Assembly: GCA_044221725.1 (NCBI GenBank) | Contig: JBGAON010000001.1 | Coordinates: forward strand, 335,480-399,479 | Source: Elusimicrobiota bacterium | GTDB lineage: Bacteria > Elusimicrobiota > Elusimicrobia > F11 | Length of the DNA: 64,000 nucleotides | Reading direction: 5' to 3' | Part shown: positions 1-64,000 of the stretch, one piece after another | How positions within the stretch are numbered: position 1 is the stretch's first letter | How the letters are laid out: every line of letters begins with the position of its first letter | Position numbers and translations under genes: made by a program | Notes under the pieces: model-generated | What the model was told of the DNA's origin: nothing | The model's input: the letters and a program-made list of their open reading frames with translations, nothing else | Database searches by the model: none

Positions 1-1
1 C

Positions 2-979
2 GATATTGAACACGATACGCTTTTTCAAGAGTTGGTAAACGCTCGCGCCGAGGGCAAACGTATCATTAAATTTAAACGCTTCGCCCGCACCGGTCTTGCC
101 GGGCAGTTCTATGACAGCCAAGACGTCGACGTTGCCGGAGGCGGTGGCCTTTCTCCTGAGGCATTGCTCGAGCAGAAAAAGCATTTGCTCACAATCATCG
201 AAAAAATCGGGCAAGAGAATTTTGAGAAGCACTTCTTGTACCGCGAAGGAAGTGAAACGGCAGAAGATATTGCTGGAATTTGCGGTCTGACGATGGACGA
301 GGCCAAACAAGTTCAGGAGTTCGTAGTCGATATGTCCGTTCAAGCCGAGTTTTATCATCCCTCGCATCTTCAGCCGTCGGAGCTCGCTCGCCCCACATTA
401 ATAGGACGAATCGTTCAAAACGAGGACCATACATTCTCGATCGCTTTTTTCTCTCCGCATCTGGCGCGTGGTATGTACGAGATCGATCGGGACGCTCTGC
501 GGCGTTGGCAAAGATCAAAAAAATTGGACAGGGCCGCAGCGGCGCGTTTGCGAAAGTACGTGGGAATTTTGGAGCTTTCGAACATGAAGCAAGGGGCGTT
601 TTGGCGCGTGATTGATTATCTGCTCAAGGCACAGAAAGAATATTTTGAGACCCAGGATCCCACGAAAATGAGCCCGGTATCGCTCCGAAAGGTCGCGGCC
701 CATCTGCAGTTTGCGCCAAGCACGATCAGTCGCGTGCTGGCTTCAAAGAGCGTGTTGCTGCCGTGGGACCGAGAAGTGGCTTTATTGAATCTGATGCCAG
801 GGCAGCGCCGAATAATTCTCGAAGTGATGAGCCGCATCGCCGGCGAAGGCAGCCCCCATGTAACCGATATGGCGTTGGCTCGCAAGATTGAAGAACGATT
901 TAAACTGAAGATTTCTCGCCGTACCGTGACAGCCTGCCGGCACGTCCTTGAAAAACAACGCCGCGCCGAAGCCGCCTAA
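2..979 (+). CDS. rpoN: RNA polymerase sigma-54 factor, 5'-truncated at window edge
   Basis: Frame is open from base 2, with no stop upstream of the TTG at 32. C-terminal sigma-54 DNA-binding HTH (LSPVSLRKVAAHLQFAPSTISRVLASKSVLLPWDREVALLNL) and RpoN-box-like ISRRTVTACRHVL. Core-binding region lies upstream. Confidence 0.8.
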   Translation, partial: DIEHDTLFQELVNARAEGKRIIKFKRFARTGLAGQFYDSQDVDVAGGGGLSPEALLEQKKHLLTIIEKIGQENFEKHFLYREGSETAEDIAGICGLTMDEAKQVQEFVVDMSVQAEFYHPSHLQPSELARPTLIGRIVQNEDHTFSIAFFSPHLARGMYEIDRDALRRWQRSKKLDRAAAARLRKYVGILELSNMKQGAFWRVIDYLLKAQKEYFETQDPTKMSPVSLRKVAAHLQFAPSTISRVLASKSVLLPWDREVALLNLMPGQRRIILEVMSRIAGEGSPHVTDMALARKIEERFKLKISRRTVTACRHVLEKQRRAEAA

Positions 980-1018
980 TTACCAACCCACTTCATTGCC
1001 CGTGCTATAATCCCCGTC

Positions 1019-1543
1019 GTGTTTCGCACTGTCTTGTTGTCTTTCAATCGATGTTGTTTGATGCTCGTGCTCACCGGAGTTTTGCCGTTGTGTGCAGAAG
1101 AGGCTTTTAGCACCCCTGTCGATTCCAATCCGATAACGGAGCCATCCCACGCAGCGGTCCCCGCTGATGGGAAGGTGGCGTTTAAGGATCATCCGAAGGT
1201 CTTGGAAATTGAGAGTCTCTGGGATGCCGGAAACAAATCACGAGCAAACCGGGTTCTTAACTCTTGGATGAAACAAGAGAAGCATTCACCGTATCCGTGG
1301 GTTGAGTCCGCGGCGCTGCGGTTTCGCGAAAAGAAATATAAGAATGCGTTAGCGCTTTCGAAAGAGGCGTTGGAAAAATCGCCGCAATGCGCCGAAGCCT
1401 ATTACTGGCGAGGCCGCAGCTACGAAGCGATGAACAAACCGCTCGATGCTGCCAACGAATACCGCGCGGCGTTGCTAGCGAAAGCGAAATACGAAGAAGC
1501 CCAAGAAGGTTTGGACCGCGTGTCCGCTGTTTTGGGATCGTAA
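1019..1543 (+). CDS. secreted TPR-repeat protein
   Basis: N-terminal signal-like hydrophobic segment. TPR-like helices (AEAYYWRGRSYEAMNKPLDAANEYRAAL). No catalytic motif. Confidence 0.5.
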   Translation: MFRTVLLSFNRCCLMLVLTGVLPLCAEEAFSTPVDSNPITEPSHAAVPADGKVAFKDHPKVLEIESLWDAGNKSRANRVLNSWMKQEKHSPYPWVESAALRFREKKYKNALALSKEALEKSPQCAEAYYWRGRSYEAMNKPLDAANEYRAALLAKAKYEEAQEGLDRVSAVLGS

Positions 1544-1557
1544 CAACAAAATTTTAT

Positions 1558-1640
1558 GCGCAGGTGGTGGAACGGCAGACACGCCAGCCTCAGGAGCTGG
1601 TGGGCGAAAGCCCTTGCAGGTTCAAATCCTGTCCTGCGCA
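1558..1640 (+). tRNA. tRNA-Leu(CAG), class II with long variable arm
   Basis: Acceptor GCGCAGG/CCTGCGC, U8, 3-bp D stem, anticodon stem CCAGC/GCTGG with loop CTCAGGA (U33, anticodon CAG, G37). Variable arm hairpin GGGC-GAAA-GCCC, T arm GCAGG-TTCAAAT-CCTGT. No encoded CCA. Not in the ORF track. Confidence 0.85.
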
Positions 1641-1656
1641 AAATTTCGATTGCTAG

Positions 1657-2148
1657 ATGAAGAGAGACGAAGACAAAAAAGATTCCCGCAAAGTTGTTGC
1701 TTCCAACCGCCGGGCTTCCGCCAAATACGAGATCATTGAGACATTGGAAGCAGGAATGGTGTTGACGGGGCCCGAAGTGAAATCGCTGAGGGACGGAGGC
1801 GCGAGCCTTCAGGATGGATTCGCCCGCGTTGATGGGGAACAGGCCTTTCTGTGGAATGTTCACATTGCGCCCTACAACATGGGGTCGTTGCATGTAACTC
1901 AAGATCCGGTGCGGACGCGCAAGTTGTTGTTGCACCACAAAGAAATCCTGCGGTGGATGGGACGAACGATGGTCAAAGGTCTCACGATCGTGCCGCTAGA
2001 AATTTATTTCAACAAGCGTGGGAAAGCGAAAATTGTTCTCGCGCTCGCAAAAGGAAAGCGTGGGCCAGACCGTCGCGATGAAATCAAGCGCCGAACCGTT
2101 GACCGTGAGCTCCGCAAAGAATTCGCTGGTAAGCAGCGCATAAAATAA
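1657..2148 (+). CDS. smpB: SsrA-binding protein SmpB
   Basis: Full-length match to SmpB signature (KYEIIETLEAGMVLTGPEVKSLR, LLLHHKEI, GLTIVPLEIYF, C-terminal basic tail). Confidence 0.9.
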   Translation: MKRDEDKKDSRKVVASNRRASAKYEIIETLEAGMVLTGPEVKSLRDGGASLQDGFARVDGEQAFLWNVHIAPYNMGSLHVTQDPVRTRKLLLHHKEILRWMGRTMVKGLTIVPLEIYFNKRGKAKIVLALAKGKRGPDRRDEIKRRTVDRELRKEFAGKQRIK

Positions 2149-2208
2149 TTTTGTACATCGTCCATGGTCCATATCTATAGGCCATAGACTGTGCGCCGTA
2201 AGCGTATT

Positions 2209-2295
2209 GGAGAGGTGCCTGAGTGGTTGAAAGGGCTCGCCTCGAAAGCGTGTAGGGTCGTAAGACTCTCGTGGGTTCGAATCCCACCCTCTCCG
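2209..2295 (+). tRNA. tRNA-Ser(CGA)
   Basis: Acceptor GGAGAGG/CCTCTCC plus discriminator G, long D loop, anticodon loop CTCGAAA (anticodon CGA), long variable arm, T loop GGTTCGAATCC. 87 nt. Confidence 0.85.
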
Positions 2296-2362
2296 GGTCA
2301 GTCAAATGGTCTATGGTCCAGGACCTATCGTTTATGGACTCAACGACCCCGCGACTCTTACA

Positions 2363-3493
2363 ATGAAAAAAAATATCGCAGCGATCATATTGGTATTCGC
2401 GACATTTGCCGTTGCCCGCATTTCATCCGCTGAGACAGAGATCAACACGCTTCAGCTGCGGGTGGACCCCGCCTATTTCTCCCCCGACGGTGACGGACTC
2501 CAAGACCAAACGTTTTTTTATCCGGTATTGAAATCGCAAGCCGAAGGTTCGCGTTGGACACTTGATATATCGGAAGCAAAACGTCATCGGCGCATAGTGA
2601 GGCTGAGCGGCGCTCGATGCCCGGCGCTGATTAAGTGGAGTGGCAACGATAAAAAAGATCAGATCGTCCCCGATGGTGCCTACGTTGCCAAGTTGACGGT
2701 GAGCGGAAAAAGATCCGAAGTTGTCGCCGAACAGACAGTGGTTGTGGACCGAAAACCACCCCAAGTAACGCTTTCCCTTTCAACCGCCGTTTTTGACAAG
2801 AGTTTTTTAGCCAACGGAGCGATCGCAATGACGCCTCGCGTATTCGACGATTCGCCGGTGGAGCGGTGGATCGTTCAGGTGCTGGATCAAACCGGGCGAA
2901 CCGTAACCGTAATGTCGTCGAGCGGGCCGGTGCATGACGTTGCGTGGGATGGCACGGATCGCAACACGAGCGTGCTGGTTCCACAGGGACGCTATCGCGT
3001 GGCGTTTCAGGCGTGGGACAAGGCCGGTAATCAAAGTGCTCCGTACTTCGCCAATTTAACTGTTAATGTCAGCGCCCGCGAAATGCTCGAACACTCGCTG
3101 CACGAGATCCAAGTAAACGAGACGCCGATGGGACTGATTGTTCAGCTCGATTCAAAAAATTTGTTCGTTGCACGGAAAAATAAAATTGAGTTATCGGATC
3201 CTGGGAAGGATACGCTGCGCGAGGTGGCAATCTTGTTGAACGCTTATCCCGCGGCGACCGTGAAATTGGACGGATATTCGCATCAGAAGAAAACCGCTTC
3301 GCTTGACCAACAGCAAGCGAGCCTGTTTGCCTGGCGAATTTACAGTTACTTGAGCAAAGCCGGCAACGTAAAAGCGTCGCGTGTTACCGTTCGCGGCCGC
3401 GGTCGTTCGGCGATGTTCGATCGCCGATCGGTTTCGGTGCCGCTCACAAAAAATGGTGTCGAAGTGATTTTGGAAGGAAGCGGGCCGTGGTGA
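2363..3493 (+). CDS. OmpA-family peptidoglycan-associated protein with two FlgD-like Ig domains
   Basis: Start moved to ATG 2363 (MKKNIAAIILVFATFAVARISSA signal peptide); the 2306 start would abut the tRNA. Two FSPDGDG.../WDG...VPDGAY beta-sandwich repeats. C-terminal OmpA-like domain (ATVKLDGYSH...RVTVRGRG). Confidence 0.65.
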   Translation: MKKNIAAIILVFATFAVARISSAETEINTLQLRVDPAYFSPDGDGLQDQTFFYPVLKSQAEGSRWTLDISEAKRHRRIVRLSGARCPALIKWSGNDKKDQIVPDGAYVAKLTVSGKRSEVVAEQTVVVDRKPPQVTLSLSTAVFDKSFLANGAIAMTPRVFDDSPVERWIVQVLDQTGRTVTVMSSSGPVHDVAWDGTDRNTSVLVPQGRYRVAFQAWDKAGNQSAPYFANLTVNVSAREMLEHSLHEIQVNETPMGLIVQLDSKNLFVARKNKIELSDPGKDTLREVAILLNAYPAATVKLDGYSHQKKTASLDQQQASLFAWRIYSYLSKAGNVKASRVTVRGRGRSAMFDRRSVSVPLTKNGVEVILEGSGPW

Positions 3494-3539
3494 TTGTGCC
3501 GCTCTCCCGGCGTTCCGAAAAATCTTCTACCATTCCTTT

Positions 3540-4259
3540 ATGAAAATTATTACAGGAATGCATCGCTCGGGCACCTCCATGGTGGCCCGTTTGTTCCATG
3601 CGGTGGGTGCAAACCTTGGAAATGAGAAAACTTTTTACCGCCCTGATAAATGGAATCCGGATGGGTATTTTGAGCAGCCCGATATTCACGCTGTTAATTT
3701 TCCGCTAATCAACGGGCCATTCTGGAAATTCTCTTATCTTTTTCTGCCATCCGAAAAGACGATTTTAAGGCGAGCGCGGTCGATGTCGGACCGCATTCTC
3801 CAAACAGCAGAGAAGTATAAGAACGCGGTCATTAAAGAAACACGTTTTTGTTTAACGCTGCCGGCATGGAAAGAGGCGTCCGCTACCCCCGAAAAAATAC
3901 TGGTATGTCTGCGCGAGCCGATTCAAGTGGCTTCATCATTGAAAAAACGGAATTGGATTAGTCTTCGCATGGGACTCGATTTATGGAAAGTCCACAATGT
4001 TCGACTTTTAAAATATATCGAAAACATTCCACATCGATTTGTGAGTTATCACAACGTGCTCGATCCGGCGATGTTTTCTCGCGAAGTGAAGCCCGCATTG
4101 GCGTTTTTTGGAAATCCAATTTCCGATGACAAATTCGAAGCTTTAAGAAACGAACACGTTAAGCCCGGCATGAACAACAATTCTTTTGTTTCAGAACGAT
4201 ATCCAGCGGACATTCAGGCGTTATGGGACCATCTGCAGAAATTGCACAGCAAACAGTAA
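3540..4259 (+). CDS. sulfotransferase-family protein
   Basis: N-terminal PAPS-binding P-loop-like GMHRSGTSM, typical of bacterial sulfotransferases. Size about 240 aa. Confidence 0.5.
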   Translation: MKIITGMHRSGTSMVARLFHAVGANLGNEKTFYRPDKWNPDGYFEQPDIHAVNFPLINGPFWKFSYLFLPSEKTILRRARSMSDRILQTAEKYKNAVIKETRFCLTLPAWKEASATPEKILVCLREPIQVASSLKKRNWISLRMGLDLWKVHNVRLLKYIENIPHRFVSYHNVLDPAMFSREVKPALAFFGNPISDDKFEALRNEHVKPGMNNNSFVSERYPADIQALWDHLQKLHSKQ

Positions 4260-5242
4260 AAAGTTCGGACGCGACGAGGAGAAGTCCTCCTCCCGCCGTT
4301 GCGTCGGTGTGCGTGTTGATACCGGTGCTTAACGCGGAGGTATCGATCGGGCCTTTAATTGAGACGCTCGTTGCCCAATACGGCAAGGTGTATTCGCAAT
4401 TTGAAATTCTTTTGGTGAACGACGGCAGCACCGATGGCAGTCAGAAGATTATCGAGCAGAAAGTTCAGAAATTTCCTGGCCTGGTTAAAGGGGTCCGTCT
4501 CTCTAAAAACTTTGGCGAACATAATGCCGTGATGTGCGGGTTGAGTTTTGTGCGTGCCGACGCGGTTGTCATCATTGATGACGACTGGCAGAACCCGCCA
4601 TCCGAAATTAAATTGCTGGTGGATAAATTGTCCGAAGGTTACGATGTGGTTTACTGCACCTACGACCAGATTCGGCAGTCGTTATTCCGGCGCCTTGGAA
4701 GTGCGTTCGCCAATTTGGTCGCAACGCGGCTTCTGGGCAAGCCAAAGTCACTTTACTTGTCCAGTTTCAAGGCAATGAACTCTTTCCTGGTGCGTTCGGT
4801 TCTCACATACAAAGGTCCATTCCCTTATTTGGATGGAATCATTCTCAGTCAGACGCAATCCATTGGGCAACAGCGGGTGACACATCAACTGCGCTATGCC
4901 GGTCGATCGAATTATGATCTCTCACGATTGTTTCGCCTTTGGCTTAACATGTTTACTGGGTTTTCGATTCTTCCGTTGCGGGCGGCTTCGCTCCTCGGTT
5001 TCGCTGTGTCGGTGGGCGCGTTTTTCCTGTCCCTGTTTTTTATTTACACGCATTTTCATGGCCCGGTGCTTATCAATAATGCGATTCCACCGGGTTGGGC
5101 CTCTTTGATTGTGGCGGTCACATTTCTTGGTGGCATGCAGCTCTGTGTGTTGGGTTTGGTTGGTGAATATCTTGGACGTCTGTTCCTAACAATCAATCAA
5201 TTGCCTCAATATATTGTGAAAGAGACATTGGGTTTGAACTAA
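4223..5242 (+). CDS. GT2 polyprenyl-phosphate sugar synthase (GtrB/ArnC/DPM1-like) with C-terminal TM helices
   Basis: LIPVLNAE...LLVNDGSTDGS...IIDDDWQNPPSEI DxD region, followed by two C-terminal TM helices. True start may be an internal GTG because 4223 overlaps the upstream gene by 37 nt. Confidence 0.75.
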   Translation: MGPSAEIAQQTVKSSDATRRSPPPAVASVCVLIPVLNAEVSIGPLIETLVAQYGKVYSQFEILLVNDGSTDGSQKIIEQKVQKFPGLVKGVRLSKNFGEHNAVMCGLSFVRADAVVIIDDDWQNPPSEIKLLVDKLSEGYDVVYCTYDQIRQSLFRRLGSAFANLVATRLLGKPKSLYLSSFKAMNSFLVRSVLTYKGPFPYLDGIILSQTQSIGQQRVTHQLRYAGRSNYDLSRLFRLWLNMFTGFSILPLRAASLLGFAVSVGAFFLSLFFIYTHFHGPVLINNAIPPGWASLIVAVTFLGGMQLCVLGLVGEYLGRLFLTINQLPQYIVKETLGLN

Positions 5243-5243
5243 T

Positions 5244-6182
5244 TTGCTCGACCAACTTTCAACGTCGGTTCCTCCGGATTATTACGACCACAATGATTCC
5301 GTGCAGAATTGTTTTTTGTGTGGCGCCCCATCGTATCAGGTCTATCAGAAGTCTCACGATTTCGGACTGCCGTTGGTTTTTCAACAGTGTCGGTGCGGCC
5401 TTATAAAACAAACGCCGCTTCCCAACGAACGTTTTTTTAACTGGTTTTTCAACGCCCCGGTATTTTACAGTGCGGCCCACGCACGCAATGCGAGGATTTG
5501 GGGCTATCAGGATTACTTTGGCGACGAGCGTAGTCGCATGGCAACGGCTCGCCTTCGCTACAAAAAGTTGAGCGTCTATTTCCCGCGCCAATCGGGCCTT
5601 CGTATTTTGAAGATCGGCCCTGCCACCGGAACCTTTCTTAAAGTGGCCAATGATCATGGTCATCACGCGATTGGTTGCGATATTTCTTCAGAATTTGTTG
5701 CCTTTGCGCGCTCGCGTTACGATGTGCGAATTGATCACGGAAGATTTGAGAAGATGCGTTACGAGTCCGAGCAGTTCGATATTGTTGTGTTGTTCAATGT
5801 CATCGAGAATATTCCGAATCAGGACGAGATTTGGAGCGAAATACAGCGTGTTCTTAAACCCAATGGGATTTTTATGTTCAACTATGTTGATATGCAATCG
5901 AACATCATTGCGAAGCTGCAAGGCTCGCGTTATTTTCTATTCCGTCCGCCGGTTTGTTACGCGTTTTCAGCCTCTCTCATTGAGCGACTCCTCGGGCGGT
6001 TCGGTTTTGAGCCCATCGTGACAAAACGCGACACGCGATACATGACACTTGAAAAAATTCTCACGTTGCTTCGACTGAATTATCTCGCTCGGCTGTTTCA
6101 AAGAATAGGAATCGCGAAACTTCCATTCCCAATTTTTGCGTACCCTTCTCGCATTGTCGTCGCGCGAAAACACACAGCGTAA
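5244..6182 (+). CDS. class I SAM-dependent methyltransferase with N-terminal Cys-rich zinc-ribbon-like segment
   Basis: CFLCGAP...CRCG motif, then LKIGPATGTFL (motif I), VVLFNVIENIP, LKPNGIF. TTG start. Confidence 0.7.
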   Translation: MLDQLSTSVPPDYYDHNDSVQNCFLCGAPSYQVYQKSHDFGLPLVFQQCRCGLIKQTPLPNERFFNWFFNAPVFYSAAHARNARIWGYQDYFGDERSRMATARLRYKKLSVYFPRQSGLRILKIGPATGTFLKVANDHGHHAIGCDISSEFVAFARSRYDVRIDHGRFEKMRYESEQFDIVVLFNVIENIPNQDEIWSEIQRVLKPNGIFMFNYVDMQSNIIAKLQGSRYFLFRPPVCYAFSASLIERLLGRFGFEPIVTKRDTRYMTLEKILTLLRLNYLARLFQRIGIAKLPFPIFAYPSRIVVARKHTA

Positions 6183-8488
6183 TGGAAGAAAATCGTTTCT
6201 GGAACAATCGCAGCCTGTTTGCCATTTTGCTGATTGTTCACCCGTTTGTGACGTTGCTGATCCATCCGAACATTATTTACATCGGGTTGCAGCAGGATCC
6301 GGCCCAGGCTCTTGGCGCGATTCTAAACTTCGACTTTCTGCACAACGTGCTCATGAACGACCGGCGATTGGACCGTCTTCCCATGATTTTCTTGAGTTAT
6401 CCTTTCTACAAGGTCTTTCCGGCCATGGTGGCCCACCATCTTCTTTATTTCATTTCCTGCTTGGGTATTCTGACGTTGATGTTTTTCACCACGCGGCTCT
6501 TCGCCCCCGAGCCGAAGGCGATGCTCGCAACCCTTCTCTTCGCAACAAATTTCTGGATTTTGCCAACGTTTGGGGATGTCTATTTGAACCGGTACATGAT
6601 TCTTTTCTTCCTGGCGGGTTTTTATTTTGTCGTTAAAGCTGCTCGGGCGGAGAACCAAATAGCGCGGCCCATGATAAGCGGTTTCTTCGCCGCATGCGCC
6701 TTTTTTTCACACTTCGCGGCGTTGCCACTTCTTTTCGTCGGTCCGCTTTATTTTTTTGTTGAGAAGATCGCACAAAAGAAGTTTTCCATGCGGGAAACTC
6801 TTAATTTCGTTAATTATTTTGCGGACGGTTTCGTGGTTTGCTTCTTGTGTTTCGGGTTGTTCAACTATTTGTTTTTGAACGGGCGTTTCCTCTTCTTCAT
6901 TAATCAGTTTGCCATAAGCCAGGCTGATTACAGCGACCGTGCTTCGGGTTTTGCGGATGTGTTTCAACCGATTTCGAATTCTTTGTTGTTGATCACGTTT
7001 GTGGCGGCAATCGTAACGCTTCGTCAGCAGCGGGAGTCTTCTCGGCAAAGAATCGTCGCGTGGTGGTTTCTTTTTGCGGCGACGCTTTATTTGATGTTGT
7101 GTATCGCAAACGTCTGGTTGCTTCCAAAAAGTCCGATTTTTCCACGAATGTTGATTCGCGAGTTTTTCCGTTTGTGGCCAGTGCCTTTCGCGTTGCTAAC
7201 GCTTTATTGTTGTCTTATTCCTGAAGATTTCAGGTTAACGCCGGTCCGATTGCTGTCTCTTTATGCCGCGCTTATGATCTCGATTTCTCCCGCTTCTTCG
7301 GCGTTCGTTTCACTAACGAAATTGGCGCCGTTGCTGGCGAGAAATACACTAACAATCGCGTTGATTGGGTTTGTCATTGTTGGGTTCGATCGTTATCCCG
7401 GAAACCGAAAATGGATGGCTGGATGCGCATTTGGACTCGCGCTGCTTATGCGGTCTGTGTTGTTTGCCGCGTATCCGGTAAATGCCGCAAACGGGTACGC
7501 CGACCGTTCTTATTATTCCCGCCTGTACCGCGCAAATGCCCTGCTTCAAACTCCATCCGCCTCTCGAAATTTTTATTGGTTAAACAAGAAGCCGGAGGAC
7601 GTCACGCTGTGGGATGAATACAAGACCATTGGTATCTTCTGGCTCTGTGACTACAATCCGATGGTGTTGGGGGGAAATCCCTTCTTCGGGCCCGGCCCGG
7701 CAGGCGTGACCAATTATGTTGAAGAATCCATGAAAGAGAACAGTCGCATTATCCTCGTCGACGAAGATTTGGATGGCAACGCAATTGAACAGAAAAACCC
7801 CGCCTTATTTCCGTACGGTATGCGGCTCCGCGAAGAATCCCGCCAAAAGGTCAGCTCTGATGACAAGAAATACTATCTGATCCGATGCCGAGCGGATCCC
7901 TATTTGGATTTTGCTCATTGGGACAAATCGCTGTTAGCGGAGCACACCGGTCTTACGCACATTGCGAACGGAAATTTTAAAGAGGGCATGGCCGGCTGGG
8001 AGGGGGGCGATTCCAGCGCGTCGTGGCCCGGTAAGGCGCAGTACAAATTTGCGACCTCAAATTACACGTTGAGTCGCAATCCCGACGACCGGAGCTTGTT
8101 GATCGAAACATCGAATCATTTGATCAATATCAACACGCATGTAAAGAATCTGGAAGTGGGAAAGCTGTATTCTTTCTTGATCCGTTTCAAAATTGTTCGA
8201 ACCGATTTGCTAGGAAACAAGCCGCAATCTCTCAAGGCGGAGGATTCCAAAATCAGCGACCTTATTTATTTTTATGACAGCAAAGGCGCCATTCCGATGA
8301 TATCGCCGACGGGGAGTTCTGCCAAAGCCGAATGGCTCGAGGATGGTTTCGCATTTATCGCGCGGGAGGCCGAGTCCTCTTTGTGGATCTATTGTTCGTC
8401 GGATGGAACCTATAAGAATTCTTGTTTTATCGACGACGTCCAAGTAAAGCCGATTACCGCCAATTTGTCCGGTCCGTCCGAAAACTGA
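6182..8488 (+). CDS. polytopic membrane protein, candidate GT-C-fold (ArnT/PMT-like) glycosyltransferase with C-terminal CBM4_9-like domain
   Basis: About 13 predicted TM helices over the first ~540 aa, with an acidic first loop (NDRRLDRLP). C-terminal soluble ~230 aa beginning [14 protein letters not shown], resembling CBM4_9. Follows a GT2 Und-P-sugar synthase. Fold assignment is inference. Confidence 0.4.
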
Positions 8489-8515
8489 TAGAAACAATAC
8501 GTGCATGCAGATTTT

Positions 8516-8602
8516 GGAGAGGTGCGTGAGTGGTTGAAACGGCACGCCTGGAAAGTGTGTAGGGTCGCGAGATCCTCGCGGGTTCGAATCCCGCCCTCTC
8601 CG
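8516..8602 (+). tRNA. tRNA-Ser(GGA)
   Basis: Acceptor GGAGAGG/CCTCTCC plus G, anticodon loop CTGGAAA (anticodon GGA), long variable arm GGTCGCGAGATCCTCGCG, T loop GGTTCGAATCC. 87 nt. Confidence 0.85.
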
Positions 8603-8604
8603 TC

Positions 8605-9612
8605 CTACACTGCTGTTGGTTCCCGGGACAGTTCCGTTTTGGCTTTTTTCAGGAATTCGTGTTGGATCAGTGATTGATCCGTGTCCGTTGCAGTTCGAAG
8701 TAACACGGTCGCTAGAATCGGCTCTCTCCCCGTCGTAAATCGCACGATCGCGCGTTTGTCTGGGTTGGGAACCGAAAAACGCCGGAATACCTCAGTGGCG
8801 GCATTCAATAGCCTTTGTTCGGCTTGCGCCAAATCTGTTTTTCCATCGAACTGAAATTCCACCGGAATTTGCAGCTCCCCTTTTTCGCGAAACGAGACAA
8901 TGTACGATTGGGTGATAAACGAATTTGGAATTAGCACGATCTGCCCAGACAGAGTTTTCATTCGGCTCGAACGCCAACCCATATCCATGATGTATCCCTT
9001 GTGTGTGCCGTATCCGATGCCGCGTTCCAGTTCGAGATAGTCACCGATTTCCACCTGCCGTGAGGCGAGCAGATAAAATCCCGCAAACAAATTGCTGAGC
9101 GTGTCTTGCAGCGCGAGCCCGACGGCCAAAGAACCGACGCCAAGCGCCGTAAGGAAGGGACCGATCGCAATCCCAAAATTGGACAACAGAAGAAGCGCAC
9201 CGAAAACGTAGACCACCACTTGGACGAGGTTTTGAGAAAGACTTGCTGCCGGGAGCGGAAAATTGAGCCGGCTCGCGATGCGCGGAATAACTTCTTTCGC
9301 AATGTGCGCGGCCACCGCGGTCAGAAGCAAAATGACGAGTGCCGCACTCAGTCGATCGGCCAAAATCTCGGCGCGCAGCGAAAGCGGAAAAACGCGCAGG
9401 GAGAAAGCGACACCAGCGACAACACTCCAAATCATCACATGGGTTTTTAAAATTTCGAGGATCGAAGTTAAAAGCGATCGTGCCCGCTGACGCTGCGCTA
9501 GCCGCGTCAGCATTGCCTGCAAAAGAAGCCCGATAACAATGCTTCCCACAATAATGCCGAGAGATACAAAGATCGGTTCCGGATGTTCGTGAAGCGCTCT
9601 GAGATAGTTCAT
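8605..9612 (-). CDS. mscS: small-conductance mechanosensitive channel (MscS family)
   Basis: Three N-terminal TM helices, then MscS core (IGPFLTALGVGSLAVGLALQDTLSNLFAGFYLL...VEIGDYLEL...GYIMDMGWRSSRMKTLSGQIVLIPNS). Confidence 0.85.
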   Translation of the reverse strand: MNYLRALHEHPEPIFVSLGIIVGSIVIGLLLQAMLTRLAQRQRARSLLTSILEILKTHVMIWSVVAGVAFSLRVFPLSLRAEILADRLSAALVILLLTAVAAHIAKEVIPRIASRLNFPLPAASLSQNLVQVVVYVFGALLLLSNFGIAIGPFLTALGVGSLAVGLALQDTLSNLFAGFYLLASRQVEIGDYLELERGIGYGTHKGYIMDMGWRSSRMKTLSGQIVLIPNSFITQSYIVSFREKGELQIPVEFQFDGKTDLAQAEQRLLNAATEVFRRFSVPNPDKRAIVRFTTGREPILATVLLRTATDTDQSLIQHEFLKKAKTELSREPTAV

Positions 9613-9752
9613 GCTGAAGATACGAATGGACGCTGAAGAAAGTTGTGCGCGTAAGAAGTTGCGTTAATAGATTATAATCACGGCCCTTCCCCAAGACTTT
9701 GGGGGCTGTCCCGCTTGATTTTTTATGTAAGGATGGGGCTGCCCGGAACAAC

Positions 9753-9825
9753 GGGGCTGTAGCTCAGCTGGGAGAGCGCATCGTTCGCAACGATGAGGTC
9801 GTCGGTTCGATCCCGATCAGCTCCA
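9753..9825 (+). tRNA. tRNA-Ala(CGC)
   Basis: GGGGCTGTAGCTCAGCTGGGAGAGCGC 5' half with the G3:U70 Ala identity pair. Anticodon loop TTCGCAA (anticodon CGC). 73 nt, no encoded CCA. Confidence 0.85.
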
Positions 9826-9931
9826 CTTTTATTTCTAAATCATAGGCATCCACGCCCCGTGGTTAAAGACCGCTATTTAATCTCCACTATCTATCGAGTT
9901 TAACGCTTCTGCTGGTGTCTCAGAATAAATG

Positions 9932-9967
9932 AAAAGCCCCGCGGGTTGAACATCCGCGAGGCTTTTC
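9932..9967. terminator. bidirectional rho-independent terminator
   Basis: AAAA-GCCCCGCGG-(9 nt loop)-CCGCGAGGC-TTTT, 8/9 bp stem flanked by A and T tracts. Lies between tRNA-Ala (+) and the 3' end of the minus-strand gene 10042..10365. Confidence 0.6.
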
Positions 9968-10041
9968 GGTGTGAATTTTTGCTGAGACCGAATCAATGTC
10001 GCAAGTCGCGACTTGACCCCTTTTATGCTTTTATGAATCTC

Positions 10042-10365
10042 TTAAAGTCCCAAACTTTCGCACGCTTGAACTGTAACAATCATCTTGATTTGGTGGTCGT
10101 AAATGTCGAAAGGAACACCAAGATTGTCACTATCATAATTCCTTGCGTCCGCGATCTCTTGCTGGAGGAACACATCGCCGGATTTGATCGCATCGTTGAT
10201 TGTTTGAAGTTCTTGGCGGAATCGATCACAGTCCGCCGCTACAACGCCGATAATTATTCCGCCTCCTGCTGCTCCGTGAGGGGGGAGCACTTCGGCGCCA
10301 GCAAATGCATGGCTCGACATGCCTAAGCTTGCGCCAATAAGCATCAGTGTTAGGAACTTTTTCAT
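10042..10365 (-). CDS. small secreted hypothetical protein
   Basis: Start set at internal ATG 10365 (MKKFLTLMLIGASLGMSSHAFA signal peptide) with SD AAGGAGA 7 nt upstream. The 5' extension of the ORF-track model lacks an RBS. Confidence 0.55.
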   Translation of the reverse strand: MKKFLTLMLIGASLGMSSHAFAGAEVLPPHGAAGGGIIIGVVAADCDRFRQELQTINDAIKSGDVFLQQEIADARNYDSDNLGVPFDIYDHQIKMIVTVQACESLGL

Positions 10366-10434
10366 AAAACATCTCCTTGATTGTCCGTTAAAGACAAAAC
10401 GGATTTGATTTTTTGTTGCCTGTCTTGACGCATC

Positions 10435-12573
10435 TTGCAACGCTCCGGCCTGCGGTTTCTCGTTTTCCGTCTTGAAAATGAAGCGGTTTTCGGGCACGCT
10501 TGTTTGGTGCGGAGAGGTCGGAAAATCCCCATAAAAATCGCGTTGTTTTTGGTTTTCTTTGGATCCATTTCTGTGTGGGCCGAAGTAAAACTGCGAATTT
10601 ATTTGCAGGACGGTACTCTTCAGGCGGGAAATCTCGTTGCCGAAACAGAAAATTCGTTCGTGATCTTGAACAAAGAAGAACGGTTGGAAATTAAAAAAGA
10701 CAAGATCATGTTCATTAACGGGAAGACGCTAAAACAGTGGCAAGAGCGGCCCGATAAACTTTTTCAAACCGAAATTATTCCTTCCGATATTCCGAACCCT
10801 GCTTATGTGAATGACAAGGCGCCGAACCCTCCGCCGCCGTCGCCTGCAACGCAGGCCGCCGCAAAATCAGCACCGGTTCCGGCGACGGAAAAATCTGTTG
10901 TGCCCGCCACAGGTAAAGCGGCTTCAGCATCTGCCGCAGCAGCATCCGCCACCGCAACAACCGCCGCTCCGCAATCCGCGCCCGTAATTGCTCCGGTAAA
11001 ACCGTTATCCGAGGTCGCCGCCGCGAAGGCCACTCCAACACCAGCACCAACACCCGTGGCAGCGAACCCCACACCGGCACCAACGCCGGCCGCGGCAAAA
11101 CGAACCCCGGCGCCAACCCCAGCGCCCGTCGTTAAGAGTGAAGAGCCCAAGGCTGCGCCCGTGGCAAAAAAAGAAGAACCAAAAGTTGAACCCGTGGTTG
11201 CTGCAGCGCCCGCTGCTCCTGTGGAAAAGCGTCGCAAGAAAAATCGGCACCATCGTTCGGATAAAACCGACGTGGCCGCAGTGCCGCCTGCAAAACCAGC
11301 GCCAGAAAAATCGCTCCCGGTTCCACCCGATCCAACGACGATCCCCACGGAAACAGCAAGTCTTTCTGCGGTTGCCGGGATCGCTCGTCCGTCAGGTTTT
11401 CAGCGGAAGGAGATGGGGGATTATCACTTCGCGCGCGCAGTCGCCTACGAAAAAGCCGGCGCGCGCGGGCAAGCGATTCAAGAACTCCACATTTCCACGT
11501 TGCTCGATCGACAAAATCCTGATTCCGTGTATATGCTCGGGAAACTTTATTTTGATGAAGGGCAGAAAGACCGCGCGGAGAAATATTTCAACCATCCGCT
11601 TGTGAAGAAGCGGCCGGAAATCGAGACGTTTACGAAGCAACTGGAGCAAGCGGAGAAAAAGCAGGAACAAAACAAAAATATTCTCTATGGACTGACGGCC
11701 GTTGGCGCTCTCGCTTGGATTCCCCTGTTGCTGATTGTGCGTCGGTTCCGGAAAAAGACAAAGCGAGTGATCACAGCAGAGTCAATTGAAGTTACGAAGA
11801 ACATCATTGAAGACGTTATAGAGGAAGTGGCTGAAAAAGGTCCGGCGTTTAAACCGCAAATGCCATCACCGGTTCCGCCGCGCACGGCGCCACCGGTCGC
11901 CCCAGTGCTTCCTGAAAATTCCTTCGCCGGAAAGCCGGAGCCGGTCGTTCAGCAAAAACCGGTAACGCCTGCTGTTCCGCCCGCCCCTGTCGTGTCGCCG
12001 GTGCCCCTGTTGCCACCCGCTCCCGTAACGCCACCGGCGCCGATCGTGACCGGAATTCCAGCGCCAATTTCGTTGCCGCCAGCGGTGCCTCCCATTGTTC
12101 CTCCTATTATTACGCCACCCGTGGGAGCGCCCGAGCCAGCCCCCGAACCGGTGGCTGTGCCCGCGTTTTTCAAGAAAGTGGAAGGCCTCGATACCGAATC
12201 GGTGCTTCGACTTGCGAGCATGGTGGACCGCGCCGTCCGGAAAGGCAATGCCTACGCGATCGACAATCAGTACGATCTCGCACGTCGCGAGTATCGAACC
12301 GCGTTGGCACTGAACCCAGCATGCCTCGAAGCGTATCTGGGATTGGGATACTTATGTTTCACTCAGGGCCAATGGGATTTGGCGCTTGAGCACTATTCGA
12401 AAGCGATTGCGATTGATTCGAACTCGGCCGATGCGCATTACGGAATCGGTCGCGTTATGTTAGAAACGGAACACGTTGACGAGGCGGTTTATGAGTTTCA
12501 AAAAACGCTCGCCTTGGACACCATGTTTGACGACGCTCGGGAGACCCTAACCTCCCTCGGCGTCGTCGTTTAG
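10435..12573 (+). CDS. Pro/Ala-rich single-pass membrane protein with C-terminal TPR repeats
   Basis: Long low-complexity APTPAPTP region, one TM helice (LYGLTAVGALAWIPLLLIV), a second Pro-rich segment, and C-terminal TPR units (LNPACLEAYLGLGYLCFTQGQWDLALEHYSKAIAIDSNSADAHYGIG). Start uncertain; TTG 10435 or GTG 10507 preceding an RRGRKIPIKIALFLVFFGSISVWA signal-like segment. Confidence 0.55.
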   Translation: MQRSGLRFLVFRLENEAVFGHACLVRRGRKIPIKIALFLVFFGSISVWAEVKLRIYLQDGTLQAGNLVAETENSFVILNKEERLEIKKDKIMFINGKTLKQWQERPDKLFQTEIIPSDIPNPAYVNDKAPNPPPPSPATQAAAKSAPVPATEKSVVPATGKAASASAAAASATATTAAPQSAPVIAPVKPLSEVAAAKATPTPAPTPVAANPTPAPTPAAAKRTPAPTPAPVVKSEEPKAAPVAKKEEPKVEPVVAAAPAAPVEKRRKKNRHHRSDKTDVAAVPPAKPAPEKSLPVPPDPTTIPTETASLSAVAGIARPSGFQRKEMGDYHFARAVAYEKAGARGQAIQELHISTLLDRQNPDSVYMLGKLYFDEGQKDRAEKYFNHPLVKKRPEIETFTKQLEQAEKKQEQNKNILYGLTAVGALAWIPLLLIVRRFRKKTKRVITAESIEVTKNIIEDVIEEVAEKGPAFKPQMPSPVPPRTAPPVAPVLPENSFAGKPEPVVQQKPVTPAVPPAPVVSPVPLLPPAPVTPPAPIVTGIPAPISLPPAVPPIVPPIITPPVGAPEPAPEPVAVPAFFKKVEGLDTESVLRLASMVDRAVRKGNAYAIDNQYDLARREYRTALALNPACLEAYLGLGYLCFTQGQWDLALEHYSKAIAIDSNSADAHYGIGRVMLETEHVDEAVYEFQKTLALDTMFDDARETLTSLGVVV
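10795..11335 (+). repeat. low-complexity Ala/Pro/Thr codon repeat region (coding)
   Basis: Imperfect tandem reiteration of ccaacaccagcaccaaca / ccggcaccaacgccggc units encoding (A)PTPAPTP. It produces spurious antisense ORFs 10775..11348. Confidence 0.6.
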
Positions 12574-12739
12574 CGCACCAAAAATTCGGTTTTTCCGTCG
12601 AATTGACACTTCCCACCGCTTTTTGTTAGCTTCCGGCCCAACAATTTCCTCCCCTCGTGGTCCAACGACGGACCCATCATCAACACATCAAAGGTGAAAG
12701 TTTTGCATCAGGGGTAACAATCAAGGAGACGTACTTCTT

Positions 12740-14581
12740 ATGGCTACAAAAGATCGCGCCGTTGTCTGGATAGGTGGAGCTGCAGGTGAAGGTATTGCTT
12801 CCACCGGAGATATTTTCTGTAAGACCGCTTCCCGCATGGGTTTGTGGGTATTCGCCTACAATAGTTATCAGTCGGTAATTCGTGGCGGCCACGTCTATTA
12901 CCAGGTTCAAATTGGTGGTGGAGACAAAGTTCTCTCGCAAGGCGACGAACCCGATGTGCTCGTAGCGCTGAACCAAGACACGATTGATCGGCACGCAGGA
13001 AAGGTTCTTGAAGGCGGCGCCATTATCTTTAATAAGGACAAGATCAAAGTTGAAGGCCTCAAAATCCGCAAGAACGTTCAAATTATCGCCATCCCCGTAG
13101 AAGAACTCACCAAAGAATTCGGTCGCAACCCTGTCATGCAAAACACCGTCGACTCCGGCGCGCTCGCGTATGTGTTGGGAATGGATTGGGCCACTTACGA
13201 AGGGGCGATCAAATCCATTTTCGGTTCGAAGAAAAGCGAAATTGCCGACCAGAACATCAAAGTGGCGCTCAAAGGCGCGGAATTCGCGAAAGCCAACTTC
13301 AAACCTCTCGATATTAAACTCAAAGGCGATAGCAAAAAGCGCGCCATTGCTACTGGCAACGCGATGATCGCGTTCGGCGCATTGACCGGCGGTTGCAAAT
13401 TCTACAGCGCGTACCCAATGACGCCAGCGTCGTCGATCATGCATTGGCTCGCGCCGCGCGGTGCCAAGTACGGACTTGTTATGAAACAAATGGAAGACGA
13501 AATTGCTGCAATGGCTTCCACGGTTGGCGCTGGCCATGTCGGCTGCCGTTCAATGACCGGAACTTCGGGCGGCGGGTTCGCTTTGATGACCGAAGCCATT
13601 GGTCTTGCAGCAATGACCGAAACACCGTGTGTTGTTGCGCATGTCATGCGTGGTGGCCCGTCCACCGGTCTTCCGACCAAAACCGAACAAGCCGACCTCT
13701 TCCAAGATATCGGCGCTGGTCAAGGCGATTATCCGAAAGCCATTATCGCTCCCATTACCGTTGATGATTGCTATCACGCGACCATTGAAGCGTTGAACCT
13801 CTCCGAAAAATATCAAACCCCTGTCATTATCGCCTCCGACCTTTTCCTTTCCGAACACGCCGAAACCATTGACGACGGACTTGTTAACCCGAACATCAAA
13901 ATTGAACGCGGCGAAATTGTGACCTCGTGGAAAGCGTCGGACCCGTCGAAAACAGACAAAGATGCCTGGTACGTTGAGAAAAACGCGGACGACTATTTGC
14001 GCTTCAAAGACACGCCGAGCGGTGTTTCGCCGCGCGCGTTGCCGGGCACGGAGAATACGCTCTTCGTTGCGGCGTCGGACGAACATGATGAAGAAGGGAT
14101 CGTTATCTCGGACGTGTTCACGGACGAAAAGATCCGCATCAAAATGATGAACAAGCGCATGCGCAAAATGATCGGTATTGAGAAAGACACGAAAGGCCCG
14201 ATCGTGACCGGCGCAAAGAACGCGGACGTGACGCTGGTGGGTTGGGGCTCCACGTTCCAGATCATCGAAGAAGTGCGCCTCGCGCTCGAGAAGAAAGGCA
14301 AATCCGTTAACCACATCCACTTCCGCACCGTGTGGCCAATTCATGCTGATGAAACCTCGAAGTTGCTCAATGCGGCCAAGAAAACCATCAACATCGAAGT
14401 GAATTTTACGAGCCAGATGGCAAAGATCATTCGCATGGAAACGGGTTATCAAATGCACCATTTCATCAATAAATATGACGGTGAGCCTTACACGTTGGAA
14501 GGGCTCTTGAAAGAAGTTGAGAATTGCATGAGCAGCAAAGCCACCAACAACAAAGTGGCCGAGCTTGCCGGCACAAGGTAA
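12740..14581 (+). CDS. 2-oxoacid:ferredoxin oxidoreductase alpha subunit (fused gamma+alpha domains)
   Basis: N-terminal gamma/catalytic domain (VVWIGGAAGEGIASTGDIFCKTASRMGLWVFAYNSYQSVIRGGHVYYQVQI), then alpha domain (IATGNAMIAFGALTGGCKFYSAYPMTPASSI). 613 aa matches two-subunit OFOR alpha. SD AAGGAG 9 nt upstream. Confidence 0.85.
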   Translation: MATKDRAVVWIGGAAGEGIASTGDIFCKTASRMGLWVFAYNSYQSVIRGGHVYYQVQIGGGDKVLSQGDEPDVLVALNQDTIDRHAGKVLEGGAIIFNKDKIKVEGLKIRKNVQIIAIPVEELTKEFGRNPVMQNTVDSGALAYVLGMDWATYEGAIKSIFGSKKSEIADQNIKVALKGAEFAKANFKPLDIKLKGDSKKRAIATGNAMIAFGALTGGCKFYSAYPMTPASSIMHWLAPRGAKYGLVMKQMEDEIAAMASTVGAGHVGCRSMTGTSGGGFALMTEAIGLAAMTETPCVVAHVMRGGPSTGLPTKTEQADLFQDIGAGQGDYPKAIIAPITVDDCYHATIEALNLSEKYQTPVIIASDLFLSEHAETIDDGLVNPNIKIERGEIVTSWKASDPSKTDKDAWYVEKNADDYLRFKDTPSGVSPRALPGTENTLFVAASDEHDEEGIVISDVFTDEKIRIKMMNKRMRKMIGIEKDTKGPIVTGAKNADVTLVGWGSTFQIIEEVRLALEKKGKSVNHIHFRTVWPIHADETSKLLNAAKKTINIEVNFTSQMAKIIRMETGYQMHHFINKYDGEPYTLEGLLKEVENCMSSKATNNKVAELAGTR

Positions 14582-14592
14582 GGAGAATTTCT

Positions 14593-15480
14593 ATGACCGA
14601 AGCGACAGCAACAGCAACAACGCCTCTCGCGGAATTCCGCTCGAAAGTGGCACCCGACTGGTGCCCAGGTTGCGGCGACTATGGCGTGCTCAGCGCACTG
14701 CAGAAAGCGGCATCCAATTGCAACATTCAGCCGAAAGATTTGATGGTTGTATCCGGGATCGGATGCTCGTCGAACTTGCCGGGATTCATTCGCTCCTACG
14801 GTTTCCATAGTCTTCATGGCCGCGGAGTCGCGGTGGCAACCGGAATGAAACTTGGAAATCCGGATCTCAACGTTGTCGCGACGGGCGGCGACGGTGACGG
14901 TTTCGGCATCGGCGTCGGACACTTCATCCACGCGATGCGCCGCAACGTGAACATCACCTACATCGTGATGAACAACCAAATCTATGGTTTGACCACGGGG
15001 CAAGCATCGCCGACCACGTCGCGCATGCACAAAACGAAATCCACACCAAACGGGAACCTTGAGTTTCCGTTCAACCCAGAAGGCGTCGCGCTTATGGCCG
15101 GTGCCTCGTTCGTGTCGCGCGGTTTCTCGGGTGACGGTGCGGGTCTCGCAAAAATTATGGAACGCGCCATCAAACACAAAGGTTTTTCGCTCGTTGTCGT
15201 GATGAGCCCGTGCGTAACGTACAACAAATTGAACACGTACTCCTGGTTCCGTGACAAGGTGTATAAACTCGAAGATGAAGGTCACGATGTGAACAACTTC
15301 GAATTGGCGCTGAAAAAATCGATGGAATGGGAAAATCGTATTCCGCTCGGCGTGTTTTACGAAACCGACAAGCCGGTCTACGAAGAATCCGAACCGGCGT
15401 ACGAATTCGGCGCACCATCCAAACAAAAACTCGGACTCAAATCCGAAGACTGGAACGTCCTCTACGACAGCTTCCGGTAA
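14593..15480 (+). CDS. 2-oxoacid:ferredoxin oxidoreductase beta subunit (TPP-binding)
   Basis: Start set at ATG 14593, 12 nt after the alpha stop, with SD AAGGAGAA. CPGCGDYG Cys motif and TPP-binding GDGDGFGIG...NNQIYGLTTGQ. Confidence 0.85.
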   Translation: MTEATATATTPLAEFRSKVAPDWCPGCGDYGVLSALQKAASNCNIQPKDLMVVSGIGCSSNLPGFIRSYGFHSLHGRGVAVATGMKLGNPDLNVVATGGDGDGFGIGVGHFIHAMRRNVNITYIVMNNQIYGLTTGQASPTTSRMHKTKSTPNGNLEFPFNPEGVALMAGASFVSRGFSGDGAGLAKIMERAIKHKGFSLVVVMSPCVTYNKLNTYSWFRDKVYKLEDEGHDVNNFELALKKSMEWENRIPLGVFYETDKPVYEESEPAYEFGAPSKQKLGLKSEDWNVLYDSFR

Positions 15481-15503
15481 ATCAAACACTTAAAAACAGA
15501 TGA

Positions 15504-15544
15504 AGACCCAGTTTCGCTAACACGGAGCTGGGTCTTTTCTTTTT
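15504..15544 (+). terminator. rho-independent terminator after oxidoreductase operon
   Basis: AGACCCAG-(16 nt)-CTGGGTCT stem followed by TTTTCTTTTT. Confidence 0.7.
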
Positions 15545-16108
15545 ATGGCGAAACATAAATATTTCCCTTCCGCTCTTAATGTGTGTGACAAAGAATGTCT
15601 CGTGATTGGTGACGACCGCGAAGCCAACGAAAAATCTCAGCGGTTGCGCGATGCGGGAGCGCGCGTGACCGTTGTGGCACCGAAGGATTTCAATCTGTCC
15701 CAAATCAAAGATCAATTTCTCGTGATCTTTTGCCCAAAGACCGATGCTGAGCTCACGAGAAAAGTGGCTGCGGCATGTCGCCAAAAGCGAGTGCTGCTGT
15801 GTGCGATTGACCAGCCCGCGTACTGCGATGTGGTAAATGTCTCTGTATTTGATAAAGGAAGACTGCGCGTCACGATTGGAACGGGCGGAGCCGCGCCGGC
15901 GGTGGCGCGGAAAATTCGTGAAGGGTTGGAAGCATCCCTCAAAGATGTGCCGCTTGAAGATTTTCTCGATGATTTGGCGGCGCTTCGCGAACGGTTGGAA
16001 AAAGAGATACCCAATCCTCCCGACCGAATTCCAAAATTACTAGAAGCAGCCGAGGGATTTGAATTTCGGGCCAGCGTGACGCTGCCCGCAAAATGGAGCA
16101 ACAAATGA
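15545..16108 (+). CDS. precorrin-2 dehydrogenase / sirohydrochlorin ferrochelatase family protein (SirC/CysG N-terminal-like)
   Basis: NAD-binding CLVIGDD...EANEKSQRLRDAGARVTVVAP, and LLCAIDQP...VNVSVFDKGRLRVTIGTGGAAPAVARKIRE, typical of siroheme-synthase N-terminal domain. Confidence 0.7.
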   Translation: MAKHKYFPSALNVCDKECLVIGDDREANEKSQRLRDAGARVTVVAPKDFNLSQIKDQFLVIFCPKTDAELTRKVAAACRQKRVLLCAIDQPAYCDVVNVSVFDKGRLRVTIGTGGAAPAVARKIREGLEASLKDVPLEDFLDDLAALRERLEKEIPNPPDRIPKLLEAAEGFEFRASVTLPAKWSNK

Positions 16109-16902
16109 CGAAGTCTCGCATCGGTTTTTGGTTGTGTTTGATGGTCGCCACCGTGGCACACGCCTCGAACATAGCGCTCGTATATGAAAACGAAGCGGCT
16201 GTTAAACAAGGGAAAGCGACGATCGGCACGGTCGTTTCGGACGGAGTGCTCACATCCGCCCAATTCGCGCTTTCGGCCAGCAAAACAATTTTGATCGCGC
16301 CAGCCGGGCAAGATTTGCGCCGCGGCGTTCTCGTGCGACTCGATAACGATCTTGATCTCGCGGTGCTCCGCCTCGGTGATCTTGTCACCGATCCTATTCT
16401 TCAAGAAGCGAATCGAAAAAAGTCGGAAGCGGTTCTTGCGTTCGCGCCGGCGGGTGTCGCGGCCGCCAACGCGGACGGGACCACATCGTCGCTCTTGCCC
16501 GTTGAGCCCTTGAAGGGCGAAGGCTGGGTTCTCAAAATCAACGACCAAGTGCCCGGCCGTGAACCGATTGAACTTAAGTCCGCGCTCAGCAAGTCGCAAT
16601 TCAAAGTTGAGCTCGTCTATATGAGCACGACGCCCGTGTGGGGATTTTCTTTCAAGCTCATGTCCAGTCCAAAGCTTTCGTTCTGGAAACAAGGTCGGCA
16701 GACGACGCTGAACGAAGTGCCGAAACCTATTTTCATTTACGACCACCAAGCGCTGTTCAGCCCGCTTAAAGGCGGAAAGTCCGTTGTGTTGCCGATGGAA
16801 GCGCATTTCATCGACGAAAAGAAGGAATACAATTTGACGTTCGAAATCACGTCCAAAAAAGCCGAAAAATTCTCGCAGACCGTGCGAGTAATATTTAAAT
16901 AA
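16093..16902 (+). CDS. secreted hypothetical protein with degenerate trypsin-like N-terminal signature
   Basis: Signal peptide (alternative start ATG 16105). GTVVSDGVLTSAQF...DLDLAVLRL resembles the S1C protease N-lobe, but the His of the TNAHV motif is replaced (TSAQF) and no GDSGG is found. Confidence 0.4.
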   Translation: MEQQMTKSRIGFWLCLMVATVAHASNIALVYENEAAVKQGKATIGTVVSDGVLTSAQFALSASKTILIAPAGQDLRRGVLVRLDNDLDLAVLRLGDLVTDPILQEANRKKSEAVLAFAPAGVAAANADGTTSSLLPVEPLKGEGWVLKINDQVPGREPIELKSALSKSQFKVELVYMSTTPVWGFSFKLMSSPKLSFWKQGRQTTLNEVPKPIFIYDHQALFSPLKGGKSVVLPMEAHFIDEKKEYNLTFEITSKKAEKFSQTVRVIFK

Positions 16903-16935
16903 GGCCCGTTCGTTAACTTAGGGCGAGGAGTCTTC

Positions 16936-17883
16936 ATGTCACGAAAGAAAGTAACTGTTGTTGGTGCTGGGAATGTCGGAGCGTCATTGGCGCAGGCCGT
17001 TGCGCTTACAAATTTGGCGGACGTTGTTCTTATCGATATTCCGGAGACCGGTGGTATGCCGGCCGGAAAAGGTTTGGACTTGCTTGAAGCGGGAACGGTG
17101 TATGGTTACAGCACTCACATTTCCGGCGGAACGGATTGGGCGCTTGTGAAAAATTCGGACATCGTGGTGGTCACGGCGGGCGTGCCACGCAAGCCCGGAA
17201 TGTCACGCGATGATCTTTTAGCGATCAACGCGAAGATCGTTGGTGAAGTGGGAAAAAAGATTAAGGCAAACGCGCCAAACGCGCTCGTCATTGTGGTGTC
17301 AAATCCTCTGGATGCAATGTGCACGGTGTTGCAGCGCGCCACCGGTTTCCCACGCGAACGCGTGCTCGGAATGGCCGGTGTGCTCGATTCCGCTCGCATG
17401 AAGGCGTTTATTGCCGAAGAATTGGAAGTGTCCGTCGAGAATGTGGATGGCTTCGTGCTGGGGGGGCACGGTGACACAATGGTGCCACTGCCGCGTTTCA
17501 CAACGGTGTCGGGAATCCCCTTGTCCGAGTTTCTTCCGAAGGAACGTGTGGACGCGATTATGCAGCGCACCCGCGATGGCGGTGCTGAGATTGTGAAGCT
17601 TCTTGAGAAAGGGTCGGCATTTTACGCACCGGCCGCATCCGTATGCGAAATGATCGAAGCCATTCTTCTCGATAAGAAAAAAATTCTCCCCTGCGCCGTT
17701 TTGTTAAACGGCGAGTACGGCGTGAAAGGGCTTTTTGTGGGTGTGCTGGCAAAGCTGGGCTCAAACGGTATGGAGGGTGTGATTAACCTCAAGCTTAACG
17801 CCGAAGAGGAAGCGGGTTTTCGTAAATCGGTCAAAGCCGTCGAGGAATTGGTGGCCGCGGTTGACAAGATGGCGCTCGTCTAG
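16936..17883 (+). CDS. mdh: malate dehydrogenase (LDH-like family)
   Basis: [15 protein letters not shown] Rossmann motif, [18 protein letters not shown], catalytic loop. 315 aa. SD GAGGAG. Confidence 0.9.
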
Positions 17884-17917
17884 CCGAACTCAGCCCCGCC
17901 AGATTCGTAAAACGGAT

Positions 17918-18229
17918 ATGGCGAATGAAAATAAGGCTTTGGCCGCCAACGAGATCGGCAAGCGTTTGAAAGATTTGCCGCAGTGGAGCGAGGCGGAAGA
18001 TTCGCTCGTGCGGGGACAGAAATTCAATTCCTACCGAGACGCACTGGACTTCGTATACGCGGTCGGGAAGGCCGCTGACAAGAACGATCACCACCCCGAC
18101 ATGCGTATCGATTACAAAACTGTCGAAGTGCGTTTCTCAACGCACTCGGCGGGCGGAATCACCGCGTTGGACTTCAAAATGGCCGCTGCGGTCGAAGCGT
18201 TGATCCCAAAATTTCTGAAGCGGTCGTAA
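17918..18229 (+). CDS. 4a-hydroxytetrahydrobiopterin dehydratase (PCD/DCoH)
   Basis: Start moved to ATG 17918, after the mdh stop. HHPDMRIDYKTVEVRFSTHSAGGIT matches the PCD signature. Confidence 0.75.
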   Translation: MANENKALAANEIGKRLKDLPQWSEAEDSLVRGQKFNSYRDALDFVYAVGKAADKNDHHPDMRIDYKTVEVRFSTHSAGGITALDFKMAAAVEALIPKFLKRS

Positions 18230-18300
18230 CAATTTTATTTCGGTGCTGTTACCGAAGGTTTACATCTTCTTAAGACCAACTTAAGCCGGTTGTCGTTTAA

Positions 18301-21300
18301 TTGGCTATGAGACCACCCCTTCTCAAGGCCGTTGCCACGCCTCTCTCTGTTGTTGTTCTCGCCACAAATTGCCTGTTCGCGCACTCCGTCGAAGTAAATT
18401 TTTGGACCGAAAGGCGCACCACCTCGCCAACGTCGATTTCTGCACGTGGAGGTGAAATCCCCGCAAGACCTGGCCTCTGGGGGATTTCTCAATTTGGCAC
18501 CGTCCGTAAGATCTTAAAACCAAGAGGCGTTTCGAAAGGAACGGTTCTGCACATCCAAGACATTCATCGAAATCGCGAAGCACAAACGGCTATTTCCAAA
18601 GCCGTTCAACAATTAATTAACAGCGACTCCATTGATCTCATCGCACTGGAGGGCGCTTTCGGCCCCATCGACCTTTCGTTGTTTCGAAAATTTCCCTCTA
18701 GAAATTCGGTGAAGATTGTTGCCGATTATTTGTTCCGCGAAAATCAAATCGCGGGCGCCATTTTTGCTGCCATCACGAGTGACCGCGGAGGGCCCGCGCT
18801 AATCGGTGTCGACGCGCCCTCCCCTTACGCAGCGAACGTGAATGCGTACAAGCAAGCAAAGCCTTTTGTTCGATCGCGAAAAGAAGAAATTGAGCGGTCC
18901 GCGGAGAAAATTGCGGTCGACAAGAAGCGTCTGTTTAACTCGAAACTGTCGACATTCGATGCGGATGTTCAGCGCTTTCGCAGCGGCGAATTATCGTGGG
19001 GCTACTACGTTCGGCATTTGTGCGCGTACTCCGGCGCCATCCCCGACGACGTTCAAGGTTTTTTGTCGGCGCTCAACATGGAATCTCAGATTGATTATGC
19101 GGGCATGGAATCGGAACGGACCGCGCTCTTAAACAAACTCGTCGGTCATCTCACCGACAAGCAAAAGGCGGAATTGCTGAACGCGAGCGCCGCCTATCGG
19201 GCGGGGCAGCTCGGCCATTCTGATTTTTATCTTTATCTAAAACGACTGTCTGTTAAGCGTGGGATTTCGTTGGCAGCGTACCCGGTCTTTAACCGTTACG
19301 TTCGTTACGCACGGCTGGCTGACAGCGTCGATGCCGAAAAGGTTCTCGAAGAAACGACCGCCATGGAAAAAGCGATTTATTCCCGGCTGGCGGTTACCGA
19401 TGCGGAGAAACGGCTCGTTCAAAAATCGCGCGAGCTTTATTTGATCCGCAAACTTGTGGAATTTGCGCTGACGAAAAGGGAGTGGGAGGAACTAAAGCTG
19501 TCGCCCTGGAACGCCTTAATCCAGGGCCCACTTTCTTCCGCGAAAATGACGGATCTGCAGCCTTTCGCAGAATTTTACAAGCAAGCCGAGCTTCGCGATG
19601 AAGCAATGGCCAGCAATTTTTTAAATTGTCTCCGATGTACGAAGCACCCCGTACGAAGTGCCTTTGTCCTGATTACGGGTGGCTTCCACTCCACAGGCAT
19701 TGACCAACGACTTGTTGATGCGGGTTACACGATCGTTGCCTTTGTTCCGAAAATTTCGAAGGTCGAATCCTCGGGTGGCACAAGTTATCTGACGGTATTC
19801 GCCCAAGAAAAAACGCCGCTCGAAAAATTGTTTGCGGGCGAAAAGCTTTTTGTGAGTCCTCCCGTGGTTCCGAAAAATCTTTTTCCCGCAAAGATAATGC
19901 TGGATCAGCATGTGTCTTTGTTGCGAACAAAGTGGGAAGGCAACGACGAGCGAACCGTGACCACGCGGGCCCGCGGCTTTGGTTTGACCACCACCTTCGC
20001 ACGGAACAAAATTGTTTCCTCGAGAATCGTCTTGGCAAATGAGCCTGTGCCGGCCGGCACCGCGACCGGCCATGCGTTTGGAAATGCGGGCCGGTGGTAC
20101 GGTCTCCGCGGCTTCTTGCTGGGGGGCTTTGTGAACGCGTTGTTTGCCTTCTTTGTGATGTATCCGTACGGGGATTTTTCAAACGTGTACGTGCGGGGGG
20201 GAATCGCCGCGGTGGCTCTTTTCGGCGGTGTTTATGGCGTCGTTGGTTTTCGGTCAATCTTTAATACCTACGGGAACGAACTTGTCGGTTACCATCTAAT
20301 GGCGCGCACCCGAAAGATTGCGGTGGAAAAAGCAGCGCGCTTGGGTTTGTCACGACCGGAAAACGTTCTCTATATTCCGCTGCTCAAAACGCATATTTGG
20401 CTCAACCGAAAGTTTGATCGCAGTCGTGGAATTCAGCGTTGGATTGCGAATCCCATGATTCTTTCCCATGAGATATTCCCGTATCACACCTTCGGCATGA
20501 TCGGCATGGTCTTCCTGCCCCTCACATTGTTGGTTCAAGCGATCTGGGTATGGAACAACGAATGGGTCACACATCCGCTCGAGCGGCAGAAACTTCTTGA
20601 TCAAGAAATTCGGCATTTCGTGCGCATGACCGGAATCGCTGACGGAGATGCGAACGCCTTGATTCGCGATCTTCGCAAACGAACCATTGTGGTTCAGAGC
20701 CGAGGGGAAGCGTTTTGGCGAATGTTGGTATCAAACACCATTTTTTTTGTTCCGCTCGTCGGTGCGCTCACGACGGTACTAATTTTTTATCAACAACCGA
20801 TCGAGATGGTGGTGTTCCCGGCTATGTTCGGAGCTCTAATGATTATCGTTTTATCGGCTTCCTCTGCGTTCGGAGAATTTCTTGGTGTTGCATTGCCGTT
20901 TTTGAACCTCATCTTGATTATGGATGAACAGATGCACAGCGATCACCTTCGTGGAGAAGTTATTTTTCACGAGTTGACGCACCATGTTTTCCCCGATTGG
21001 CGTACCGGCCGGGAATCGGTCGCGTATGCGGCTTCCTATATGGAAACGCTTCGGCGTGTGGAGCGGGGATACTCCGAGCAGACCGATACCGAGCTTGAGC
21101 GGATTCGTCGCGATATAAGTTCCGCGCCGCTGGACCAGTTGGTCAAGCGATACAAAAAAAAGGCCATTTTTACGGTCGCCCAAGATTCGCTCCGTGGCGA
21201 TCATTTTGTTGAAGATACGATTGAACCTCGGTTCAGTTATCCCTTTGGAAAGGAACTCGCCTACGTAGCGCTTGAATTGTTAAAGAATGACCCTCACAAA

Positions 21301-24078
21301 TTTCACCGAGCGTACGAGATTGGTGTTGAACTGGCGCAAGGCATTCCGCTTGATAGAGCGTTTCACAATCGAAAAGTAAAAATTTTGTTGGCCGATGAAA
21401 TGCCCGAGGCAAAAATAAATGCGCTCGTCGCTGAATATGGCGGACTCGTCGAGTTGGTGTCCCAAAACGGAGTTCGAGCCAGCGAAGGAAGAACCGCGAA
21501 GCAGAATTTGCTCGAAATTATTCGGCGTAAAAAGCCGACGATAATGGTTGTTCGTTCCGGAACAAAACCGGACGGCGAAATTCTCGAAGAAGCGTTTCGA
21601 CAAAACCCCGGTTTTGAAATTGTTCGAGCCGGAATGGGGCTTGATGGGGTTGATTTGCAGAAGGCCGATGAGTTGGGGGTTGCTGTTAAGCGGACAGGAG
21701 GAAGCGAAAACTCGGTCGCCAACTTGGCTCTGCGTTTTTTCTTGGCGGGACTTCGAAAGCAAGACCGGAATTCGACGCGACCCGCAACTGTCCAAGCGGC
21801 GCTCGACATCGCAAACGATGCGGAGTGGAAACAAAAATTGGGCTTAATCAATCTTTTGGAGTTTAGCGGAGCCGCCGAAAAATCCGCAGCGGACGGGCGC
21901 GGACGGCTTGCGGATGACGAGTTCCGCGCAATTTTCGAACCGATGTCCGTTGATCAAGTAAGAAGACTGGTTGAATCCCGTTTTTCTGGCAAGACGATTG
22001 GTCTGTATGGTTGGGGCGCCATTTCACAAGCTTTTGCGAGCAAGCTCAAAGCCCTGCGAGACCTGACCGGAGGGACGTTTAACATTGCGGCGTATTCACC
22101 GGCGCTCCGCAGAGGGCTTGTGGACGCTCGTGTGAAGGCCGAAGCGCTCGATGTCGAGAGTATGTCCGAGCACGAATTGCTGACGCAAGCGCACGTCATC
22201 TCGCTTCACATTCCTCTCGATGAATCAACACGCTGGAAATTCGTTCCGGATAGTTTTGTCGGTAATCCGAATATCGAAATGCTTATCAATACGGCGCGAC
22301 CTTCTATTGTGCAAGCAGCGCTTGTGGATGCGGCAGTCCGCGATCGCCACGAAGGATTTTTTTACTTTGCAGACGGAAAATTCGCTGAGTTGGACGCCTT
22401 GCGTGGCAAATATCCGGCGAACGTTTTTATCACACCCCACATCGGCGCAAACACGAAAGACGGAATTGACGGCGTGGAAAAAAACACCGTGCGCACGTTG
22501 CGCGCCTCACTTCAGGAGCGCATTCGCCGTGGAAAGGGCGATATAACGCTCCTGATTATTCTCGTGGTAACTTTTGGAGCATGGGCTTCAAGGACGTCCT
22601 ATTTTTTAATCCCTCTGTTGAGTGTGCTCGCTTTCGCGATTTGGCCACGGATGGCCGGAGGCGCCTTTTTGTTTCCTTCGCCGAACGGTGAAGAAAGTCC
22701 TCTGGAAAAAACGGCCGAACAGAAGCGGGAAGAGATGGGGAGTGGTTTTTCGAGTTCGTTGGGCGTTGATCCAACCGATCTGGAAGTCGGGTCGATTGTT
22801 GGCGAGGAATATGTTGCAAATGCTCCAACGCTCGAAAGCGAAAGCATTCTGCGGGCCGAGCGTTACATTTTCATCATCGCATTAACGGCCACGGCGCTAT
22901 TGGGCGCCTTTCGAGTACCCATCGAAATGCTTTGGAAGATCAGCGTCATCTTGTTGCTGCTGCCCAACCTTGGCGTTGCGCTCTCCATTGTGGTGCAACA
23001 TTGGCGTCGCGTCCTGATTAAAGTGGCCGATGTGCCTTTGTTGTATATGGTGAAGCGCGCCAAATGGAGCGATCGCCTAGCGATTGGCTTCGGTTCGATT
23101 TTCTTTAACTTCGTCCCGAGCTTGCTATTCCTGCTGCCATTGATTGCTTTGTTGTTCGTCTTTGCGCTATTCCCAAATTTCAAACCCGTCGAGCGGCGGG
23201 CGTGGGTGTTCCTGCCGTTGTTTTTCTTTGCGTCTTATTTTCTGGTTCCAAAGCTCGAGCACGTTATTTTGTCGATAAAGATTTATTTGCACACGAAATT
23301 TAATGTCTGGCGCGGCAAGAAGTCGCTAGCGACCGTGCCACCGTCAACGAATGGCATGGCCGACCAGCTCCCCGAGTCACGTTTGGTGGAAACTGTCAGC
23401 GCAGACTTACAGGCCCGCTTGGTTCGCGGGTTGGAAGATGCGGTGCCAAATCTTCCTTCATCCGTTGGTGGCGCAGAGGAATTGACGAATCAGCTTAAAC
23501 ATCATGCGATTCCGGCTGCGGTGCGGTCGGCGGCCGTAGGTTTGGATCAGGCTTTAAACCGGGCGTTCCAACCGAAAATCAACAATATTCAAATTTTCCA
23601 CGTCGCTTCACCTGAAGACGTTCGTGATCTCGAGTCTGTTATTCTCCAAATGAAGAAAAACAACGCGCAGCGCGATGATGGGATCAGCTGCGTATGTGTC
23701 GTTCTTGCTCGGGGAGTGGATTCCGAAATTGATTGGAGTGTTCAAAAGTTGCGGCGAGCAACCGTTACCTGGGATTGGGTCGAAATCATTAAGGAGGAGC
23801 GGTTGATCGCGCCCGGCACGAATAAAATCGACTATAAATCACTGTTCAAAATTGCCCAAGAGGGGTTCCTCGCAAAACCGGAGCCGACGAAGCTCTTTCG
23901 TGAACTTTATGAGGGCAACTACGCGGATAAGCGCCTCGTCGTCTGGGGACATTCCAATATCCGCTACGAGGCCGACGAGAACCTGCTTCCAATTCTTACG
24001 CTTGTTGTTCGAGTGGCAGGCGAAATCTATGGTGTTCTCGATCTGCGGAATTGGCGCGAGCGGGCCACCGCCGCTTGA
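18301..24078 (+). CDS. 1925-aa polytopic membrane multidomain protein: Tiki/TraB/GumN-like periplasmic domain + HExxH-containing TM region + internal D-2-hydroxyacid dehydrogenase domain + unknown C-terminal domain
   Basis: Signal peptide. GTVLHIQDIH...IDLIALEG and C-terminal VLITGGFHSTG GxxH motifs (TraB/GumN/Tiki-like). TM cluster 1 containing VIFHELTHHVF (HExxH). 2-Hacid_dh catalytic plus NAD domains (RAGMGLDGVDLQKADELGVAVKRTGGSENSVANLAL; GKTIGLYGWGAIS; NTARPSIV; TPHIGANT). TM cluster 2. ~260-aa C-terminal domain with no recognisable family. Confidence 0.6.
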   Translation: MAMRPPLLKAVATPLSVVVLATNCLFAHSVEVNFWTERRTTSPTSISARGGEIPARPGLWGISQFGTVRKILKPRGVSKGTVLHIQDIHRNREAQTAISKAVQQLINSDSIDLIALEGAFGPIDLSLFRKFPSRNSVKIVADYLFRENQIAGAIFAAITSDRGGPALIGVDAPSPYAANVNAYKQAKPFVRSRKEEIERSAEKIAVDKKRLFNSKLSTFDADVQRFRSGELSWGYYVRHLCAYSGAIPDDVQGFLSALNMESQIDYAGMESERTALLNKLVGHLTDKQKAELLNASAAYRAGQLGHSDFYLYLKRLSVKRGISLAAYPVFNRYVRYARLADSVDAEKVLEETTAMEKAIYSRLAVTDAEKRLVQKSRELYLIRKLVEFALTKREWEELKLSPWNALIQGPLSSAKMTDLQPFAEFYKQAELRDEAMASNFLNCLRCTKHPVRSAFVLITGGFHSTGIDQRLVDAGYTIVAFVPKISKVESSGGTSYLTVFAQEKTPLEKLFAGEKLFVSPPVVPKNLFPAKIMLDQHVSLLRTKWEGNDERTVTTRARGFGLTTTFARNKIVSSRIVLANEPVPAGTATGHAFGNAGRWYGLRGFLLGGFVNALFAFFVMYPYGDFSNVYVRGGIAAVALFGGVYGVVGFRSIFNTYGNELVGYHLMARTRKIAVEKAARLGLSRPENVLYIPLLKTHIWLNRKFDRSRGIQRWIANPMILSHEIFPYHTFGMIGMVFLPLTLLVQAIWVWNNEWVTHPLERQKLLDQEIRHFVRMTGIADGDANALIRDLRKRTIVVQSRGEAFWRMLVSNTIFFVPLVGALTTVLIFYQQPIEMVVFPAMFGALMIIVLSASSAFGEFLGVALPFLNLILIMDEQMHSDHLRGEVIFHELTHHVFPDWRTGRESVAYAASYMETLRRVERGYSEQTDTELERIRRDISSAPLDQLVKRYKKKAIFTVAQDSLRGDHFVEDTIEPRFSYPFGKELAYVALELLKNDPHKFHRAYEIGVELAQGIPLDRAFHNRKVKILLADEMPEAKINALVAEYGGLVELVSQNGVRASEGRTAKQNLLEIIRRKKPTIMVVRSGTKPDGEILEEAFRQNPGFEIVRAGMGLDGVDLQKADELGVAVKRTGGSENSVANLALRFFLAGLRKQDRNSTRPATVQAALDIANDAEWKQKLGLINLLEFSGAAEKSAADGRGRLADDEFRAIFEPMSVDQVRRLVESRFSGKTIGLYGWGAISQAFASKLKALRDLTGGTFNIAAYSPALRRGLVDARVKAEALDVESMSEHELLTQAHVISLHIPLDESTRWKFVPDSFVGNPNIEMLINTARPSIVQAALVDAAVRDRHEGFFYFADGKFAELDALRGKYPANVFITPHIGANTKDGIDGVEKNTVRTLRASLQERIRRGKGDITLLIILVVTFGAWASRTSYFLIPLLSVLAFAIWPRMAGGAFLFPSPNGEESPLEKTAEQKREEMGSGFSSSLGVDPTDLEVGSIVGEEYVANAPTLESESILRAERYIFIIALTATALLGAFRVPIEMLWKISVILLLLPNLGVALSIVVQHWRRVLIKVADVPLLYMVKRAKWSDRLAIGFGSIFFNFVPSLLFLLPLIALLFVFALFPNFKPVERRAWVFLPLFFFASYFLVPKLEHVILSIKIYLHTKFNVWRGKKSLATVPPSTNGMADQLPESRLVETVSADLQARLVRGLEDAVPNLPSSVGGAEELTNQLKHHAIPAAVRSAAVGLDQALNRAFQPKINNIQIFHVASPEDVRDLESVILQMKKNNAQRDDGISCVCVVLARGVDSEIDWSVQKLRRATVTWDWVEIIKEERLIAPGTNKIDYKSLFKIAQEGFLAKPEPTKLFRELYEGNYADKRLVVWGHSNIRYEADENLLPILTLVVRVAGEIYGVLDLRNWRERATAA

Positions 24079-24218
24079 ACCGCAAGCAAAAATTCCGGTT
24101 GCGGCGGTGGGGGGCGATGTGATATACACGCACCCTGATTCGAACACCTCCCCTTGTCGTCATCCCCTTGTAATGGCTTTGAGGTTCTGGTGAATTATTT
24201 TTTTGGAGTTTATTGTCT

Positions 24219-24653
24219 ATGGCAAAACCTTTAGCGGCGGAACGTTCATACGAGTGTCTTTTCGTGTGTCCCTCCGACACGCCACAGAAAAACATCGATC
24301 TTTTCATTGAGAAGATCAAAACAACCATTGCACCGACAAAAGGTGTTTTGCGCAGCGTCCAGATTTGGGGGCGCCGAAAGTTAACTTACTCAATCAAACA
24401 CCAGAAAGACGGGCTTTATATCTTTATCGATTTCACCGGCGAACGCGGCACCGCCGAAGCGTTGCGCGGGCTTTTCCGCGTCACGGATTTCGTGATCCGC
24501 AACGTGATCACTGACAAAGTAAATTTGCGACCGCCCTACGTCCGTAAATTCCCGACGCCCACCGATGGTGCGGCCGAAGGAGCAGCAGCGGCACCGGCGG
24601 CGACCGCGACAGCAACTCCCTCGACAGAAACAACCAAGGTTACTCCCTCATAA
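24219..24653 (+). CDS. rpsF: 30S ribosomal protein S6 with Ala/Thr-rich C-terminal tail
   Basis: YECLFVCPSD...IWGRRKLTYSI...FRVTDFVIRNVI S6 core. Start set at ATG 24219 with SD GGAG. Confidence 0.85.
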   Translation: MAKPLAAERSYECLFVCPSDTPQKNIDLFIEKIKTTIAPTKGVLRSVQIWGRRKLTYSIKHQKDGLYIFIDFTGERGTAEALRGLFRVTDFVIRNVITDKVNLRPPYVRKFPTPTDGAAEGAAAAPAATATATPSTETTKVTPS

Positions 24654-24667
24654 ATTAGGAGTCCCGA

Positions 24668-25150
24668 ATGGCAAACTTGCGATTGCACAGTCTCAATGAC
24701 GTAAAAATTGTCGGGCGGTTAACGCGCGATCCCGAACTTCGGTACACGCCTCAAGGAACAGCGGTGTGTCATTTTCGTGTGGCGGTCAGCCGCAGCTACA
24801 AAGCGCCGAACTCGAACGAATGGAAAGAAGAAGTGGCGTTCGTTCCGTGCACCGTGTGGCGAGAAACCGCGGAGCGTTGCGGTCAACGGCTTAAGAAAGG
24901 AAGTCCGGTTTTTGTTGAAGGTCGTTTGAAGTCACGCGAATGGCAAACGAAAGAAGGCCAGAAGCGGACCGATTTGGAAGTCGATATTCAACGCATTCAA
25001 TTTTTGGAAATGATGGGCGATGGTGGTGGCAGTTCGAACGCGGAACCGTCCGGTGATGAATCCGGAGAATCCGCTTCTGTGGGTGCCGGCAGTTTTGGCT
25101 CATCTTCTCCTTCAGCACAATCACATAACGATGACGAGGTACCATTTTAA
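24668..25150 (+). CDS. ssb: single-stranded DNA-binding protein
   Basis: OB-fold N-terminus (VKIVGRLTRDPELRYTPQGTAVCHFRVAV), Gly/Ser-rich linker, acidic tip DDEVPF. Confidence 0.9.
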   Translation: MANLRLHSLNDVKIVGRLTRDPELRYTPQGTAVCHFRVAVSRSYKAPNSNEWKEEVAFVPCTVWRETAERCGQRLKKGSPVFVEGRLKSREWQTKEGQKRTDLEVDIQRIQFLEMMGDGGGSSNAEPSGDESGESASVGAGSFGSSSPSAQSHNDDEVPF

Positions 25151-25536
25151 TGGAAACATCTGACAAACCTTCGACACCGACCAGTTCGTACCGGCCGAAA
25201 CCGGCTGGCGCGACCGGCGGATACACGCCACGGCCCGCGGGAGCTACGGGTTCCACCGGATACAAACCGGGAGGCCGCCCTCCAATGGGAGCCGGTGGTC
25301 CAGGAATGGGTCGCGGTGGTCGTCCACCAATTCGTCGTCGCGTGTGCCGTATTTGCATGGATCGTCAGGGCGGTGTGGATTGGAAGGCCGCCAATTTCCT
25401 GCGCAATTTCATCACCGAGCGCGGAAAAATTCTTTCGGGTCGTTCCACCGGAACCTGCGCACGATGCCAACGCCAACTTACACAAGCGATTAAACGCGCG
25501 CGCAACATTGCGCTGATTCCAACGTCGCCAGTTTAA
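25150..25536 (+). CDS. rpsR: 30S ribosomal protein S18 with ~60-aa Gly/Pro-rich N-terminal extension
   Basis: C-terminal S18 core (VDWKAANFLRNFITERGKILSGRSTGTCARCQRQLTQAIKRARNIALIP). ATG overlaps the ssb stop (TAATG). Confidence 0.85.
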   Translation: METSDKPSTPTSSYRPKPAGATGGYTPRPAGATGSTGYKPGGRPPMGAGGPGMGRGGRPPIRRRVCRICMDRQGGVDWKAANFLRNFITERGKILSGRSTGTCARCQRQLTQAIKRARNIALIPTSPV

Positions 25537-25562
25537 ACGCCCTTCGAACCGAGGTTATTACT

Positions 25563-26093
25563 ATGCCACAGTCCGTTATTCTTCTTGCCGATGTCCCAGG
25601 TTTGGGGCAGCTCGGCGATCACTGCAAAGTTAAAGAAGGCTTTGCGCGCAACTATTTAATTCCCGAGCGTCTCGCTATGTACGCGACGACCGATGCGCTT
25701 AAGCGTTTCGAAAAACAGAAAGCGAAGCTCGTTCAAGAGCGCGAGAAGCAACTGGCGCGTTCGAAATCTCTTTCCGAAAAAATTGGCCAAGTCGGTCTCG
25801 TGTTTGATCGGCCGGTTGGTCAAGGCGGTCGTTTGTTCGGATCCGTCACACCGATGGATATCGCCGCTGAGCTCTCGAAACAAGGCGCTTCGGTGGAAAA
25901 GAAATCCATCCTCATGAATGGCCCGATCAAAACAATTGGGGATCATTCCATCCGTGTCCGCATTCATTCTCAAGTTGTTGTTGATGTTCCTGTGAAAGTG
26001 ATCGGTCGCGAAGCCAAGAAAACCAGCGAACACGCGGAGCACGCGGACTCGCTTGTTGAAACGCCGTTCGGCGAGCCGGACGAAGATTATTAA
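25563..26093 (+). CDS. rplI: 50S ribosomal protein L9
   Basis: VILLADVPGLGQLGDHCKVKEGFARNYLIPERLA N-domain. 176 aa. Confidence 0.9.
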   Translation: MPQSVILLADVPGLGQLGDHCKVKEGFARNYLIPERLAMYATTDALKRFEKQKAKLVQEREKQLARSKSLSEKIGQVGLVFDRPVGQGGRLFGSVTPMDIAAELSKQGASVEKKSILMNGPIKTIGDHSIRVRIHSQVVVDVPVKVIGREAKKTSEHAEHADSLVETPFGEPDEDY

Positions 26094-26102
26094 AGCCGTC
26101 GT

Positions 26103-26135
26103 CCTGGCACGTCGTTAGCCAGGATCCGTTTTTCC
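26103..26135 (+). terminator. rho-independent terminator after rplI
   Basis: CCTGGC-(9 nt)-GCCAGG hairpin, then ATCCGTTTTT. Confidence 0.55.
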
Positions 26136-26228
26136 TAGATTAACTTGGGCCCTGGATTGAGACGTTCCAGGGCGACGACTTGTTTCCGATGACGATCTCT
26201 TGCGGATCGCCCTTTTCTTCCCGAATAG

Positions 26229-26234
26229 TATAAT
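26229..26234 (+). promoter_or_regulatory. candidate -10 hexamer TATAAT only 13 nt upstream of the dnaB ATG
   Basis: Exact TATAAT. No convincing -35 at 17+/-1 spacing. Would imply a very short leader. Confidence 0.25.
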
Positions 26235-26246
26235 CGTTCACCCCTT

Positions 26247-27614
26247 ATGACCGAACAAAACGAAAGTTTACCCCCGCACAGTCTCGAAGCTGAGATGGCT
26301 GTTTTGGGCAGTATGCTCGTCGAGCGCGACGCGGTTGTGAAGGCCGCCGACATTCTTAAAGCCGACGACTTCTACAAAGAAAACCACCGTAAAATTTTTG
26401 CCGCGATCATGCGGCTTAGCCACTCGAATGTTGAAGCCGATATCATTACCGTTGGCGAGGCGCTAAAGAATGAAGTGGGCTTCGGAAGTTCGGGCGGCCC
26501 GGCGCTGCTCTTGGAATTGGCCGAACGCGTGCCGACCGCTCTGCACGTTGAACACTACGCAAAAATTGTCCACGAGAAGGCGCTGTTGCGGGCGCTCATC
26601 ACGAACGCGCGCGATTTGATTCGCGACGCGCATTCCGACAAAATTCCGGCGAACGAGCTCGTCGATAAAGCGCAAGAACACTTCTTTACTGTGGGTCAAC
26701 AAAAGGCGCGCCGCGATTTTTATAGCGCGGGCGATTTGATGCAAAGCGCTGTTGAATCGCTCGAGCAAATGGCGAACGCCGGAAAACTTGTGACCGGTGT
26801 GCCCACCGGTTATATTGAACTCGATACGATGATGGCGGGGCTTCAGCCGGCGAATATGATCATCGTCGCCGGTCGTCCGTCGATGGGGAAAACATCGCTC
26901 GTTATGAACATGGCGGAACATGTGGCGATCGATAACAAAACGCCGGTGGTTTTCTTCTCGCTGGAAATGAGTCAGCAGGAATTGGCGTTGCGGCTTCTGT
27001 GTTCGCGGGCTCTGTTGAACATGGGCGAAGTTCGTCGGGGATATCTTGCTCGCAAGAATTGGCCTCGTATCACCAGCACCGCGTCCGAAATTGCCGAAGC
27101 TCCGCTCTATTTTGATTTTTCCACTTCACCGACGGTTCTTGAAATTCGCTCCGCATCGCGGCGCTATGCGCACGAACTTCAGCGGAAAAATATGAAGCTG
27201 GGATTGATCATCATCGATTACTTGCAGCTCATGCGCGGGGACGGATCGATTGAAAGTCGCCAACAAGAAATTTCTGAAATCTCCCGAAGCTTGAAAGGTC
27301 TCGCGCGCGAACTGAATGTTCCCGTGATCGCGCTCTCTCAGCTAAACCGCAAACCCGAAGATCGCACGCGCGACGGTCGCCCGCAATTGTCCGACTTGCG
27401 TGAGTCGGGCGCTATCGAACAAGATGCCGACGTTGTTATGGCCATTTACCGCGAAGAAGTGTACAAACGGGATGACCCGGATCTTAAGGGCAAGGCGAAA
27501 ATTTTTGTGTTGAAACAACGTAACGGTCCGATCGGTGATGTATCGCTGACGTTCCTGGATGAGTGCACGCGATTTGTTAACCCTGAGCGAGAGCTTGAAC
27601 CCACCCCCGTCTAA
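26247..27614 (+). CDS. dnaB: replicative DNA helicase DnaB
   Basis: N-terminal PHSLEAEMAVLGSML, Walker A GRPSMGKTS, H3/H4 motifs, arginine finger region. 455 aa. Confidence 0.92.
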   Translation: MTEQNESLPPHSLEAEMAVLGSMLVERDAVVKAADILKADDFYKENHRKIFAAIMRLSHSNVEADIITVGEALKNEVGFGSSGGPALLLELAERVPTALHVEHYAKIVHEKALLRALITNARDLIRDAHSDKIPANELVDKAQEHFFTVGQQKARRDFYSAGDLMQSAVESLEQMANAGKLVTGVPTGYIELDTMMAGLQPANMIIVAGRPSMGKTSLVMNMAEHVAIDNKTPVVFFSLEMSQQELALRLLCSRALLNMGEVRRGYLARKNWPRITSTASEIAEAPLYFDFSTSPTVLEIRSASRRYAHELQRKNMKLGLIIIDYLQLMRGDGSIESRQQEISEISRSLKGLARELNVPVIALSQLNRKPEDRTRDGRPQLSDLRESGAIEQDADVVMAIYREEVYKRDDPDLKGKAKIFVLKQRNGPIGDVSLTFLDECTRFVNPERELEPTPV

Positions 27615-27651
27615 GCCCGCACCCTCCGCGGACTCCTCGTCGTCGGTAAAA

Positions 27652-28761
27652 ATGTACCGGCCGACGTGGGTGGAAATTTCCACACGCGCATTCTCCTCCA
27701 ATCTTCGTCAATTAAAGCTGCTGGCGGGCCCCGGTGTAGCGGTCATGGCTGTTCTCAAGGCCGATGCTTACGGTCATGGTGGAAAACCATTGGCCAAGCG
27801 CGCCGTCGAGGACGGTGCATCGTTAATTGGGGTGTCGAGTCTCGAAGAAGGAATTGCGCTGCGCGAGTGCGGAATTGAAGCTCCCATCCTATTGCTCGGA
27901 GGAATATATCCGCTCGAAAATTTTGCCGTAGCGATTGAAAACAATCTGACGCCCACCGTCTCAAGTCTCGATGCGGTTAAGTCGCTCGGTGAAATAGCGA
28001 GCGCGCGCAAAATAAAAGTTTCGTTTCATTTGAAGGTGGACACCGGCATGGGCCGCATCGGCGTGTCGCCGATCGGAGCCAAAACAATCTTTTCGTGGCT
28101 TAGCGGCCAGCCGCAATTGAACTTGGCCGGCGTCTACAGTCACTTCGCATGCGCGGATTCGGATCCCACGGTGACGCAAGACCAATTGCGCGATTTCTTA
28201 AGCGTGCGTGAGCTTGCGACCGGTTTCGGATTTAAAAATACCAAGTTCCACATCGCCAATTCGGCCGCGGCCATTCGTTATCCCGAAAGTCGCCTTGATC
28301 TTATTCGTCCGGGCATCGCACTTTATGGCGTTCCAACCGTTTCAGTGGCAGAGGATATTCATTTGCAGCCGGTGCTTAGTTGGCATTCCCGAATTGTGTT
28401 TCTGAAAAAAGTCCCGAGCGGAACACCGATTAGTTATGGGGCATCGTTTCGCACGAAACGGGAATCGGTGATTGCGACGTTGCCCGTTGGGTACGCGGAC
28501 GGAATTCCGCGTCTTGCGTCCAATAAAGGATTTGTTCTGATTAAAGGACGACGGTGTCCGATTGTCGGGCGTGTGACCATGGATCATATTATGGTGGACG
28601 TTACCGACATTCCGGTGGACATTGGAGAAATTGTCACGTTAATTGGTCGACAAAGCGATGCTGTGATCTCGGCTTCCGAATGGGGCGCGTGGGCCGATAC
28701 AATTTCCTATGAGATTTTTTGCGGCATTTCGAAACGCGTGCCTCGGATCGTGACCCAATGA
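27652..28761 (+). CDS. alr: alanine racemase
   Basis: PLP lysine motif VLKADAYGHGG. 370 aa from ATG 27652; the ORF-track 5' extension overlaps dnaB. Confidence 0.85.
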   Translation: MYRPTWVEISTRAFSSNLRQLKLLAGPGVAVMAVLKADAYGHGGKPLAKRAVEDGASLIGVSSLEEGIALRECGIEAPILLLGGIYPLENFAVAIENNLTPTVSSLDAVKSLGEIASARKIKVSFHLKVDTGMGRIGVSPIGAKTIFSWLSGQPQLNLAGVYSHFACADSDPTVTQDQLRDFLSVRELATGFGFKNTKFHIANSAAAIRYPESRLDLIRPGIALYGVPTVSVAEDIHLQPVLSWHSRIVFLKKVPSGTPISYGASFRTKRESVIATLPVGYADGIPRLASNKGFVLIKGRRCPIVGRVTMDHIMVDVTDIPVDIGEIVTLIGRQSDAVISASEWGAWADTISYEIFCGISKRVPRIVTQ

Positions 28762-29546
28762 CCTGGATTGCTTGGCTCGGTGCCGTCACATTGGACACAG
28801 CGGAGGCCCTGGGCCGCGTGGCCGCAATGGTTCGAAAATCTTTTTCGCTTATTTCCAAAGGCAAATGGGAGCCGGCGCTCTCGGTCACACAAATGAACGA
28901 GATTGGCGTGGCCTCTTTTCCGGTGGTTGGTCTCACTTCTCTTTTTACGGGCATGGTGCTGGCGTTTCAAAGTGGTTTCTCGTTTATGAAGGTTTTCAAC
29001 GAGCCAATTTACGTCGGTTCCGTGGTCGGCCTGTCTCTGGTGAAGGAGCTGGGGCCTGTTTTGACATCGGTTGTTATCGCGGGGCGCGTCGGTGCCGCAA
29101 TTACGGCCGAGCTCGGAACCATGAACGTGACGGAGCAGATCGACGCGTTGTACACGCTGGGAACAAGTCCGGTTCGCTATTTGGCCGTACCCCGTTACAT
29201 TGCGATGATGATCATGGTGCCGATTCTCGCGGCGCTCGCAAACATTATCGGAATCATTGGTGGTTGGATTGTGGCCGTGTCGCAATTAAAAATTCCCGGC
29301 AGTGTGTATTGGGATGAAGTGCGAACGTTCGTGGAACTCAACGACGTTTCGCACGGCATAATAAAATCTTTTTTCTTCGGGCTTATCATTGTCACGACTT
29401 CCTGTTACATGGGATTCAATTGCTCGGGAGGCGCCGAAGGCGTGGGGCGAGCCACGACGCGCGGCGTCGTTATTTCGATGGTTCTCATTCTTGTTGGAGA
29501 CTATTTTTTGAGCGCGCTCTTGGTGTCGGTGGGTATTGGCGGATGA
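28758..29546 (+). CDS. mlaE: phospholipid ABC transporter permease MlaE
   Basis: MlaE/YrbE family (QMNEIGVASFPVVGLTSLFTGMVLAFQ...EQIDALYTLGTSPVRYLAVPR). ATGA overlap with the alr stop. Confidence 0.85.
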   Translation: MTWIAWLGAVTLDTAEALGRVAAMVRKSFSLISKGKWEPALSVTQMNEIGVASFPVVGLTSLFTGMVLAFQSGFSFMKVFNEPIYVGSVVGLSLVKELGPVLTSVVIAGRVGAAITAELGTMNVTEQIDALYTLGTSPVRYLAVPRYIAMMIMVPILAALANIIGIIGGWIVAVSQLKIPGSVYWDEVRTFVELNDVSHGIIKSFFFGLIIVTTSCYMGFNCSGGAEGVGRATTRGVVISMVLILVGDYFLSALLVSVGIGG

Positions 29547-30304
29547 TCAAGATCGAAGGTGTCGAAAAGGCGTTCGGGCGCAACCGCGTGTTGCGCGGTG
29601 TCGATCTTGAAATCAAAGAGGGTGAAACGCTCACCATCATGGGTGGGTCCGGTACCGGAAAAAGTGTGCTCATCAAGCACATGGTGGGGCTGTTGAAGCC
29701 GGACCATGGACGTATATATGTCGACAACAAAGAAATCACAAATATGAACGAAGATCAGTTGTTTCAGATTCAGCGGCGCTTCGGGTATTTGTTTCAAGGC
29801 GCTGCGTTGTTCGATTCGTTAACGGTGGGAGAAAATATTTCGTTTGGAATTCAGAATCTTCGACCCGACGTGAAGAATTTAAAAGATGTGGTGGTGGAAA
29901 AACTTGCGCTCGTGGGACTGCGGCCAGAAGTAGCCAACCTTAAGCCGGCCGAGTTATCCGGAGGAATGAAAAAACGCGTTGGATTGGCGCGTGCGATCGC
30001 CTATGAGCCAGATTATATTTTGTACGATGAACCAACGACGGGATTGGATCCGATCATGTCCGATGTGATCAACGATTTGATTCTTGGACTGCAAAAAAAG
30101 TTGGGCGTGACGTCCGTGGTCGTCACGCACGACATGACATCGGCGTATAAGATCTCCAACCGCATGGCGATGCTGTATCAAGGGAAAATCGTGGCGATCG
30201 GCACGCCCGCGGAAATTCGGAACACGTCCAACCCGTTGGTGAAGCAATTCATCACCGGCTCCTCTCAAGGGCCGATCCAAATGCAAATAAGGGCGGTTGA
30301 ATAG
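29543..30304 (+). CDS. mlaF: phospholipid ABC transporter ATP-binding protein MlaF
   Basis: Walker A GGSGTGKS, signature LSGGMKKRV, Walker B ILYDEP. ATGA overlap with the mlaE stop. Confidence 0.88.
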   Translation: MIKIEGVEKAFGRNRVLRGVDLEIKEGETLTIMGGSGTGKSVLIKHMVGLLKPDHGRIYVDNKEITNMNEDQLFQIQRRFGYLFQGAALFDSLTVGENISFGIQNLRPDVKNLKDVVVEKLALVGLRPEVANLKPAELSGGMKKRVGLARAIAYEPDYILYDEPTTGLDPIMSDVINDLILGLQKKLGVTSVVVTHDMTSAYKISNRMAMLYQGKIVAIGTPAEIRNTSNPLVKQFITGSSQGPIQMQIRAVE

Positions 30305-31663
30305 TTGAACACCGAAACAAAAGTCGGCCTGTTTTTGTTGGCGGCCTTGAGCGTGATACTGACGTCAATTCTCACGCTCGGTAATGTTCAATTTTTCAGT
30401 CGCAATCACCGCTACTACGTTGATTTTGCGAACGTCGAAGCGCTTCCCGCGAAAGCGTTGGTCAAAGTGGCCGGCGTCGAAATCGGAAAAGTACGCAAAG
30501 TGTCGCTCGTGGAAGGTCACGCCCGCGTTACGATTGATATTGATCCCGAAGTGGAGCTGCACGAAAACGCATCGGCGCGCGTGGAGTCAACCGGTATCAT
30601 TGGAACAAAATTTATCGAGTTGCGTCCCGGCAGTTCCTCTCTTCCAATCCTTCCAAACAAATCCGCGATCCGTGGTGAAGAAGCCGCTGGTTTGAATCAG
30701 ATGATCAACAAGCTCAGCACGCTGTTTGAAAGCGACGAGAAAAACGGCAACGCCGTCGATAATTTTAAAGAGACGATGGCCAACATCCGCAACATTACGC
30801 GCGCGTTGAATGTGGCGATGGGCAATCATGCTGGAGAAATGGAAGAGATCGTCATGAACGTTCGCGATTTGACCGCCAGCTTGAAAGTTTTCTCGGCGCA
30901 TCTCGAAGAAATTTCCACCGAGAAGAAAGAGGATTTCAAAACAGCGATCACGAAGTTCAAGGACGTGGGTGACAAGTTGGACGCGCTGTTGGCCAAGGTG
31001 AGCCGCGGCGAGGGAACGATCGGTGCGCTGATGACCGACAAGCAGACGGAGCAAAATGTAAAAGAAGCGGTCGCGTCCATTAAAGACTCGGCCAATTCCG
31101 CAAAGAAGATTTTGGGTCGTTTCACGGCCGTGAATATTTATTGGGATTACCGGTATCGCTATGACATGACGGACAACGAGGGAAGGCACGATCTTGCGCT
31201 CAAGTTTGTGCCACGGCCCGGAAAATTTTATGCGCTCGGTGTGACGAACATGAGCGTGAACGATCAGTCGGATGAAGAACACACATTGTTTGAGCGTCGC
31301 AATCGCGTCCTGGCCGTCATGGGGAACGATCTTGGCCCATTTACCGGATACATTGGTGCGGTGCGATCACGCGGGGGCGGTGGCCTAAATTTCCGTCCGT
31401 TCTTCTTTAACCCGAAGTGGGATCGCCGCGTTGAATTGAACGCTGAGCTGTCCGACCCAATGCGGGACCGGCTGGTGCAGGGCCGTCATTTGGACACGCC
31501 GTGGGTCGGCGTTGGGGCGCACGTGGCGTTGAACAAATGGTTATGGATTGGCGCGCGCGCAGAAGATATTTTTGAGCGGGTTGCGTATCAAGCGTATATG
31601 AACATCAACTTCCGCGATCAAGATTTGGCGTATATGTTCGGTCTCGCCAGCGTGGCGAGATAA
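30305..31663 (+). CDS. mlaD: MCE-domain protein MlaD with long C-terminal extension
   Basis: TTG start adjacent to the mlaF stop. Single N-terminal TM, MCE domain (VKVAGVEIGKVRKVSLVEGHARVTIDID), extended coiled-coil-like C-terminal region (452 aa). Confidence 0.8.
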   Translation: MNTETKVGLFLLAALSVILTSILTLGNVQFFSRNHRYYVDFANVEALPAKALVKVAGVEIGKVRKVSLVEGHARVTIDIDPEVELHENASARVESTGIIGTKFIELRPGSSSLPILPNKSAIRGEEAAGLNQMINKLSTLFESDEKNGNAVDNFKETMANIRNITRALNVAMGNHAGEMEEIVMNVRDLTASLKVFSAHLEEISTEKKEDFKTAITKFKDVGDKLDALLAKVSRGEGTIGALMTDKQTEQNVKEAVASIKDSANSAKKILGRFTAVNIYWDYRYRYDMTDNEGRHDLALKFVPRPGKFYALGVTNMSVNDQSDEEHTLFERRNRVLAVMGNDLGPFTGYIGAVRSRGGGGLNFRPFFFNPKWDRRVELNAELSDPMRDRLVQGRHLDTPWVGVGAHVALNKWLWIGARAEDIFERVAYQAYMNINFRDQDLAYMFGLASVAR

Positions 31664-31674
31664 GGAGCAATAAA

Positions 31675-32205
31675 ATGGCAGGAAAGGTAGTTCCAACCCG
31701 ATTGTATTCGCTGTCTCAAGTCGGTGGACAGTGCGTAATGGTTCTCGAGGAAATTGACGGGCCGCGTTTGTTGCCCATTTGGATCGGCCTTTATGAAGGA
31801 GGCGCCATTGGCATGGCATTGTCCGGCCAGCAATTTCCCCGTCCGCTCACGCACGACCTGTTTATGATTGTCATGCAGCAGCTCGGCGGCAAAATGAAGC
31901 ACATGGAAATTACCGAGCTCAAAGATTCAACCTTCTACGCCGAAATTTGTTTGACGAGTGGGCCCAACGATATCATCATTGATGCGCGTCCCAGTGACTC
32001 GGTGGCGCTGGCCGTGCGCGCCAACTGTCCGATTCTCGTGAACGAAAAAGTTTTCAAAGCGTGTCCCGAATTGTTGAAGCCCATTAGCGAAGACGAAGTG
32101 AACGATTTCAAAAAAAAGTTGGACACAATGACGCCGGAAGACTTTTTCAAAGATCTCAAGAAGAAAGACGAGCCTCCATCAGGAAAAGAACCGCCGCAAG
32201 AATAG
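31675..32205 (+). CDS. bifunctional nuclease (BFN/DUF151) domain protein
   Basis: VMVLEEIDGPRLLPIWIG...PLTHDL...DARPSDSVALAVR is typical of the BFN domain. Acidic Lys-rich tail. Confidence 0.65.
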   Translation: MAGKVVPTRLYSLSQVGGQCVMVLEEIDGPRLLPIWIGLYEGGAIGMALSGQQFPRPLTHDLFMIVMQQLGGKMKHMEITELKDSTFYAEICLTSGPNDIIIDARPSDSVALAVRANCPILVNEKVFKACPELLKPISEDEVNDFKKKLDTMTPEDFFKDLKKKDEPPSGKEPPQE

Positions 32206-32232
32206 TCGTCGACAAATAAGGAGACATTTCGA

Positions 32233-33285
32233 ATGTTTCATGTGTTAAGAGGATTGCTGTTGCTCGTAGGGCCCATTATTGGTTATTCGGTTGGTAAAAC
32301 CGCCGACGCCGCGCTTGTAGGATTGGGTGTGTCCGCATTCGTTGTAGCGATTGAACTGGTGATTGAGCGCATTCCATTGGACGTTTTAATTTTTGGTGCG
32401 ATTGGAGCGTTTGGCGGTGTCATTATTGCGAAAGGAATTGACTGGCTTGTTTTCCGGCTCGACAATCCGGCGATCTATCAATTCATTTCAAACAAGTCGC
32501 TGCTAGTGAATCTTGTGTTCGCGTATCTCGGTTGCATGATCGCGGTTCGAAAAAAAGGCGAACTCGATCTCCTCGATAAAAATCTCGTTGTTAAGTCCAC
32601 AAAATCCAAAGAAGTCAAAATTATCGACACGTCCGTTCTCATTGATGGACGACTCGCCGACGTCGTGGAAACCGGTTTTCTTTCGGGGAATCTTATCGTG
32701 CCACGATTCGTGTTGCATGAGCTCCAGGTCGTCGCCGACTCGTCGGACGGAACGAAACGTCAGCGTGGGCGTCGGGGGCTTGATATTTTAAAGCGGTTGC
32801 AAGACAGCCAAGAAGTAACGGTCAAAATTTACGACAAAGATTATCCGAACATAAAAGAAGTGGACTCGAAGCTCGTTGAACTCGCAAAAGAAATGGACGG
32901 CAAGGTTGCGACAACGGATTTCAACTTAAGCAAAGTGGCCGCGCTTCAAGGCGTGCCCGTGTTGAACGTGAACGATTTGGCCGGAGCGCTTAAGTCGGTG
33001 GTTCTTCCGGGCGATACGTTGATTCTTTATCTCGCGAAGGAAGGCAAAGAAAAACAGCAGGCTGTCGGATATCTCGACGATGGAACCATGGTTGTTGTGG
33101 ATGACGGCCGCCGCTATTTGGGTAAGCGCGTGAGCGCTTACGTGAATTCAATTCTTCAAACGCCTGCCGGCCGTATGATTTTTGCTCGCGCGCAGGAAGT
33201 AAAAGAGATGCCCCACGTGGAAGAAAAGCATCCGCTGCCAGGATCTCCGTCCGCGTCGAACGAATCTCATCCACCCCATTCCTAA
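32233..33285 (+). CDS. yacL: PIN/TRAM-domain membrane protein (YacL-like)
   Basis: N-terminal TM helices, PIN domain (IIDTSVLIDGRLADVVETGF...LHELQVVADS), C-terminal TRAM-like region. Sits upstream of ispD-ispF as in Bacillus. Confidence 0.7.
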   Translation: MFHVLRGLLLLVGPIIGYSVGKTADAALVGLGVSAFVVAIELVIERIPLDVLIFGAIGAFGGVIIAKGIDWLVFRLDNPAIYQFISNKSLLVNLVFAYLGCMIAVRKKGELDLLDKNLVVKSTKSKEVKIIDTSVLIDGRLADVVETGFLSGNLIVPRFVLHELQVVADSSDGTKRQRGRRGLDILKRLQDSQEVTVKIYDKDYPNIKEVDSKLVELAKEMDGKVATTDFNLSKVAALQGVPVLNVNDLAGALKSVVLPGDTLILYLAKEGKEKQQAVGYLDDGTMVVVDDGRRYLGKRVSAYVNSILQTPAGRMIFARAQEVKEMPHVEEKHPLPGSPSASNESHPPHS

Positions 33286-33290
33286 TTGGT

Positions 33291-33959
33291 ATGAAGTCGG
33301 GTGTGGTGTTGCTTGCGGCCGGATCCGGGCGACGGTTCGGTGGACGCCAACCCAAACAGTTTCTCTTTGTTAACGGCAAACCGCTTTTTTTTCTTCCGCT
33401 GAAAACTTTTTTGGAAAAGCCCTCGGTGAAAGAAGTCGTGATCGTGGGCGCGCCCGTGCATCGCGCCAAAATTTCACGCTGGGTCGCAGCGATGCGAACA
33501 AACAAGCCAATCGCCGTGGTCGACGGGGGCGCCATTCGAGGAGAATCGGTTCGAAATGGCGTACAAGCGTTATCGAACTCCGTCGATGTCGTGCTTGTGC
33601 ACGATTCGGCGCGTCCGTTGGTATCGCGCGACATTATTGACCGGGTTGAAAAAGCGGCGAAGCGAACAGGGGCCGCGTTGGCCGCGTGGCCGCTGGCCGA
33701 CACGTTGAAGTTGGCCACGCCGAGCTTGCTCGTTAAGAAAACCATTCCAAGGGAGAAGCTTTGGCTTGCGCAAACACCGCAGGGATTTCGACGGGATGTG
33801 GCTCAAAAATGTTTGATGGCGCCGTCCGCTGGTGCGACGGACGATGTGGAACTCGCGCAACGCAAAGGGTACAAGGTCGCAATTGTTGAGGGGAGCGCCA
33901 CCAATTTTAAGGTCACGTATCCCACGGATTTAACGTTATGTCGATTACTTCAAAAATAA
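33291..33959 (+). CDS. ispD: 2-C-methyl-D-erythritol 4-phosphate cytidylyltransferase
   Basis: VVLLAAGSGRRFGGRQPKQFL N-terminal signature. 222 aa. Confidence 0.88.
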   Translation: MKSGVVLLAAGSGRRFGGRQPKQFLFVNGKPLFFLPLKTFLEKPSVKEVVIVGAPVHRAKISRWVAAMRTNKPIAVVDGGAIRGESVRNGVQALSNSVDVVLVHDSARPLVSRDIIDRVEKAAKRTGAALAAWPLADTLKLATPSLLVKKTIPREKLWLAQTPQGFRRDVAQKCLMAPSAGATDDVELAQRKGYKVAIVEGSATNFKVTYPTDLTLCRLLQK

Positions 33960-34432
33960 GTCGGACCGGATTCGGTTTCGATTCGCACCTGTTCTCGTCC
34001 AGCGGTACGTTGGTGCTGGGCGGAATCAAATTTAAAAACATGCCGATCCTCAAAGGGCATTCGGACGGCGATGCTGTTTTGCATGCGCTGATCGATGCGC
34101 TTTTGGGCGCCGCCTCGTTGGGCGACATTGGCGAGATGTTCCCGGATACGTCATCGGCGCTCAAGGGGATTGATAGTGCGTTGCTTTTGAAACGCGCCGT
34201 CGACCGCGTAAAAAAAGCCGGCTGGACGCCGGAACATGTGGACGTCACAATTCTTGCGGACGACCCGCGCCTATCGCCGGTCAAAGAAAAAATGAAGAAA
34301 GGGTTAGCGAAACTACTGGGTATGCATGCGAGCGACGTGAACGTAAAAGCCAAAACTCAAGAAGGGTTAGCGATATTCAAACAGCCCGGCGGAATTGCCG
34401 TTTGGGCCGTCGCCACACTGGGTGGTAGATGA
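33938..34432 (+). CDS. ispF: 2-C-methyl-D-erythritol 2,4-cyclodiphosphate synthase
   Basis: GFGFDSH...HSDGDAVLHALIDALLGAASLGDIGEMFPDT matches the IspF signature. Confidence 0.9.
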   Translation: MSITSKISRTGFGFDSHLFSSSGTLVLGGIKFKNMPILKGHSDGDAVLHALIDALLGAASLGDIGEMFPDTSSALKGIDSALLLKRAVDRVKKAGWTPEHVDVTILADDPRLSPVKEKMKKGLAKLLGMHASDVNVKAKTQEGLAIFKQPGGIAVWAVATLGGR

Positions 34433-35835
34433 GACCGTTGCATTTCCATAACACGTTGTCGGGCAAGAAAGAGGAACTCAAACCGCTCGTCGCCGGCAAA
34501 GTCGGACTTTACGTTTGCGGGATTACGCCGTACGACGAATCCCACATTGGGCACGCGCGCTGTTATGTCGTGTTCGATATATTGAAACGGGTGCTACTGG
34601 CAAACGGTTACCAAGTCAAACACGTTCAGAACTTCACCGATGTCGATGACAAAATTATCAAGCGCGCAAACGAAATGAACGTGCCGGCGGAATCTTATCC
34701 GAAGCCGTTCATGAAAGGTTTTCTGGATCACATGAAAAAGTTGAACGTGCTGCCCGCCGACACCTACCCGCTTGTAACGACGCACATGAACGAAATTGTT
34801 GCTCTCATTGAGAGGCTCATCGCTCGCGGATTCGCCTATGAGATAGGCGGTGACGTGTATTATTCCGTGCGAAAATTTGGAACGCGTTACGTGGAATTGT
34901 CGAAACGAAATCTTGAAGAGATGATCGCCGGTGCGCGTGTGGAAGTGGACGAACGGAAAAACGATCCGCTCGACTTCGCGTTATGGAAGAAATCGAAGGA
35001 GAACGAGCCGGCTTGGCCATCGCCGTGGGGAAACGGGCGGCCCGGTTGGCACATTGAATGTTCGGCGATGGCGATGAAATACCTGGGCGACGAATTTGAC
35101 ATTCATGGCGGCGGAATGGATTTGATTTTTCCACACCACACGAATGAAATCGCCCAGTCGGTGGGCGCCTCCGGCAAAGCGTTTGCAAAGATGTGGGTGC
35201 ACAACGGGTTTGTCACGATCGACAATGAAAAGATGTCGAAGTCGCTCGGGAATTTTTTCACGATTAAAGAGGTGCTTGCCAAGTTTGATCCGATGACGCT
35301 TCGGTATTTTCTGCTTTCGCAGCATTACCGAAGCCCGCTCAATTTTTCGGACCACGCGCTCACCGTGGCCCAAACCACGTGGTTCCAACGAATCATCGGA
35401 GCTTATCGTATTGCAGAGGGCTGGGAGCATCGTCGTTCCCGCGAAGGCGGGAACCTAGACACCCCCGGTGGGGCGACAGAGAAGTTTCACGCCGCACTCG
35501 CTAACGACTTGAACACGCCCGAAGCGCTCGCGGAAATCAATCAATATTGTTCGCTTATTTACGAGCACGAGAAATCACAAGAGCCAATGCCGGAGGCGAA
35601 GTCGGTGTTGGATGCGATGTTCAATACGCTCGGGCTGGTTCCCGCGCAAGAGGAAAAGTGGTCCGATGAAATTCTCGCAATCGTCAAAGATCGGGAGACC
35701 GCGCGTAAAAACAAAGAGTGGAAGCGCTCCGACGAGCTGCGTGATTTGCTGAAGTCAAAAGGCGTGCTCGTTGAAGATTCGTCATCGGGCCAGCGTTTGA
35801 AAAAAATGGGAGACGGCGTTGGCGTGGCGAAATAA
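34429..35835 (+). CDS. cysS: cysteine--tRNA ligase
   Basis: HIGH motif (ESHIGHAR), KMSKS motif present, Zn-binding Cys. Confidence 0.92.
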   Translation: MRPLHFHNTLSGKKEELKPLVAGKVGLYVCGITPYDESHIGHARCYVVFDILKRVLLANGYQVKHVQNFTDVDDKIIKRANEMNVPAESYPKPFMKGFLDHMKKLNVLPADTYPLVTTHMNEIVALIERLIARGFAYEIGGDVYYSVRKFGTRYVELSKRNLEEMIAGARVEVDERKNDPLDFALWKKSKENEPAWPSPWGNGRPGWHIECSAMAMKYLGDEFDIHGGGMDLIFPHHTNEIAQSVGASGKAFAKMWVHNGFVTIDNEKMSKSLGNFFTIKEVLAKFDPMTLRYFLLSQHYRSPLNFSDHALTVAQTTWFQRIIGAYRIAEGWEHRRSREGGNLDTPGGATEKFHAALANDLNTPEALAEINQYCSLIYEHEKSQEPMPEAKSVLDAMFNTLGLVPAQEEKWSDEILAIVKDRETARKNKEWKRSDELRDLLKSKGVLVEDSSSGQRLKKMGDGVGVAK

Positions 35836-36598
35836 GTCGAATCGCTCCGACCGTGCGGAGGATTCCTCGGCGGACCTTGTGTACGGTCGCTGGCCCGTGC
35901 GCGAAGCATTGGCCGCCGGGCAAGTCGCCAAAATTTTTGTCGCGCGGGGAGTGAACGGCGGTCCCGTAGAAGAAATCTTACGAATCGCTCGCGATAAGAA
36001 AGTGCCCTTTCATTGGGTCGAGCGTCAGAAAATTGACGAGCTTGCCGGCGATGAAGCCGTTCATCAGGGCGTTGCCGCGTACGCGACGCCGATAAAATTT
36101 TCCGACGTGAACGAAATTATTGGATTGGCCAAAAATTTCCGAGACAAAAGACCTGCGGCGATTTTTCTCGATGGCGTTACCGACCCGCACAACCTCGGCT
36201 CCATTTTGCGCAGCGCCGTTTTTTTCGGAGTGCCCGCTGTTGTGATTCCGAAATGGCGCGCCGCAACGTTGACGGGAACCGTCGTGCGCTCCTCCGCAGG
36301 TGCGGCGCGGCTTATCTCCATTGCACAGGTACCGAACCTGGTCGGTGCAATGGAACTCGCTCGAAAAGCGGGCGTTTGGCTGGTGGGTGCCGATATGTCG
36401 GGCGATGACATTAAGCAAGTTGATCTCCCTCAACCGTATATATTGGTGATGGGAGGAGAGGGTGAAGGGCTCCACGAGTTGGTGAGAAAGAAGTGCGACA
36501 TGTTGATTAGCCTTAAAGGGCATGCCAACAGGAAAGGAATCGATTCGTTAAACGTGGGCGCCGCCACCGCTGCTTTGCTTCACTCGGTTTCCTCTTAA
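35819..36598 (+). CDS. rlmB: 23S rRNA (guanosine-2'-O-)-methyltransferase RlmB (SpoU/TrmH family)
   Basis: YGRWPVREALAAG...IFLDGVTDPHNLGSILRSAVFFGV. Alternative GTG start at 35879 would avoid overlap with cysS. Confidence 0.8.
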   Translation: MAWRNKSNRSDRAEDSSADLVYGRWPVREALAAGQVAKIFVARGVNGGPVEEILRIARDKKVPFHWVERQKIDELAGDEAVHQGVAAYATPIKFSDVNEIIGLAKNFRDKRPAAIFLDGVTDPHNLGSILRSAVFFGVPAVVIPKWRAATLTGTVVRSSAGAARLISIAQVPNLVGAMELARKAGVWLVGADMSGDDIKQVDLPQPYILVMGGEGEGLHELVRKKCDMLISLKGHANRKGIDSLNVGAATAALLHSVSS

Positions 36599-36680
36599 CT
36601 AGAACGGTTTTGAACACCGGTAACCGGTTTGCTAATCGAGCGTGTTTTTATACGATCGGTTCGCTGTTTGGACTCTGAAC

Positions 36681-36752
36681 GCCGATGTAGCTCAATGGCA
36701 GAGCAACGGTTTTGTAAACCGTAGGTTGGGGGTTCGAGTCCCTTCATCGGCT
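36681..36752 (+). tRNA. tRNA-Thr(TGT)
   Basis: GCCGATGTAGCTCAATGGCAGAGCA 5' half. Anticodon stem ACGGT/ACCGT with loop TTTGTAA (anticodon TGT). T loop GGTTCGAGTCC. Confidence 0.8.
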
Positions 36753-36833
36753 TATAAAAGTTTTTCACTCTGTTAGCCCCCTCCCTAACGAGATTTCACC
36801 ATCGATATTTCTGTACAAAGGAACTTACGACCA

Positions 36834-38129
36834 ATGAAAAGAATGACCTGGCTTCTTGTTCTGACAGTTGTTGCATCACCGTTTTTATCTTCGTGCAAAG
36901 GTTCAAAGGCTTCCGGAAGTGAAGCGGTTGTTGTTTGGCACTGGATGACCGATCGCGATGAAGCATTTCAGCACTTGGCTCAGGAATACAAGAAGGAAAC
37001 TGGCAAAGACGTGCAATTCCAGCTTTATGCTCCCTCGGACGTTTACTCTCAAAAAGTTCGAGTCGGTGCACAGACGAACAGCCTTCCCGATATCTTTGGC
37101 GTTTTGGGTGACGCCCGCGACCTGGCAAGCTTTATTGAAGCGGAGCACGTAGCGAACCTCACGAAGGAATTGGGCGATGGCCCAGGGTCGTGGAAATCAC
37201 GTTTTTACGAGGAAGCATTGGCGACCACGTTCTACAAAGCAGGCAACAGCTTTCAGGTTCCCGAAGGCTATTACGGAATTCCAATTGATGTCACCACGAT
37301 TCCGATGATTTACAACAAAAAACTTTTCCAGAAAGCGGGCCTGGATCCAAACAATCCGCCAAAAACCTGGGATGATTTTATTGCCGCGGGTGTCGCATTG
37401 AAGAAGAGCGGTGTGACCGGATTCGTCAGCGGTTGGGCCGAAACCTGGCTCATCTACTCGTTGGCCACCGATTTGGCTCACAATTTGATGGGCGAGGCGA
37501 AAGTGATGGACACGTTCGCGGGCAAGGTGCCTTACACGGATCCCGACTGGATTACAATCTTTACGGCATTTGAAAAATTGCAGAAAGCCGGATTCGCCGA
37601 TCCGAGCCTTGTAACCTTGGGCAACAAAGCCGCCGAACAGGCCTTCTCGCAAGAGCGATCGGGTATGACGTTCAATGGTTCGTGGGCCGTCAATGTGTAC
37701 GCGGGAATGAACCCGAAACTTGAATATGCACCGTTCCGTCCGTCAGCGCTTGGAAACAAATATCCTCAAACCGTTTGGGGAGGAGCGGGAACGGTTTTTC
37801 TTGTGAACGCGAAGTCAACAGCGAAAGACAACGCCGTGGCATTCCTCAAATGGTTATCGGACAAAAAGCAGGCCGGCTATTTGGTCTCCTCGACAAAGAA
37901 CTTGCCGGCGGTGAACGATGCCGAAAGCGCCGATATTTCTCCGGTGCTCAAGCAGTTTGCCGATCTCATGAAAAATTCGATCCATCCGAACCGCTTCTCT
38001 GTTTCAGAGGATCCGAAGGTGCAAGAGGTGTTCACGAAGGGCATTCAATCGATTCTCATTGCGGAGAAGACGCCGCAACAAGTTGCGGCGGAAACGCAGA
38101 AAGCGAAGGAGAAGTCGAAAGTTCAATAG
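36834..38129 (+). CDS. sugar ABC transporter substrate-binding lipoprotein (family 1 SBP)
   Basis: Lipobox FLSSC, then the MalE/UgpB-like fold typical of carbohydrate SBPs. Confidence 0.75.
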   Translation: MKRMTWLLVLTVVASPFLSSCKGSKASGSEAVVVWHWMTDRDEAFQHLAQEYKKETGKDVQFQLYAPSDVYSQKVRVGAQTNSLPDIFGVLGDARDLASFIEAEHVANLTKELGDGPGSWKSRFYEEALATTFYKAGNSFQVPEGYYGIPIDVTTIPMIYNKKLFQKAGLDPNNPPKTWDDFIAAGVALKKSGVTGFVSGWAETWLIYSLATDLAHNLMGEAKVMDTFAGKVPYTDPDWITIFTAFEKLQKAGFADPSLVTLGNKAAEQAFSQERSGMTFNGSWAVNVYAGMNPKLEYAPFRPSALGNKYPQTVWGGAGTVFLVNAKSTAKDNAVAFLKWLSDKKQAGYLVSSTKNLPAVNDAESADISPVLKQFADLMKNSIHPNRFSVSEDPKVQEVFTKGIQSILIAEKTPQQVAAETQKAKEKSKVQ

Positions 38130-38131
38130 AT

Positions 38132-39049
38132 ATGAGCGAACCGTCGAGCGCAACAACGAAAACGCCGTCAAGATTTAGCTGGCACATGGCCAGCAACTAT
38201 CTATTCGTTTTGCCGGCGCTGCTCATGTTTTTAACGTTCAACTTTTATCCTTACATTCAGGTTTTCTTCCTTTCGGTTTTTAAGTGGAACGGAATCTCTG
38301 TCCACAAAGTGTTCCTCGGATTAGCGAATTACAAGGACATCTTCGTGGACAATCCGGCGTGGTGGACTTCGATGAGAAACGCCGGATACGTAACCTTCTT
38401 GGCGCTCACGGTTCAAAATGGCGTGGCTTTGATGCTCGCGTGGCTCGTGGACCGCGATATTCGCGGCGGTCAAATTTATCGTTCCATTTTTTTCTTGCCG
38501 CCGATTCTGTCCGGGATCGTTGTTGGTTTGATCTGGAACTGGATTTACCAGGGCGATTATGGATTGCTCAACGCCTGGTTGGAAGAGCTGGGTCTGCATT
38601 CCTACAAGCACGCCTGGTTGGCCGAACCGCAGACGGCGCTCACGGCGCTGGCGGTGGTGCACATGTGGAAAGGCTTTGGTTGGGGCTTCATTATTTTGTT
38701 GGCGGGGCTTCAAGGAATTCCGCGTGAGTTATACGAGGCCGCGCGGGTGGACGGCGCCAGCGAGGCGCGTATTTTTTGGAAAATTACGGTTCCGCTCATG
38801 ATCCCGGTGTTCATTCTCGTTAGTGTTCTCACGATTTTGGGTACCATGCAGATGTACGATCTTGTTATCACCACAACCCGCGGCGGACCGGGGCTTCACA
38901 CCGAAGTGCCGATGAAGCGAATTCTCGATGAAATTACGCCTGGTTCGCGAGTGGGTTATGCGTCGGCCATGGGGGTTGTATTCGGAGCGGTATTGCTCGT
39001 TGTGTCCATGATCCAAATTCAGCTTTCAAAGTGGTTCAAGGCAGAATAA
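38132..39049 (+). CDS. sugar ABC transporter permease (MalF/UgpA-like)
   Basis: Start set at ATG 38132, 2 nt after the SBP stop. EAA-loop region (GASEARIFWKITVPLMIPV). 6 TM helices. Confidence 0.8.
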   Translation: MSEPSSATTKTPSRFSWHMASNYLFVLPALLMFLTFNFYPYIQVFFLSVFKWNGISVHKVFLGLANYKDIFVDNPAWWTSMRNAGYVTFLALTVQNGVALMLAWLVDRDIRGGQIYRSIFFLPPILSGIVVGLIWNWIYQGDYGLLNAWLEELGLHSYKHAWLAEPQTALTALAVVHMWKGFGWGFIILLAGLQGIPRELYEAARVDGASEARIFWKITVPLMIPVFILVSVLTILGTMQMYDLVITTTRGGPGLHTEVPMKRILDEITPGSRVGYASAMGVVFGAVLLVVSMIQIQLSKWFKAE

Positions 39050-39050
39050 T

Positions 39051-39956
39051 ATGAATCGCACAATTCCCATGGAAGACCAGTTAATTAATCCCGTACGAAA
39101 GCGCTTTACGGCGGAGCGGATTCGACTGCGTGTGACGCGAGCGGTCAAAAACGTCATCAAGCACACGATTCTTATTTTGGTCGCCATCAGCTGCGTTTTC
39201 CCTCTTGTCTGGATGTTGTCTTCCGCATTAAAAACTCAAGCCACTGTTTTCACCGATCTCAGCCTTATCCCGTCCGACCCGCAATTTGTGAATTTTGCTG
39301 ACGCGTGGACAAAAGGAAAATTCGCGGTTTATTTCTTTAACAGTGTGCTTTACACGGTGTCGTGTGTGTTTGGCGTGTTGCTAATTTCCTCATTGGCCGC
39401 TTTCGCCTTCGCGCGGCTTCAGTTCCCCGGCAAGAATGCTCTTTACTATCTTTTCTTGATTACCCTGATGATTCCCGTGCCCGGCGCCATTGTGGCGCTG
39501 TATGTTTTGCTCATCAAACTCGGCATCATTAATACGCGTATTGGTTACATGCTTCCACAGATTAATGGCGGGCTCGCGTTGGGCTTGTTTATCTTGCGCC
39601 CGTTCTTCGAGCGTATTCCAAAAGATCTTGAGGATGCGGCGCGCATTGATGGCTGCGGTCGGTTGGGAATCTATTGGAATGTGGCAATTCCGTTGGCAAA
39701 ACCTGCGCTCGCGGTGGTCGCCTTATTCACGTCGCTTTCTGTTTGGAATGAATTCATGTTGGCTCAACTTGTGTTGCAGTCGCAGTCCCTCATGCCGCTG
39801 CAGTTGGGGCTCGTTAAATTTTGGGGAGGCACGCTCACCGAATATCCGCTGCTTATGGCCGGCATGGCCATTTCTGTCATACCTATTATTATCGCGTACA
39901 TCTTTCTGCAGCGGCACATCATCGCCGGTGTTACAGCCGGCGCATTAAAAGGGTAA
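39051..39956 (+). CDS. sugar ABC transporter permease (MalG/UgpE-like)
   Basis: EAA motif DAARIDGCGRLGIYWNVAIPLAKPAL. 6 TM helices. Confidence 0.8.
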   Translation: MNRTIPMEDQLINPVRKRFTAERIRLRVTRAVKNVIKHTILILVAISCVFPLVWMLSSALKTQATVFTDLSLIPSDPQFVNFADAWTKGKFAVYFFNSVLYTVSCVFGVLLISSLAAFAFARLQFPGKNALYYLFLITLMIPVPGAIVALYVLLIKLGIINTRIGYMLPQINGGLALGLFILRPFFERIPKDLEDAARIDGCGRLGIYWNVAIPLAKPALAVVALFTSLSVWNEFMLAQLVLQSQSLMPLQLGLVKFWGGTLTEYPLLMAGMAISVIPIIIAYIFLQRHIIAGVTAGALKG

Positions 39957-39987
39957 GCCTTCGCCAATTGAATTACGCCACCAACCA

Positions 39988-41952
39988 ATGAAAAAAATCT
40001 TGGTTCTCTTGATGACGGTGGCGGGTCTCACTCCGATCTTCGCCGACGATTCCTATGTGGAGCCGGGATCGCTCCGCCTCTCTCACGAAATTGTAATTGA
40101 AAATGTGATGCACCGTTTGGATTCCGGTTGGCGCGCAACGAATAACAATCTCGATAAGACCTACACGAAAGACGGTTCCGGTAATCCACCGTGGAAATCC
40201 GAATGGGGGGAATCTCTTTTAACCGAAGCGGCGACGCGCATCACGCCGGATATATTTGGTCGCGTGCTTTTCGAAATGCAAGGCGATTACGCGGATCGGT
40301 TCTGGCGGCCGAACAACATCGAGCATGACATTGATAATAAGGACCGGTATGTTTTTCTAAGGCAAGCGGAGGCGCGTGTCGATAAAGATGAGTGGTTCGT
40401 GCATGGCTTCCAAGGGGTCGGTCACAACGACTGGTACGACAAAGGGGATTTCTTCCATTTGTATCCGGCGTCATACCCCGACGACGATTATCTTGGCCGC
40501 TCCGGTGCATTTGGAATTTATCCCGATCCGTTTAAACAAGATAACTTTCTCAATATTTCGAAACGACATGCGCCGCGCGGCGTCGAGGGCGGGGTAAACG
40601 CCTTCGGAATGGACTTCGGCGCTGCGCTCGGTAACGAGCTCAACTTCGGTTACAACGAAGCCGCGTATGGTCGCGTGTCTGCGCCGATCGGATCAACCCG
40701 ACTCACGTTCGTTTACAAAAACGAGGATGTGCCTTACATGAAAGCGGTGGATCCTGATAATAATGAGCGCGACCGCGCGTACGCGTTGTCCTGGCGGGCT
40801 CCGTTTGAAGCCGGACATGTGTTCGAAGCCGGTGTAAAATACCGGCCGTTTCGCGTGGGCCAGAATTATTTAATGGCGAACGACGTTTCCGCAGGTTCAG
40901 GGCTGCAAGGCTCCTCGACGGAAATCACCGAGGGAAAGACCGGGACGAAGGACGCGTTTGCGGAACGCATTCGATACGAGCATCACGCGTCTCTCAAAGA
41001 CCGGGTTGTTGTGTTGTCGGCGGATGTCACGCATGCGGGCCTTGTCGCTGGGAACAAAAATGAAATTGATTTGAGTGCGGCCACCGACATAGTTCCCGTG
41101 TTTCGCGGCATTCTTGATTACACGTATCGCAAGCCGCTGGAAGGACCAATTCCGCTGTTGTATGAGGGAACACCCGCAAATATGGGTGCCATTGCGGCGA
41201 ATCCACGCAGCCCAGAAAGCCCGTTTACCGTCGATTGGGATAATCGCGAAGCTGTTTTTCTTACAGCGACATTCATTTTCGATCCTACTCCCGGAACGAG
41301 CATGCTCAAGTACAATCCGAGCAGTTTGCAAATGTGGAACGTAAATTCAGAAGAAAATGCACCGTTTAATGTCGCGTTCCAATACAAGATGAGCGATTAT
41401 CGCACCGCCACCGACCGGCTTACGTACATCGATGCGGAAGGAAATTACGTTTTCGAACCGGCCGGCCACGAGGGCGCCTGGGCAACCGACCATCCGATTA
41501 GCGCGTACAGTCTAATGTTGCTTGGCCATCCTCATCGCTGGAGCTGGATGCTCGGTATTTCGGGCGGACAAATGCTCGCGTATCAGAGCTTGGCGTATAC
41601 CACCGACACCAGTGTCAATAAACCCATCACCGATTTTTATTCGATCGAAGCAAAACTTGAACGTTGGCCGTATACATTGTGGGCGCATTACGGTTATGGT
41701 GTTTGGGGACCGGAAAATTATCAGGCGCAATTTGGTGAGGCGTTTGATCGATTGTGGGGTCTGGGTCTAAGTTATAAGATCACCGTCAATACAACCGTCG
41801 ATGTAAGTTATTTGGCGGCGCGCCAAGACGACAACTTGTTTGTCGCCCCCGACCTTGGCTCGTACGACGAAATTCGCACGTTATTTTCTCATCGCTTTGG
41901 TTTTCAATTTCAATTTGTTGAAGCTGCGCGCAGCGGTTACCAAGCGCGATAG
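39988..41952 (+). CDS. secreted, probable outer-membrane beta-barrel / porin-like protein
   Basis: Signal peptide MKKILVLLMTVAGLTPIFA. Aromatic and Gly-rich alternating segments. Follows a sugar ABC importer that lacks its own ATPase. Function is inference. Confidence 0.35.
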   Translation: MKKILVLLMTVAGLTPIFADDSYVEPGSLRLSHEIVIENVMHRLDSGWRATNNNLDKTYTKDGSGNPPWKSEWGESLLTEAATRITPDIFGRVLFEMQGDYADRFWRPNNIEHDIDNKDRYVFLRQAEARVDKDEWFVHGFQGVGHNDWYDKGDFFHLYPASYPDDDYLGRSGAFGIYPDPFKQDNFLNISKRHAPRGVEGGVNAFGMDFGAALGNELNFGYNEAAYGRVSAPIGSTRLTFVYKNEDVPYMKAVDPDNNERDRAYALSWRAPFEAGHVFEAGVKYRPFRVGQNYLMANDVSAGSGLQGSSTEITEGKTGTKDAFAERIRYEHHASLKDRVVVLSADVTHAGLVAGNKNEIDLSAATDIVPVFRGILDYTYRKPLEGPIPLLYEGTPANMGAIAANPRSPESPFTVDWDNREAVFLTATFIFDPTPGTSMLKYNPSSLQMWNVNSEENAPFNVAFQYKMSDYRTATDRLTYIDAEGNYVFEPAGHEGAWATDHPISAYSLMLLGHPHRWSWMLGISGGQMLAYQSLAYTTDTSVNKPITDFYSIEAKLERWPYTLWAHYGYGVWGPENYQAQFGEAFDRLWGLGLSYKITVNTTVDVSYLAARQDDNLFVAPDLGSYDEIRTLFSHRFGFQFQFVEAARSGYQAR

Positions 41953-41991
41953 CGGATTGGATGAATAGTCTTAACACGGAGGAGTGTTCAC

Positions 41992-42696
41992 ATGAATAAG
42001 AATAAGACAGTGTTGTCGTTGCTCTTGGGAGCCGCATTGGTTGGTGCCGGTGTGCTTTCGGCAGCGACACCGGATAAGAAAAAAGCAGGCAAGACCGCAG
42101 GAGCGGCCGCTTCAGACGATGTGTTTTATATCTATACCGAGCGTGGATCCCGATTGAACCATTACGTTCCGTCCGGTTGGATGGGCGATTACGGCGACAT
42201 CAAAATGAACCAAGGTTGGGTCAAAAATGCGCCAGCCAAAGATGCAAAAAAAGATTCAAAAGCTCCGTCCAAGGCGGAAGAGCCGAAACCAGGCGAAGAC
42301 ACCGTCATTCAGGTCAAATATTCGGCTGAGCGGAAGCAAGGCGCGGGATGGGCTGGAATTTATTGGCAGCATCCGGCCAACAACTGGGGCGACAAGCGCG
42401 GTGGCTTTGATTTGTCGTCCTATTCAAAACTGACGTTCATGGCGAAAGGTGAGCAGGGCGGCGAAGTCATCGATAAATTCTTCATTGGCGGCATTACCGG
42501 CCAAACGGAAGAAGGCGATTCCGATGAGGCTTCCTTGAGCCCGGTGACGCTCACAAAAGATTGGAAAAAATACGAAGTGTCGCTCAAAGGGCTTGATATG
42601 AGCCACATCATCGGTGGCTTTGGTTTCGCGGCGAACGCGGACGCCAACCCGAACGGCTTCACGATGTATCTCGACGACATCCGGTTGGAAAAATAA
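41992..42696 (+). CDS. secreted protein with CBM-like beta-sandwich module (copy 1 of a recurring module)
   Basis: Signal peptide; Lys/Ala-rich linker. Module GWAGIYWQHPANNWGDKRGGFDLSSYSKLTFMAKGE...MYLDDIRL is paralogous to modules in 42760..43911 and 53165..57142. Confidence 0.5.
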   Translation: MNKNKTVLSLLLGAALVGAGVLSAATPDKKKAGKTAGAAASDDVFYIYTERGSRLNHYVPSGWMGDYGDIKMNQGWVKNAPAKDAKKDSKAPSKAEEPKPGEDTVIQVKYSAERKQGAGWAGIYWQHPANNWGDKRGGFDLSSYSKLTFMAKGEQGGEVIDKFFIGGITGQTEEGDSDEASLSPVTLTKDWKKYEVSLKGLDMSHIIGGFGFAANADANPNGFTMYLDDIRLEK

Positions 42697-42759
42697 ATCT
42701 TCGCTTTGCCCCGTTCCGTCGTTCGCCTTGGCGAGCGGCGGAACGGGACGGAGATTTGA

Positions 42760-43911
42760 GTGAATTGGCGAAGTCACTTAGCATCCCCTCTTTTTTGCGG
42801 TTTTCTTTTGATAACCGCGCTCTCCACTAACAACTCTCAGGAACGATTGGGCGAAGCGCCCAAATCAGACGGCACCCCAAAAACCGTCGACTACAATATC
42901 ACGCGTGGTGAAGCGATTCCGGTCCCCGCAAAAAAGACCCGATTGCCGCTGGTGGTTTATGGCGACAGCAAAGGCGCCGTCGGCAGTTTCGCCCCAAGCG
43001 GATACATGGGCGATGTTGAATCGTTAAGAATCAAAGGCGCGGACTTTTCGGCACCGCTGACATCGTTGGGAGACGGAAGTTCGTGTTTGCGAGTTGAAGT
43101 GGTTCCTCGGGGTCGGCAAGGTTGGGCCGGACTCTATTGGCAAACGCCGGCCAACAATTGGGGAAAAATAAAAGGCGCGGGTTACGATCTTACGAAGGCG
43201 CAGCGGCTAACATTCTGGGCGCGCGGCGAAAAAGGCGGTGAGTTGATTGCGCAATTTTCGGTGGGAGGGCTTGTTGGTCCCTACCCCGATACCGATTCCG
43301 CGAAGCTTGGCCCCATTCGTCTCAACAAAGAGTGGACGCAGTATGTGATCGATCTCACAGCAAAAGATTTGCGCCACATTGTCGGAGGGTTTGAATTTAT
43401 CGTGCGGCGAACAGACAATCCACGCGGCGCGGTTTTCTACTTGGATGAAATTATTTTTCAAGGAGATGTGACCGTCAGCGAAGCACCGCCGCAGCCGCTC
43501 CCACCGCACCACGATTTAACGACGCAGCAGTTTCCCGAACCGTTGCCAACGATGCCGAAGCTAACAAAATCCGTTTTGGTGGTTGTTCCTTTTGACTCAG
43601 CAAAAACGGCGTTCGGCAAGGAAGGAACGGATTTGCTGAATGAAATTGCTGCCGTTTCGCACAAATACGCGGACGCTGCCATTCTTATTGAGGGTCACAC
43701 CGATAGCACGGGACCCGAAGCGGTCAATCAAAAACTATCCGAGATGCGTGCGAAAGCGGTGGCTGACTATTTGGTGACGAAAAACGTACCGCGCGAACGT
43801 ATGACGATAAAAGGGCACGGATCGGAACGGCCGGTACGCGAAGGAGCCAATTTGACGCCGGAAGGCCGAATGAAAAACCGTCGCGTGGAAGTAACGCTGG
43901 TGGCCCAGTGA
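42760..43911 (+). CDS. OmpA-family protein with N-terminal CBM-like beta-sandwich module
   Basis: GTG start. Module GWAGLYWQTPANNWGKIKGAGYDLTKAQRLTFWARGE...FYLDEIIF. Pro-rich linker. C-terminal OmpA domain (ILIEGHTDSTGPEAVNQKLSEMRAKAVADYL...RRVEVTLV). Confidence 0.65.
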   Translation: MNWRSHLASPLFCGFLLITALSTNNSQERLGEAPKSDGTPKTVDYNITRGEAIPVPAKKTRLPLVVYGDSKGAVGSFAPSGYMGDVESLRIKGADFSAPLTSLGDGSSCLRVEVVPRGRQGWAGLYWQTPANNWGKIKGAGYDLTKAQRLTFWARGEKGGELIAQFSVGGLVGPYPDTDSAKLGPIRLNKEWTQYVIDLTAKDLRHIVGGFEFIVRRTDNPRGAVFYLDEIIFQGDVTVSEAPPQPLPPHHDLTTQQFPEPLPTMPKLTKSVLVVVPFDSAKTAFGKEGTDLLNEIAAVSHKYADAAILIEGHTDSTGPEAVNQKLSEMRAKAVADYLVTKNVPRERMTIKGHGSERPVREGANLTPEGRMKNRRVEVTLVAQ

Positions 43912-44576
43912 AAAACCGAAACTTTTTCTTTTTGCTCGGAACGCTCGCTCTCGTGCCGGCCTGCGAGAAAAATCCTGTCGACAAACTGACGAATCCGTTG
44001 CCGAACGGTAGCGTTCCCCGATCCAGCGGTATTTATCCGATTTATCATGACGAGCTGGAAACGGGGGGTGGGCTTGGATTCATTCCTGGTGGCGAAAACC
44101 AGGTGATCGATTTGTTTGATAATTCGAGCCCCCGTCAGACCGCGCGTCAAATCCGCTACACATGGAATGGCGGCGATGTATCGGATGCGGAACACAGCAC
44201 CACCGCGCACACGTTTGCCGGTTTTTCGTTGTTGGTGACGCCAAACTTCTCCACCCTTTCGGCGGCGCCGGCAAAAGATCTTTCCACGGCCGGATACACA
44301 AAACTTACGCTTCTTCTCCGCGGTTCGTTGTCCACCGGCACCAAGCTGCGCGTTGAGGGGCCCAGCGACGGAACGGCAACCCCTGCTCGACAAGAGTTGG
44401 ATGCCGCGCAAATATCTCAAGCCTGGCAACTCGTGACGGTGGCCGTTCCGCCGTCTGATTTCTCCAATATCAAAACCTTCGCGACCATTTCGATTCAATA
44501 CACGCAGCCGCCTCGCACGACCAATCCAGGAGAAGGCGGAACAATTTACGTGACGCAGATTCAATATGAACGCTAG
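43908..44576 (+). CDS. hypothetical lipoprotein
   Basis: GTGA overlap with the upstream stop. Lipobox LVPAC. No recognisable catalytic motif. Confidence 0.5.
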   Translation: MKNRNFFFLLGTLALVPACEKNPVDKLTNPLPNGSVPRSSGIYPIYHDELETGGGLGFIPGGENQVIDLFDNSSPRQTARQIRYTWNGGDVSDAEHSTTAHTFAGFSLLVTPNFSTLSAAPAKDLSTAGYTKLTLLLRGSLSTGTKLRVEGPSDGTATPARQELDAAQISQAWQLVTVAVPPSDFSNIKTFATISIQYTQPPRTTNPGEGGTIYVTQIQYER

Positions 44577-45150
44577 GGCCGCGCTGTCTTTTCTATTGGT
44601 GACCCAAATGGCGGTAGCGTCGTGGGCGGCGGATTCTTCAGCGAGCGCGGCGGCATCTTCCGAAAGAGGAAACTACATTGGCGAAGCGGCCGAGGCGACC
44701 GTGGGGCGCGTGTTTGGTGTTGAGGGAGACGCCGCCGAAATAAATTATCACGTGTTTGAACTCACCTCTCATTCTCCGGCGAACGCGGCCATTCGCTCCG
44801 GCATCATCCCGGGTTGGGGACAGTATTTCAATAACGAGCGCGTGAAGGGTTCGGTTTTGTTCTTGGCCACATTGGGCGCGGTCGTCGCGAGCGTGCATCT
44901 TCACAATTCTGCCGAGAAATCTTACGACGATTACCAGGCGCTCGGACAGAAAGACAGTTCGTTGTACGATGATTACGAACGGGCGTACACCGGTTCCATC
45001 GTTCTTGGAAGCGCCGCTGCCGTTTTGTGGTTGGTTGGAATTTGGGACGCGCACCACAATGCGTATCATCCGCTCTATTCGAAAAATGTCACGGTGGATG
45101 TGGCGTACGCGGACAACACCTCTCAAATTCGCGTAAAGAAAAGTTTCTAG
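44566..45150 (+). CDS. hypothetical secreted/membrane protein with IIPGWGQYF motif
   Basis: Signal peptide. Internal hydrophobic helix (SVLFLATLGAVVASV) and C-terminal hydrophobic segment. Confidence 0.45.
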   Translation: MNARAALSFLLVTQMAVASWAADSSASAAASSERGNYIGEAAEATVGRVFGVEGDAAEINYHVFELTSHSPANAAIRSGIIPGWGQYFNNERVKGSVLFLATLGAVVASVHLHNSAEKSYDDYQALGQKDSSLYDDYERAYTGSIVLGSAAAVLWLVGIWDAHHNAYHPLYSKNVTVDVAYADNTSQIRVKKSF

Positions 45151-45204
45151 AAAAATTTCTTGTGCGAGCGCACCTTGATTTAATATTTTGTGCGTGGAGA
45201 ACCT

Positions 45205-46104
45205 ATGTTTTTACCCACTTTATTCAACCGTTTGAATAAAATCTGGCCCTGCGCATTCGTGGCGGGCATGATCGCAACAACTCTTATGCTGCCTGGCTGC
45301 AAAAAGAAAGAACGGCTCACCGCTTCGACGTTTTCATTTTCGATTACGCCTCCCGCCTCCACTGTTTTGAAGACCGAATCGATCACGCTCATGGCAAAAG
45401 GTTCGTCGGCGAGCGGATCGGTGGACGTGAACCCCACGTGGAGCGTGTCGCCCACAACGCTGGGTTCTTTGAACACCACAATCGGACGCAGCGTCGTTTT
45501 TCAACCGACCGGTCTGGGAGACGTGGTGGTCACCGGCGTGTATGACGGCATTGCGGCGACATCACAAATTGCGATTGTGACCTACAAGCCCACCGCAAAC
45601 ACATTTGATATTTATAACGACAACGGACTTCCCGCCGGCAGCGACGTGGACAGCGATATTTTTACGTCGGGCGGGCTTTCTCTCACCGAGCTTTCGAGCG
45701 GGTACACACCGGAAGGTTCAAAGTACGAACACACCACCAATGCGATCACGAACAATTTTTGGGGCGTGACCGTTGATAAACTGAATACGGGGAAGCGAAA
45801 AGATCTTTCGGGATTTTCATCCGGCGCTCTGAAATTCTCGTTGCGCCTTGCGCGGTCGCTTTCCGTGACAGAAAGCATTCGAATCGATATTGTAGATTCG
45901 GCGCAAACGGTTTCGTACACGTTGAGCAGCGGTTCCGATAATTACAATCGACTGAGCACCGATTGGCAAGAAATTTCGTTGTCGTTGCCAGCACGATTTG
46001 CAACATTGGATAGCGCTCATGTAAAAGTACCGTTTGTAATTGTTCCGACGGCGCTGGGTGCGCCGTTGACCTTTGACGTTGATGCCGTTCGTTGGGAGCG
46101 GTAG
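45205..46104 (+). CDS. hypothetical lipoprotein
   Basis: Start set at ATG 45205 with SD GGAGA. Lipobox-like LMLPGC. Thr/Ser-rich beta-rich sequence. Confidence 0.45.
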   Translation: MFLPTLFNRLNKIWPCAFVAGMIATTLMLPGCKKKERLTASTFSFSITPPASTVLKTESITLMAKGSSASGSVDVNPTWSVSPTTLGSLNTTIGRSVVFQPTGLGDVVVTGVYDGIAATSQIAIVTYKPTANTFDIYNDNGLPAGSDVDSDIFTSGGLSLTELSSGYTPEGSKYEHTTNAITNNFWGVTVDKLNTGKRKDLSGFSSGALKFSLRLARSLSVTESIRIDIVDSAQTVSYTLSSGSDNYNRLSTDWQEISLSLPARFATLDSAHVKVPFVIVPTALGAPLTFDVDAVRWER

Positions 46105-46145
46105 CCGGCGAAGAAAATTTTTTGATCGAATTAAAGCGCTTGAAT

Positions 46146-47423
46146 ATGAATGGACATCGGAGAACAACAGTTGATTTAAATTTTTGGGTGATGCCGAATG
46201 CGGGTATCGCCACGCGGCATATTTTAAAAAGCTTTATCGATGAGTTTGAGCAGCTTCATCCGGAAGTTCGCGTCAATCTCGTAATCCACCCATGGTCGCT
46301 GGCGTGGAATCGGGTCATGGATGTGGTGAAAGGACGCAACACGCGCAGTGTTCCCGACGTCATGCAAATTGGAACTACCTGGGTTACCACTCTTGGTTAT
46401 CTGGGAGCGCTCGAAGAAGTCCCCGACGTTCCGTTCGGGCCACGGGATCAACGCATTGCCACATCCATCGGAGATTCAAGTGCGTTTTGTATTCCGTGGT
46501 TTATCGACATTCGGGTGCTGTATTACCGAAAAGATATTTTTCAGGCGTTTCGAATTGACCCGGCACTTCTAAACGATTGGAAGGGGTTTGCGCGGGCGTG
46601 CGCGGAACTCAAAAAAAACCTTTCAAGCAAGTCCGGCAAATTCTCTCGGATCATTGCGCCCTTGGGGATTCCGGGGCAAAAGCCCGGCGTTTTGATGCAC
46701 GACTTGGCCCCGTGGGTGTGGGAAGCGGGTGGCGACTTTTGCGCCGATGATTTGCGCGACACGAATTTAAATCAGGCGACGCTCATCGACGGATGCAAAT
46801 TTTATTTTGACCTCATCGATCAAGGTTTTATGCCGGTGCCAAACAGCGCCTTGCCGGCCGGAAATTTTTTCACGGGACATTACGCCATGCAGTTTTCGGG
46901 CAGCTGGCCGATCGATTCTTATTTGAATCCGACGTGGACCTACGCTGATCCCGACGTTGCAGCAAACGCCGGAGTGATGCCACTTCCCGAAGGACCTCAG
47001 GGGCGATACACGTTTTTGGGCGGCAGCAATTTGGCGGTACCGTCCTCGGCTCGGCATCGTGAAATCGCCTGGGAATTTGTGAATTTTCTTGTCGACCCTG
47101 TCCGGATCGTCAAGCATGCTCGGGGCATTGGTGCGTTACCCGCACGGCTGTCCGGTATGGAAAACTTGTTTGAACGGTTCCCGGCGGCCAAAGAAGTGTT
47201 TTTTAGTTCGTTCGGTTACGCGCGGCGTTTGCCCCGACTTGTGGAGCTCGGATCCATCGAGCAGATTATCTACAAGATGGGCGGTCGTTTGCTGTCCGCC
47301 GTTCGCGAAGGCTCTTACAACCAGAAGCGACTCCAGCAAGAAATAAACACCGCGAACAATGAAATTCGCTCGTTGCTGTCGATACACCGGTATGGTACGC
47401 GAATTTCGCAGGTAACCGCATGA
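46146..47423 (+). CDS. family-1 solute-binding-protein homologue lacking an obvious signal peptide
   Basis: MalE/UgpB-like conserved N-lobe (NLVIHPWSLAWNRVMD...TWVTTLGYLGALEEV). No hydrophobic leader at either candidate start (46092 or 46146). Stop overlaps the downstream GGDEF gene start (ATGA). Confidence 0.55.
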   Translation: MNGHRRTTVDLNFWVMPNAGIATRHILKSFIDEFEQLHPEVRVNLVIHPWSLAWNRVMDVVKGRNTRSVPDVMQIGTTWVTTLGYLGALEEVPDVPFGPRDQRIATSIGDSSAFCIPWFIDIRVLYYRKDIFQAFRIDPALLNDWKGFARACAELKKNLSSKSGKFSRIIAPLGIPGQKPGVLMHDLAPWVWEAGGDFCADDLRDTNLNQATLIDGCKFYFDLIDQGFMPVPNSALPAGNFFTGHYAMQFSGSWPIDSYLNPTWTYADPDVAANAGVMPLPEGPQGRYTFLGGSNLAVPSSARHREIAWEFVNFLVDPVRIVKHARGIGALPARLSGMENLFERFPAAKEVFFSSFGYARRLPRLVELGSIEQIIYKMGGRLLSAVREGSYNQKRLQQEINTANNEIRSLLSIHRYGTRISQVTA

Positions 47424-48982
47424 GCCAATTTCGTGCCCTCTTGGTATACGAAGAATTGTTGCGCTGTTTTCAGAACCACATGACGGCCTCGCACTTGGGA
47501 ATGGAACAGGCCTTTGAGTCGGGTTTTGGCTATTTGGCTTCGCGTCTGCGCCTCGAGCATGTGAGTTTGTTTTGGTGGGACCCTCATCGGCACGCGTTTA
47601 CCATGCAATATATTTTGCAAGACGGCGCGCTCATGGAAGGCGAGGATGAGATCGTCGTTGATGAGACAAGCGCGCTGCGTCCGTTGATTCAAGAGCGACG
47701 TCCGGTCGTTGTTTCCGAAAAGAAACCGTGGGCTGCGTTTCTACCGCTACAAATTGGAACGGAATTGTTGGGGGCGGTTCGACTGCAGCGGGCGCATCCG
47801 TTACCGAAAGGAAAAGTTTTGCTTCCGCTTTCACCGCTTATTACTCCGCTCGGTTCCCGAGCGAACGGGAATGGCAAACACTCGACAAAAGATCGGCTCA
47901 TGCCGTTTCTCGAAGACCTTGGCGACATATTCTCGATCCGATTTCATCAGTTGATTCGTGATGAAAAACACAAAAAGAAGGCCCAGGTTCTTCAAGCCAG
48001 CTCCGAAGTTGCGACCGCTGTTTTTGAGCGGCCGCGCTTGCGCGATATGTTGGAAGCGGTTTCCCGCAGCATTGTGCGAAATCTCGGGTTTGATCGCGTG
48101 CGCGTGTTTCTTGTGGACGTTGAGCAAACAAAACTCGAAGGAATTCTCGGACTGCAAATTCCCGACATGCTATTGGACATGACGGGCGAAAGTTATCCGC
48201 TGAGACCCAACACGAATTCGTTGGTTGACATGGTTCTCTCAGCAAAAGGGGCGTCGCACGTTCATCTCGTGGGGGGCCGTGTGGTTTACGTGCCGCTGAT
48301 TGTGAATAGCCAAGTGATTGGTTGTTTGGCGGCCGATAACTTGCTCAGTCAGCAATTGATAGACGAGGAGCAAATGGAAGCGCTTCGCACACTTACCGGC
48401 CAGATAGGCATGGCCGTGTTGAACGCGCGACTCTTCGAAGACATTGAACAGCAAGCGATCACGGACGGATTAACAAAGCTTTATGTGCACCGGTACTTCC
48501 AGCAGCGTCTCAAGGAAGAGATTGATCGCGCGGATCGCTACTCGTACAACATTGCTTTGATCATGATGGATGTCGATCACTTCAAGGCGCTGAACGACAG
48601 CCATGGGCATTTGATGGGCGACAAGGCGCTCGAGTATTTGTCGCAAGTGATTCGAAGCAACATTCGCCGAATCGATTTGGCCGCTCGGTATGGCGGGGAC
48701 GAGGTGGTGCTCGTTCTGCCGGAAATCACCGAACAGGAAGCGCTGCTGATGGGGGAGCGTTTGCTAAACGCAGTAAAAAAGGGAGTTCTTATTTCGTCGG
48801 ATGGGGCGAAGGTGCAAATGTCGGTTAGCATGGGTGCGGCGCTTTATTCGACGGACGCCCGCAACGCCCGGGACCTCATTGATGCGGCGGACAAAGCCCT
48901 GTTTTGGTCGAAGAAAAATGGGCGCGGCAACATCTGTTTCTACCGAACGATCCCCGCGCCGACCGAAAAAACAACGGCTTAA
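47420..48982 (+). CDS. GAF-domain diguanylate cyclase (GGDEF)
   Basis: Two GAF-like regions, then the GGDEF domain (DGLTKLYVHRYF...ALIMMDVDHFKALNDSHGHLMGDKAL...RYGGDEVVLVLP), active-site variant GGDEV. No TM segment. Confidence 0.85.
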   Translation: MSQFRALLVYEELLRCFQNHMTASHLGMEQAFESGFGYLASRLRLEHVSLFWWDPHRHAFTMQYILQDGALMEGEDEIVVDETSALRPLIQERRPVVVSEKKPWAAFLPLQIGTELLGAVRLQRAHPLPKGKVLLPLSPLITPLGSRANGNGKHSTKDRLMPFLEDLGDIFSIRFHQLIRDEKHKKKAQVLQASSEVATAVFERPRLRDMLEAVSRSIVRNLGFDRVRVFLVDVEQTKLEGILGLQIPDMLLDMTGESYPLRPNTNSLVDMVLSAKGASHVHLVGGRVVYVPLIVNSQVIGCLAADNLLSQQLIDEEQMEALRTLTGQIGMAVLNARLFEDIEQQAITDGLTKLYVHRYFQQRLKEEIDRADRYSYNIALIMMDVDHFKALNDSHGHLMGDKALEYLSQVIRSNIRRIDLAARYGGDEVVLVLPEITEQEALLMGERLLNAVKKGVLISSDGAKVQMSVSMGAALYSTDARNARDLIDAADKALFWSKKNGRGNICFYRTIPAPTEKTTA

Positions 48983-49181
48983 GAATTTCCTTCGAAACGG
49001 CGGTCAAAAGTGGTAGAAAGCCGCCGCTAAAAACAACATCCCCCTCCCTAACAAAACGCGTTGAAACGACGGGTTCTTTTGCGCCCAAAATGTTTGCAGC
49101 TTTTTAACGATTTCTTAAGGAGATCTTAAGGGAGGGTTGTCTAGAATCGAAGTAACCGATGTCGGACCTTCGGTGTCTTAG

Positions 49182-50171
49182 ATGAGTTGGATTATGGGCA
49201 TGAAACGCAACGGCGTGCATTTCTTGAAATTCCTTTTCCTCGGGCTGATGTTGAACGCGGGGATTTCGTGCACAGCATCCGCTGCTTTTCAAGAAGCTCT
49301 CTGGGGCGCTCGCCCCGCTTCTCTTGTTGGTGCCTACACCGCTCTTGCCGATGACTCAAATTCGCCCGCCTACAACCCCGCCGGAATCAGCATGCTCTCG
49401 CAGAATGAACTCACGTTTATGTACGCCCGGCTTTTCTCGGGTGTTAATTTTTATGCCGGGGAAGACACCTCGCGTTTGGGTCTCGGTTATTTCAGTTTCG
49501 CTCCAAACATTCGGGACAAGAAATACGGCAGTTACGCGATCAGTTGGAGCAATTTCGCCGCCACAAATCTTTACCGTGAAGACACTCTTACTTTTACCGC
49601 CGCCGATTCGTACCAGTTTGAATCGGTAAATTCCAAACCGATTTTATCGTATGGCGCGAATTTGAAATTCTTGCGCCGTTCGTTTTCGACCGATCAACGC
49701 ACGGACCAAGATCCCGTGTTCAAAAACGGGCGGGATTCAACAGGGGTAACACTTGATGCCGGTCTTCAATTGCGCCCGAACTGGAACGTTTTGCCCGGTT
49801 TGCGTTTCGGTTTAACCGGACAAAATTTAACCGAACCCGACATTGGTTTGGCCGCTACCGATCGCGTCCCGCTCCGCGTGGCTTTTGGCGCCGCTTACCA
49901 AGATCCGAACCTTCCGCTTTTTGGCCCCGCTGTGGAAATTTCTCAGCGCTCGGGTCGCACGCTCGTTACGGGCGCCTGGGAAACGTGGGTCTCAAAAAAC
50001 ACGCTCGCGTTTCGCGCCGGTGCGAACGCCGATGAAATCGGCGGCGGCGTGGGATATCAATTTCGTCTGCTAAGCAAAATGATGATGCGTTTCGATTACG
50101 CGATTCTGTGGCCGCTGAACATTGACGGCACCAACGGAAGTCATCGCGTGTCGATCTCAGCATCGTTTTGA
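49182..50171 (+). CDS. outer-membrane beta-barrel protein, FadL/PorV/PorP-SprF-like
   Basis: Signal peptide (alternative start ATG 49200 MKRNGVHFLKFLFLGLMLNAGISCTASA). NPAG motif (SPAYNPAGIS). C-terminal aromatic residue (...RVSISASF) typical of OM beta-barrels. ~300 aa mature. Confidence 0.55.
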   Translation: MSWIMGMKRNGVHFLKFLFLGLMLNAGISCTASAAFQEALWGARPASLVGAYTALADDSNSPAYNPAGISMLSQNELTFMYARLFSGVNFYAGEDTSRLGLGYFSFAPNIRDKKYGSYAISWSNFAATNLYREDTLTFTAADSYQFESVNSKPILSYGANLKFLRRSFSTDQRTDQDPVFKNGRDSTGVTLDAGLQLRPNWNVLPGLRFGLTGQNLTEPDIGLAATDRVPLRVAFGAAYQDPNLPLFGPAVEISQRSGRTLVTGAWETWVSKNTLAFRAGANADEIGGGVGYQFRLLSKMMMRFDYAILWPLNIDGTNGSHRVSISASF

Positions 50172-50231
50172 TCAGCAGATGAATGTTGTTCAGGCTTTGT
50201 AGAAAAGTAATTGGCTCAAAGGAGAGCAAAA

Positions 50232-51065
50232 ATGAAAAAGAAACTAGCAGTACTCGCGTTTGTCGCAACAGCGATCGGCGCATGGACGCCGTCGTGGGCG
50301 TTCCAGTTGGTTCAAATCGAAACAGTAACCGCGACGGCGGTGACAGGAGGAGCGAAGGTTGCGCGGTTTAACTTCGTTATTCGTGACGCTGCGAACGTAA
50401 ACGGCCCGAACCGTCCGAACCTCGGATGGTCCGGTGTTGATCCTCTGTCAACCCAATGGAAAATGTCAGATCAGGTTATCGTGATGGCTTCCACGGTTAC
50501 CGACGCTGCCGGTGGTATTCAGATCCACACCGACAACACGGCGGCCGATGCATCGCCGAAGTTTGTTGATCCGACCCCGGGCAACCTCATTAATCCAGAT
50601 TCGAACGCTGCCGGTTTGTTGCAGGGCACCTCGGGAGTAACGTCAACGGTTTTGCCGATGGCGTGGAGCATTAAGGACTCGTCGCGTACCGTTGAAAGTG
50701 GAACCGTCAATACCGGAATCGGCGCCGCCGATCCAAACAACGGCCCAATCACGGCGGTCTACAACACGAAGTATCAGTGGCTGTTCGTGACCGATAAATT
50801 CAACGTGCAAGGTATCGACTACAGCGGTGATGGGCTCGTAACGCCTGGTCCAAATTCTCCGGACGCCGCTCCGTTCGTGAATGGCGCCAAGTACATCACG
50901 ATGCGCAACTCGACCGGTATTCACTTCGGTCAAGCGGATGGTGAGTTTGCGTCGGTTCCTCAGGGACAAACGAACTATGTTTACTTCGAAGCCAACTTCT
51001 TGGGTTCGCAAGTGCAACAGACGTATCAAACAACGACTCTGCGTCTGGAAGCCTTCATCCAATAA
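50232..51065 (+). CDS. secreted protein sharing a C-terminal module with the 1325-aa surface protein
   Basis: Start at ATG 50232 with SD AAAGGAGAG. Signal peptide cleaved before AFQLVQIET. The region IQIHTDNTAADASPKFVDPTPGNLINPDSNAAGLL...MAWSIKDSS...YVYFEANF aligns to the last ~200 aa of 53165..57142. Confidence 0.6.
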   Translation: MKKKLAVLAFVATAIGAWTPSWAFQLVQIETVTATAVTGGAKVARFNFVIRDAANVNGPNRPNLGWSGVDPLSTQWKMSDQVIVMASTVTDAAGGIQIHTDNTAADASPKFVDPTPGNLINPDSNAAGLLQGTSGVTSTVLPMAWSIKDSSRTVESGTVNTGIGAADPNNGPITAVYNTKYQWLFVTDKFNVQGIDYSGDGLVTPGPNSPDAAPFVNGAKYITMRNSTGIHFGQADGEFASVPQGQTNYVYFEANFLGSQVQQTYQTTTLRLEAFIQ

Positions 51066-51068
51066 CGA

Positions 51069-51884
51069 TTGTTCGGAGTTTCGATCATGATTAAAACGCC
51101 AGAGTGGTGGAACCGAAAGGTTCCGCCACTCGGCGGTTTTTTCACGTTGCTTCTTTTGGCGGGTGCGCCCCCTGCGGCGCGCGCGTTCGAAATTGCGCCG
51201 TCTTACCAGTTGTTAAAGGCGCAGCCCGGGAAATCCGTGGACTCGCAATTAACATTAACGAACACCGACCAGGAAGAAATCAGCGTTGAACCAGAAGCCA
51301 AGGATTGGCAATCGCTCGAGGTGAACCGTGGGATCAAGGTGGCTGATTGGTTGTCTGTGGATAAGAAAATGTTTTTCTTGAAGCCCGGCCAATCGCGAAC
51401 CATTAAGTTCTCGGCGCGTGTGCCAAAAAATGCGCACGGCGAGCTTATGGGAATGCTTTCTTTTGCCACGAAAAAGGAATCGGCTCAATCCATCACGTTC
51501 AAACTGAGCTCAGCGGTTTATGTCGAAGTGGTTGGTACACAAAAGATCGACGCGCACGTGGACGCTATTACGATTCAATTGTCATCAAACACGCAGGTGG
51601 GATTGCTTGTGATCAATCGAGGGAACATCCATGTTCGTCCTCACTCCTACGTTCAGATTCTCAACGAAAAAAAGAGCCCGGTAGGCAACGTGGTCATTGC
51701 GCAGAATGAGCCTGTTTTCCCCGGAATACCAAAGCCAATTTTCGGAACCATTAGAAATTTTCGTTTGCCCGCGGGGACGTACACCGCACAGATTTCGATG
51801 CAAGACACGGACCACAACATGGAATTTCAGCCCGTGACAAAAAAGTTTTCGCTTTCGGAGAAAGGGGAGTTGACCGAAAAATAG
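51069..51884 (+). CDS. periplasmic hypothetical protein, possible PapD-like/Ig-fold chaperone-like
   Basis: N-terminal hydrophobic leader. Mature N-terminus AFEIAPSYQLL. Beta-strand-rich with LTLTNTDQEEISVEP and LKPGQSRTIKF, resembling pilus-chaperone N-domains. Weak. Confidence 0.3.
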   Translation: MFGVSIMIKTPEWWNRKVPPLGGFFTLLLLAGAPPAARAFEIAPSYQLLKAQPGKSVDSQLTLTNTDQEEISVEPEAKDWQSLEVNRGIKVADWLSVDKKMFFLKPGQSRTIKFSARVPKNAHGELMGMLSFATKKESAQSITFKLSSAVYVEVVGTQKIDAHVDAITIQLSSNTQVGLLVINRGNIHVRPHSYVQILNEKKSPVGNVVIAQNEPVFPGIPKPIFGTIRNFRLPAGTYTAQISMQDTDHNMEFQPVTKKFSLSEKGELTEK

Positions 51885-51890
51885 CTTTGT

Positions 51891-53165
51891 ATGAGAGACC
51901 GGAAACGTAAAAATAATTGGAGTGGCGGCTTCGCTCTGGTGCTTGGTTTGGCGCTGGCTGCTTTCTTGCGCCCTGTTTCTGCATTCCAGATTGTGCAGAC
52001 CTCCAATGTTACGTGCCGCGTGGTGATTGGCGGAGTTCCTCCGGGCAAATTGAAGTTCCAGCATAATCCTCTTCAAAAGGTTTCCCCGGTGGACGATATG
52101 ATCATTATCATGGGTCAGGCTGGTTCCGAAGTTTTACCGACCCAGCCCACGTACGAAGAGTCGCTTAAAACGAATTCGGATTTTGGGCCAGCAGAAGATC
52201 GGAAGATCCGCGTCGTTGTTCAATACCGATTTGTTCCCTCGCTCGATAATCAAGACTCCGTGCCGTTCGTAACGTCGAGCAATATCGAGGGTCCGGATCC
52301 TACACCGTTTGCTTTTCAAATTGATCCGGCGTCCGTTCAACCCGGTTTCTTCCAATATCGGTTTGTCGCAACCGGATTGAATTTCGTGAACGGGCAGCTT
52401 GTCCCGATTTCACAAACAACCGGAGAATTGTTTACGGTTGGTGTGCAGGCCAACGCAAGCCAGGTTTTCGGCCCGGCGGGCGGCACGTTTATTCTTGCGA
52501 ACGGAAACCAAGCAGTCGGCCAAACATCGTTGGCAATTCCTTCCGGTGTGTTTCGGCAGCCAACAACGGTTTCAATCGATGAGATTCCCTCGAATAGCCC
52601 CAGTGTTCCTGCTGGACTTAACAATCCAATCAGCGTGTTTCATCTTGATTCCGACGGGCCGGCACGCGGAATTTTCCAGTTATCGCTTGTGTATCCGGAC
52701 TTTGAATATCCGCGAGGTCGCGACGGGGTTGTTGATGGCACGAATATTCCGGTTCAAAACCTTTCAATCCAGTGGTGGGACGGGTTTGTGTGGCGCGGTG
52801 GCGGCGGGACAATCAACACAAAGACAAATACAATCTCGACGCGCATCAGCGCTTTGAGTTTCGTCGCAATAATGGCGGCGCCTGTGATGACGCCGGAGGA
52901 TCGGCGACCGCTGGAACGCGTGATCACACCGAATAGCGACGGCATTAACGATGTGCTCAATTTTGCGTTTGGTGATTTGGCCGAAGATGTAAAAGTGGAG
53001 ATTTTTGATGTCGGCGGTCACCGCGTGCGAACGCTTCATAGTTTGACAAACATGCAATGGGATGGTCGCGATGATGACGGCAAAGTGGTGGAAAGCGGTG
53101 TTTACATTTATCAATACGACGTCAACAGCAAACGCATCAGCGGCGTCGTCGCGGTGGCGAAATAA
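51891..53165 (+). CDS. secreted protein with T9SS type-B (gliding-motility-associated, CHU_C-like) C-terminal sorting domain
   Basis: Signal peptide cleaved before AFQIVQTSN. C-terminus ITPNSDGINDVLNF...VKVEIFDVGGHRVRTL...WDGRDDDGKVVESGVYIYQYDV matches the type-B CTD. Confidence 0.65.
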   Translation: MRDRKRKNNWSGGFALVLGLALAAFLRPVSAFQIVQTSNVTCRVVIGGVPPGKLKFQHNPLQKVSPVDDMIIIMGQAGSEVLPTQPTYEESLKTNSDFGPAEDRKIRVVVQYRFVPSLDNQDSVPFVTSSNIEGPDPTPFAFQIDPASVQPGFFQYRFVATGLNFVNGQLVPISQTTGELFTVGVQANASQVFGPAGGTFILANGNQAVGQTSLAIPSGVFRQPTTVSIDEIPSNSPSVPAGLNNPISVFHLDSDGPARGIFQLSLVYPDFEYPRGRDGVVDGTNIPVQNLSIQWWDGFVWRGGGGTINTKTNTISTRISALSFVAIMAAPVMTPEDRRPLERVITPNSDGINDVLNFAFGDLAEDVKVEIFDVGGHRVRTLHSLTNMQWDGRDDDGKVVESGVYIYQYDVNSKRISGVVAVAK

Positions 53166-56100
53166 TGGAAGCGAATAACTATTGTCGTCATTCCCGCGAA
53201 AGCGGGAATCTAGGTCTCAAGCAATTTTTTGAATTCAGGCTCAAAGCCTGGATTCCCGCTTTCGCGGGAATGACGTTATTGCTTTTGCCCGGACTGGTTC
53301 ATTCCGAAGCGACGAAGGAATATACGCGCGACGCCGGAATTTATAGCGCGAACCCGTTCAGTATCTTCACGTTCTCGTTTAGCTCGATCAACGTTGATTT
53401 TGATTCCACGTCGGACCCGAACCCGCCAGAGGGATTAAAAGTCGCGAGCACAACCGTCGCGACCCAATGGGGAGGATGGGGAATATTCAATACGACCGCG
53501 ATGGGCAACAACGTCGTTACCGATTTGAATTTTTCGGACTATGTGAACGGGCATTTGCGATTCTGGTTAAAAAGCCAAATTGCGCTTGATGTAAAGATCG
53601 AATATCAGCAGGGGTCGAATGCCGTGCAAGTTTCCAGCAGCGTGGCCAGCACAGGCAACGCGTGGAAAGAAATTGTAATTCCATTGCAGTCGGGTGGCTT
53701 TGGTCTAAACAACGGTCAGATGAACCGCATCCGTTCTCCATTTATTGTGGTGGCTCCGCAAACGACCGGCGTGCAAAAGCAATGGTTCATCGATCACGTG
53801 CGCTGGACAAAACCTGTCACGTCCATCGTTATGTATCCGCCGTCGACCACGGTTCAACAAGGTTTCCACCGCTTGTTTACCGCGGAAGGTCGCGATGCCG
53901 CGAACGAACGTGTCATTATTTACCCCACGTTCAGTGTTTCTCCGACGGTCGGAACATTTACTCCGGCTGACCCGACTCCGGTCACAGCGTCACGCTTGAA
54001 CGCGACCGGCGCGAGCGGCGTTGCAAACGCGGTTTTTTCACCGCTATCGGCGTCCTCCGTGGTCACCATTACCGGATCTCACATTAATGACGAGCTTGGG
54101 TTGCTTAGTGAAACAATCCCGTCGTCGTTGATCCTTAATACTGACAGCGAGTTGGATGTGTCCTCGGGCGGCGGCGGGACGGATCCGGTGTTATTGGATG
54201 AATCGAGCAGTGATGTACGGGAGGGCGTGCGCCGTTTTAAAACGACCATCAGCGCGCAGCCGGCGAATGGCTTTAGCGGGTGGTTTATTCAATGGAGTAC
54301 GAACGCCGCGAACACGGTGACACGCGACATGAGCAATTATTACGACGGATCGTTGCGGTTCTGGTTCAAAGGTCCGGCCGCTCTACAAAACGTACTCCAG
54401 ATTTCTGTTCGGTCCGGAAATACCGAAGCGGGCACCGAACTATCAAAAGTGAATCTCAAGAACTACGTGACGTTCGATGACACGTGGCGACCGGTTGTCA
54501 TTCCCATTTCCGATTTCACTGGTGCGCGGCCCAAAGCCGATTTGTCGCGCATGAAAATATTGTTCGGAGCTTTTGCGGTCGGTGCCGTTGGAAGCGTACA
54601 AACGTTCTATATCGATAATCTTCGCTGGGACACAAATATTCCCGGCGCGCTGGCATCGCTCACGGTGTCGCCAGCATCGGTGACGGTTCCGCTTTCAGCG
54701 AAACGCCAATTCGTCGCCAAAGGCTTCGACGCGAACGGCGTGTCCGTTGACATCTTCCCAACATGGACAATCACCGGTGGCATCGGTTCGGTAAACCCAT
54801 CGCAGGGGGCCATCACGCAATTGACCGCCGCCAGCTCCGCGCAATCGGGAACTCTCAAAGCCAGTCAAGGAGCGGTATCAGCGACCGCGTCGGTAAACGT
54901 GGCCGATGTTCAATGGGTGCAGTCGTTCAACGTGTATTCGGACAATGGGTCTGGCGGATTTGTTGGAGTTGCTAAGGGAACGAACAACGGCACCGTGATG
55001 AATTTGAGCGAGCAAAATTTGGGCGCGGGCGTGGCGCCCGAAGGAAAATTTGTGCGCCAATCGAACTACACACTCGTTAACAATCCGAATCTTCAAGACG
55101 CGTTCGCGATTTGGTTCACCAACGCGGACGCGGGCACCGGCTCGCGCTTCATGCATTACTTTGATACGGGCTATCTTTATTTTTGGGTACGCACGACTCA
55201 GGACCTACAAATCTCGATTCGCTCCGCCAACATAACAGCGGGGAACGAGCGTTCGAAATTTCGATTGAGTGAGCTTGGTGTTCCGCTCGACAACAATTGG
55301 CAGAAAGTGGTGATCGCGCTTGCCGATTTCAAGAACCGCGAACCGCTTTTGGATTTTGACCAGATTCAAACGTATTTCGCTATCGGCGCCGTGTCGTCGC
55401 AGATTGGGCCTGTTACGAACCAAACGTTTGACGTCGATGATGTGAAATGGCTCACGAACAATCCGGGCCAGCCCGACGACAACAAGATTTACATTGGTCT
55501 CAAAGAGAAACAGGCCGCGGGGGGGCTTGTGCGGTCGTTCGATACGTTGCTCGATGCGTACACCTACGATCAGGCGCTTGCCGCTATGAATTACACGTAC
55601 CGAAAGGACGTGGCGTTATCCAAAAAAGTTTTTGACGTTTATAAATATGTCCATGATAATTACGGCGGTACCTTCAGCGGTTTTCACGAGGATTACAACA
55701 TCAATTCGGCGGTGGGCGGGTACACGGTGCTGAATAGCAGTCGCGTCGCCGGGCCAAACGCTTGGATTCTTCTCGCGATGATTCATTACCGGAATGTAAC
55801 GGGTTCCACCGCGTACGACACGGTGATTAACGACGTGGCGGCGTGGTTGCGCGGATTGCAGGGGGCTGACGGTGCTGTGCAGTTTGGGCGTGTAAATTCG
55901 ACATTGATCACTCTTAAATCCACCGAACACAATTTCGATGTGGTGGCCGCGTTTCGCGCGTACGCAAAAATGAGTGGCAACAGTGCGTACAACAGTTACG
56001 CGGACGCCGCGCGCAATTGGCTTCAGACACAAATGTACGTTCCCGCCCAGCAACGTTTTAACGTGGGCACGTACGCGAACGGAACCACAAACACGGATCG

Positions 56101-57142
56101 TGCGCTCGACGCTTATTCGTGGGCCCCTCTCGCCCTTTCCTCCTTCACGAACGTGTTGACGACCGCCGAGACCGATTTCAAGAACACAAAGGTGTGTGAT
56201 TTGACGGGACTCAGTGTCACGGGATTTGATTTTTCGGGTCCACCCAACTTTGGCCCCGACTTGGACGCGGTGTGGTTGGAGGGAACAGGCCAAATGGCGC
56301 TTGCCTATTACCTTACCGACAATCTCGCGAAAGGCGATTTTTACCTGCAAGAGCTCGATAAAGCGATCGTGAACACGTCCGCCAACGGCCAGGGCATGGC
56401 GTACGCGACGAACAACGGCACCGCCTACGGTTTTAATATGAATTCGCTGAATCCAGCCATAAGTTCAATGGCGTGGTATCTGTTTGCAAAGCAGAAATTC
56501 AATCCGTTCAAGCCTTATCCGATTTATGAGTTAAAAATCATGGACACGGCGTCCGGGACCGAACGTTCGTCGGTTGGCTTTACGGTTTCGGTTCCCGCGG
56601 CATGGGTGCGAGCGGATCAATACATCAAGCTCGATGTGCAACCGAATTCGGTCGATCCGTGGGGCTTGCAAATTTTGACGGATAACACGCAGCCAACCGT
56701 GGTTCCTCGTTTTGTTGATCCCACGCCGGGAACAACGTCCAATTCGGACTCGAATCCAGCGGGACTCCTTTTGGAATTGACCGGTCAAACAACAACGCCG
56801 TACCAAATCAACATGGCGTGGAGCGTCAAGGATACGAGCGCAACCGCCACCATGCCAATCGCAACCGATCCAAATTCCGGCGCGCCAAACTCCTTTCAGT
56901 GGATTTTTATGAAAGACCGCGCGACTCCAGACATTCCTTCAATGAACACGGTCGCGTTTGCGAACGGGCAAGATGATGTGATTGTTCGAAAAGCCGTGAG
57001 CGGAAGTCATACGTCCCAGGGACCTGCCGGATACACCGCTTCCGTTTCGCCGGACTACTTATTTCTAGAAGCAAATTTTAATTCCGCTGCGGCCCAGGTC
57101 CGCTACTTAGCGCATATCACGTTCGAATTTTTCCTGCAATGA
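53165..57142 (+). CDS. 1325-aa secreted multidomain surface protein (3 CBM-like beta-sandwich modules, 2 Big_2 Ig-like domains, alpha/alpha-toroid-like domain, C-terminal shared module)
   Basis: ATG overlaps the upstream stop (TAATG), but the first 35 codons are the translation of the palindromic element (SRESGN / IPAFAGMT). A more plausible start is ATG 53270. Repeated ...LRFWLKS / LRFWFKG / LYFWVRT modules. Big_2 segments (TVSPASVTVPLSAKRQFVAKGFDANG). Central GPNAWILLAMIHY...TG module. Last ~200 aa paralogous to 50232..51065. Confidence 0.6.
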   Translation: MEANNYCRHSRESGNLGLKQFFEFRLKAWIPAFAGMTLLLLPGLVHSEATKEYTRDAGIYSANPFSIFTFSFSSINVDFDSTSDPNPPEGLKVASTTVATQWGGWGIFNTTAMGNNVVTDLNFSDYVNGHLRFWLKSQIALDVKIEYQQGSNAVQVSSSVASTGNAWKEIVIPLQSGGFGLNNGQMNRIRSPFIVVAPQTTGVQKQWFIDHVRWTKPVTSIVMYPPSTTVQQGFHRLFTAEGRDAANERVIIYPTFSVSPTVGTFTPADPTPVTASRLNATGASGVANAVFSPLSASSVVTITGSHINDELGLLSETIPSSLILNTDSELDVSSGGGGTDPVLLDESSSDVREGVRRFKTTISAQPANGFSGWFIQWSTNAANTVTRDMSNYYDGSLRFWFKGPAALQNVLQISVRSGNTEAGTELSKVNLKNYVTFDDTWRPVVIPISDFTGARPKADLSRMKILFGAFAVGAVGSVQTFYIDNLRWDTNIPGALASLTVSPASVTVPLSAKRQFVAKGFDANGVSVDIFPTWTITGGIGSVNPSQGAITQLTAASSAQSGTLKASQGAVSATASVNVADVQWVQSFNVYSDNGSGGFVGVAKGTNNGTVMNLSEQNLGAGVAPEGKFVRQSNYTLVNNPNLQDAFAIWFTNADAGTGSRFMHYFDTGYLYFWVRTTQDLQISIRSANITAGNERSKFRLSELGVPLDNNWQKVVIALADFKNREPLLDFDQIQTYFAIGAVSSQIGPVTNQTFDVDDVKWLTNNPGQPDDNKIYIGLKEKQAAGGLVRSFDTLLDAYTYDQALAAMNYTYRKDVALSKKVFDVYKYVHDNYGGTFSGFHEDYNINSAVGGYTVLNSSRVAGPNAWILLAMIHYRNVTGSTAYDTVINDVAAWLRGLQGADGAVQFGRVNSTLITLKSTEHNFDVVAAFRAYAKMSGNSAYNSYADAARNWLQTQMYVPAQQRFNVGTYANGTTNTDRALDAYSWAPLALSSFTNVLTTAETDFKNTKVCDLTGLSVTGFDFSGPPNFGPDLDAVWLEGTGQMALAYYLTDNLAKGDFYLQELDKAIVNTSANGQGMAYATNNGTAYGFNMNSLNPAISSMAWYLFAKQKFNPFKPYPIYELKIMDTASGTERSSVGFTVSVPAAWVRADQYIKLDVQPNSVDPWGLQILTDNTQPTVVPRFVDPTPGTTSNSDSNPAGLLLELTGQTTTPYQINMAWSVKDTSATATMPIATDPNSGAPNSFQWIFMKDRATPDIPSMNTVAFANGQDDVIVRKAVSGSHTSQGPAGYTASVSPDYLFLEANFNSAAAQVRYLAHITFEFFLQ
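53187..53274. repeat. MITE-like palindromic element: perfect 24-bp terminal inverted repeats flanking 40 bp
   Basis: GTCATTCCCGCGAAAGCGGGAATC (53187-53210) and its exact reverse complement GATTCCCGCTTTCGCGGGAATGAC (53251-53274). Each arm is itself a hairpin (ATTCCCGC-GAAA-GCGGGAAT). The central 40 bp contains a further hairpin AGGCT-CAA-AGCCT. Confidence 0.75.
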
Positions 57143-59319
57143 TTCTCGATCCGTCGCCGATTTCTGCGTCCGATCGAAAGTTAAAACATCCTTCCGCAGA
57201 AAAGAAATCGGGGCGGCGCGAAAAGGTCGGATTTGCGTTGCTGATCCTGTTGGCGTTTGTCGGGTCTTTCGGCATCTGGAGATGGGAGCCGAAATGGGCC
57301 AAGCCATCCGTCCCGCCCGTTGAAAAGCCGCTGGTACGGCTTCCCGTGCCAGACACCATCGATGAGCGCCACCGCGAACACATTAAAAACGTTTTGTCGG
57401 TGATCGAATCCAACATCAATCCCGAAACCTACCTCGCCTACAGTTTCAGTGGAGACAAAAGACTCGAGTATTGGAGCGTTGTCTACGACAATTGCATTCG
57501 CGCGATCGTTCACTTGCAAACCGGACAGCCGGAGCTCGCCAAGAAAATAATCGACTACTTCATCGATAACACCGCGATCCAAAAAATCGGTTGGGTTCGG
57601 AAGAATCACCGGTTGGTGGCTCGGACGGGGTGGGTCATAAATATTGTCGATGCGTCGGAATCGCGTGCGGGCGGTCGTGGCATCGAACATATTGCGCATA
57701 CCGGCCCCAACGCTTACCTCGGAATTGCAGCGCTCCATATTTTTGAAGTGACGGGGGAGCAAAAATATTTGCGGTTCGCCAAGAAACAGTGGGAATTATT
57801 AAAGGATTTGCAGAACGAAGATCCGCAAGATCCGAATTTCGGCGGAATTCGTATGGGGCCCATGGGCAATCCCGCCAATCCACGCGAGCAGCGCTTGGAT
57901 TTTAAACCATCGAATCCGTCGTTCTATGAGTTTTATAACGGTGAGCATGCGGCGGATTTTAAAGCGTTTTCCGAACTCCTTTCGGTTTACGATCTCGAAA
58001 ATCAAGAACGCTATGAAAAAGCAGTGGATCTCATTGAGACGTGGGATCACCGAATTTACGATGCCGAAAAACATTTGTTTTATATCGGTACCACCGAAAA
58101 GAAATTTTTTGATCCAAACATCGGGCAATGGATAAGCGTCGGGGTAATTCCGATGTATCCACTCGATACAAGCTCGTTAAAGATTTCCGCCTATGGAGTT
58201 GATGGATTGGAACAGTTTGAGAAGAACGCCGCGCAGAAAATTCGCAAAGCGATCGATGACAACTTCAAGGTGACCGTGAGGATCCCCGATGGCAGCGGAG
58301 GTTTCAAGTCCGTTTCCGGTTATGACTTTGTTTGCAATTCGGACCGAGCGCGACTGATTCGCTTCGTTGAAATGGGACACTACGGCGACCGAAAAATAAA
58401 CGAAGGCATCGGACGCGAACCGCTGCTCAGTGACGAATGGTCGAATTGGGTAGCGCTCGCCGATCTTCGACTCACCGCTGACTTTGAAAAGAAAAACGAC
58501 AACCGAAAGGCCACGATGTATTCAAACGCTTACTATGAAAACGCGCTCGTGAGCTCGATGAAAACGTCGATGTCGGTCGATGGGGGGCTTGCATATCCCT
58601 ACGCGCAACCGCTGCCCGATTCGTTAAACAAGCCGGTCGGTTTCGGTTGGAACACACATCACGAGCCGTACGCGATCATTGGCGGTGCCGCGCGAATTCT
58701 GGGCATTTTGCGATTTGATCCGTTTCTCGCGCGTGGCGGGGATCGATCAACGACGGTCAATGTCGAGGTGAAGAAACTGGGCAGGCCCATCGGAGAAATG
58801 CGTGACAAGGCCGTACTTTACACCGAGGCCGAGCTGTATTTGCGCGATGCGTGGCGGGATTTGCGCGTGGCACAAATCAATGGACCGAAAGCGGAGTTGT
58901 ACTGGAGCTGTGCTCGAGCCACGTGTGAGAGGATGCTTCGTGAACACCAAGATTGGGTTGATGTGGCGATGTCGCAGAACAACAGTTTAAGACTCTCGCG
59001 GCAGCCATTTCCTCTCACGGGGGTTGCGAATTTGACGGAACGAGATTTGGAGCCGGTTTATCGAAAATATTGGGCGCTTTATCATATCGGCACCGCGGAA
59101 TTTATTTTGGTCGTTGCCAATGCGGGGCTGCGCGATATTTACCGCGAGCGCGGCGACGTTGGGCGTGCCGACGCATTGAATCTAAAAGCCATTGAAGCGG
59201 CAAAACGAATTAAAAAAGATTTTTGTTTTGCGCAGTCTTACGACGAGGGCGGTTGGTTATGGCAACCCGCGCAAGCCATTAACGAATACGTTGATCTCGC
59301 GGGGCCGATAAATCACTAA
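57139..59319 (+). CDS. membrane-anchored protein with alpha/alpha-toroid-like module
   Basis: ATGA overlap with the upstream stop. Single N-terminal TM (VGFALLILLAFVGSFGIW). Module GPNAYLGIAALHIFEVTGEQKYLRFAKKQWELL is paralogous to the central domain of 53165..57142. Confidence 0.5.
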   Translation: MILDPSPISASDRKLKHPSAEKKSGRREKVGFALLILLAFVGSFGIWRWEPKWAKPSVPPVEKPLVRLPVPDTIDERHREHIKNVLSVIESNINPETYLAYSFSGDKRLEYWSVVYDNCIRAIVHLQTGQPELAKKIIDYFIDNTAIQKIGWVRKNHRLVARTGWVINIVDASESRAGGRGIEHIAHTGPNAYLGIAALHIFEVTGEQKYLRFAKKQWELLKDLQNEDPQDPNFGGIRMGPMGNPANPREQRLDFKPSNPSFYEFYNGEHAADFKAFSELLSVYDLENQERYEKAVDLIETWDHRIYDAEKHLFYIGTTEKKFFDPNIGQWISVGVIPMYPLDTSSLKISAYGVDGLEQFEKNAAQKIRKAIDDNFKVTVRIPDGSGGFKSVSGYDFVCNSDRARLIRFVEMGHYGDRKINEGIGREPLLSDEWSNWVALADLRLTADFEKKNDNRKATMYSNAYYENALVSSMKTSMSVDGGLAYPYAQPLPDSLNKPVGFGWNTHHEPYAIIGGAARILGILRFDPFLARGGDRSTTVNVEVKKLGRPIGEMRDKAVLYTEAELYLRDAWRDLRVAQINGPKAELYWSCARATCERMLREHQDWVDVAMSQNNSLRLSRQPFPLTGVANLTERDLEPVYRKYWALYHIGTAEFILVVANAGLRDIYRERGDVGRADALNLKAIEAAKRIKKDFCFAQSYDEGGWLWQPAQAINEYVDLAGPINH

Positions 59320-61391
59320 TGCCCCGCTACTTCGGGTGGGGGAGCGGACGGAATTAATTTGTTCGCACGGCAGAACCAATAGACAAACAGAAAATCCGTC
59401 GATGGATAAATCTTCGCGCCGTCGCCTTTCAGGCGTCGCGGATTGCGTTGCCATAGGAAGGAATCTTTCGGTCGATGGGACACCGGAAGCGGTTCGCGAG
59501 AAAAGCCGCTCCATTCCCCGCCACCGATCGTGTCCGCCAGTTCACGATCGTGCGCATCCCAAAATTCTTTTCCATATCCGTGACGGTTTTCCGGGTAAAG
59601 TGAAAGATCGCGCAGCACCTGTTCCATGTCGCCCTGCTCCTTTTTGGACGCAAGGCAATTGAACGCCGTAACCATCGGATTGTCTTCGCCGCGGTACGAA
59701 CTCCATTCCCGTTTCAGTAGGGAACGGTAACTCGCTTGAACCGTCGGATTTTTTTCCAACGAAATAAGATTCATGAGAGCCAGTGTTCCTAGGTAACCCC
59801 GGCGTTCCGAATTCGCGCGTGGATTGCCAGCGGTTAATTGCGTAAGTTCATCTTCAATCCCGTACCAATCGAGTGCCGTTTTCAGAAGTGCATCTTGCGA
59901 ATAAAGATTCTCCCGATAGTAATCGCGAAATGTCGATTTCTCCGTGATCTCGGCCGCGGTTTTCACAATGTGAAGCGAAATTAACGCGTTGGACGCCAAT
60001 ATTTTTAGATCGGAGAATTCTCGTAGGCGTTGACCATCCTCTTTTTTCGGAAACCGTTTTAAAAGTGTCGTCAGCATGTCCGCCAATTTGATTCCGGGAT
60101 ACTCTTTGTTTGTGTAGCGTTTGGGGAACAAGTCCTGACGATATTGTTCGCGCAGCACATCACGAACGCGCTCACCCAGCAGAAACACTCCGTTCATCGT
60201 AGGCAATGTCAATTCGAAACACCGTTGCTCGTCTTCCGCTTCAAGCGCCTTAATCACTTCTTTCATTCCGGGCCATAGTTCGCCGAACGGTAGGTAGCGT
60301 CGCGACATTTTGAGATTCTTGACGAACTGGTGAACGTCTTTTTTGTCGTCCAATAGTTTGCGAATGCCCGAGCGAATTTCCGACTCTGAAAGGTACGGCG
60401 TGAGACTGAACAATGTTTTGCTGCCGCTTTTTACGGCCAGATCATCACGCAAAAACTTCGTCGCGATACGGTCCACGTCATCTCTCATTTGCTTTTTTAG
60501 CGCGGGGTTCGTGATCCGCGGATAGGCGACGGACATCGCGAGAAAGAACGAAGTGTAAACGTCCTTGCTTGGAATTTTTGAAAACGGGTTTCCATCGACG
60601 TCGACGTAACGTGTGATGATGGGTTCGTCAAATGTTCCTTTGATCGCGTTGTGCAAGGTCGCGAGCCCATTTTCGAGCGCCTGATAGGTAAGCGCATCGC
60701 CGGTGGCCGCGTACTTCCATGCGAGCGACGTGACATAGAATCCGGTGTAGGTGGTGGCGTCGCCTGTCTCATCGGGCGCTCCGTTCAACTCCCGGGAAAC
60801 CACGAAGCCGTTTTCCAGATGATCATGCGCCAGCTTGTCGGCAAGGCGCGTTGCCTTCTGTTCAATCGCTGTTAGGGATACCTCAGAAAACCGCTCAAAT
60901 TGGATCGAACTGATTTCACCGTTCGCGAGCCCAATCCAGTACACACGCGGTTCGATTGTGTGTCGCTCCCGGCTTTCCATCGAAAACTCCAACCAGCGCG
61001 GCTCGTAGCGGTTGGGCCCCGAAAAATCTGCAATCTGGAGCTCGCGCTGCGCGATGAGTTTGTCGGTGGTTGTATCCCAGAGCTCAATTCGGAAAAGCCC
61101 GTAAGATGAAAACAATAATCCTTTCTTCGGATAATGACCGCGTCGCATTTCGAACGTGGCGCGATAGAGTCCGGGTTCCAGGAACAGCGGATCCTTAAGT
61201 CCCGAGATGGCGTAACCCGGACGATCCCGCTTGTAGTCCAACTCCCATCCTCGAAATCCCGCTTTTCCGACGGAGTGGAGGGCTTCTGTTTTTACAACGA
61301 TTTCTCGCACCATCGTGCGAGGAGGAGCGGTCACTTCGGCGGTCGCCGCGGCGGCCAGCAAAATTCCGACGAGAAAAGATGCTTTTTTCAT
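59316..61391 (-). CDS. secreted hypothetical protein, possible third alpha/alpha-toroid-like paralogue
   Basis: Start set at ATG 61391 (MKKASFLVGILLAAAATA signal peptide) with SD AAGGGA. Weak similarity of YTGFYVTSLAWKYAATGDALTY to the GPNA...TG module. Convergent with and overlapping the 3' end of the upstream gene. Confidence 0.4.
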   Translation of the reverse strand: MKKASFLVGILLAAAATAEVTAPPRTMVREIVVKTEALHSVGKAGFRGWELDYKRDRPGYAISGLKDPLFLEPGLYRATFEMRRGHYPKKGLLFSSYGLFRIELWDTTTDKLIAQRELQIADFSGPNRYEPRWLEFSMESRERHTIEPRVYWIGLANGEISSIQFERFSEVSLTAIEQKATRLADKLAHDHLENGFVVSRELNGAPDETGDATTYTGFYVTSLAWKYAATGDALTYQALENGLATLHNAIKGTFDEPIITRYVDVDGNPFSKIPSKDVYTSFFLAMSVAYPRITNPALKKQMRDDVDRIATKFLRDDLAVKSGSKTLFSLTPYLSESEIRSGIRKLLDDKKDVHQFVKNLKMSRRYLPFGELWPGMKEVIKALEAEDEQRCFELTLPTMNGVFLLGERVRDVLREQYRQDLFPKRYTNKEYPGIKLADMLTTLLKRFPKKEDGQRLREFSDLKILASNALISLHIVKTAAEITEKSTFRDYYRENLYSQDALLKTALDWYGIEDELTQLTAGNPRANSERRGYLGTLALMNLISLEKNPTVQASYRSLLKREWSSYRGEDNPMVTAFNCLASKKEQGDMEQVLRDLSLYPENRHGYGKEFWDAHDRELADTIGGGEWSGFSREPLPVSHRPKDSFLWQRNPRRLKGDGAKIYPSTDFLFVYWFCRANKLIPSAPPPEVAGH

Positions 61392-61528
61392 TTCCCTTGA
61401 GGGTATCCCCAAGAGTCTTCGTTTTCGAGTCGGTTGCCCGTCGAAAACGAGCCGAAAAGACTAAGTGTTGCTTTGCTCGGTCTTTGATAGCATTATCGCG
61501 GTCCAAAAAAACAAGATAGGGAGGATGT

Positions 61529-62014
61529 ATGAAGAAGCTCGTAGCAATTAGCGTAGCAGCGTTGACGATGGCGCCCTCGTTGGTTTTGGCAAAAGGCAAC
61601 CATCCTATGGCAGGATGCGGACTCGGTTATGTGTTGTTGTCCAATAAAGACAATTCAAAAGTGACTCAGATTCTCGGCGCAACGACGAACGGCACCTCTG
61701 GAAACCAGACGTTCGGAATCAGCTCCGGAACCTCGGGTTGTACCGAAGACGGAGCCGTTAAAGTGGTGAAAGCGGCCGAAGTGTATGCCGAGGTAAACCT
61801 CGATAGTCTTCGCCATGATATGGCGGCGGGTGACGGCGAATTTGTTCGGACCTTTGCCTCGCTTCTTGGTGCCAGCGATGCAAATGTGCCGGCTCTCGTG
61901 AGCGTGTTTCACGCGAACTATGCGTCTCTTTTCCCGAGCGCAACAATCTCCACCGGTGACATGCTCGATCAGCTCAGCAGCGTGTTGTCCAGCCACAAAG
62001 ATCTTTTGAGCTAA
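61529..62014 (+). CDS. DUF3015-family secreted protein
   Basis: Signal peptide, then the conserved MAGCGLG ... SGTSGC pair of Cys motifs and Ala-rich C-terminus typical of DUF3015. Confidence 0.6.
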   Translation: MKKLVAISVAALTMAPSLVLAKGNHPMAGCGLGYVLLSNKDNSKVTQILGATTNGTSGNQTFGISSGTSGCTEDGAVKVVKAAEVYAEVNLDSLRHDMAAGDGEFVRTFASLLGASDANVPALVSVFHANYASLFPSATISTGDMLDQLSSVLSSHKDLLS

Positions 62015-62036
62015 TTTCCGTCCCCTCCTCAAATCG

Positions 62037-62086
62037 CCCCTCATCCGACCGAAGCTCCGTGCGACGGCGGATGAGGGGTTTTTTTT
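62037..62086 (+). terminator. strong rho-independent terminator
   Basis: CCCCTCATCCG-(20 nt)-CGGATGAGGGG, 11-bp stem, followed by TTTTTTTT. It ends 4 nt before the next ATG. Confidence 0.8.
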
Positions 62087-62089
62087 GAC

Positions 62090-63973
62090 ATGAAACGTTC
62101 CCGAAATCTTGTTGTCTTCATTCTTCTGTCCCTTGCTGGCGTTCCGTCGCACGCTTCGGTGGAGGAATTAATTTTGAAGGCCCACGAAAGAAATGTTGCG
62201 CAGGATTCCTATTGGTTGCGGCTGCTGCATTACAAACGTGGCGTGTTCGGTGGCATGAAAAGCGACATTGATGGGAATAACTTCTTTTTGTCCAAAGACG
62301 GGCGCCACGATCCCACGGCCGAACTGGACGCCACGCTTCGGGCGTTTTACGATCCGATTCCGGCGAGCAGCGATACGCAACATCCGCAATGCCGTTATCC
62401 GGCGCGATTTGCTTGGTTAAACGAGCGGCTCCAATTTGGCACCGATATGCCGCGCACGCGTTGCGAGCGTTTCGAATCGTGGGAGCAAAAAATGGAACCG
62501 GAGTCGCTGTCGATTGTTTTCGCTGGTTACTATTTGAACAATCCCGCGTCGATGTACGGACATACGTTTCTTCGGGTGGGGCGTGCGACGCATCGTGGTA
62601 GCGAGAAGCCACTGTTGGATTACACCATCAACTTTGCAGCGAACACGCCCACGCGAAACGGGATTGTTTTTGCGGCAATGGGGCTTGCTGGCGGCTATCC
62701 GGGCACGTTCACGGCTCTTCCTTATTATATGAAGGTCCAGCAGTACAACAATTTGGAGTCACGCGATTTGTGGGAATATCAGCTAAATTTTTCGTCCGCG
62801 TCCGTCCATCGGTTGCTTGCGCACGTGTGGGAACTGGGTCCCACGTCGATCTCCTATTACTTTCTCAACAAAAATTGCTCGTACCAACTTTTGCCGTTGC
62901 TGGAAGTTGCGGATCCAAAACTGAATCTTTCGGGCCAATTTCATTTTCGTGCAATTCCAATTGATACGCTGCGGACCGTGATTGAACAACCGCAAATCGT
63001 GTCAAAGCGCGTATTTCGGCCGTCGGCGTTGCGGCGAATGATTGCTTCTCGTGATGTGTTGACGCACGATGAGCGGGCGGTTGCTCAGAAATTTCCGGAA
63101 TCGGATTTGTCTCGATATTCGGCTCCGGAGCAACGTCGTATTCTCGACGCGTCGTACGATTATCTGCGTTACAAATACGGTTACAAAAGAAATCAATCGA
63201 ACGACATGCGCGAGCGCGAACAGAAGATTTTGCTTGCCATGAACAAACTTCCGAAAGATCCGGCGATCGCGCCTTCAATAAATATTGCGGAACCGGCTCC
63301 GCCGGAGTCTTCTCACCGAACGGGGCGGATCGGACTGGCGTTTGGTGCAACGCGCGACACGACGTTCGAAGAAATTTCGGCGCGAGGTGCGCTGCACGAT
63401 TTTGAGTCAAGCCAAAACGGATTTGTGGAAGGCAGTCAGTTGGAAATGCTGTCGTTTCGTGCACGTTGGAATAATGAGAATGGTCACGCGACCGTGGAAG
63501 ATTTTACGGCGATCAGTGTGTTGTCGATGACGCCGCGTGAAGAATGGGTTAAGAAACCATCGTGGCATTTAAAGATCAACTACGGACACGCGCATGACTT
63601 GGGAAAATCACCGGACGGCGACGGTTATGCCGGCGTGGGCGGTGGATCCGGTGCGTCCGTGCGTGTTCCGATTTTGCGAGGTGGCATTGCCTACGCCATG
63701 GTGGATGTGGACAGTGGCGTTGGCGGCGTTTTCCGGGATTATTATCGATTGGGCGCCGGTGGTTCGACGGGCGTGGTGCTTGGCGTAACGAAAATTTGGC
63801 GCGCGCACTTCATCGGTTCTTATATCCGCTATGGAATTGGCGACATCAGTTCGGCCAATCGGTTGCGGCTTGTTCAGGCCGTGGAACTGCCGAAGGATTT
63901 CGAATTGCGTCTGACACTAAATCGCGAAAACTATTACCGCGACGGAATTTTCTCCCTAAACCGCTATTTCTGA
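62090..63973 (+). CDS. DUF4105 (Lnb N-terminal-like) periplasmic domain fused to probable outer-membrane beta-barrel
   Basis: Signal peptide. SYWLRLLHYKRG... hallmark of DUF4105. Gly-rich C-terminal half with alternating hydrophobic pattern, ending ...IFSLNRYF with a terminal aromatic (beta-barrel signature). Confidence 0.55.
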   Translation: MKRSRNLVVFILLSLAGVPSHASVEELILKAHERNVAQDSYWLRLLHYKRGVFGGMKSDIDGNNFFLSKDGRHDPTAELDATLRAFYDPIPASSDTQHPQCRYPARFAWLNERLQFGTDMPRTRCERFESWEQKMEPESLSIVFAGYYLNNPASMYGHTFLRVGRATHRGSEKPLLDYTINFAANTPTRNGIVFAAMGLAGGYPGTFTALPYYMKVQQYNNLESRDLWEYQLNFSSASVHRLLAHVWELGPTSISYYFLNKNCSYQLLPLLEVADPKLNLSGQFHFRAIPIDTLRTVIEQPQIVSKRVFRPSALRRMIASRDVLTHDERAVAQKFPESDLSRYSAPEQRRILDASYDYLRYKYGYKRNQSNDMREREQKILLAMNKLPKDPAIAPSINIAEPAPPESSHRTGRIGLAFGATRDTTFEEISARGALHDFESSQNGFVEGSQLEMLSFRARWNNENGHATVEDFTAISVLSMTPREEWVKKPSWHLKINYGHAHDLGKSPDGDGYAGVGGGSGASVRVPILRGGIAYAMVDVDSGVGGVFRDYYRLGAGGSTGVVLGVTKIWRAHFIGSYIRYGIGDISSANRLRLVQAVELPKDFELRLTLNRENYYRDGIFSLNRYF

Positions 63974-64000
63974 AGCGCGGCGGAGAAAAAGTCGGCAACC

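Follow-up and report, generated by a model that had tools for sequence, protein, structure and literature searches.

What might four tightly packed genes in the genome of an uncultured Elusimicrobiota bacterium make together? This is the question raised by positions 3540-8488 of the window, the whole stretch of 64,000 nucleotides analysed here. We think it probable that they form a compact module that moves horizontally, decorates glycans outside the cytoplasm and follows the logic of ArnC/ArnT and GtrB/GtrC, with added steps that modify the sugar.

The locus and its setting

The module consists of four ORFs, all on the + strand, between two tRNA genes:

2208..2296, + strand, tRNA-Ser(CGA) (ARAGORN), left landmark of the variable segment and not part of the machinery
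3540..4259, + strand, ORF1, sulfotransferase-superfamily protein, 239 aa
4223..5242, + strand, ORF2, ArnC/GtrB-type GT2, 339 aa
5244..6182, + strand, ORF3, class I SAM methyltransferase (MT), 312 aa, TTG start
6182..8488, + strand, ORF4, GT-C-type protein, 768 aa
8515..8605, + strand, tRNA-Ser(GGA) (ARAGORN), right boundary, 27 nt after the module

The original prediction of same-strand genes separated by gaps or overlaps of 0-1 nt holds for the strand and for the last two junctions, a 1-nt gap between ORF2 and ORF3 (stop at 5242, TTG at 5244) and a 1-nt overlap of ORF3 and ORF4 (TAATG at 6180-6184), but not for the first, where taking the ATG at 4223 gives ORF1 and ORF2 a 37-nt overlap. The four-gene arrangement is not due to chance, since a separate assembly (SRR28480390) yields the identical locus and the adjacency of sulfotransferase and GT2 recurs across phyla.

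The two tRNA-Ser genes are 88% identical, and synteny with sister genomes resumes at tRNA-Ser(GGA). One sister genome (L089) retains tRNA-Ser(GGA), tRNA-Ala(CGC), a TPR gene and korAB; where the module would be, upstream of tRNA-Ser(GGA), there are an integrase fragment and DUF1016. The GC content of all four genes is low and atypical (0.447-0.490), as against a native value of 0.532 in the OmpA/FlgD-Ig gene (2306-3493) that precedes ORF1 on the same strand at a distance of 46 nt. We propose that the module is horizontally mobile and occupies a variable spot flanked by tRNA-Ser genes. No flippase candidate (GtrA, ArnE/F, LPG_synthase_TM or other) is encoded within the 64-kb window, nor are a formyltransferase, deformylase or aminotransferase; no nucleotide-sugar enzymes are found at the locus, and no PAPS-synthesis gene was seen among the window ORFs scanned.

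A cassette predicted to make the donor

ORF2 is, by homology, a full-length polyprenyl-phosphate glycosyltransferase of the ArnC/GtrB type. Its GT-A domain scores 94.5 bits with Pfam Glycos_transf_2 and carries a DxDxQxPP motif (D119-D-D-W-Q-N-P-P126, nt 4577-4600). The NCBIfam ArnC model aligns over positions 5-312 of 316 with 167.9 bits, short of its equivalog cut-off of 529, and the identity to E. coli ArnC is 32% over 320 aa. Matches in the PDB include ArnC (9bhc, E 8.5e-44, residues 26-335) and GtrB sll0501 (5ekp, E 2e-36). The original prediction had described a GtrB/ArnC-like GT2 with two C-terminal TM helices and had made itself depend on that anchor; the full-length match bears this out, and both hydrophobic helices (256-274 and 295-313) are present.

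ORF1 lacks a TM helix and a signal peptide, and appears from its motifs and relatives to be a divergent, cytoplasmic PAPS-type sulfotransferase. Two motifs were located by translation and alignment of homologues:

nt 3555-3578, + strand, 5'-phosphosulfate (5'-PSB) loop, G6-M-H-R-S-G-T-S13
nt 3912-3938, + strand, 3'-phosphate (3'-PB) motif, R125-x-P127-x5-S133

Together with Y170, which lies within a "YxxLL...FFG" motif, the residues of these PAPS motifs show little or no variation among 35 homologues of about 50% identity. In direct profile searches ORF1 itself reaches no Pfam or NCBIfam sulfotransferase threshold, scoring only 14.2 bits against the 27 of Sulfotransfer_3. Members of its family do match such profiles (Sulfotransfer_3, 24/35; Sulfotransfer_1, 18/35; Stf0, 11/35), of ten relatives further away (blastp E 1e-22 to 1e-33) nine score above the Sulfotransfer_3 gathering cut-off with the whole profile aligned, and the top PDB profile matches, all weak, are to cytosolic sulfotransferases. 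The assignment to the sulfotransferase family, first suggested by the sequence GMHRSGTSM (residues 6-14), is thus upheld through the motif, the family's profile matches and its distant relatives.

ORF3 is predicted to be a cytoplasmic class I SAM-dependent methyltransferase, matching Pfam Methyltransf_23/11/31/25/12 (E 1e-13 to 1e-19) and showing a weak link to TcaB9, a Zn-ribbon sugar C-methyltransferase, in the PDB. The Cys-rich N-terminal knuckle noticed at first reading is a Cys4 zinc ribbon (C23xxC26...C49xC51), kept in six orthologues of 48-53% identity; since conservation among these starts at about residue 9 and spans the Cys4 motif, it supports the long TTG start over the 293-aa call of the Logan assembly.

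Roughly a dozen independent loci, belonging to several phyla, contain the sulfotransferase-GT2 pair. Their GT2, an orthologue with 50-60% identity, directly follows the sulfotransferase in L002-L006, L009, L011, L013-L015, L018 and L093, and shares its operon in L016; in L017 the two are fused in one ORF, a single case from a MAG that may stem from misassembly or a frameshift error. Seven of the sulfotransferase-GT2 loci also have an orthologous methyltransferase (48-53% identity). Sulfotransferase, GT2 and, where present, methyltransferase are a conserved cassette, reported here for the first time, in at least six phyla. The membrane partners of the cassette, GT-C-type or flippase-like, vary (PMT_2, GtrII, YfhO, DUF6798, LPG_synthase_TM, an EamA/SMR pair), with the flippase-like LPG_synthase_TM as sole partner in several loci, and many loci also encode SDR and DegT nucleotide-sugar enzymes.

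These findings suggest the following course for the cytoplasmic steps. At the cytoplasmic face the membrane-anchored GT2 would take a single sugar from its nucleotide-activated form and load it onto polyprenyl (undecaprenyl) phosphate, a step well supported by homology. The PAPS-type sulfotransferase and the Zn-ribbon SAM methyltransferase may then modify the sugar while it is still cytoplasmic; their likeliest substrate would be the lipid-linked sugar beside the GT2, because PAPS and SAM are available only in the cytoplasm and one genome fuses sulfotransferase and GT2. Flipping would follow, by a protein outside those recognised in the window.

Within the same GT2 to GT-C route, the two modifying enzymes could instead act before the GT2, on the nucleotide sugar, or on another cytoplasmic intermediate of the acceptor polymer. 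The methyltransferase shares its Zn-ribbon and class I architecture, at weak similarity, with TcaB9, which acts on a nucleotide sugar; SDR and DegT enzymes accompany many copies of the cassette, and the Arn pathway adds its transient formyl group at the UDP-sugar stage. Nevertheless, sulfated nucleotide sugars are to our knowledge not common glycosyl donors, nucleotide-sugar enzymes are missing from the window locus, and the constant adjacency of the sulfotransferase to a membrane GT2, once as a fusion, places it at the membrane, so that we regard this order of events as unlikely. Still less probable is that ORF1 is inactive as a sulfotransferase, a degenerate or repurposed P-loop protein that, for example, regulates or scaffolds the GT2 and leaves a product that is methylated only or an unmodified sugar. 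Its sub-threshold score, the want of an assignable catalytic base and the lack of PAPS-synthesis genes seen in the window would fit such a role, but the near-invariance of the 5'-PSB loop, the 3'-PB Arg/Ser and the adenine-stacking Tyr motif is what a working PAPS site would be expected to show, and relatives of ORF1 do pass Pfam thresholds.

A GT-C-fold protein with a carbohydrate-binding-like tail

The AlphaFold model of ORF4 (m47f19468b7b6; pLDDT 83.1, pTM 0.77) divides into three parts:

6182..7552, + strand, membrane domain, residues 1-457, GT-C-type fold with about 13 helices (AlphaFold, Foldseek)
7559..7906, + strand, α/β domain, residues ~460-575, predicted periplasmic (AlphaFold secondary structure)
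7955..8461, + strand, C-terminal β-sandwich, residues ~592-760, predicted periplasmic, CBM4/22/61-like (Foldseek)

About 13 long helices fall within residues 1-455 of the model, and the Kyte-Doolittle profile has at least 10 peaks. In Foldseek searches of the PDB only GT-C enzymes match the membrane domain (AglB, STT3, ArnT, AftD, ALG9, AftA and Pmt1/2, probability 1.00 each), with TM-scores on target of 0.50-0.52 for AglB, STT3 and ArnT; overall, E-values stay modest, between 3e-5 and 1e-2, and TM-scores range from 0.3 to 0.5. By direct HMM search ORF4 falls below every Pfam and NCBIfam GT-C threshold, including those of PMT, PMT_2 and ArnT, and matches no curated family; aligned with E. coli ArnT by hhalign it gives a probability of 71% (E 3.8e-5). 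The comparison with PMT and ArnT models that the original prediction called for is negative for ORF4 itself; of 32 relatives, 10 match PMT_2. One relative (P0127, E 1.3e-22) exceeds the gathering threshold of PMT_2, and its gene comes directly after that of a GtrB-type GT2, at a locus that also has a GtrA flippase, SDR and DegT; another relative (P0122) sits in a glycan-synthesis locus. ORF4 is most likely a GT-C-fold transferase of an undescribed and very rare family. The 768-aa, ~13-TM, GT-C-like architecture first read from the sequence agrees with the model, the fold matches and the relatives, and no transporter family, the assignment that was to count against it, was matched.

The first extracytoplasmic loop contains a candidate catalytic residue, Asp39 (nt 6296-6298), ahead of an invariant D60-R-R-L-x-R-L-P67, and most relatives have a "D-P/S-W" Asp at the aligned position; in P0122 this Asp is present upstream of a mis-called start. 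The α/β domain is kept only in a close clade (P0122, P0123, P0126). The motif NGNFKEG..GW, at about residue 593, opens the β-sandwich, whose Foldseek matches include CBM4-2 (1k42, 2y6k, 2y6j; TM-score 0.52-0.61 on target), CBM22, CBM61, an alginate CBM, a phage tailspike and Cry domain III (E 1e-4 to 1e-2 throughout). The tail matches no Pfam CBM family by HMM search, and its CBM-like character, as originally proposed, is recovered at the level of the fold. The same domain occurs as 2-4 tandem copies in two unrelated proteins (P0125, P0128). A CBM on a GT-C enzyme had been thought unusual, which it is not: GT136 ORF12, EmbA/B/C and AftD have one, with precedent for acceptor binding in GT136 ORF12, EmbC and AftD (PMC11127046).

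From fold and context, ORF4 would use Asp39 in the first periplasmic loop to hand the sugar to an envelope acceptor, probably bound by the α/β domain and the CBM-like β-sandwich and most likely a polysaccharide, either LPS O-chain or core, or exopolysaccharide. A protein acceptor, as in PMT-like O-glycosylation, is improbable. The curated family nearest to the relatives of ORF4 is PMT_2, and the upstream OmpA/FlgD-Ig protein is encoded close enough, on the same strand, to be a candidate; PMT_2 also takes in ArnT-like lipid and glycan transferases, however, the tail suggests a carbohydrate, the OmpA-like sequence has no Ser/Thr-rich linker, and its gene, because its GC differs, was probably not acquired together with the module. 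Outside this genome the ORF4 family was never found alongside the trio among the relatives searched and, as the trio does not keep the same GT-C partner from locus to locus, it is only the operon structure that argues for their acting together; yet that the four neighbours share no pathway, or that the GT2 product is a final membrane glycolipid (as loci with LPG_synthase_TM alone might suggest) and ORF4 an unrelated polymerase, ligase or transporter, is very improbable given the overlap of MT stop and GT-C start, the atypical GC common to all four genes, the exclusively GT-C fold matches and the relatives adjoining GtrB-type GT2 and GtrA.

Relation to known systems

The proposed glycan-decorating module resembles the Arn pathway (ArnB/ArnA/ArnC/ArnD/ArnE-F/ArnT), which places Ara4N on lipid A, in the full-length alignment of ORF2 with ArnC, in the GT-C-fold enzyme that comes next, with ArnT among the best fold matches of ORF4, and in the proposed modification of the sugar in the cytoplasm before flipping. 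One cassette locus (L016) even has a DegT (ArnB-like), an SDR (like the C-terminal domain of ArnA) and a small EamA/SMR pair (ArnE/F-like). Unlike that pathway, the module has a sulfotransferase and a methyltransferase in place of formyltransferase, deformylase, aminotransferase and flippase, ORF2 scores too low to be an ArnC orthologue (168 bits, cut-off 529), and ORF4 adds a CBM-like tail and lacks detectable membership of the ArnT sequence family. With the three-component systems GtrA/GtrB/GtrC (Shigella and Salmonella phages) and CsbB/GtcA/YfhO (Firmicutes) it shares a GtrB-type GT2 with a C-terminal TM pair, a lineage-variable GT-C, a portable donor-making part with a swappable transferase, mobility near a tRNA and, in P0127, a relative beside GtrA and GtrB-type GT2. 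It differs from them in having no GtrA-type flippase gene in module or window, two extra cytoplasmic modifying enzymes, and an ORF4 that falls outside the described Gtr, YfhO and PMT families.

In the GT136 pentofuranose side-chain system of Citrobacter youngae, a lipid-linked monosaccharide donor likewise serves a GT-C that founded a new family; this enzyme has its catalytic Asp close to TM1 and binds the acceptor polysaccharide through a C-terminal CBM, the arrangement proposed for ORF4. There, the donor comes from a PRPP-dependent polyprenyl-phosphoribose synthase, a MATE protein acts as flippase, and sulfation and methylation play no part; the window proteins showed no sequence relationship to that system (Kelly et al. 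2024, PMC11127046). A functional precedent for the proposed modifying step is N-glycosylation in Halobacterium salinarum, where the polyprenol(dolichol)-phosphate-linked glycan is sulfated and transiently methylated at the cytoplasmic face before translocation and a GT-C, AglB, performs the final transfer (PMC4335974, PMC11980604). That product is an archaeal N-linked tetrasaccharide on protein, as opposed to the lipid-linked monosaccharide proposed here for a diderm bacterium, and VNG1057C, one of its two sulfotransferases, resembles a sulfatase in structure more than the ORF1 family. Ppm1/PMT protein O-mannosylation (Actinobacteria, eukaryotes) also pairs a GT2 polyprenyl-phosphate-sugar synthase with a GT-C, of the PMT type to which the relatives of ORF4 come closest; ORF4 itself matches neither PMT nor PMT_2, has no MIR domain, and carries a tail that points to a glycan acceptor.

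Which sugar is used, what accepts it and when sulfation takes place are inferred; the product may be a sulfated or methylated surface glycan. The general two-step scheme is already known, and the partnership with a sulfotransferase and the family of the final transferase are undescribed. We propose that the trio is a portable donor-making cassette, joined to different GT-C transferases according to lineage.

Predicted enzymes encoded by the first three genes

The module comprises four ORFs on one strand, lying exactly where the original prediction had placed them:

3540-4259, forward strand: ORF1, sulfotransferase-family protein, 239 aa
4223-5242, forward strand: ORF2, ArnC/GtrB-type GT2, 339 aa
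5244-6182, forward strand: ORF3, Zn-ribbon methyltransferase (MT), 312 aa, TTG start
6182-8488, forward strand: ORF4, GT-C-fold protein, 768 aa

All junctions had been described as 0-1 nt, which is true of ORF2/ORF3 (a 1-nt gap) and ORF3/ORF4 (a 1-nt overlap, TAATG) but not of ORF1/ORF2, where the overlap is 37 nt (ATG at 4223, stop at 4259). An independent assembly of run SRR28480390 contains the identical locus. The long TTG start of ORF3 is favored because the N-terminus is conserved from approximately residue 9 in six orthologues. The motifs quoted for ORF1 (GMHRSGTSM) and ORF4 (NGNFKEG..GW) are both found in the translations, and the interpretation of the module as a two-step glycosylation system is supported, with minor corrections.

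Judged by its sequence, ORF2 is an ArnC/GtrB-type polyprenyl-phosphate glycosyltransferase. Its GT-A catalytic domain (Pfam PF00535, residues 30-157) scores 94.5 bits, well over the cut-off of 23.3, and its DxDxQxPP signature, D119-D-D-W-Q-N-P-P126, aligns with D-A-D-L-Q-N-P-P of E. coli ArnC, to which ORF2 is 32% identical. The two C-terminal hydrophobic helices claimed for this protein are present as TM helices at 256-274 and 295-313, so that ORF2 keeps the membrane anchor on which its assignment had been made to depend. Residues 26-335, the TM pair included, align to residues 7-313 of ArnC 9bhc (PDB, E 8.5e-44), and the solved GtrB 5ekp aligns over the same residues (E 2e-36). The NCBIfam ArnC equivalog NF007986 aligns with ORF2 end to end, but the score of 167.9 bits is far short of the required 529; ORF2 represents a paralogous subfamily and not ArnC proper, the Und-P Ara4FN transferase.

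The assignment of ORF1 is less direct. No direct match to a curated family was found, and its score on Sulfotransfer_3 (14.2 bits, E 0.053) lies below the Pfam gathering threshold of 27. That threshold is passed by 9 of 10 more distant ORF1 relatives (29.6-62.3 bits over the full profile), most family members have sub-threshold matches to Sulfotransfer_3, Sulfotransfer_1 or Stf0, and the top PDB matches of the family profile are all cytosolic sulfotransferases. The N-terminal G6-M-H-R-S-G-T-S13, corresponding to the 5'-phosphosulfate-binding loop, is nearly invariant in 35 homologues, as are, or more strictly so, the 3'-phosphate motif (R125, P127, S133) and Y170; a C-terminal segment of the "YE(D/N)L...FLG" type aligns with SULT1B1 residues 167-242. 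Taken together, the motifs, the family and PDB profile matches and the threshold-passing relatives place ORF1 in the PAPS-sulfotransferase superfamily as a predicted member, with the conserved K99, E100 and R102 as candidates for the catalytic base. ORF1 contains neither a signal peptide nor a TM segment and is therefore taken to be cytoplasmic.

ORF3 is a predicted class I SAM methyltransferase. It matches Methyltransf_23/11/31/25/12 in Pfam at 52-70 bits, its glycine-rich motif I (KIGPATGTFL) is conserved in orthologues, and it carries a conserved Cys4 zinc ribbon. Its sole informative structural neighbor, a weak match, is the Zn-ribbon sugar C-methyltransferase TcaB9.

A rare membrane protein with a GT-C fold

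ORF4 belongs to a family that is rare and lies outside all curated GT-C families. Searches of Pfam, NCBIfam and PDB sequences with ORF4 at E values up to 10 gave no match, a PDB search with the family profile gave nothing meaningful, and direct comparison with PMT/PMT_2, ArnT/GT83, GT39, GT87, YfhO and GtrII, among them the models against which the original prediction had proposed to check it, gave no match above threshold. Only 33 relatives emerged when 1.84 billion cluster representatives were scanned exhaustively with HMMER; of these, five are close (P0122, 39% identical over the full length, P0123, P0124, P0126 and P0127) and the remainder match the membrane domain only; a scan of GTDB species genomes with the ORF4 clade detected none. 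By sequence, the link to known GT-C enzymes is indirect and comes from these relatives: 10 of 32 match PMT_2 and one matches GT87, and P0127 (E 1.3e-22 to ORF4) scores 27.2 bits on PMT_2, above the GA of 26.1. Alignment of the ORF4 family with E. coli ArnT by hhalign gave a probability of 71% (E 3.8e-5).

An AlphaFold model built on a 32-sequence alignment reached a pLDDT of 83.1 and a pTM of 0.77 (single-sequence AlphaFold gave a pLDDT of 38.8). It consists of approximately 13 long helices (residues 1-455), followed by an α/β domain and a β-sandwich, and at least 10 hydropathy peaks agree with its membrane helices. Foldseek matches spanning the membrane part are AglB, STT3, ArnT, AftD, ALG9, AftA and Pmt1/2. 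The modeled architecture, a polytopic membrane domain with a predicted extracytoplasmic soluble domain, resembles that of GT-C enzymes. The alternative that ORF4 is a transporter, which was to count against the original prediction, was rejected, as no transporter-family match was found and the fold matches of the membrane part are to GT-C proteins only.

A hallmark of GT-C enzymes is an acidic residue conserved in the first loop on the extracytoplasmic side, following TM1. The candidate for it in ORF4 is D39, which lies in the loop after TM1; the Asp of a "D-P/S-W" motif occupies this position in the majority of 30 relatives, and the true N-terminus of P0122 has an equivalent.

The tail of ORF4 has no Pfam CBM-family match. 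Short Foldseek matches (~180-240 aligned columns) were attributed to the C-terminal β-sandwich, which resembles CBM4-2 structures 1k42, 2y6k and 2y6j (TM-score 0.52-0.61 on the target), with further matches to CBM22 4xuo, CBM61 2xom and the alginate CBM 8zqf; the CBM matches have E values of 1e-3 to 1e-2. Tailspike and Cry domain III modules are also among these short matches. Such a tail on a GT-C enzyme had been considered unusual, a view that does not hold, as CBMs bind the acceptor in the GT-C enzymes GT136 ORF12, EmbC and AftD (PMC11127046). The CBM-like β-sandwich recurs as 2-4 tandem copies in P0125 and P0128, which are related to ORF4 residues ~576-707 and otherwise unrelated to it, suggesting that this type of domain is an independently mobile module. 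One member of the 32-sequence alignment, possibly P0125, contains a GDSL-lipase domain.

A recurrent gene cassette and its genomic setting

The protein collection contains at least 311 members of the ORF1 family, the best 120 being 47-58% identical to ORF1, and at least 529 homologues were detected in GTDB species genomes. The close subfamily spans MAGs of Gemmatimonadota, Acidobacteriota, Planctomycetota, Chloroflexota, Clostridia and Actinomycetes, as well as metagenome contigs. Where sufficient sequence was available, the gene directly after the sulfotransferase almost always encodes a GT2 with 50-60% identity to ORF2 (L002-L006, L009, L011, L013-L015, L018 and L093), and in L016 the two share an operon. 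An ORF3 orthologue (48-53% identity) is found in seven cassette loci, and the cassettes often extend to an SDR and a DegT aminotransferase. The membrane partner differs from locus to locus:

Membrane partners of the cassette in comparison loci
PMT_2-type: L009, L014, L093
Two GtrII-type proteins and a small EamA/SMR pair: L016
YfhO-like: L006
DUF6798: L004
LPG_synthase_TM: L002, L006, L011, L015

The conservation of the sulfotransferase, GT2 and MT trio, the variety of its membrane partners and the rarity of ORF4 suggest that the window contains a portable donor cassette joined to a rare GT-C protein. Relatives of ORF4 have comparable surroundings: the P0127 gene directly follows a GtrB-type GT2 and is accompanied by a GtrA flippase, SDR and DegT, while the P0122 gene lies within a glycan-synthesis locus.

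The fullest Arn-like form of the cassette was observed in a Chloroflexia MAG (L016, 2751-14905), in the order GtrII-type GT-C, GT2, SDR, DegT, MT, two small TM proteins, sulfotransferase, a 562-aa membrane protein and a second GtrII-type GT-C; one of the small TM proteins matches EamA/SMR and is hence ArnE/F-like. In a Gemmatimonadales MAG (L017, 4341-6146), sulfotransferase and ArnC-like GT2 are encoded by a single uninterrupted ORF of 602 aa, in which ~15 residues link the aligned segments 1-239 and 254-588; it may be a genuine fusion or an artefact of assembly. Distant ORF1 homologues (27-38% identity) are domains within ORFs of 1000-2000 aa (L029, 9899-14530; L042, 9935-15874; L058, 9965-13753; L077, 1328-5947; and others), two of which also contain a GT2 domain; here the sulfotransferase domain seems to serve another purpose, of the polymer-synthase type.

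In the window, the module genes have the lowest GC content (0.447-0.490, compared with 0.524 ± 0.012). Together with an OmpA-like gene they occupy a 6.2-kb segment bracketed by tRNA-Ser(CGA) (2208-2296) and tRNA-Ser(GGA) (8515-8605), which are direct repeats of 88% identity; besides these, no att-like direct repeats were found around the module, and the window contains no integrase. KorA of the window is 85-89% identical to proteins of Elusimicrobiota MAGs, which identifies the host as an uncultured member of that phylum, and the sister genome L089 keeps the synteny of tRNA-Ser(GGA), tRNA-Ala, the TPR gene, korAB and mdh, with an integrase fragment and DUF1016/YhcG upstream of the tRNA in the module's place. 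Homologues of SDR, DegT, YfhO, DUF6798 and GtrII, and other glycan genes, were sought in the window and none were found. Absence from the sister genome, low GC, the tRNA-Ser flanks and the lack of other glycan genes indicate that the module is probably a self-contained, horizontally acquired islet.

The GtrA-like flippase for which the original prediction had proposed a search is not encoded in the 64-kb window: no ORF of ≤200 aa with ≥3 hydrophobic segments exists anywhere in it, and tblastn with the LPG_synthase_TM and EamA-like partners from related loci detected nothing. No PAPS-synthesis genes were seen among the window ORFs scanned.

The gene 46 nt upstream of the module (2306-3493, forward strand) encodes a member of the OmpA family that contains a FlgD-Ig domain and weakly resembles the N-terminal region of Lsa66, an adhesin of Leptospira. 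As a possible acceptor it was rejected, having no supporting feature and a native-like GC content. An MscS-type mechanosensitive channel gene (8605-9612, reverse strand) lies between tRNA-Ser(GGA) and tRNA-Ala(CGC); in L089 these tRNA genes are only ~210 nt apart, suggesting that this gene too is variable. Farther along is a 1925-aa ORF (18301-24078, forward strand) with ~14 hydrophobic segments, whose sole Pfam match is a 2-hydroxyacid dehydrogenase domain (residues 1077-1405); the syntenic giant ORFs of the sister genomes encode 4451 aa with a protein-kinase domain (L089) and 2059 aa with no Pfam match (L091). The segment 53165-61412 encodes a 1325-aa CBM30-domain protein followed by a 726-aa ORF (forward strand) and a 698-aa ORF (reverse strand), the latter two having no Pfam match.

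Proposed pathway and its significance

PAPS and SAM are cytoplasmic. In the proposed pathway, ORF2 makes a polyprenyl-phosphate monosaccharide at the cytoplasmic face, a step supported by homology. ORF1 and ORF3 would add sulfate and methyl groups to this sugar on the cytoplasmic side, probably once it is linked to the lipid; this placement follows from the location of the two cofactors, the near-constant adjacency of the genes and the single fused sulfotransferase-GT2 ORF. ORF4 would then transfer the sugar on the periplasmic face, its CBM-like tail probably binding a polysaccharide acceptor, as fold and gene context support. A precedent for such modification of a lipid-linked sugar is the N-glycan of Halobacterium salinarum, which is sulfated and, transiently, methylated while still linked to dolichol phosphate, before it is flipped (PMC4335974, PMC11980604).

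The scheme is that of the Arn, Gtr/CsbB-GtcA-YfhO and three-component GT136 systems. In contrast with the module, which has none in the window, Gtr/Arn-type systems have a dedicated small flippase (GtrA, ArnE/F) encoded alongside. Full-text literature searches for a sulfotransferase paired with ArnC or GtrB found no description, and no bacterial GT2/flippase/GT-C-type system with a sulfotransferase was found described. What is new is the conserved partnership of a sulfotransferase (and methyltransferase) with an ArnC-like GT2, a GT-C family beyond those curated, and a module with no linked flippase gene within the window. A broader proposal, which we advance tentatively and consider rather doubtful as a whole, is that the trio is a widespread, hitherto undescribed bacterial cassette for a sulfated (and O-methylated) undecaprenyl-phosphate monosaccharide, whereby a sugar already sulfated would cross the membrane and be attached by interchangeable GT-C enzymes, with ORF4 founding a new charged-donor GT-C family. 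Bacteria would in this way have a general means of bringing sulfate to their envelope glycans although PAPS stays in the cytoplasm.

By decorating glycans in the periplasm, GT2/flippase/GT-C systems drive the diversity of surface antigens and resistance to antibiotics, as in polymyxin resistance through Arn. Carriers of the cassette belong to many uncultured phyla (Elusimicrobiota, Planctomycetota, Acidobacteriota, Gemmatimonadota, Chloroflexota and others), and this wide spread could allow hundreds of "hypothetical" proteins to be annotated. ORF4 would represent a further GT-C family, as yet unclassified and equipped with an acceptor-binding module. If the sulfotransferase-GT2 pair sulfates a lipid-linked sugar, it would define a new way for bacteria to make sulfated envelope glycans and would supply a portable set of enzymes for the glycoengineering of sulfated sugars.

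Follow-up and report, generated by a model that had tools for sequence, protein, structure and literature searches.

A modular membrane protein from Elusimicrobiota belongs to a large family that joins a constant Tiki-fold head to variable multi-domain bodies

A single long open reading frame in the window (the whole stretch of 64,000 nucleotides that was analysed, to which all coordinates refer) is a genuine gene for a modular membrane protein in an Elusimicrobiota bacterium. Its product is a single paralogue within an Elusimicrobiota/Omnitrophota family that is very large and lacks annotation, and in which a constant head is followed by a variable body. The constant part comprises a Sec-type signal peptide, a head of ~500 aa with intact His/Asp, Glu, Arg, and His positions, and a linear motif; the variable part, which reaches ~5,600 aa, combines clustered hydrophobic helices with enzyme or binding domains that were picked up sporadically. 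The body of the paralogue described here contains six hydrophobic segments, a juxtamembrane HExxH motif, a divergent PGDH-like dehydrogenase, six further hydrophobic segments, and a Rossmann-like module.

The open frame runs without interruption from 18301 to 24078 on the + strand (1,925 codons when counted from the TTG). The database protein begins at an ATG at 18307 and ends at the stop codon at 24078, giving a complete ORF (18307..24078, +) of 1,923 aa plus stop, with the TTG at 18301 as an alternative start; residue numbers are those of the 1,923-aa protein, and the motif positions given in a first-pass annotation of this DNA match in that numbering. The identical protein, with the same neighbours, is encoded on an independent Logan contig (SRR28480390, 26.9 kb) and on an 871-kb NCBI contig; this second assembly answers the concern about a chimeric join that had been raised in the first-pass annotation, rules out an assembly chimera or frameshift, and bears out the single uninterrupted ORF. 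No tandem repeats were found inside the ORF and no compositional break along it. The location of the gene between mdh/PCD and rpsF was also confirmed, with mdh and a gene for pterin-4a-carbinolamine dehydratase upstream and rpsF-ssb-rpsR-rplI-dnaB downstream; promoter and terminator scans performed no better than on shuffles.

A profile of the head finds 10,224 representatives of 50%-identity clusters at E ≤ 1e-3 (7,243 at E ≤ 1e-30), in proteins of 550 to 6,142 aa in which the head is always N-terminal. Related loci, found with a 68-aa sub-alignment, include at least 321 confirmed loci in Elusimicrobia MAGs, with at least 5–9 head copies per Elusimicrobia genome (counted among the best 80 loci); the head is also present in proteins labelled Candidatus Omnitrophica (P0037 and P0040). 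It is the sole region common to 46 homologues (20–43% identity over aa ~1–545), and pairwise similarity outside the head is close to nil among members. Pfam domains in the body vary by member and include hexokinase, GDH, TIM with malate synthase and ICL, sigma-70, SNF2, adenylate kinase, and methyltransferases, as well as FBPase, PEP-utilising enzyme, GNAT, HD, receiver, HEAT, and dockerin domains; many bodies hold several unrelated enzymes and others none, and some members with no TM segment after the signal peptide still carry TIM, malate synthase plus ICL, or hexokinase. Among relatives that share the head, lengths go up to 6.1 kaa and two to five enzymes are present, as compared to one Pfam-detectable enzyme in the 1.9 kaa of this protein. 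One relative, P0142, presents the same head and a homologous dehydrogenase, with a hexokinase immediately after it; what lies between head and dehydrogenase is unrelated in the two proteins, and the dehydrogenase is found in only two of the 177 sampled members. The earlier remark that no described protein combines these domains does not hold, as more than 10,000 clusters share the head and at least one other member (P0142) pairs it with a homologous dehydrogenase. Neighbouring genes at 80 family loci include no conserved partner, except for an AAA_14/DUF4143-like ATPase gene in 11 loci. A homologue search with aa 540–1060 returned nothing, the parent protein included, and a search with the dehydrogenase segment returned free-standing PGDHs only, missing both P0001 and P0142; because the parent was missed by its own segments, negative results from sub-queries of giant proteins are unreliable.

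The closest described kind of protein is represented by the signal-peptide-plus-TM "multi-enzyme" giants of Omnitrophota, including those of the Archaeovorin type (West-Roberts et al. 2023, bioRxiv 10.1101/2023.11.21.568195; Nielsen & Lui 2026, bioRxiv 10.64898/2026.06.07.730766). In both groups, one chain unites a signal peptide at the N-terminus with numerous TM helices and divergent domains of central-metabolism or regulatory enzymes; both show extreme sequence uniqueness of the body and pose the same topology paradox, and the range of body domains in the family matches the domain lists of both preprints. In this protein, a signal peptide and 12 hydrophobic segments were seen, together with one Pfam-detectable enzyme; at 1.9 kaa it is far smaller than the giants, which are by published definition ≥10 kaa, and the family differs from them in being centred on Elusimicrobiota and multi-copy per genome. 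The Tiki-fold head defines the present family, whereas neither preprint mentions Tiki, TraB, ChaN, PF04187, or erythromycin esterase, and the N-terminal regions of the Omnitrophota giants were reported to be generally without identifiable domains (West-Roberts et al. 2023).

The protein starts with a Sec-type signal peptide (aa 1–25; 18307..18381, +), in which MRPPLLK, a hydrophobic core, polar TNC, and L-F-A followed by H form an n-h-c layout with a probable cleavage site. Family N-termini share this layout, with a (V/L/A)-x-A site followed by H, Y, or A and an N-flank more positive than the C-flank; inspection across the family supports the signal peptide claimed previously. A lipoprotein signal was rejected; there is no lipobox, and Cys22 is not conserved.

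The head (aa 57–481; 18475..19749, +) is a domain of the Tiki/TraB/ChaN/erythromycin-esterase fold carrying a ~250-aa all-helical insert (aa ~170–415). Its AF2 model (pLDDT 83) shows the α/β fold of the Tiki/TraB/ChaN/EreA superfamily, which is built on a central parallel β-sheet flanked by helices (PMC6254334). Four motifs were recognised, namely (i) HIQDIH (aa 82–87, with Asp85 and His87; 18550..18567, +), where the first core strand ends; (ii) ALEGAF, with invariant Glu115 (18643..18660, +), where the second one ends; (iii) ELRDEAMASN, with invariant Arg430 (19588..19617, +), in the helix ahead of the GGFH strand; and (iv) TGGFHSTG (aa 457–464, with invariant Gly458, Gly459, and His461; 19675..19698, +). 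Among 33 homologues, H87 and R430 are invariant and D85 is conserved in at least 90%; the invariant residues of the head are H87, Q93, E115, G167, F423, R430, G458, G459, H461, and P481. From the 2His/2Glu set, H87, E115, and H461 are thus invariant, and the first acidic position is Asp85, where the superfamily has Glu; these catalytic positions were mapped by motif order and model secondary structure, without residue-level superposition. Arg430 matches the basic residue that Tiki-type enzymes conserve close to the active site (Arg-4001 in RRSP; PMC6254334). Past the fold lies the linear motif SYLTVFAQEKTPLEKLFAGEKLFVSPP (aa 493–519; 19783..19863, +), which is highly conserved (72% mean column identity in 13 homologues) and falls in a part of low model confidence (pLDDT < 50 at head-model residues 459–496), where the conserved stretch does not pack.

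The relationship of the head to Tiki was seen only by fold search and not by sequence profile versus PDB, where the only matches of the head profile were weak ones between calmodulin/centrin and the helical insert (E ~1e-4). Pfam PF01963 (TraB) gave no match to the protein at E ≤ 10, and PF04187 (Cofac_haem_bdg, ChaN) scored 16.3–18.9 bits versus a cut-off of 27.7, covering only aa ~414–463. The Tiki/TraB-type head proposed in the first-pass annotation is supported by fold and motif order but not by these two Pfam HMMs, and the sub-threshold PF04187 score and the lack of a PF01963 match count against the overall interpretation preferred below. A reading of HIQDIH as a calcineurin-like metallophosphoesterase motif was rejected, because the fold search gives EreA/ChaN. 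The head resembles the Tiki/TraB/PrgY/ChaN/EreA superfamily in its series strand-xDxH, strand-E, helix-R, strand-GGxH, invariant apart from the Asp (conserved in at least 90%); it differs in the ~250-aa helical insert, the replacement of Glu by Asp in the first motif, the conserved C-terminal linear motif, and the fusion to bodies of 600–5,600 aa. In TraB/PrgY and Tiki, the domain is likewise tethered to TM helices.

The dehydrogenase in the body (aa 1023–1408; 21373..22530, +) is D-isomer-specific for 2-hydroxyacids by assignment and PGDH-like, with a ~45-aa insert between its lobes. Both Pfam domains exceed their cut-offs (2-Hacid_dh_C, PF02826, 52.8 bits versus 25.1; 2-Hacid_dh, PF00389, 28.7 versus 24.6), which upholds the earlier assignment by the HMM check proposed for it. 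The PDB PGDH 2ekl matches at E 1e-12, PGDHs top the matches in both PDB and NCBIfam, and the closest free-standing relatives are SerA-type or annotated PGDHs; the PGDH equivalog TIGR01327 scored 70.4 bits versus a cut-off of 454. Identity to the P0142 dehydrogenase is 31%, the ~45-aa insert included. Three motifs are GLYGWGAIS (aa 1232–1240), NTARP (aa 1328–1332), and TPHIGANT (aa 1376–1383); in alignments with solved PGDHs, Arg1331 (NTAR) and His1378 (TPHIG) fall on the catalytic Arg and His. HMMER pairs Asp1363 with the catalytic Glu, and a manual shift of two residues pairs Glu1361 with this Glu and Asp1356 with the LDV Asp; the latter assignment is our own re-registration rather than tool output, and both residues are conserved in P0142. 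The dinucleotide loop (G-W-G-A-I-S) reads GxGxxS and not canonical GxGxxG, the third Gly being missing, and Ser1264 occupies the position of the NAD ribose-binding Asp ("YDP" in 1wwk and 3ddn); P0142 presents G-F-G-K-I-A and Ala at the same positions. To judge from its sequence, this altered signature is compatible with NADP(H) use or weakened binding; since the third Gly and the ribose-binding Asp are missing, the domain could be a ligand-binding pseudoenzyme, and their absence also weighs against the preferred interpretation. As compared to SerA and its relatives, the domain is alike in both Pfam domains, the catalytic Arg/His, and its nearest matches, and differs in its low identity (25–30%), the inter-lobe insert, GxGxxS, Ser1264, and its location between TM clusters of a giant protein.

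The C-terminal ~260 aa have no Pfam match, and structure prediction gives a confident fold only for the last ~180, a Rossmann-like α/β domain (aa 1743–1923; 23533..24075, +) that ends in ATAA; a fold search with this domain gave generic Rossmann-like matches only. The domain is not the orphan it had been taken for, as it recurs at the extreme C-terminus in eight of the 177 sampled family members.

Hydropathy, a crude method for TM segments, placed six peaks in cluster 1 (aa 597–877; 20095..20937, +) and six segments in cluster 2 (aa 1412–1652; 22540..23262, +), so that both TM clusters described previously are present. Cluster 1 has no homologue in other sampled family members, and the TM clusters match no transporter family in Pfam. 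Around cluster 2, K/R residues counted by eye number 20 versus 4, favouring a cytoplasmic location of the flanking soluble domains. A crude family-wide K/R count at the first TM cluster found head-side loops to be richer (4.66 versus 2.30; 111 proteins versus 41), but this bias is absent in the single-TM subset, which is the cleanest; positive-inside statistics for the first cluster are thus contradictory across the family.

We interpret the protein as a membrane-tethered modular paralogue with an exported hydrolase head, a cytoplasmic dehydrogenase and C-terminal module, and no dedicated couple between head and dehydrogenase, an interpretation that we hold with about as much belief as doubt. 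The head would be exported and, at the outer face of the cytoplasmic membrane, hydrolyse peptide or ester bonds, with the helical clusters serving as membrane anchors; the dehydrogenase, which may be a membrane-tethered NAD(P)-dependent 2-oxo/2-hydroxyacid oxidoreductase, would lie with the C-terminal module on the cytoplasmic face, a location suggested by the positive-inside count around cluster 2. Because the head is constant and body domains are shuffled among paralogues, head and dehydrogenase would not be a dedicated functional pair, and the protein would represent a small Elusimicrobial counterpart of the Omnitrophota giants. Placement of head and dehydrogenase on opposite faces is, on sequence grounds, plausible but unproven, because the number of peaks between them (six) is even and simple counting sets both on one side. 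This even count stands against the preferred interpretation, as do the TM-less members with metabolic enzymes and the crude family-wide K/R count, which favours a cytoplasmic head side.

Some of the same observations would fit a fully exported effector or surface protein, the clusters of which anchor on or insert into another membrane (of prey or host) and the enzymes of which act outside the producer cytoplasm. The signal peptide is canonical family-wide, TM counts in this protein are even, TM-less members carry metabolic enzymes contiguous with the head, an extracellular prediction has likewise been published for the Omnitrophota giants (West-Roberts 2023; Nielsen & Lui 2026), and, among proteins related in fold, RRSP, HopBA1, and PMT act as delivered toxins or effectors. 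We regard this as rather unlikely, although deserving some weight, given that the NAD-, ATP-, SAM-, and DNA-dependent domains of the family (dehydrogenase, hexokinase, adenylate kinase, methyltransferase, sigma-70, SNF2) lack periplasmic cofactors or substrates, that cluster 2 fits the positive-inside rule only with a cytoplasmic dehydrogenase and C-terminal domain, and that no secretion-system or immunity gene is conserved beside family genes (80 loci). The even 6 + 6 segments, which hold every soluble domain on one side, the cytoplasm-type enzymes kept with the head in TM-less members, and the K/R excess in head-side loops could instead point to a cytoplasmic head, with the N-terminal helix as an uncleaved anchor or non-signal, only short periplasmic loops, and the whole acting as a tethered enzyme scaffold; this is unlikely in view of the textbook n/h/c layout, the conserved −3/−1 site, the more positive N-flank, and the loss of the K/R bias in the cleanest subset under a crude hydropathy method.

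Improbable is an inside-out sensor, in which enzyme-derived cytoplasmic domains would bind metabolites and regulate a periplasmic head via the helical bundle, with paralogues sensing different metabolites; a constant output (the head) with variable inputs and the altered dinucleotide signature (GxGxxS, with Ser for Asp), of which P0142 has a comparable version, speak for it, but both dehydrogenase-bearing members keep the catalytic Arg/His/Asp/Glu, which suggests catalysis, many bodies contain several unrelated enzymes or none, and the TM clusters are not conserved, hence provide no common transmission module. The position of the most conserved stretch of the family just past the fold, unpacked in the model, led us to consider a polyprotein in which the Tiki-fold head would act as an autoprotease, cutting at YLSVFxQEKTPLxKLFxGEKLF or elsewhere and freeing body modules; site-specific endopeptidases exist among Tiki-type enzymes, and cleavage by an N-terminal peptidase domain has been suggested for Omnitrophota giants (West-Roberts 2023). 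This seems very improbable to us, as an exported head would be across the membrane from most of the body and no repeated cleavage-site-like motif is present in the body. Scarcely credible is the one-off chimera, a dedicated redox-coupled trans-envelope device or new transporter-associated activity formed by a metallo-hydrolase in the periplasm and a dehydrogenase in the cytoplasm: both domains do share a chain, separated by TM helices, and P0142 repeats the pairing, but the head occurs with unrelated bodies in >10,000 clusters, the rarity of the dehydrogenase among sampled members, its direct succession by hexokinase in P0142, and the unrelated linkers argue against it, and no transporter family was matched. 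The redox-coupled trans-envelope signalling or processing enzyme envisaged in the first-pass annotation is accordingly disfavoured by the shuffling of body domains behind a constant head; that annotation was right about the architecture, but not about uniqueness, dedicated redox coupling, or an orphan C-terminus. For annotation purposes, the dehydrogenase should be treated as an interchangeable body module, of which there are many, rather than as part of a unique redox-signalling chimera.

Giant multi-domain membrane proteins account for a large part of the genome in some Omnitrophota and Elusimicrobiota, and both preprints leave their function and topology open. Thousands of mid-sized relatives start with one conserved, well-folding ~500-aa domain with a recognisable (predicted) hydrolase active site, and this head provides a handle, as a marker HMM for cataloguing and as a soluble, assayable domain with H87, E115, R430, and H461 as residues for point mutants. 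The present paralogue (1.9 kaa, 12 hydrophobic segments, and one clear NAD(P)-type enzyme) is small enough to serve as a model for inward versus outward facing of the enzymes. A bolder proposal, to which we give little credence, is that the Tiki-fold head and tail motif are the catalytically active entry module of a new superfamily of >10,000 clusters in Elusimicrobiota/Omnitrophota, perhaps including >10-kaa giants, with exported, polymorphic members; the head would self-process or dock the protein at the cell surface, and the enzymes would act outside the producer cytoplasm, for example in prey or host.

A minor feature of the body is HELTH (HExxH; aa 888–892; 20968..20982, +), a possible zincin-like site 11 residues past the last hydrophobic segment of cluster 1. 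Pfam gave no match of any kind over aa 876–1075, at any threshold, a third zinc ligand was not identified, and nothing homologous to the region turned up among the sampled family members; the intramembrane HExxH noted previously is present at its assigned position but is not a defining feature, being missing in P0142 and most members. Shuffling this protein yields an HExxH by chance in ~4% of cases, and the motif is 3-fold enriched family-wide. Its position directly after a TM segment recalls the HtpX/M48 and BlaR1/M56 membrane zincins (a resemblance only), and some family members present it in the M48-like context SDEE-L-x-x-I-L-x-HExxH.

The protein encoded by this ORF (1,923 aa) belongs to a large family whose members combine a constant Tiki-fold head, in which the catalytic-type constellation is intact, with shuffled bodies. 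In a sequence search, aa ~1–545 were the sole region in common with 46 homologues (20–43% identity), and pairwise similarity among 46 members was almost nil outside the head. A head profile scored against 1.84 billion cluster representatives matched 10,224 proteins at E ≤ 1e-3 and 7,243 at E ≤ 1e-30; the protein is thus not the unique chimera that the first-pass annotation had supposed. The head was N-terminal in all of the 150 best profile matches, which were 553–6,142 aa long; the median length was ~2,150 aa over 177 sampled members. At least 321 confirmed family loci were found by scanning species-representative genomes with TGGFH...QEKTP patterns; all of the best 80 belong to MAGs of Elusimicrobia/Elusimicrobiota, Ca. 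Obscuribacterium magneticum among them, with 5 to 9 loci per genome when these 80 alone are counted. Remoter members carry the label Candidatus Omnitrophica or "bacterium F11", and a second paralogue, P0016, is located on the same contig as the protein studied here. ORFs of 1,100 to >4,000 codons occur at most loci, and at a few there are two family genes side by side, either convergent (locus L024, 8452–14926 on the + strand and 16986–20193 on the − strand) or in tandem (locus L039, 8488–16444 and 16754–20195, both on the + strand). When parts of the ORF served as queries, word-indexed protein searches missed the parent 1,923-aa protein, such that negatives from these searches are unreliable for giant-protein fragments.

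The gene is a single open frame on the + strand of the window, from 18301 (TTG) or 18307 (ATG) to a stop codon at 24076–24078, with even base composition along its length in a composition scan and no tandem repeats in a repeat scan of the ORF. An 871-kb NCBI contig is the recorded source of its product, and an independent Logan assembly has an identical 1,923-aa copy with the same neighbours on a contig of 26.9 kb; a chimeric join or frameshift within the ORF is therefore very unlikely. The uninterrupted frame, the gene neighbours, and all of the motifs reported in the first-pass annotation were found as it described them. Genes for pyruvate:ferredoxin oxidoreductase subunits, a siroheme-synthase-like protein, malate/lactate dehydrogenase, and pterin-4a-carbinolamine dehydratase are located upstream, and rpsF-ssb-rpsR-rplI-dnaB downstream. 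Several other large ORFs in the window (654–1,325 aa; 53165–57142, 57139–59319, 59316–61412 (−), 39988–41952, and 6182–8488) matched no Pfam family at E ≤ 1e-5; the 1,325-aa ORF gave a weak CBM30 match alone.

Residues H87, Q93, E115, G167, F423, R430, G458, G459, H461, and P481 are invariant in an alignment of 33 heads, which is numbered from aa 30 (alignment position = protein position minus 29). In the head model, D85-x-H87 and E115 stand at the ends of the first and second core strands, R430 in the helix preceding the last core strand, and H461 directly after that strand, all of which fits the superfamily signature; a fold search returned EreC, the haem-binding lipoprotein ChaN, the type III effector HopBA1, and a TraB-family protein as neighbours. 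The Tiki/TraB assignment proposed earlier is thus supported at the level of fold, while Pfam gave a sub-threshold ChaN match alone; the head belongs to no curated Pfam family. The head contains an all-helical insert of ~250 aa, in which window positions 18868–19227 (aa ~188–307) gave weak matches (E ~1e-4) to calmodulin/centrin EF-hand-pair profiles; because the aligned loops have no acidic Ca-binding residues, this insert probably represents a degenerate helix-loop-helix scaffold. C-terminal of the fold lies the very conserved linear motif SYLTVFAQEKTPLEKLFAGEKLF (aa 493–519), which is unpacked in the model.

Pfam-detectable body domains vary between family proteins, and include GH18 and hexokinase (P0003), hexokinase (P0042), a Glu/Leu/Phe/Val dehydrogenase (P0019), TIM, malate synthase and isocitrate lyase (P0043), sigma-70 regions 2 and 3 with five copies of region 4 (P0013), a PLP enzyme and GNAT (P0030), SNF2 helicase, methyltransferase and HTH (P0021), and a PEP-utilising enzyme with FBPase (P0160). 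Bodies of 19 more members contain adenylate kinase, 4-alpha-glucanotransferase, dehydroquinate synthase, epimerase, and methyltransferases, as well as TPR, HEAT, dockerin, receiver, and HD domains. Since thousands of paralogues have unrelated enzymes attached to this head, and the D-2-hydroxyacid dehydrogenase was present in only 2 of the 177 sampled members, the dedicated redox-coupled head-dehydrogenase device envisaged in the first-pass annotation is unlikely; its reading as a unique chimera is scarcely credible.

The D-2-hydroxyacid dehydrogenase assignment itself passed both Pfam thresholds (aa 1023–1408). The best matches were phosphoglycerate dehydrogenases (PGDHs) in PDB, NCBIfam, and free-standing proteins, at just 25–30% identity and with a score far under the NCBIfam PGDH equivalog cut-off. 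Arg1331 and His1378 align with catalytic residues of PGDHs; Asp1356 and Glu1361 match the LDV...EP positions only after a manual two-residue shift of the HMMER alignment, and both are kept in P0142, the other dehydrogenase-bearing member (31% identity over aa 1017–1410, same inter-lobe insert, with hexokinase directly after the dehydrogenase). The dinucleotide loop reads GxGxxS, and where a ribose-binding Asp is expected there is Ser1264; both altered positions are Ala in P0142. Sequence comparison indicates that the PGDH-like domain is under constraint; it is probably active with an altered cofactor preference, possibly for NADP(H), or may alternatively be a ligand-binding pseudoenzyme.

The HExxH reported after the first hydrophobic cluster is present (HELTH, aa 888–892), but a motif of this type is expected by chance in ~4% of shuffles of the protein, the region has no Pfam support, and P0142 has no HExxH. 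A small zincin module at this site is possible, given that HExxH is about three-fold over-represented in family bodies (39 observed versus 13 expected; 177 proteins) and some members present an M48-like context, SDEE-L-x-x-I-L-x-HE-x-x-H; this subset suggests recurrent small zincin modules undetected by Pfam. The last ~180 aa gave a confident Rossmann-like alpha/beta model with generic structural neighbours only. This module (window 23533–24075), previously considered an orphan, recurs at the very C-terminus in 8 of the 177 sampled members, including P0004, P0005, P0013, P0052, P0056, P0067, and P0160, and always ends in Ala. Copies end in ..AAKQA, ..ATAA, or ..EENA, which resembles degron or recognition tags at protein C-termini.

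Kyte-Doolittle analysis gave six hydropathy peaks in each of two clusters (cluster 1, aa 597–877; cluster 2, aa 1412–1652), consistent with the two groups of about six TM helices described before. Because family N-termini resemble textbook Sec signal peptides (basic n-region, hydrophobic core, polar "TN" c-region, and a (V/L/A)-x-A site before H/Y), the head should be exported; a cytoplasmic head, with all soluble domains inside, seems unlikely. K/R counts around cluster 2, taken from the hydropathy output (20 versus 4), favour a cytoplasmic dehydrogenase and C-terminal module; crude family-wide counts point the opposite way or show no direction. We favour an arrangement in which the head would hydrolyse peptide or ester bonds at the outer face of the cytoplasmic membrane, anchorage would come from the helical clusters, and the dehydrogenase and Rossmann-like module would act on the cytoplasmic face. 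For an exported head and a cytoplasmic dehydrogenase, the span count of cluster 1 would have to be odd, yet this cluster shows six peaks.

Cytoplasm-type enzymes are present even in members that lack any TM segment beyond the signal peptide. Export of the whole chain as an effector is, for the protein studied here, rather unlikely. A sensor in which cytoplasmic domains regulate the exported head is quite improbable, and a polyprotein from which the head cuts off the body is highly improbable. The sharpest case of the topology paradox is P0043, a distant member (3,305 aa; ENA/NCBI) that combines near-complete triosephosphate isomerase, malate synthase, and isocitrate lyase in one chain with no hydrophobic segment besides the signal peptide. 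The same paradox is found in both preprints on Omnitrophota giant proteins (10.1101/2023.11.21.568195; 10.64898/2026.06.07.730766).

These signal-peptide-plus-TM "multi-enzyme metabolic" giants of Omnitrophota, Archaeovorins included, are the closest described kind, sharing embedded divergent central-metabolism and regulatory domains, many TM helices, and sequence uniqueness; however, the giants as studied have at least 10 kaa, whereas the present family comprises mid-sized members. N-terminal regions of the giants are generally without identifiable domains (West-Roberts et al., bioRxiv 10.1101/2023.11.21.568195), and neither preprint mentions a Tiki/ChaN-type head. Three things are new here: a conserved head that defines the family, a multi-copy expansion of mid-sized members centred on Elusimicrobiota, and the particular module combination of this protein. 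The family is large, lacks annotation, and can now be approached by experiment.

Family genes have no conserved placement with respect to the rpsF-dnaB operon. In locus L016 of an Elusimicrobia MAG (1640–8902), rpsF-ssb-rpsR-rplI-dnaB is followed by a family gene, while that of the window lies in front of rpsF; the two genes, with DnaB proteins 61% identical, are beside the same housekeeping operon in positions that are not syntenic. Taken with the distribution of the family, this DnaB identity points to an Elusimicrobiota genome as the probable source of the window. No conserved partner gene was found near family genes in the 80 best of the at least 321 loci; an AAA_14/DUF4143-like ATPase recurs in 11 of these 80 (L004, L010, L013, L019, L023, L037, L046, L061, L064, and L066 among them). 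This ORF of ~400 aa, assigned by eye from its sequence, adjoins family genes on either strand.

Follow-up and report, generated by a model that had tools for sequence, protein, structure and literature searches.

Carbohydrate-binding modules of family 30 (CBM30) are type B modules which bind beta-glucan and xyloglucan chains (PMC10992016). For the modules of family 11 (CBM11), the depositor titles of the entries 6r3m and 6r31 name a beta-1,3-1,4 mixed-linkage glucan tetrasaccharide as the ligand. The clefts of type B modules are typically made up of aromatic and polar residues. CBM-like domains are also found in the periplasm, where BcsB of the cellulose system and AlgX of the alginate system use them to guide polymers; it is in the same compartment that OmpA_C domains attach to peptidoglycan. 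Here we describe a beta-sandwich module of ~165–190 amino acids that occurs in seven copies in five neighbouring genes (gA, gB, gC, gE, and gBig) of an uncultured Elusimicrobia bacterium. The window, that is the whole stretch of DNA that was analysed, comprises 64,000 nucleotides; all positions refer to it and all features lie on the + strand. We suggest, with a probability of about 0.6, that it belongs, as a divergent form, to the CBM30/CBM11 branch of the beta-jelly-roll (galactose-binding-domain-like) carbohydrate-binding modules and that it is used in two ways at this one locus, linked to a hydrolase-like domain in gBig and as a non-catalytic binder in gA, gB, gC, and gE.

The first copy is located in gA (gene 41992–42696), a stand-alone secreted protein, at amino acids 44–234 (42121–42693), the second in gB (gene 42760–43911) at amino acids 62–236 (42943–43467), the third in the putative lipoprotein gC (gene 43908–44576) at amino acids 40–222 (44025–44573), and the fourth in gE (gene 45190–46104) at amino acids 134–304 (45589–46101). 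The protein gBig (gene 53165–57142) carries the remaining three at amino acids 55–217 (53327–53815), 320–492 (54122–54640), and 583–766 (54911–55462). An HMM search of the whole window found no eighth copy. A preliminary description of this DNA had reported a recurring module of ~150 amino acids in five copies across three genes. The recurrence is real: the five motifs quoted there are all found in the genes named, and the copies align far above shuffled sequences. The copies in gC and gE had been overlooked, and the module is longer than estimated.

The copies fall into three subfamilies, gA/gB, gC, and the gE/gBig type, which are joined by profile–profile comparison (hhalign probability 92.6–97.3 %, E 5e-7 to 2e-11). 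In the first subfamily gA and gB share 37 % identity across 185 amino acids (BLASTP, E 2e-36), and the gA family HMM finds the gB module at E 3e-65. For the gE/gBig type, leave-one-out HMMs recover the gBig copies 1, 2, and 3 with 36 bits (E 2.7e-10), 63.8 bits, and 42.6 bits (E 2.8e-12) and gE with 32.2 bits, the top score of 999 shuffles being at most 11 bits; BLASTP of the gE module against the three gBig copies gave E 1e-11, 5e-6, and 2e-4. Taken alone gC is marginal in the single-sequence leave-one-out test (6.7 bits), and it matches gE by BLASTP at E 4e-4. Its profile of 30 orthologues (A3) aligns with the gBig type at 92.6 % (E 4.6e-7) and with the gA/gB family at 96.8 % (E 2.6e-10).

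One could argue that gA/gB and gBig belong to two unrelated beta-sandwich families which resemble each other by convergence or chance, as BLASTP links no gA or gB copy directly to the gBig copies and the gBig-type HMM misses gB (2.4 bits). However, an HMM built from the gBig/gE/gC-type modules alone detects gA with 23.8 bits (E 2e-6; shuffles at most 4.5 bits), and aligning the gBig-type profile with that of the gA/gB family in hhalign yields 97.3 % (E 1.8e-11, 123 columns) and still 93 % (E 3.4e-7) when gC is left out of the profile. In addition, both HMMs match the same positions in bridging proteins such as P0189, a protein with eight gA-type modules that Pfam CBM30 matches as well, and both groups point to CBM30 independently. 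Convergence or chance is thus effectively refuted.

The preliminary description regarded the module as a CBM-like beta-sandwich that could not be assigned to a named family. The fold was judged correctly: the AlphaFold (AF2) model of the gA module is all-beta with 11 strands (pLDDT 87.8), and most of the 50 PDB folds closest to it are carbohydrate-binding modules. A place beside a named family can nevertheless be given, as the HMM and structure-prediction checks have CBM30 as the best neighbour and CBM11 as the next by Pfam, profile, and fold. The second copy of gBig exceeds the Pfam CBM30 (PF21582) threshold of 27 bits both in the whole protein (35.8 bits) and excised as 183 or 173 amino acids (30.8 and 31.0 bits), and the same copy of the gBig orthologue P0123 scores 51.2 bits. 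None of the other six copies reaches this threshold, and no copy in the window matched the Pfam CBM_11 model; in a Pfam scan of 43 diverse family members CBM30 was found in 12 and CBM_11 in three. Searched against PDB sequences, the family profile built from 43 sequences (A6) matches CBM30 from Clostridium thermocellum (2c24/1wmx, E 8e-15) and, less closely, CBM11 (1v0a/2lro, E 1e-6); the gA/gB profile alone gave no match in this search. The gA family profile can be aligned to a CtCBM30 fragment with 39 % identity over 67 columns (E 1.2e-4), the alignment beginning past the Trp-rich segment. In the fold ranking of the gA model CBM30 comes first (E 6e-7, TM 0.57–0.65) and CBM11 second. The gA/gB family has invariant motifs of its own, PSGWMGD and GWAG[IL]YWQxPANNWG, and its invariant residues (W77, W82, Q83, N87, and W89) are for the most part aromatic or polar, a Trp/Gln/Asn-rich composition which would be typical of type B clefts.

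The partners of the module differ between the genes. In gBig the three modules are parted by Ig-like spacers and followed by an (alpha/alpha)6 toroid domain (amino acids 768–1125, 55466–56539) and a C-terminal domain (amino acids 1126–1325, 56540–57139). The latter has no match in Pfam and is a paralogue of g284 (50211–51065; BLASTP E 5e-19). The toroid domain matches neither Pfam nor PDB sequences and is glycoside-hydrolase-like by fold only: its AF2 model (pLDDT 92.2, 12 helices) is matched in Foldseek by the hydrolase MmpH (7qsj, E 3e-9, TM 0.72–0.75) and by glycosidase entries of the 5z3a series, dextran dextrinase, GH76, and GH8. In the relatives P0193, P0225, and P0261 the module is fused to GH2_C/GH72-like TIM barrels. 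As the gBig modules precede this predicted hydrolase-like domain, there is a strong case that they bind carbohydrate, and they would act as classical CBMs that keep the enzyme on the glycan chain.

The spacers of gBig (amino acids 216–312, 53810–54100, and 494–582, 54644–54910) and the Ig-like domain that precedes the module in gE (amino acids 49–129, 45334–45576) are repeated domains of ~90 amino acids with mutual E values of 1e-9 to 1e-21, the gBig spacer HMMs finding the gE domain at E 1e-9 and 6e-7. Ig-like repeats do alternate with the modules of gBig as described before. Their designation as Big_2 is less certain, as Pfam Big_2 detects the spacers of gBig and gE at no threshold; in P0240, which has a Pfam-verified Big_2 domain, this domain gives a weak in-register match to spacer 2 (domain E 1e-3). 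The protein gE is a putative lipoprotein by its LPGC motif and may bind glycans without catalysis, its module being of the gBig subtype.

The other copies belong to a conserved cassette with the order g654, gA, gB, gC, DUF5683, and gE, which is kept across the Elusimicrobiota in many genomes. It is opened by a secreted protein of 654 amino acids (g654, 39988–41952), which immediately precedes gA in most loci of the Elusimicrobiota, belongs to no known family by searches of Pfam, NCBIfam, and PDB sequences, and is presumed to be an outer-membrane protein. The DUF5683 protein (44566–45150; Pfam 31.7 bits) is syntenic in many loci, and the lipoprotein assignment of gC is based on the orthologue consensus GCKKNP. 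In gB a signal peptide is followed by the module, a Pro-rich linker, and OmpA_C (amino acids 278–380, 43591–43899), confirming the reported coupling to an OmpA domain (Pfam OmpA 66.1 bits, E 3.6e-18; PDB OmpA-family matches down to E 2e-17). The location of OmpA_C varies by lineage: in some it is part of gB, in others of the g654 orthologue, which bears it at the C-terminus in four relatives. This alternation suggests that g654 and gB work together, possibly in a physical complex. Given the periplasmic role of OmpA_C, gB is more simply read as periplasmic, and this location is more likely than the surface location proposed earlier. The fold, the OmpA fusion, and the Ig-like alternation of the earlier interpretation stand; its copy number and family placement need correction, its Big_2 identity is not confirmed by Pfam, and a surface location is not supported in the form given.

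Lacking a catalytic domain, gA, gB, gC, and gE are not CBMs in the strict CAZy sense, and the case for carbohydrate binding is weaker for them than for gBig. The cassette directly follows a complete sugar ABC importer, a synteny kept in relatives, one of which has a GH2_C gene within the cassette. We suggest that gA as a free protein, gB tethered to peptidoglycan via OmpA_C, and gC as a lipoprotein may be non-catalytic glycan binders and that together with g654 and the DUF5683 protein they could capture glycan chains or oligosaccharides, or pass them on toward the importer, at or beneath the outer membrane. What the analysis shows directly is the repetition and homology of the copies, their fold and kinship to CBM30/CBM11, and their domain partners and synteny; sugar binding by any of the seven copies, the identity of the glycan, and the place in the cell we infer.

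The distribution of the gA/gB-type genes could also fit another function. A gA/gB-type gene is present in at least 567 species genomes, gA-type proteins of Elusimicrobiota and Omnitrophota are ~50 % identical, and they are present in MAGs of Endomicrobiellum, a genus of flagellate endosymbionts; such identity across phyla and such an occurrence would be easier to reconcile with a housekeeping role in the envelope than with foraging for nutrients. The jelly-roll of gA, gB, and gC might therefore have lost sugar binding and be a structural or protein-binding module which forms, with g654 and the OmpA anchor, a tether or scaffold from the outer membrane to peptidoglycan that maintains the envelope in Elusimicrobiota and Omnitrophota. 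The conserved pairing with g654, the shifting anchor, and the lack of a catalytic domain in the cassette of the window would agree with this, as would the missing PDB sequence match of the gA profile and the matches to non-CBM members of the fold (FlaA1 flagellar sheath protein, CIA30, and, at 21.7 bits and below its cut-off, NCBIfam choice-of-anchor J). On the contrary, the nearest neighbours in fold and sequence are sugar-binding modules, the invariant positions are mainly Trp, Gln, and Asn and do not resemble a hydrophobic protein interface, and the importer, the hydrolase-like proteins, and the GH2_C gene of the relative belong to the same locus. We consider a tether or scaffold unlikely, though the most probable of the alternatives.

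The periplasmic location implied by OmpA_C would also suit binding of a self-made glycan by the modules of gA, gB, and gC, be it peptidoglycan strands, lipopolysaccharide, or an exopolysaccharide crossing the periplasm as in the BcsB and AlgX systems, and the locus would then be a c-di-GMP-controlled apparatus for export or biofilm formation and not for uptake. Conserved genes of the locus include an SBP-like one and one for a GAF-GGDEF diguanylate cyclase, and the downstream genes g329 (UPF0164-like barrel), g284, g271, and g424 (CHU_C-like C-terminal domain) resemble a surface-structure module. However, no glycosyltransferase, polymerase, or flippase is present in the locus, the adjoining importer is complete and syntenic, and gBig and its relatives look degradative, which makes binding of a self-made glycan in an export apparatus quite improbable.

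Compared with known systems, the module with its two proposed uses is closest to CBM30 (CAZy family 30; PF21582; 1WMX/1WZX/2C24 from C. thermocellum CelJ = Cel9D-Cel44A), with which it has the beta-jelly-roll and the motif block D-L-S-x-Y ... L-x-F-x-x-K-G-x-x-G-G-E ... W-x-x-V-x-I-P-L in common, and the attachment of the gBig modules to a hydrolase-like domain is a further likeness. In contrast, gA, gB, gC, and gE stand alone, are lipoproteins, or are fused to OmpA and are not parts of enzymes, the identity in the Foldseek alignment of the gA model is only 15–17 %, and six of the seven copies stay below the Pfam threshold. CBM11 (PF03425; 1V0A/6R3M from C. thermocellum Lic26A-Cel5E) is second-best in fold and sequence and weaker than CBM30. 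As an expansion of a known fold the repeat is real yet fairly ordinary; its one unusual feature is the conserved, unannotated cell-envelope cassette. Its gB protein has a clear OmpA_C domain like the anchored envelope proteins of the Pal, YiaD, and YfiB type, but none of the NCBIfam equivalogs scores anywhere near its cut-off, and the Pfam and NCBIfam scans run here contained no family that pairs a CBM30-like module with OmpA_C. The surface glycan-binding proteins of Bacteroidota polysaccharide utilization loci (e.g. the SGBP-B xyloglucan-binding domain, PF18329) are, like gE, non-catalytic lipoproteins with Ig-like domains and a terminal beta-sandwich binder. PF18329 matches seven of the 43 family members, is above threshold in the gBig orthologues P0123 (29.7 bits) and P0131 (35.2 bits), and is weak in the copies of the window (16 bits). 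In both systems the neighbouring genes code for a sugar transporter, hydrolases, and a known or presumed outer-membrane protein; here, however, the SusC/SusD pair is absent and the importer is an ABC system.

The preliminary description of this region had counted five copies of a CBM-like module in three genes. All five motifs which it quoted were found in the genes of the window and all five copies are real, but the count was too low: with the modules of gE and gC added to the quoted five, there are seven copies in five genes, which belong to three subfamilies. The genes gA (41992–42696) and gB (42760–43911) are clear paralogues (BLASTP, 37% identity across 185 aa, E 2e-36). The three copies within the large gene gBig (annotated limits 53165–57142) gave no mutual BLASTP matches; copies 1, 2, and 3 were recovered by an HMM of the remaining copies with 36, 64, and 43 bits, respectively, and the best of 999 shuffles reached at most 11 bits. 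The module of gE (45190–46104) is located behind an Ig-like domain and is a fourth gBig-type copy, which is linked by BLASTP to all three gBig copies and scores 32 bits in the leave-one-out comparison.

An HMM trained on gBig-type modules only detects gA with 23.8 bits (E 2e-6; shuffles at most 4.5 bits), and hhalign of the gBig-type profile against the gA/gB family profile yields a probability of 97.3% (E 1.8e-11, 123 columns), or 93% when gC is left out of the profile. The aligned blocks are those already pointed out in the preliminary description, namely G-W..W, D-L-S-x-Y, L-x-F-W-x-K-G, W-x-x-V-x-I, and the final Y-[IL]-D-x-[IV]-R-[WL] strand. In addition, a library of 1.84 billion proteins contains bridging proteins, for example P0189 with eight gA-type modules in tandem, in which both HMMs match the repeats at identical positions. 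At the sequence level the link between gA/gB and gBig, which had been the weakest element of the claim, thus holds. The gene gC (43908–44576) is marginal as a single sequence (6.7 bits leave-one-out). When the alignment of the five modules served as query in a word-indexed homologue search, mainly gC orthologues came up, which were of use for testing gC. A profile of 30 gC orthologues matches the gBig type with 92.6% probability (E 4.6e-7) and the gA/gB family with 96.8% (E 2.6e-10); judged by these profiles, gC is a further and more divergent copy. None of the remaining ORFs of the window is matched by either module HMM. With gBig copy 2 as query the word-indexed search returned a single 131-aa fragment; gBig and gE in the present translation are absent from that collection. 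A chance or low-complexity origin of the module likeness was ruled out by the shuffle controls, and an origin of the protein repeats from a mobile element or repeat DNA is unsupported, because the copies are only 18–37% identical at the protein level and the locus shows no change in base composition along its length.

As Pfam, profile, and fold evidence point to CBM30/CBM11, the earlier view that the module cannot be assigned to a named CBM family needs updating. Copy 2 of gBig exceeds the curated threshold of Pfam CBM30 (PF21582, 27 bits) with 35.8 bits in the whole protein and with 30.8 and 31.0 bits as an excised module, and the equivalent copy of the orthologue P0123 scores 51 bits. Pfam CBM30 gave no match for gBig copies 1 and 3, gE, gC, gA, and gB. 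Within a set of 43 diverse family members it matches 12 individually, and a profile of all 43 retrieves CBM30 (E 8e-15) and CBM11 (E 1e-6) from the PDB sequences. The same type of PDB search with the gA/gB profile found nothing; a fragment of CtCBM30 aligns to this profile with 39% identity over 67 columns (E 1.2e-4) at a probability of only 55.6%. Hence gA and gB are linked to CBM30 solely through profile–profile or structural comparison. A match of gA to the choice-of-anchor J family (NCBIfam NF038128; 21.7 bits, E 1.9e-4) remains below the cut-off of 30 bits.

The fold comparison was made with an AlphaFold model of the gA module, the one copy of the seven on which this test rests, built with 24 family sequences. 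The model (pLDDT 87.8, pTM 0.83) is all-beta with 11 strands, in agreement with the CBM-like beta-sandwich proposed before. In a Foldseek search against the PDB three CBM30 crystal structures are ranked on top (E 6e-7 to 9e-6, TM 0.56–0.65), followed by CBM11 and then by mixed beta-sandwich CBMs (CBM8, 4, 29, and 16); a few non-CBM proteins, for example the flagellar sheath protein FlaA1, are also among the matches. The predicted fold is a beta-jelly-roll that can be superposed on 1WMX and 2C24. At the segment level, the Trp-rich stretch SGWWISLLTLRGW of 2c24 falls in the alignment on the G-W..W segment that is conserved in the family, and the positions invariant in gA and gB, mostly tryptophan, glutamine, and asparagine, are found within the segment aligned to this Trp-rich strand of CBM30. 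A literature search on CBM30 key residues and on CBMs of Elusimicrobia retrieved no primary source on which residues contact the ligand. Sequence comparison and the modeled fold agree independently on a CBM30 relationship, and on this basis the module is a distant CBM30/CBM11-like clade, with six of the seven window copies below the Pfam threshold.

Both partner domains named in the preliminary description were looked at again. The OmpA_C domain of gB, which sits behind a Pro-rich linker, was confirmed by Pfam OmpA (PF00691, 66.1 bits, threshold 27.2) and by OmpA-like domains of the PDB (E 2e-17). Because of this tether gB is presumably periplasmic rather than exposed at the surface, where the module had been placed before. 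In a second OmpA-related protein of the window (2306–3493) a FlgD_ig domain precedes an OmpA domain of borderline score (26.0 bits, threshold 27.2). The spacer domains in gBig are real repeats: gBig aa 216–312 and 494–582 together with gE aa 49–129 represent one ∼90-aa domain (mutual E 1e-9 to 1e-21). To call them Ig-like is reasonable, but their identity as Big_2 (PF02368) is not established, as Pfam Big_2 does not match the isolated segments at E up to 10 and the spacer HMMs match the Pfam-verified Big_2 domains of P0240 in register but only weakly (domain E 1e-3 to 1.5e-2). Other members of the module family are fused to GH2_C/GH72-like TIM barrels and to Big_2, Big_7, CHU_C, and FlgD_ig domains.

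In gBig the modules precede a domain (aa 768–1125) which could not be assigned to a family by sequence in Pfam or PDB; likewise, whole gBig gave only noise against the PDB sequences. The model of this domain is a twelve-helix (alpha/alpha)6 toroid (pLDDT 92.2) with glycoside hydrolases as best PDB folds, above all the methylmannose-polysaccharide hydrolase MmpH (TM 0.72–0.75). Further matches are dextran dextrinase, GH76, GH8, and a series named ‘Glycosidase’ (5z3a–5z3e, 7c24/7c25), which is a GH15 isomaltose glucohydrolase. Sugar epimerases are matched as well, and the identity is ∼11% throughout. The model thus suggests that the domain is probably a new GH-like family. By fold, the arrangement may be that of a CBM in the CAZy sense; at least 14 full-length gBig orthologues with 36–56% identity have the same architecture. 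We suggest that the three gBig modules would act as CBMs holding the GH-like enzyme on its polysaccharide. The adjacent gene g726 (57139–59319), a large protein without family, is weakly similar to the (alpha/alpha)6 domain of gBig (55466–56539; E 0.03–0.06), and a 652-aa ORF in the locus L011 matches gBig aa 785–1116 (E 1.6e-23) as well as g726. The domain and these related ORFs may form an unclassified GH-like family.

The hairpin TTCCCGC-N4-GCGGGAA occurs three times in the window (53191–53208, 53253–53270, and 35436–35453; 0.05 expected by chance). Two of the copies lie within the annotated 5′ end of gBig, where the translation reads ‘...RESGNLG...WIPAFAGMT’, and the peptide from the hairpin region is also present at the N-terminus of the orthologues P0122 and P0129. 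As mature orthologues begin with ‘AEATKE’, translation of gBig probably starts at the ATG at 53271 (MTLLLLPGLVHS followed by EATKE). At the other end, the C-terminal ∼200-aa domain of gBig (56540–57139, aa 1126–1325) has a paralogue in g284 (50211–51065; E 5e-19), and both lack a Pfam family.

The region upstream of ∼36.8 kb is occupied by the housekeeping genes DnaB, alanine racemase, MlaD, and CysS. The genes that follow, beginning at 36834, run on the + strand as far as g698 (59316–61412, − strand), a large protein without family. The series begins with a sugar ABC importer (substrate-binding protein and two permeases), followed by g654 (39988–41952), gA, gB, gC, a DUF5683 protein (44566–45150), and gE. 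Downstream, an SBP-like gene (46092–47423) overlaps by 4 bp with a GAF-GGDEF gene (47420–48982); the SBP-like product has no obvious signal peptide and the pair is syntenic in the relative L001. The SBP-like product and the GAF-GGDEF diguanylate cyclase may be a sugar-sensing c-di-GMP module. Between this pair and gBig follow the UPF0164-like barrel g329, g284, g271, and g424, a group that is kept in the relatives L001 and L056. The C-terminal domain of g424 is CHU_C/T9SS type-B-like (NCBIfam 33.7 bits, cut-off 35), g284 and g424 have the N-terminal motif ‘AFQ[LI]VQ’ in common, and the group resembles a module for secretion or for a surface structure, here outside Bacteroidota. Elsewhere in the window, a 1925-aa ORF (18301–24078) has as its sole Pfam match a D-2-hydroxyacid dehydrogenase domain (aa 1077–1405).

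The window is from an uncultured Elusimicrobia bacterium, and the nearest homologues are MAG proteins labelled ‘Elusimicrobia bacterium’. In a relative with a 66% identical gA the genes from the ABC importer up to and including the CHU_C gene are arranged in the same order, with an additional GH2_C gene between permease and g654. In a comparison of 80 genome loci the series g654-gA-gB-gC-DUF5683-gE was met repeatedly across Elusimicrobiota, Endomicrobia included. The core of g654 has no match in Pfam or PDB sequences. The g654 orthologues of four relatives have an OmpA domain at the C-terminus (L012 5058–7820, L016 5015–7879, L018 5101–7836, L034 5082–7805), and in three of these four the gB orthologue lacks its own; in the window OmpA is on gB only. 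Therefore, the peptidoglycan anchor moves between neighbours of the cassette, and because it shifts between these two genes we infer that g654 and gB act together. We suggest that gA, gB, and gC, together with g654, would work at the outer membrane or just below it, ahead of the ABC importer, and that gE would be a lipoprotein glycan binder of the gBig subtype. Most likely, gA, gB, and gC also bind a glycan. With a probability of roughly one in four, g654, gA, gB, gC, the DUF5683 protein, and gE would form an undescribed peptidoglycan-tethered outer-membrane complex that is present throughout Elusimicrobiota, the Omnitrophota having arrays of the gA type. In this complex the CBM30-like jelly-rolls would be glycan-handling or envelope-organising subunits and the transfer of OmpA between gB and g654 would mark a physical association.

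According to a scan with the gA/gB alignment, a gA/gB-type gene is present in at least 567 species-level genomes, which belong to Elusimicrobiota, to Omnitrophota, or to MAGs with the label Planctomycetia; identity between phyla is ∼50%. In Candidatus Omnitrophota the gA-type genes are tandem arrays of three or four ∼200-aa paralogues (L015 6537–8504, L025 5882–8504, L063 6456–9105) without the g654/gC/DUF5683/gE cassette. This unusually high conservation of the gA type, and its presence in Endomicrobiellum MAGs, which are presumably endosymbionts, would also suit a structural role of gA, gB, and gC in the envelope, which we regard as a tentative and rather unlikely explanation, or the binding of a glycan made by the cell itself, which appears less probable still. 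The reading that we prefer is that gA, gB, and gC bind a glycan ahead of the importer.

None of the 722 matches of the gA family has a Pfam domain and every name given by the source is ‘hypothetical protein’; the gBig-type profile matches 826 representative clusters. The module is thus a family-level handle on hundreds of such proteins, and it draws attention to a conserved cassette of envelope genes and to an (alpha/alpha)6 glycoside-hydrolase-like family that is likely new. To our knowledge, there is almost no experimental biochemistry for the phyla concerned. Should the modules prove to bind one defined glycan, this would give a clue to the diet or the envelope organization of these uncultured bacteria and would add a distant clade to CBM30/CBM11. 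The fold and the superfamily are already known, and multi-copy CBM-like beta-sandwich repeats are routine in carbohydrate loci. What is new is a divergent and unannotated clade of the CBM30/CBM11 branch, with stand-alone and OmpA-tethered forms, and a cassette that is kept across Elusimicrobiota. Whereas CBM30 is found in enzymes, gA, gB, gC, and gE have no catalytic domain in Pfam and NCBIfam scans. The complex proposed for the cassette would, if true, correspond in function to Sus-like glycan capture, or to an outer membrane–peptidoglycan tether, and be assembled from different parts.
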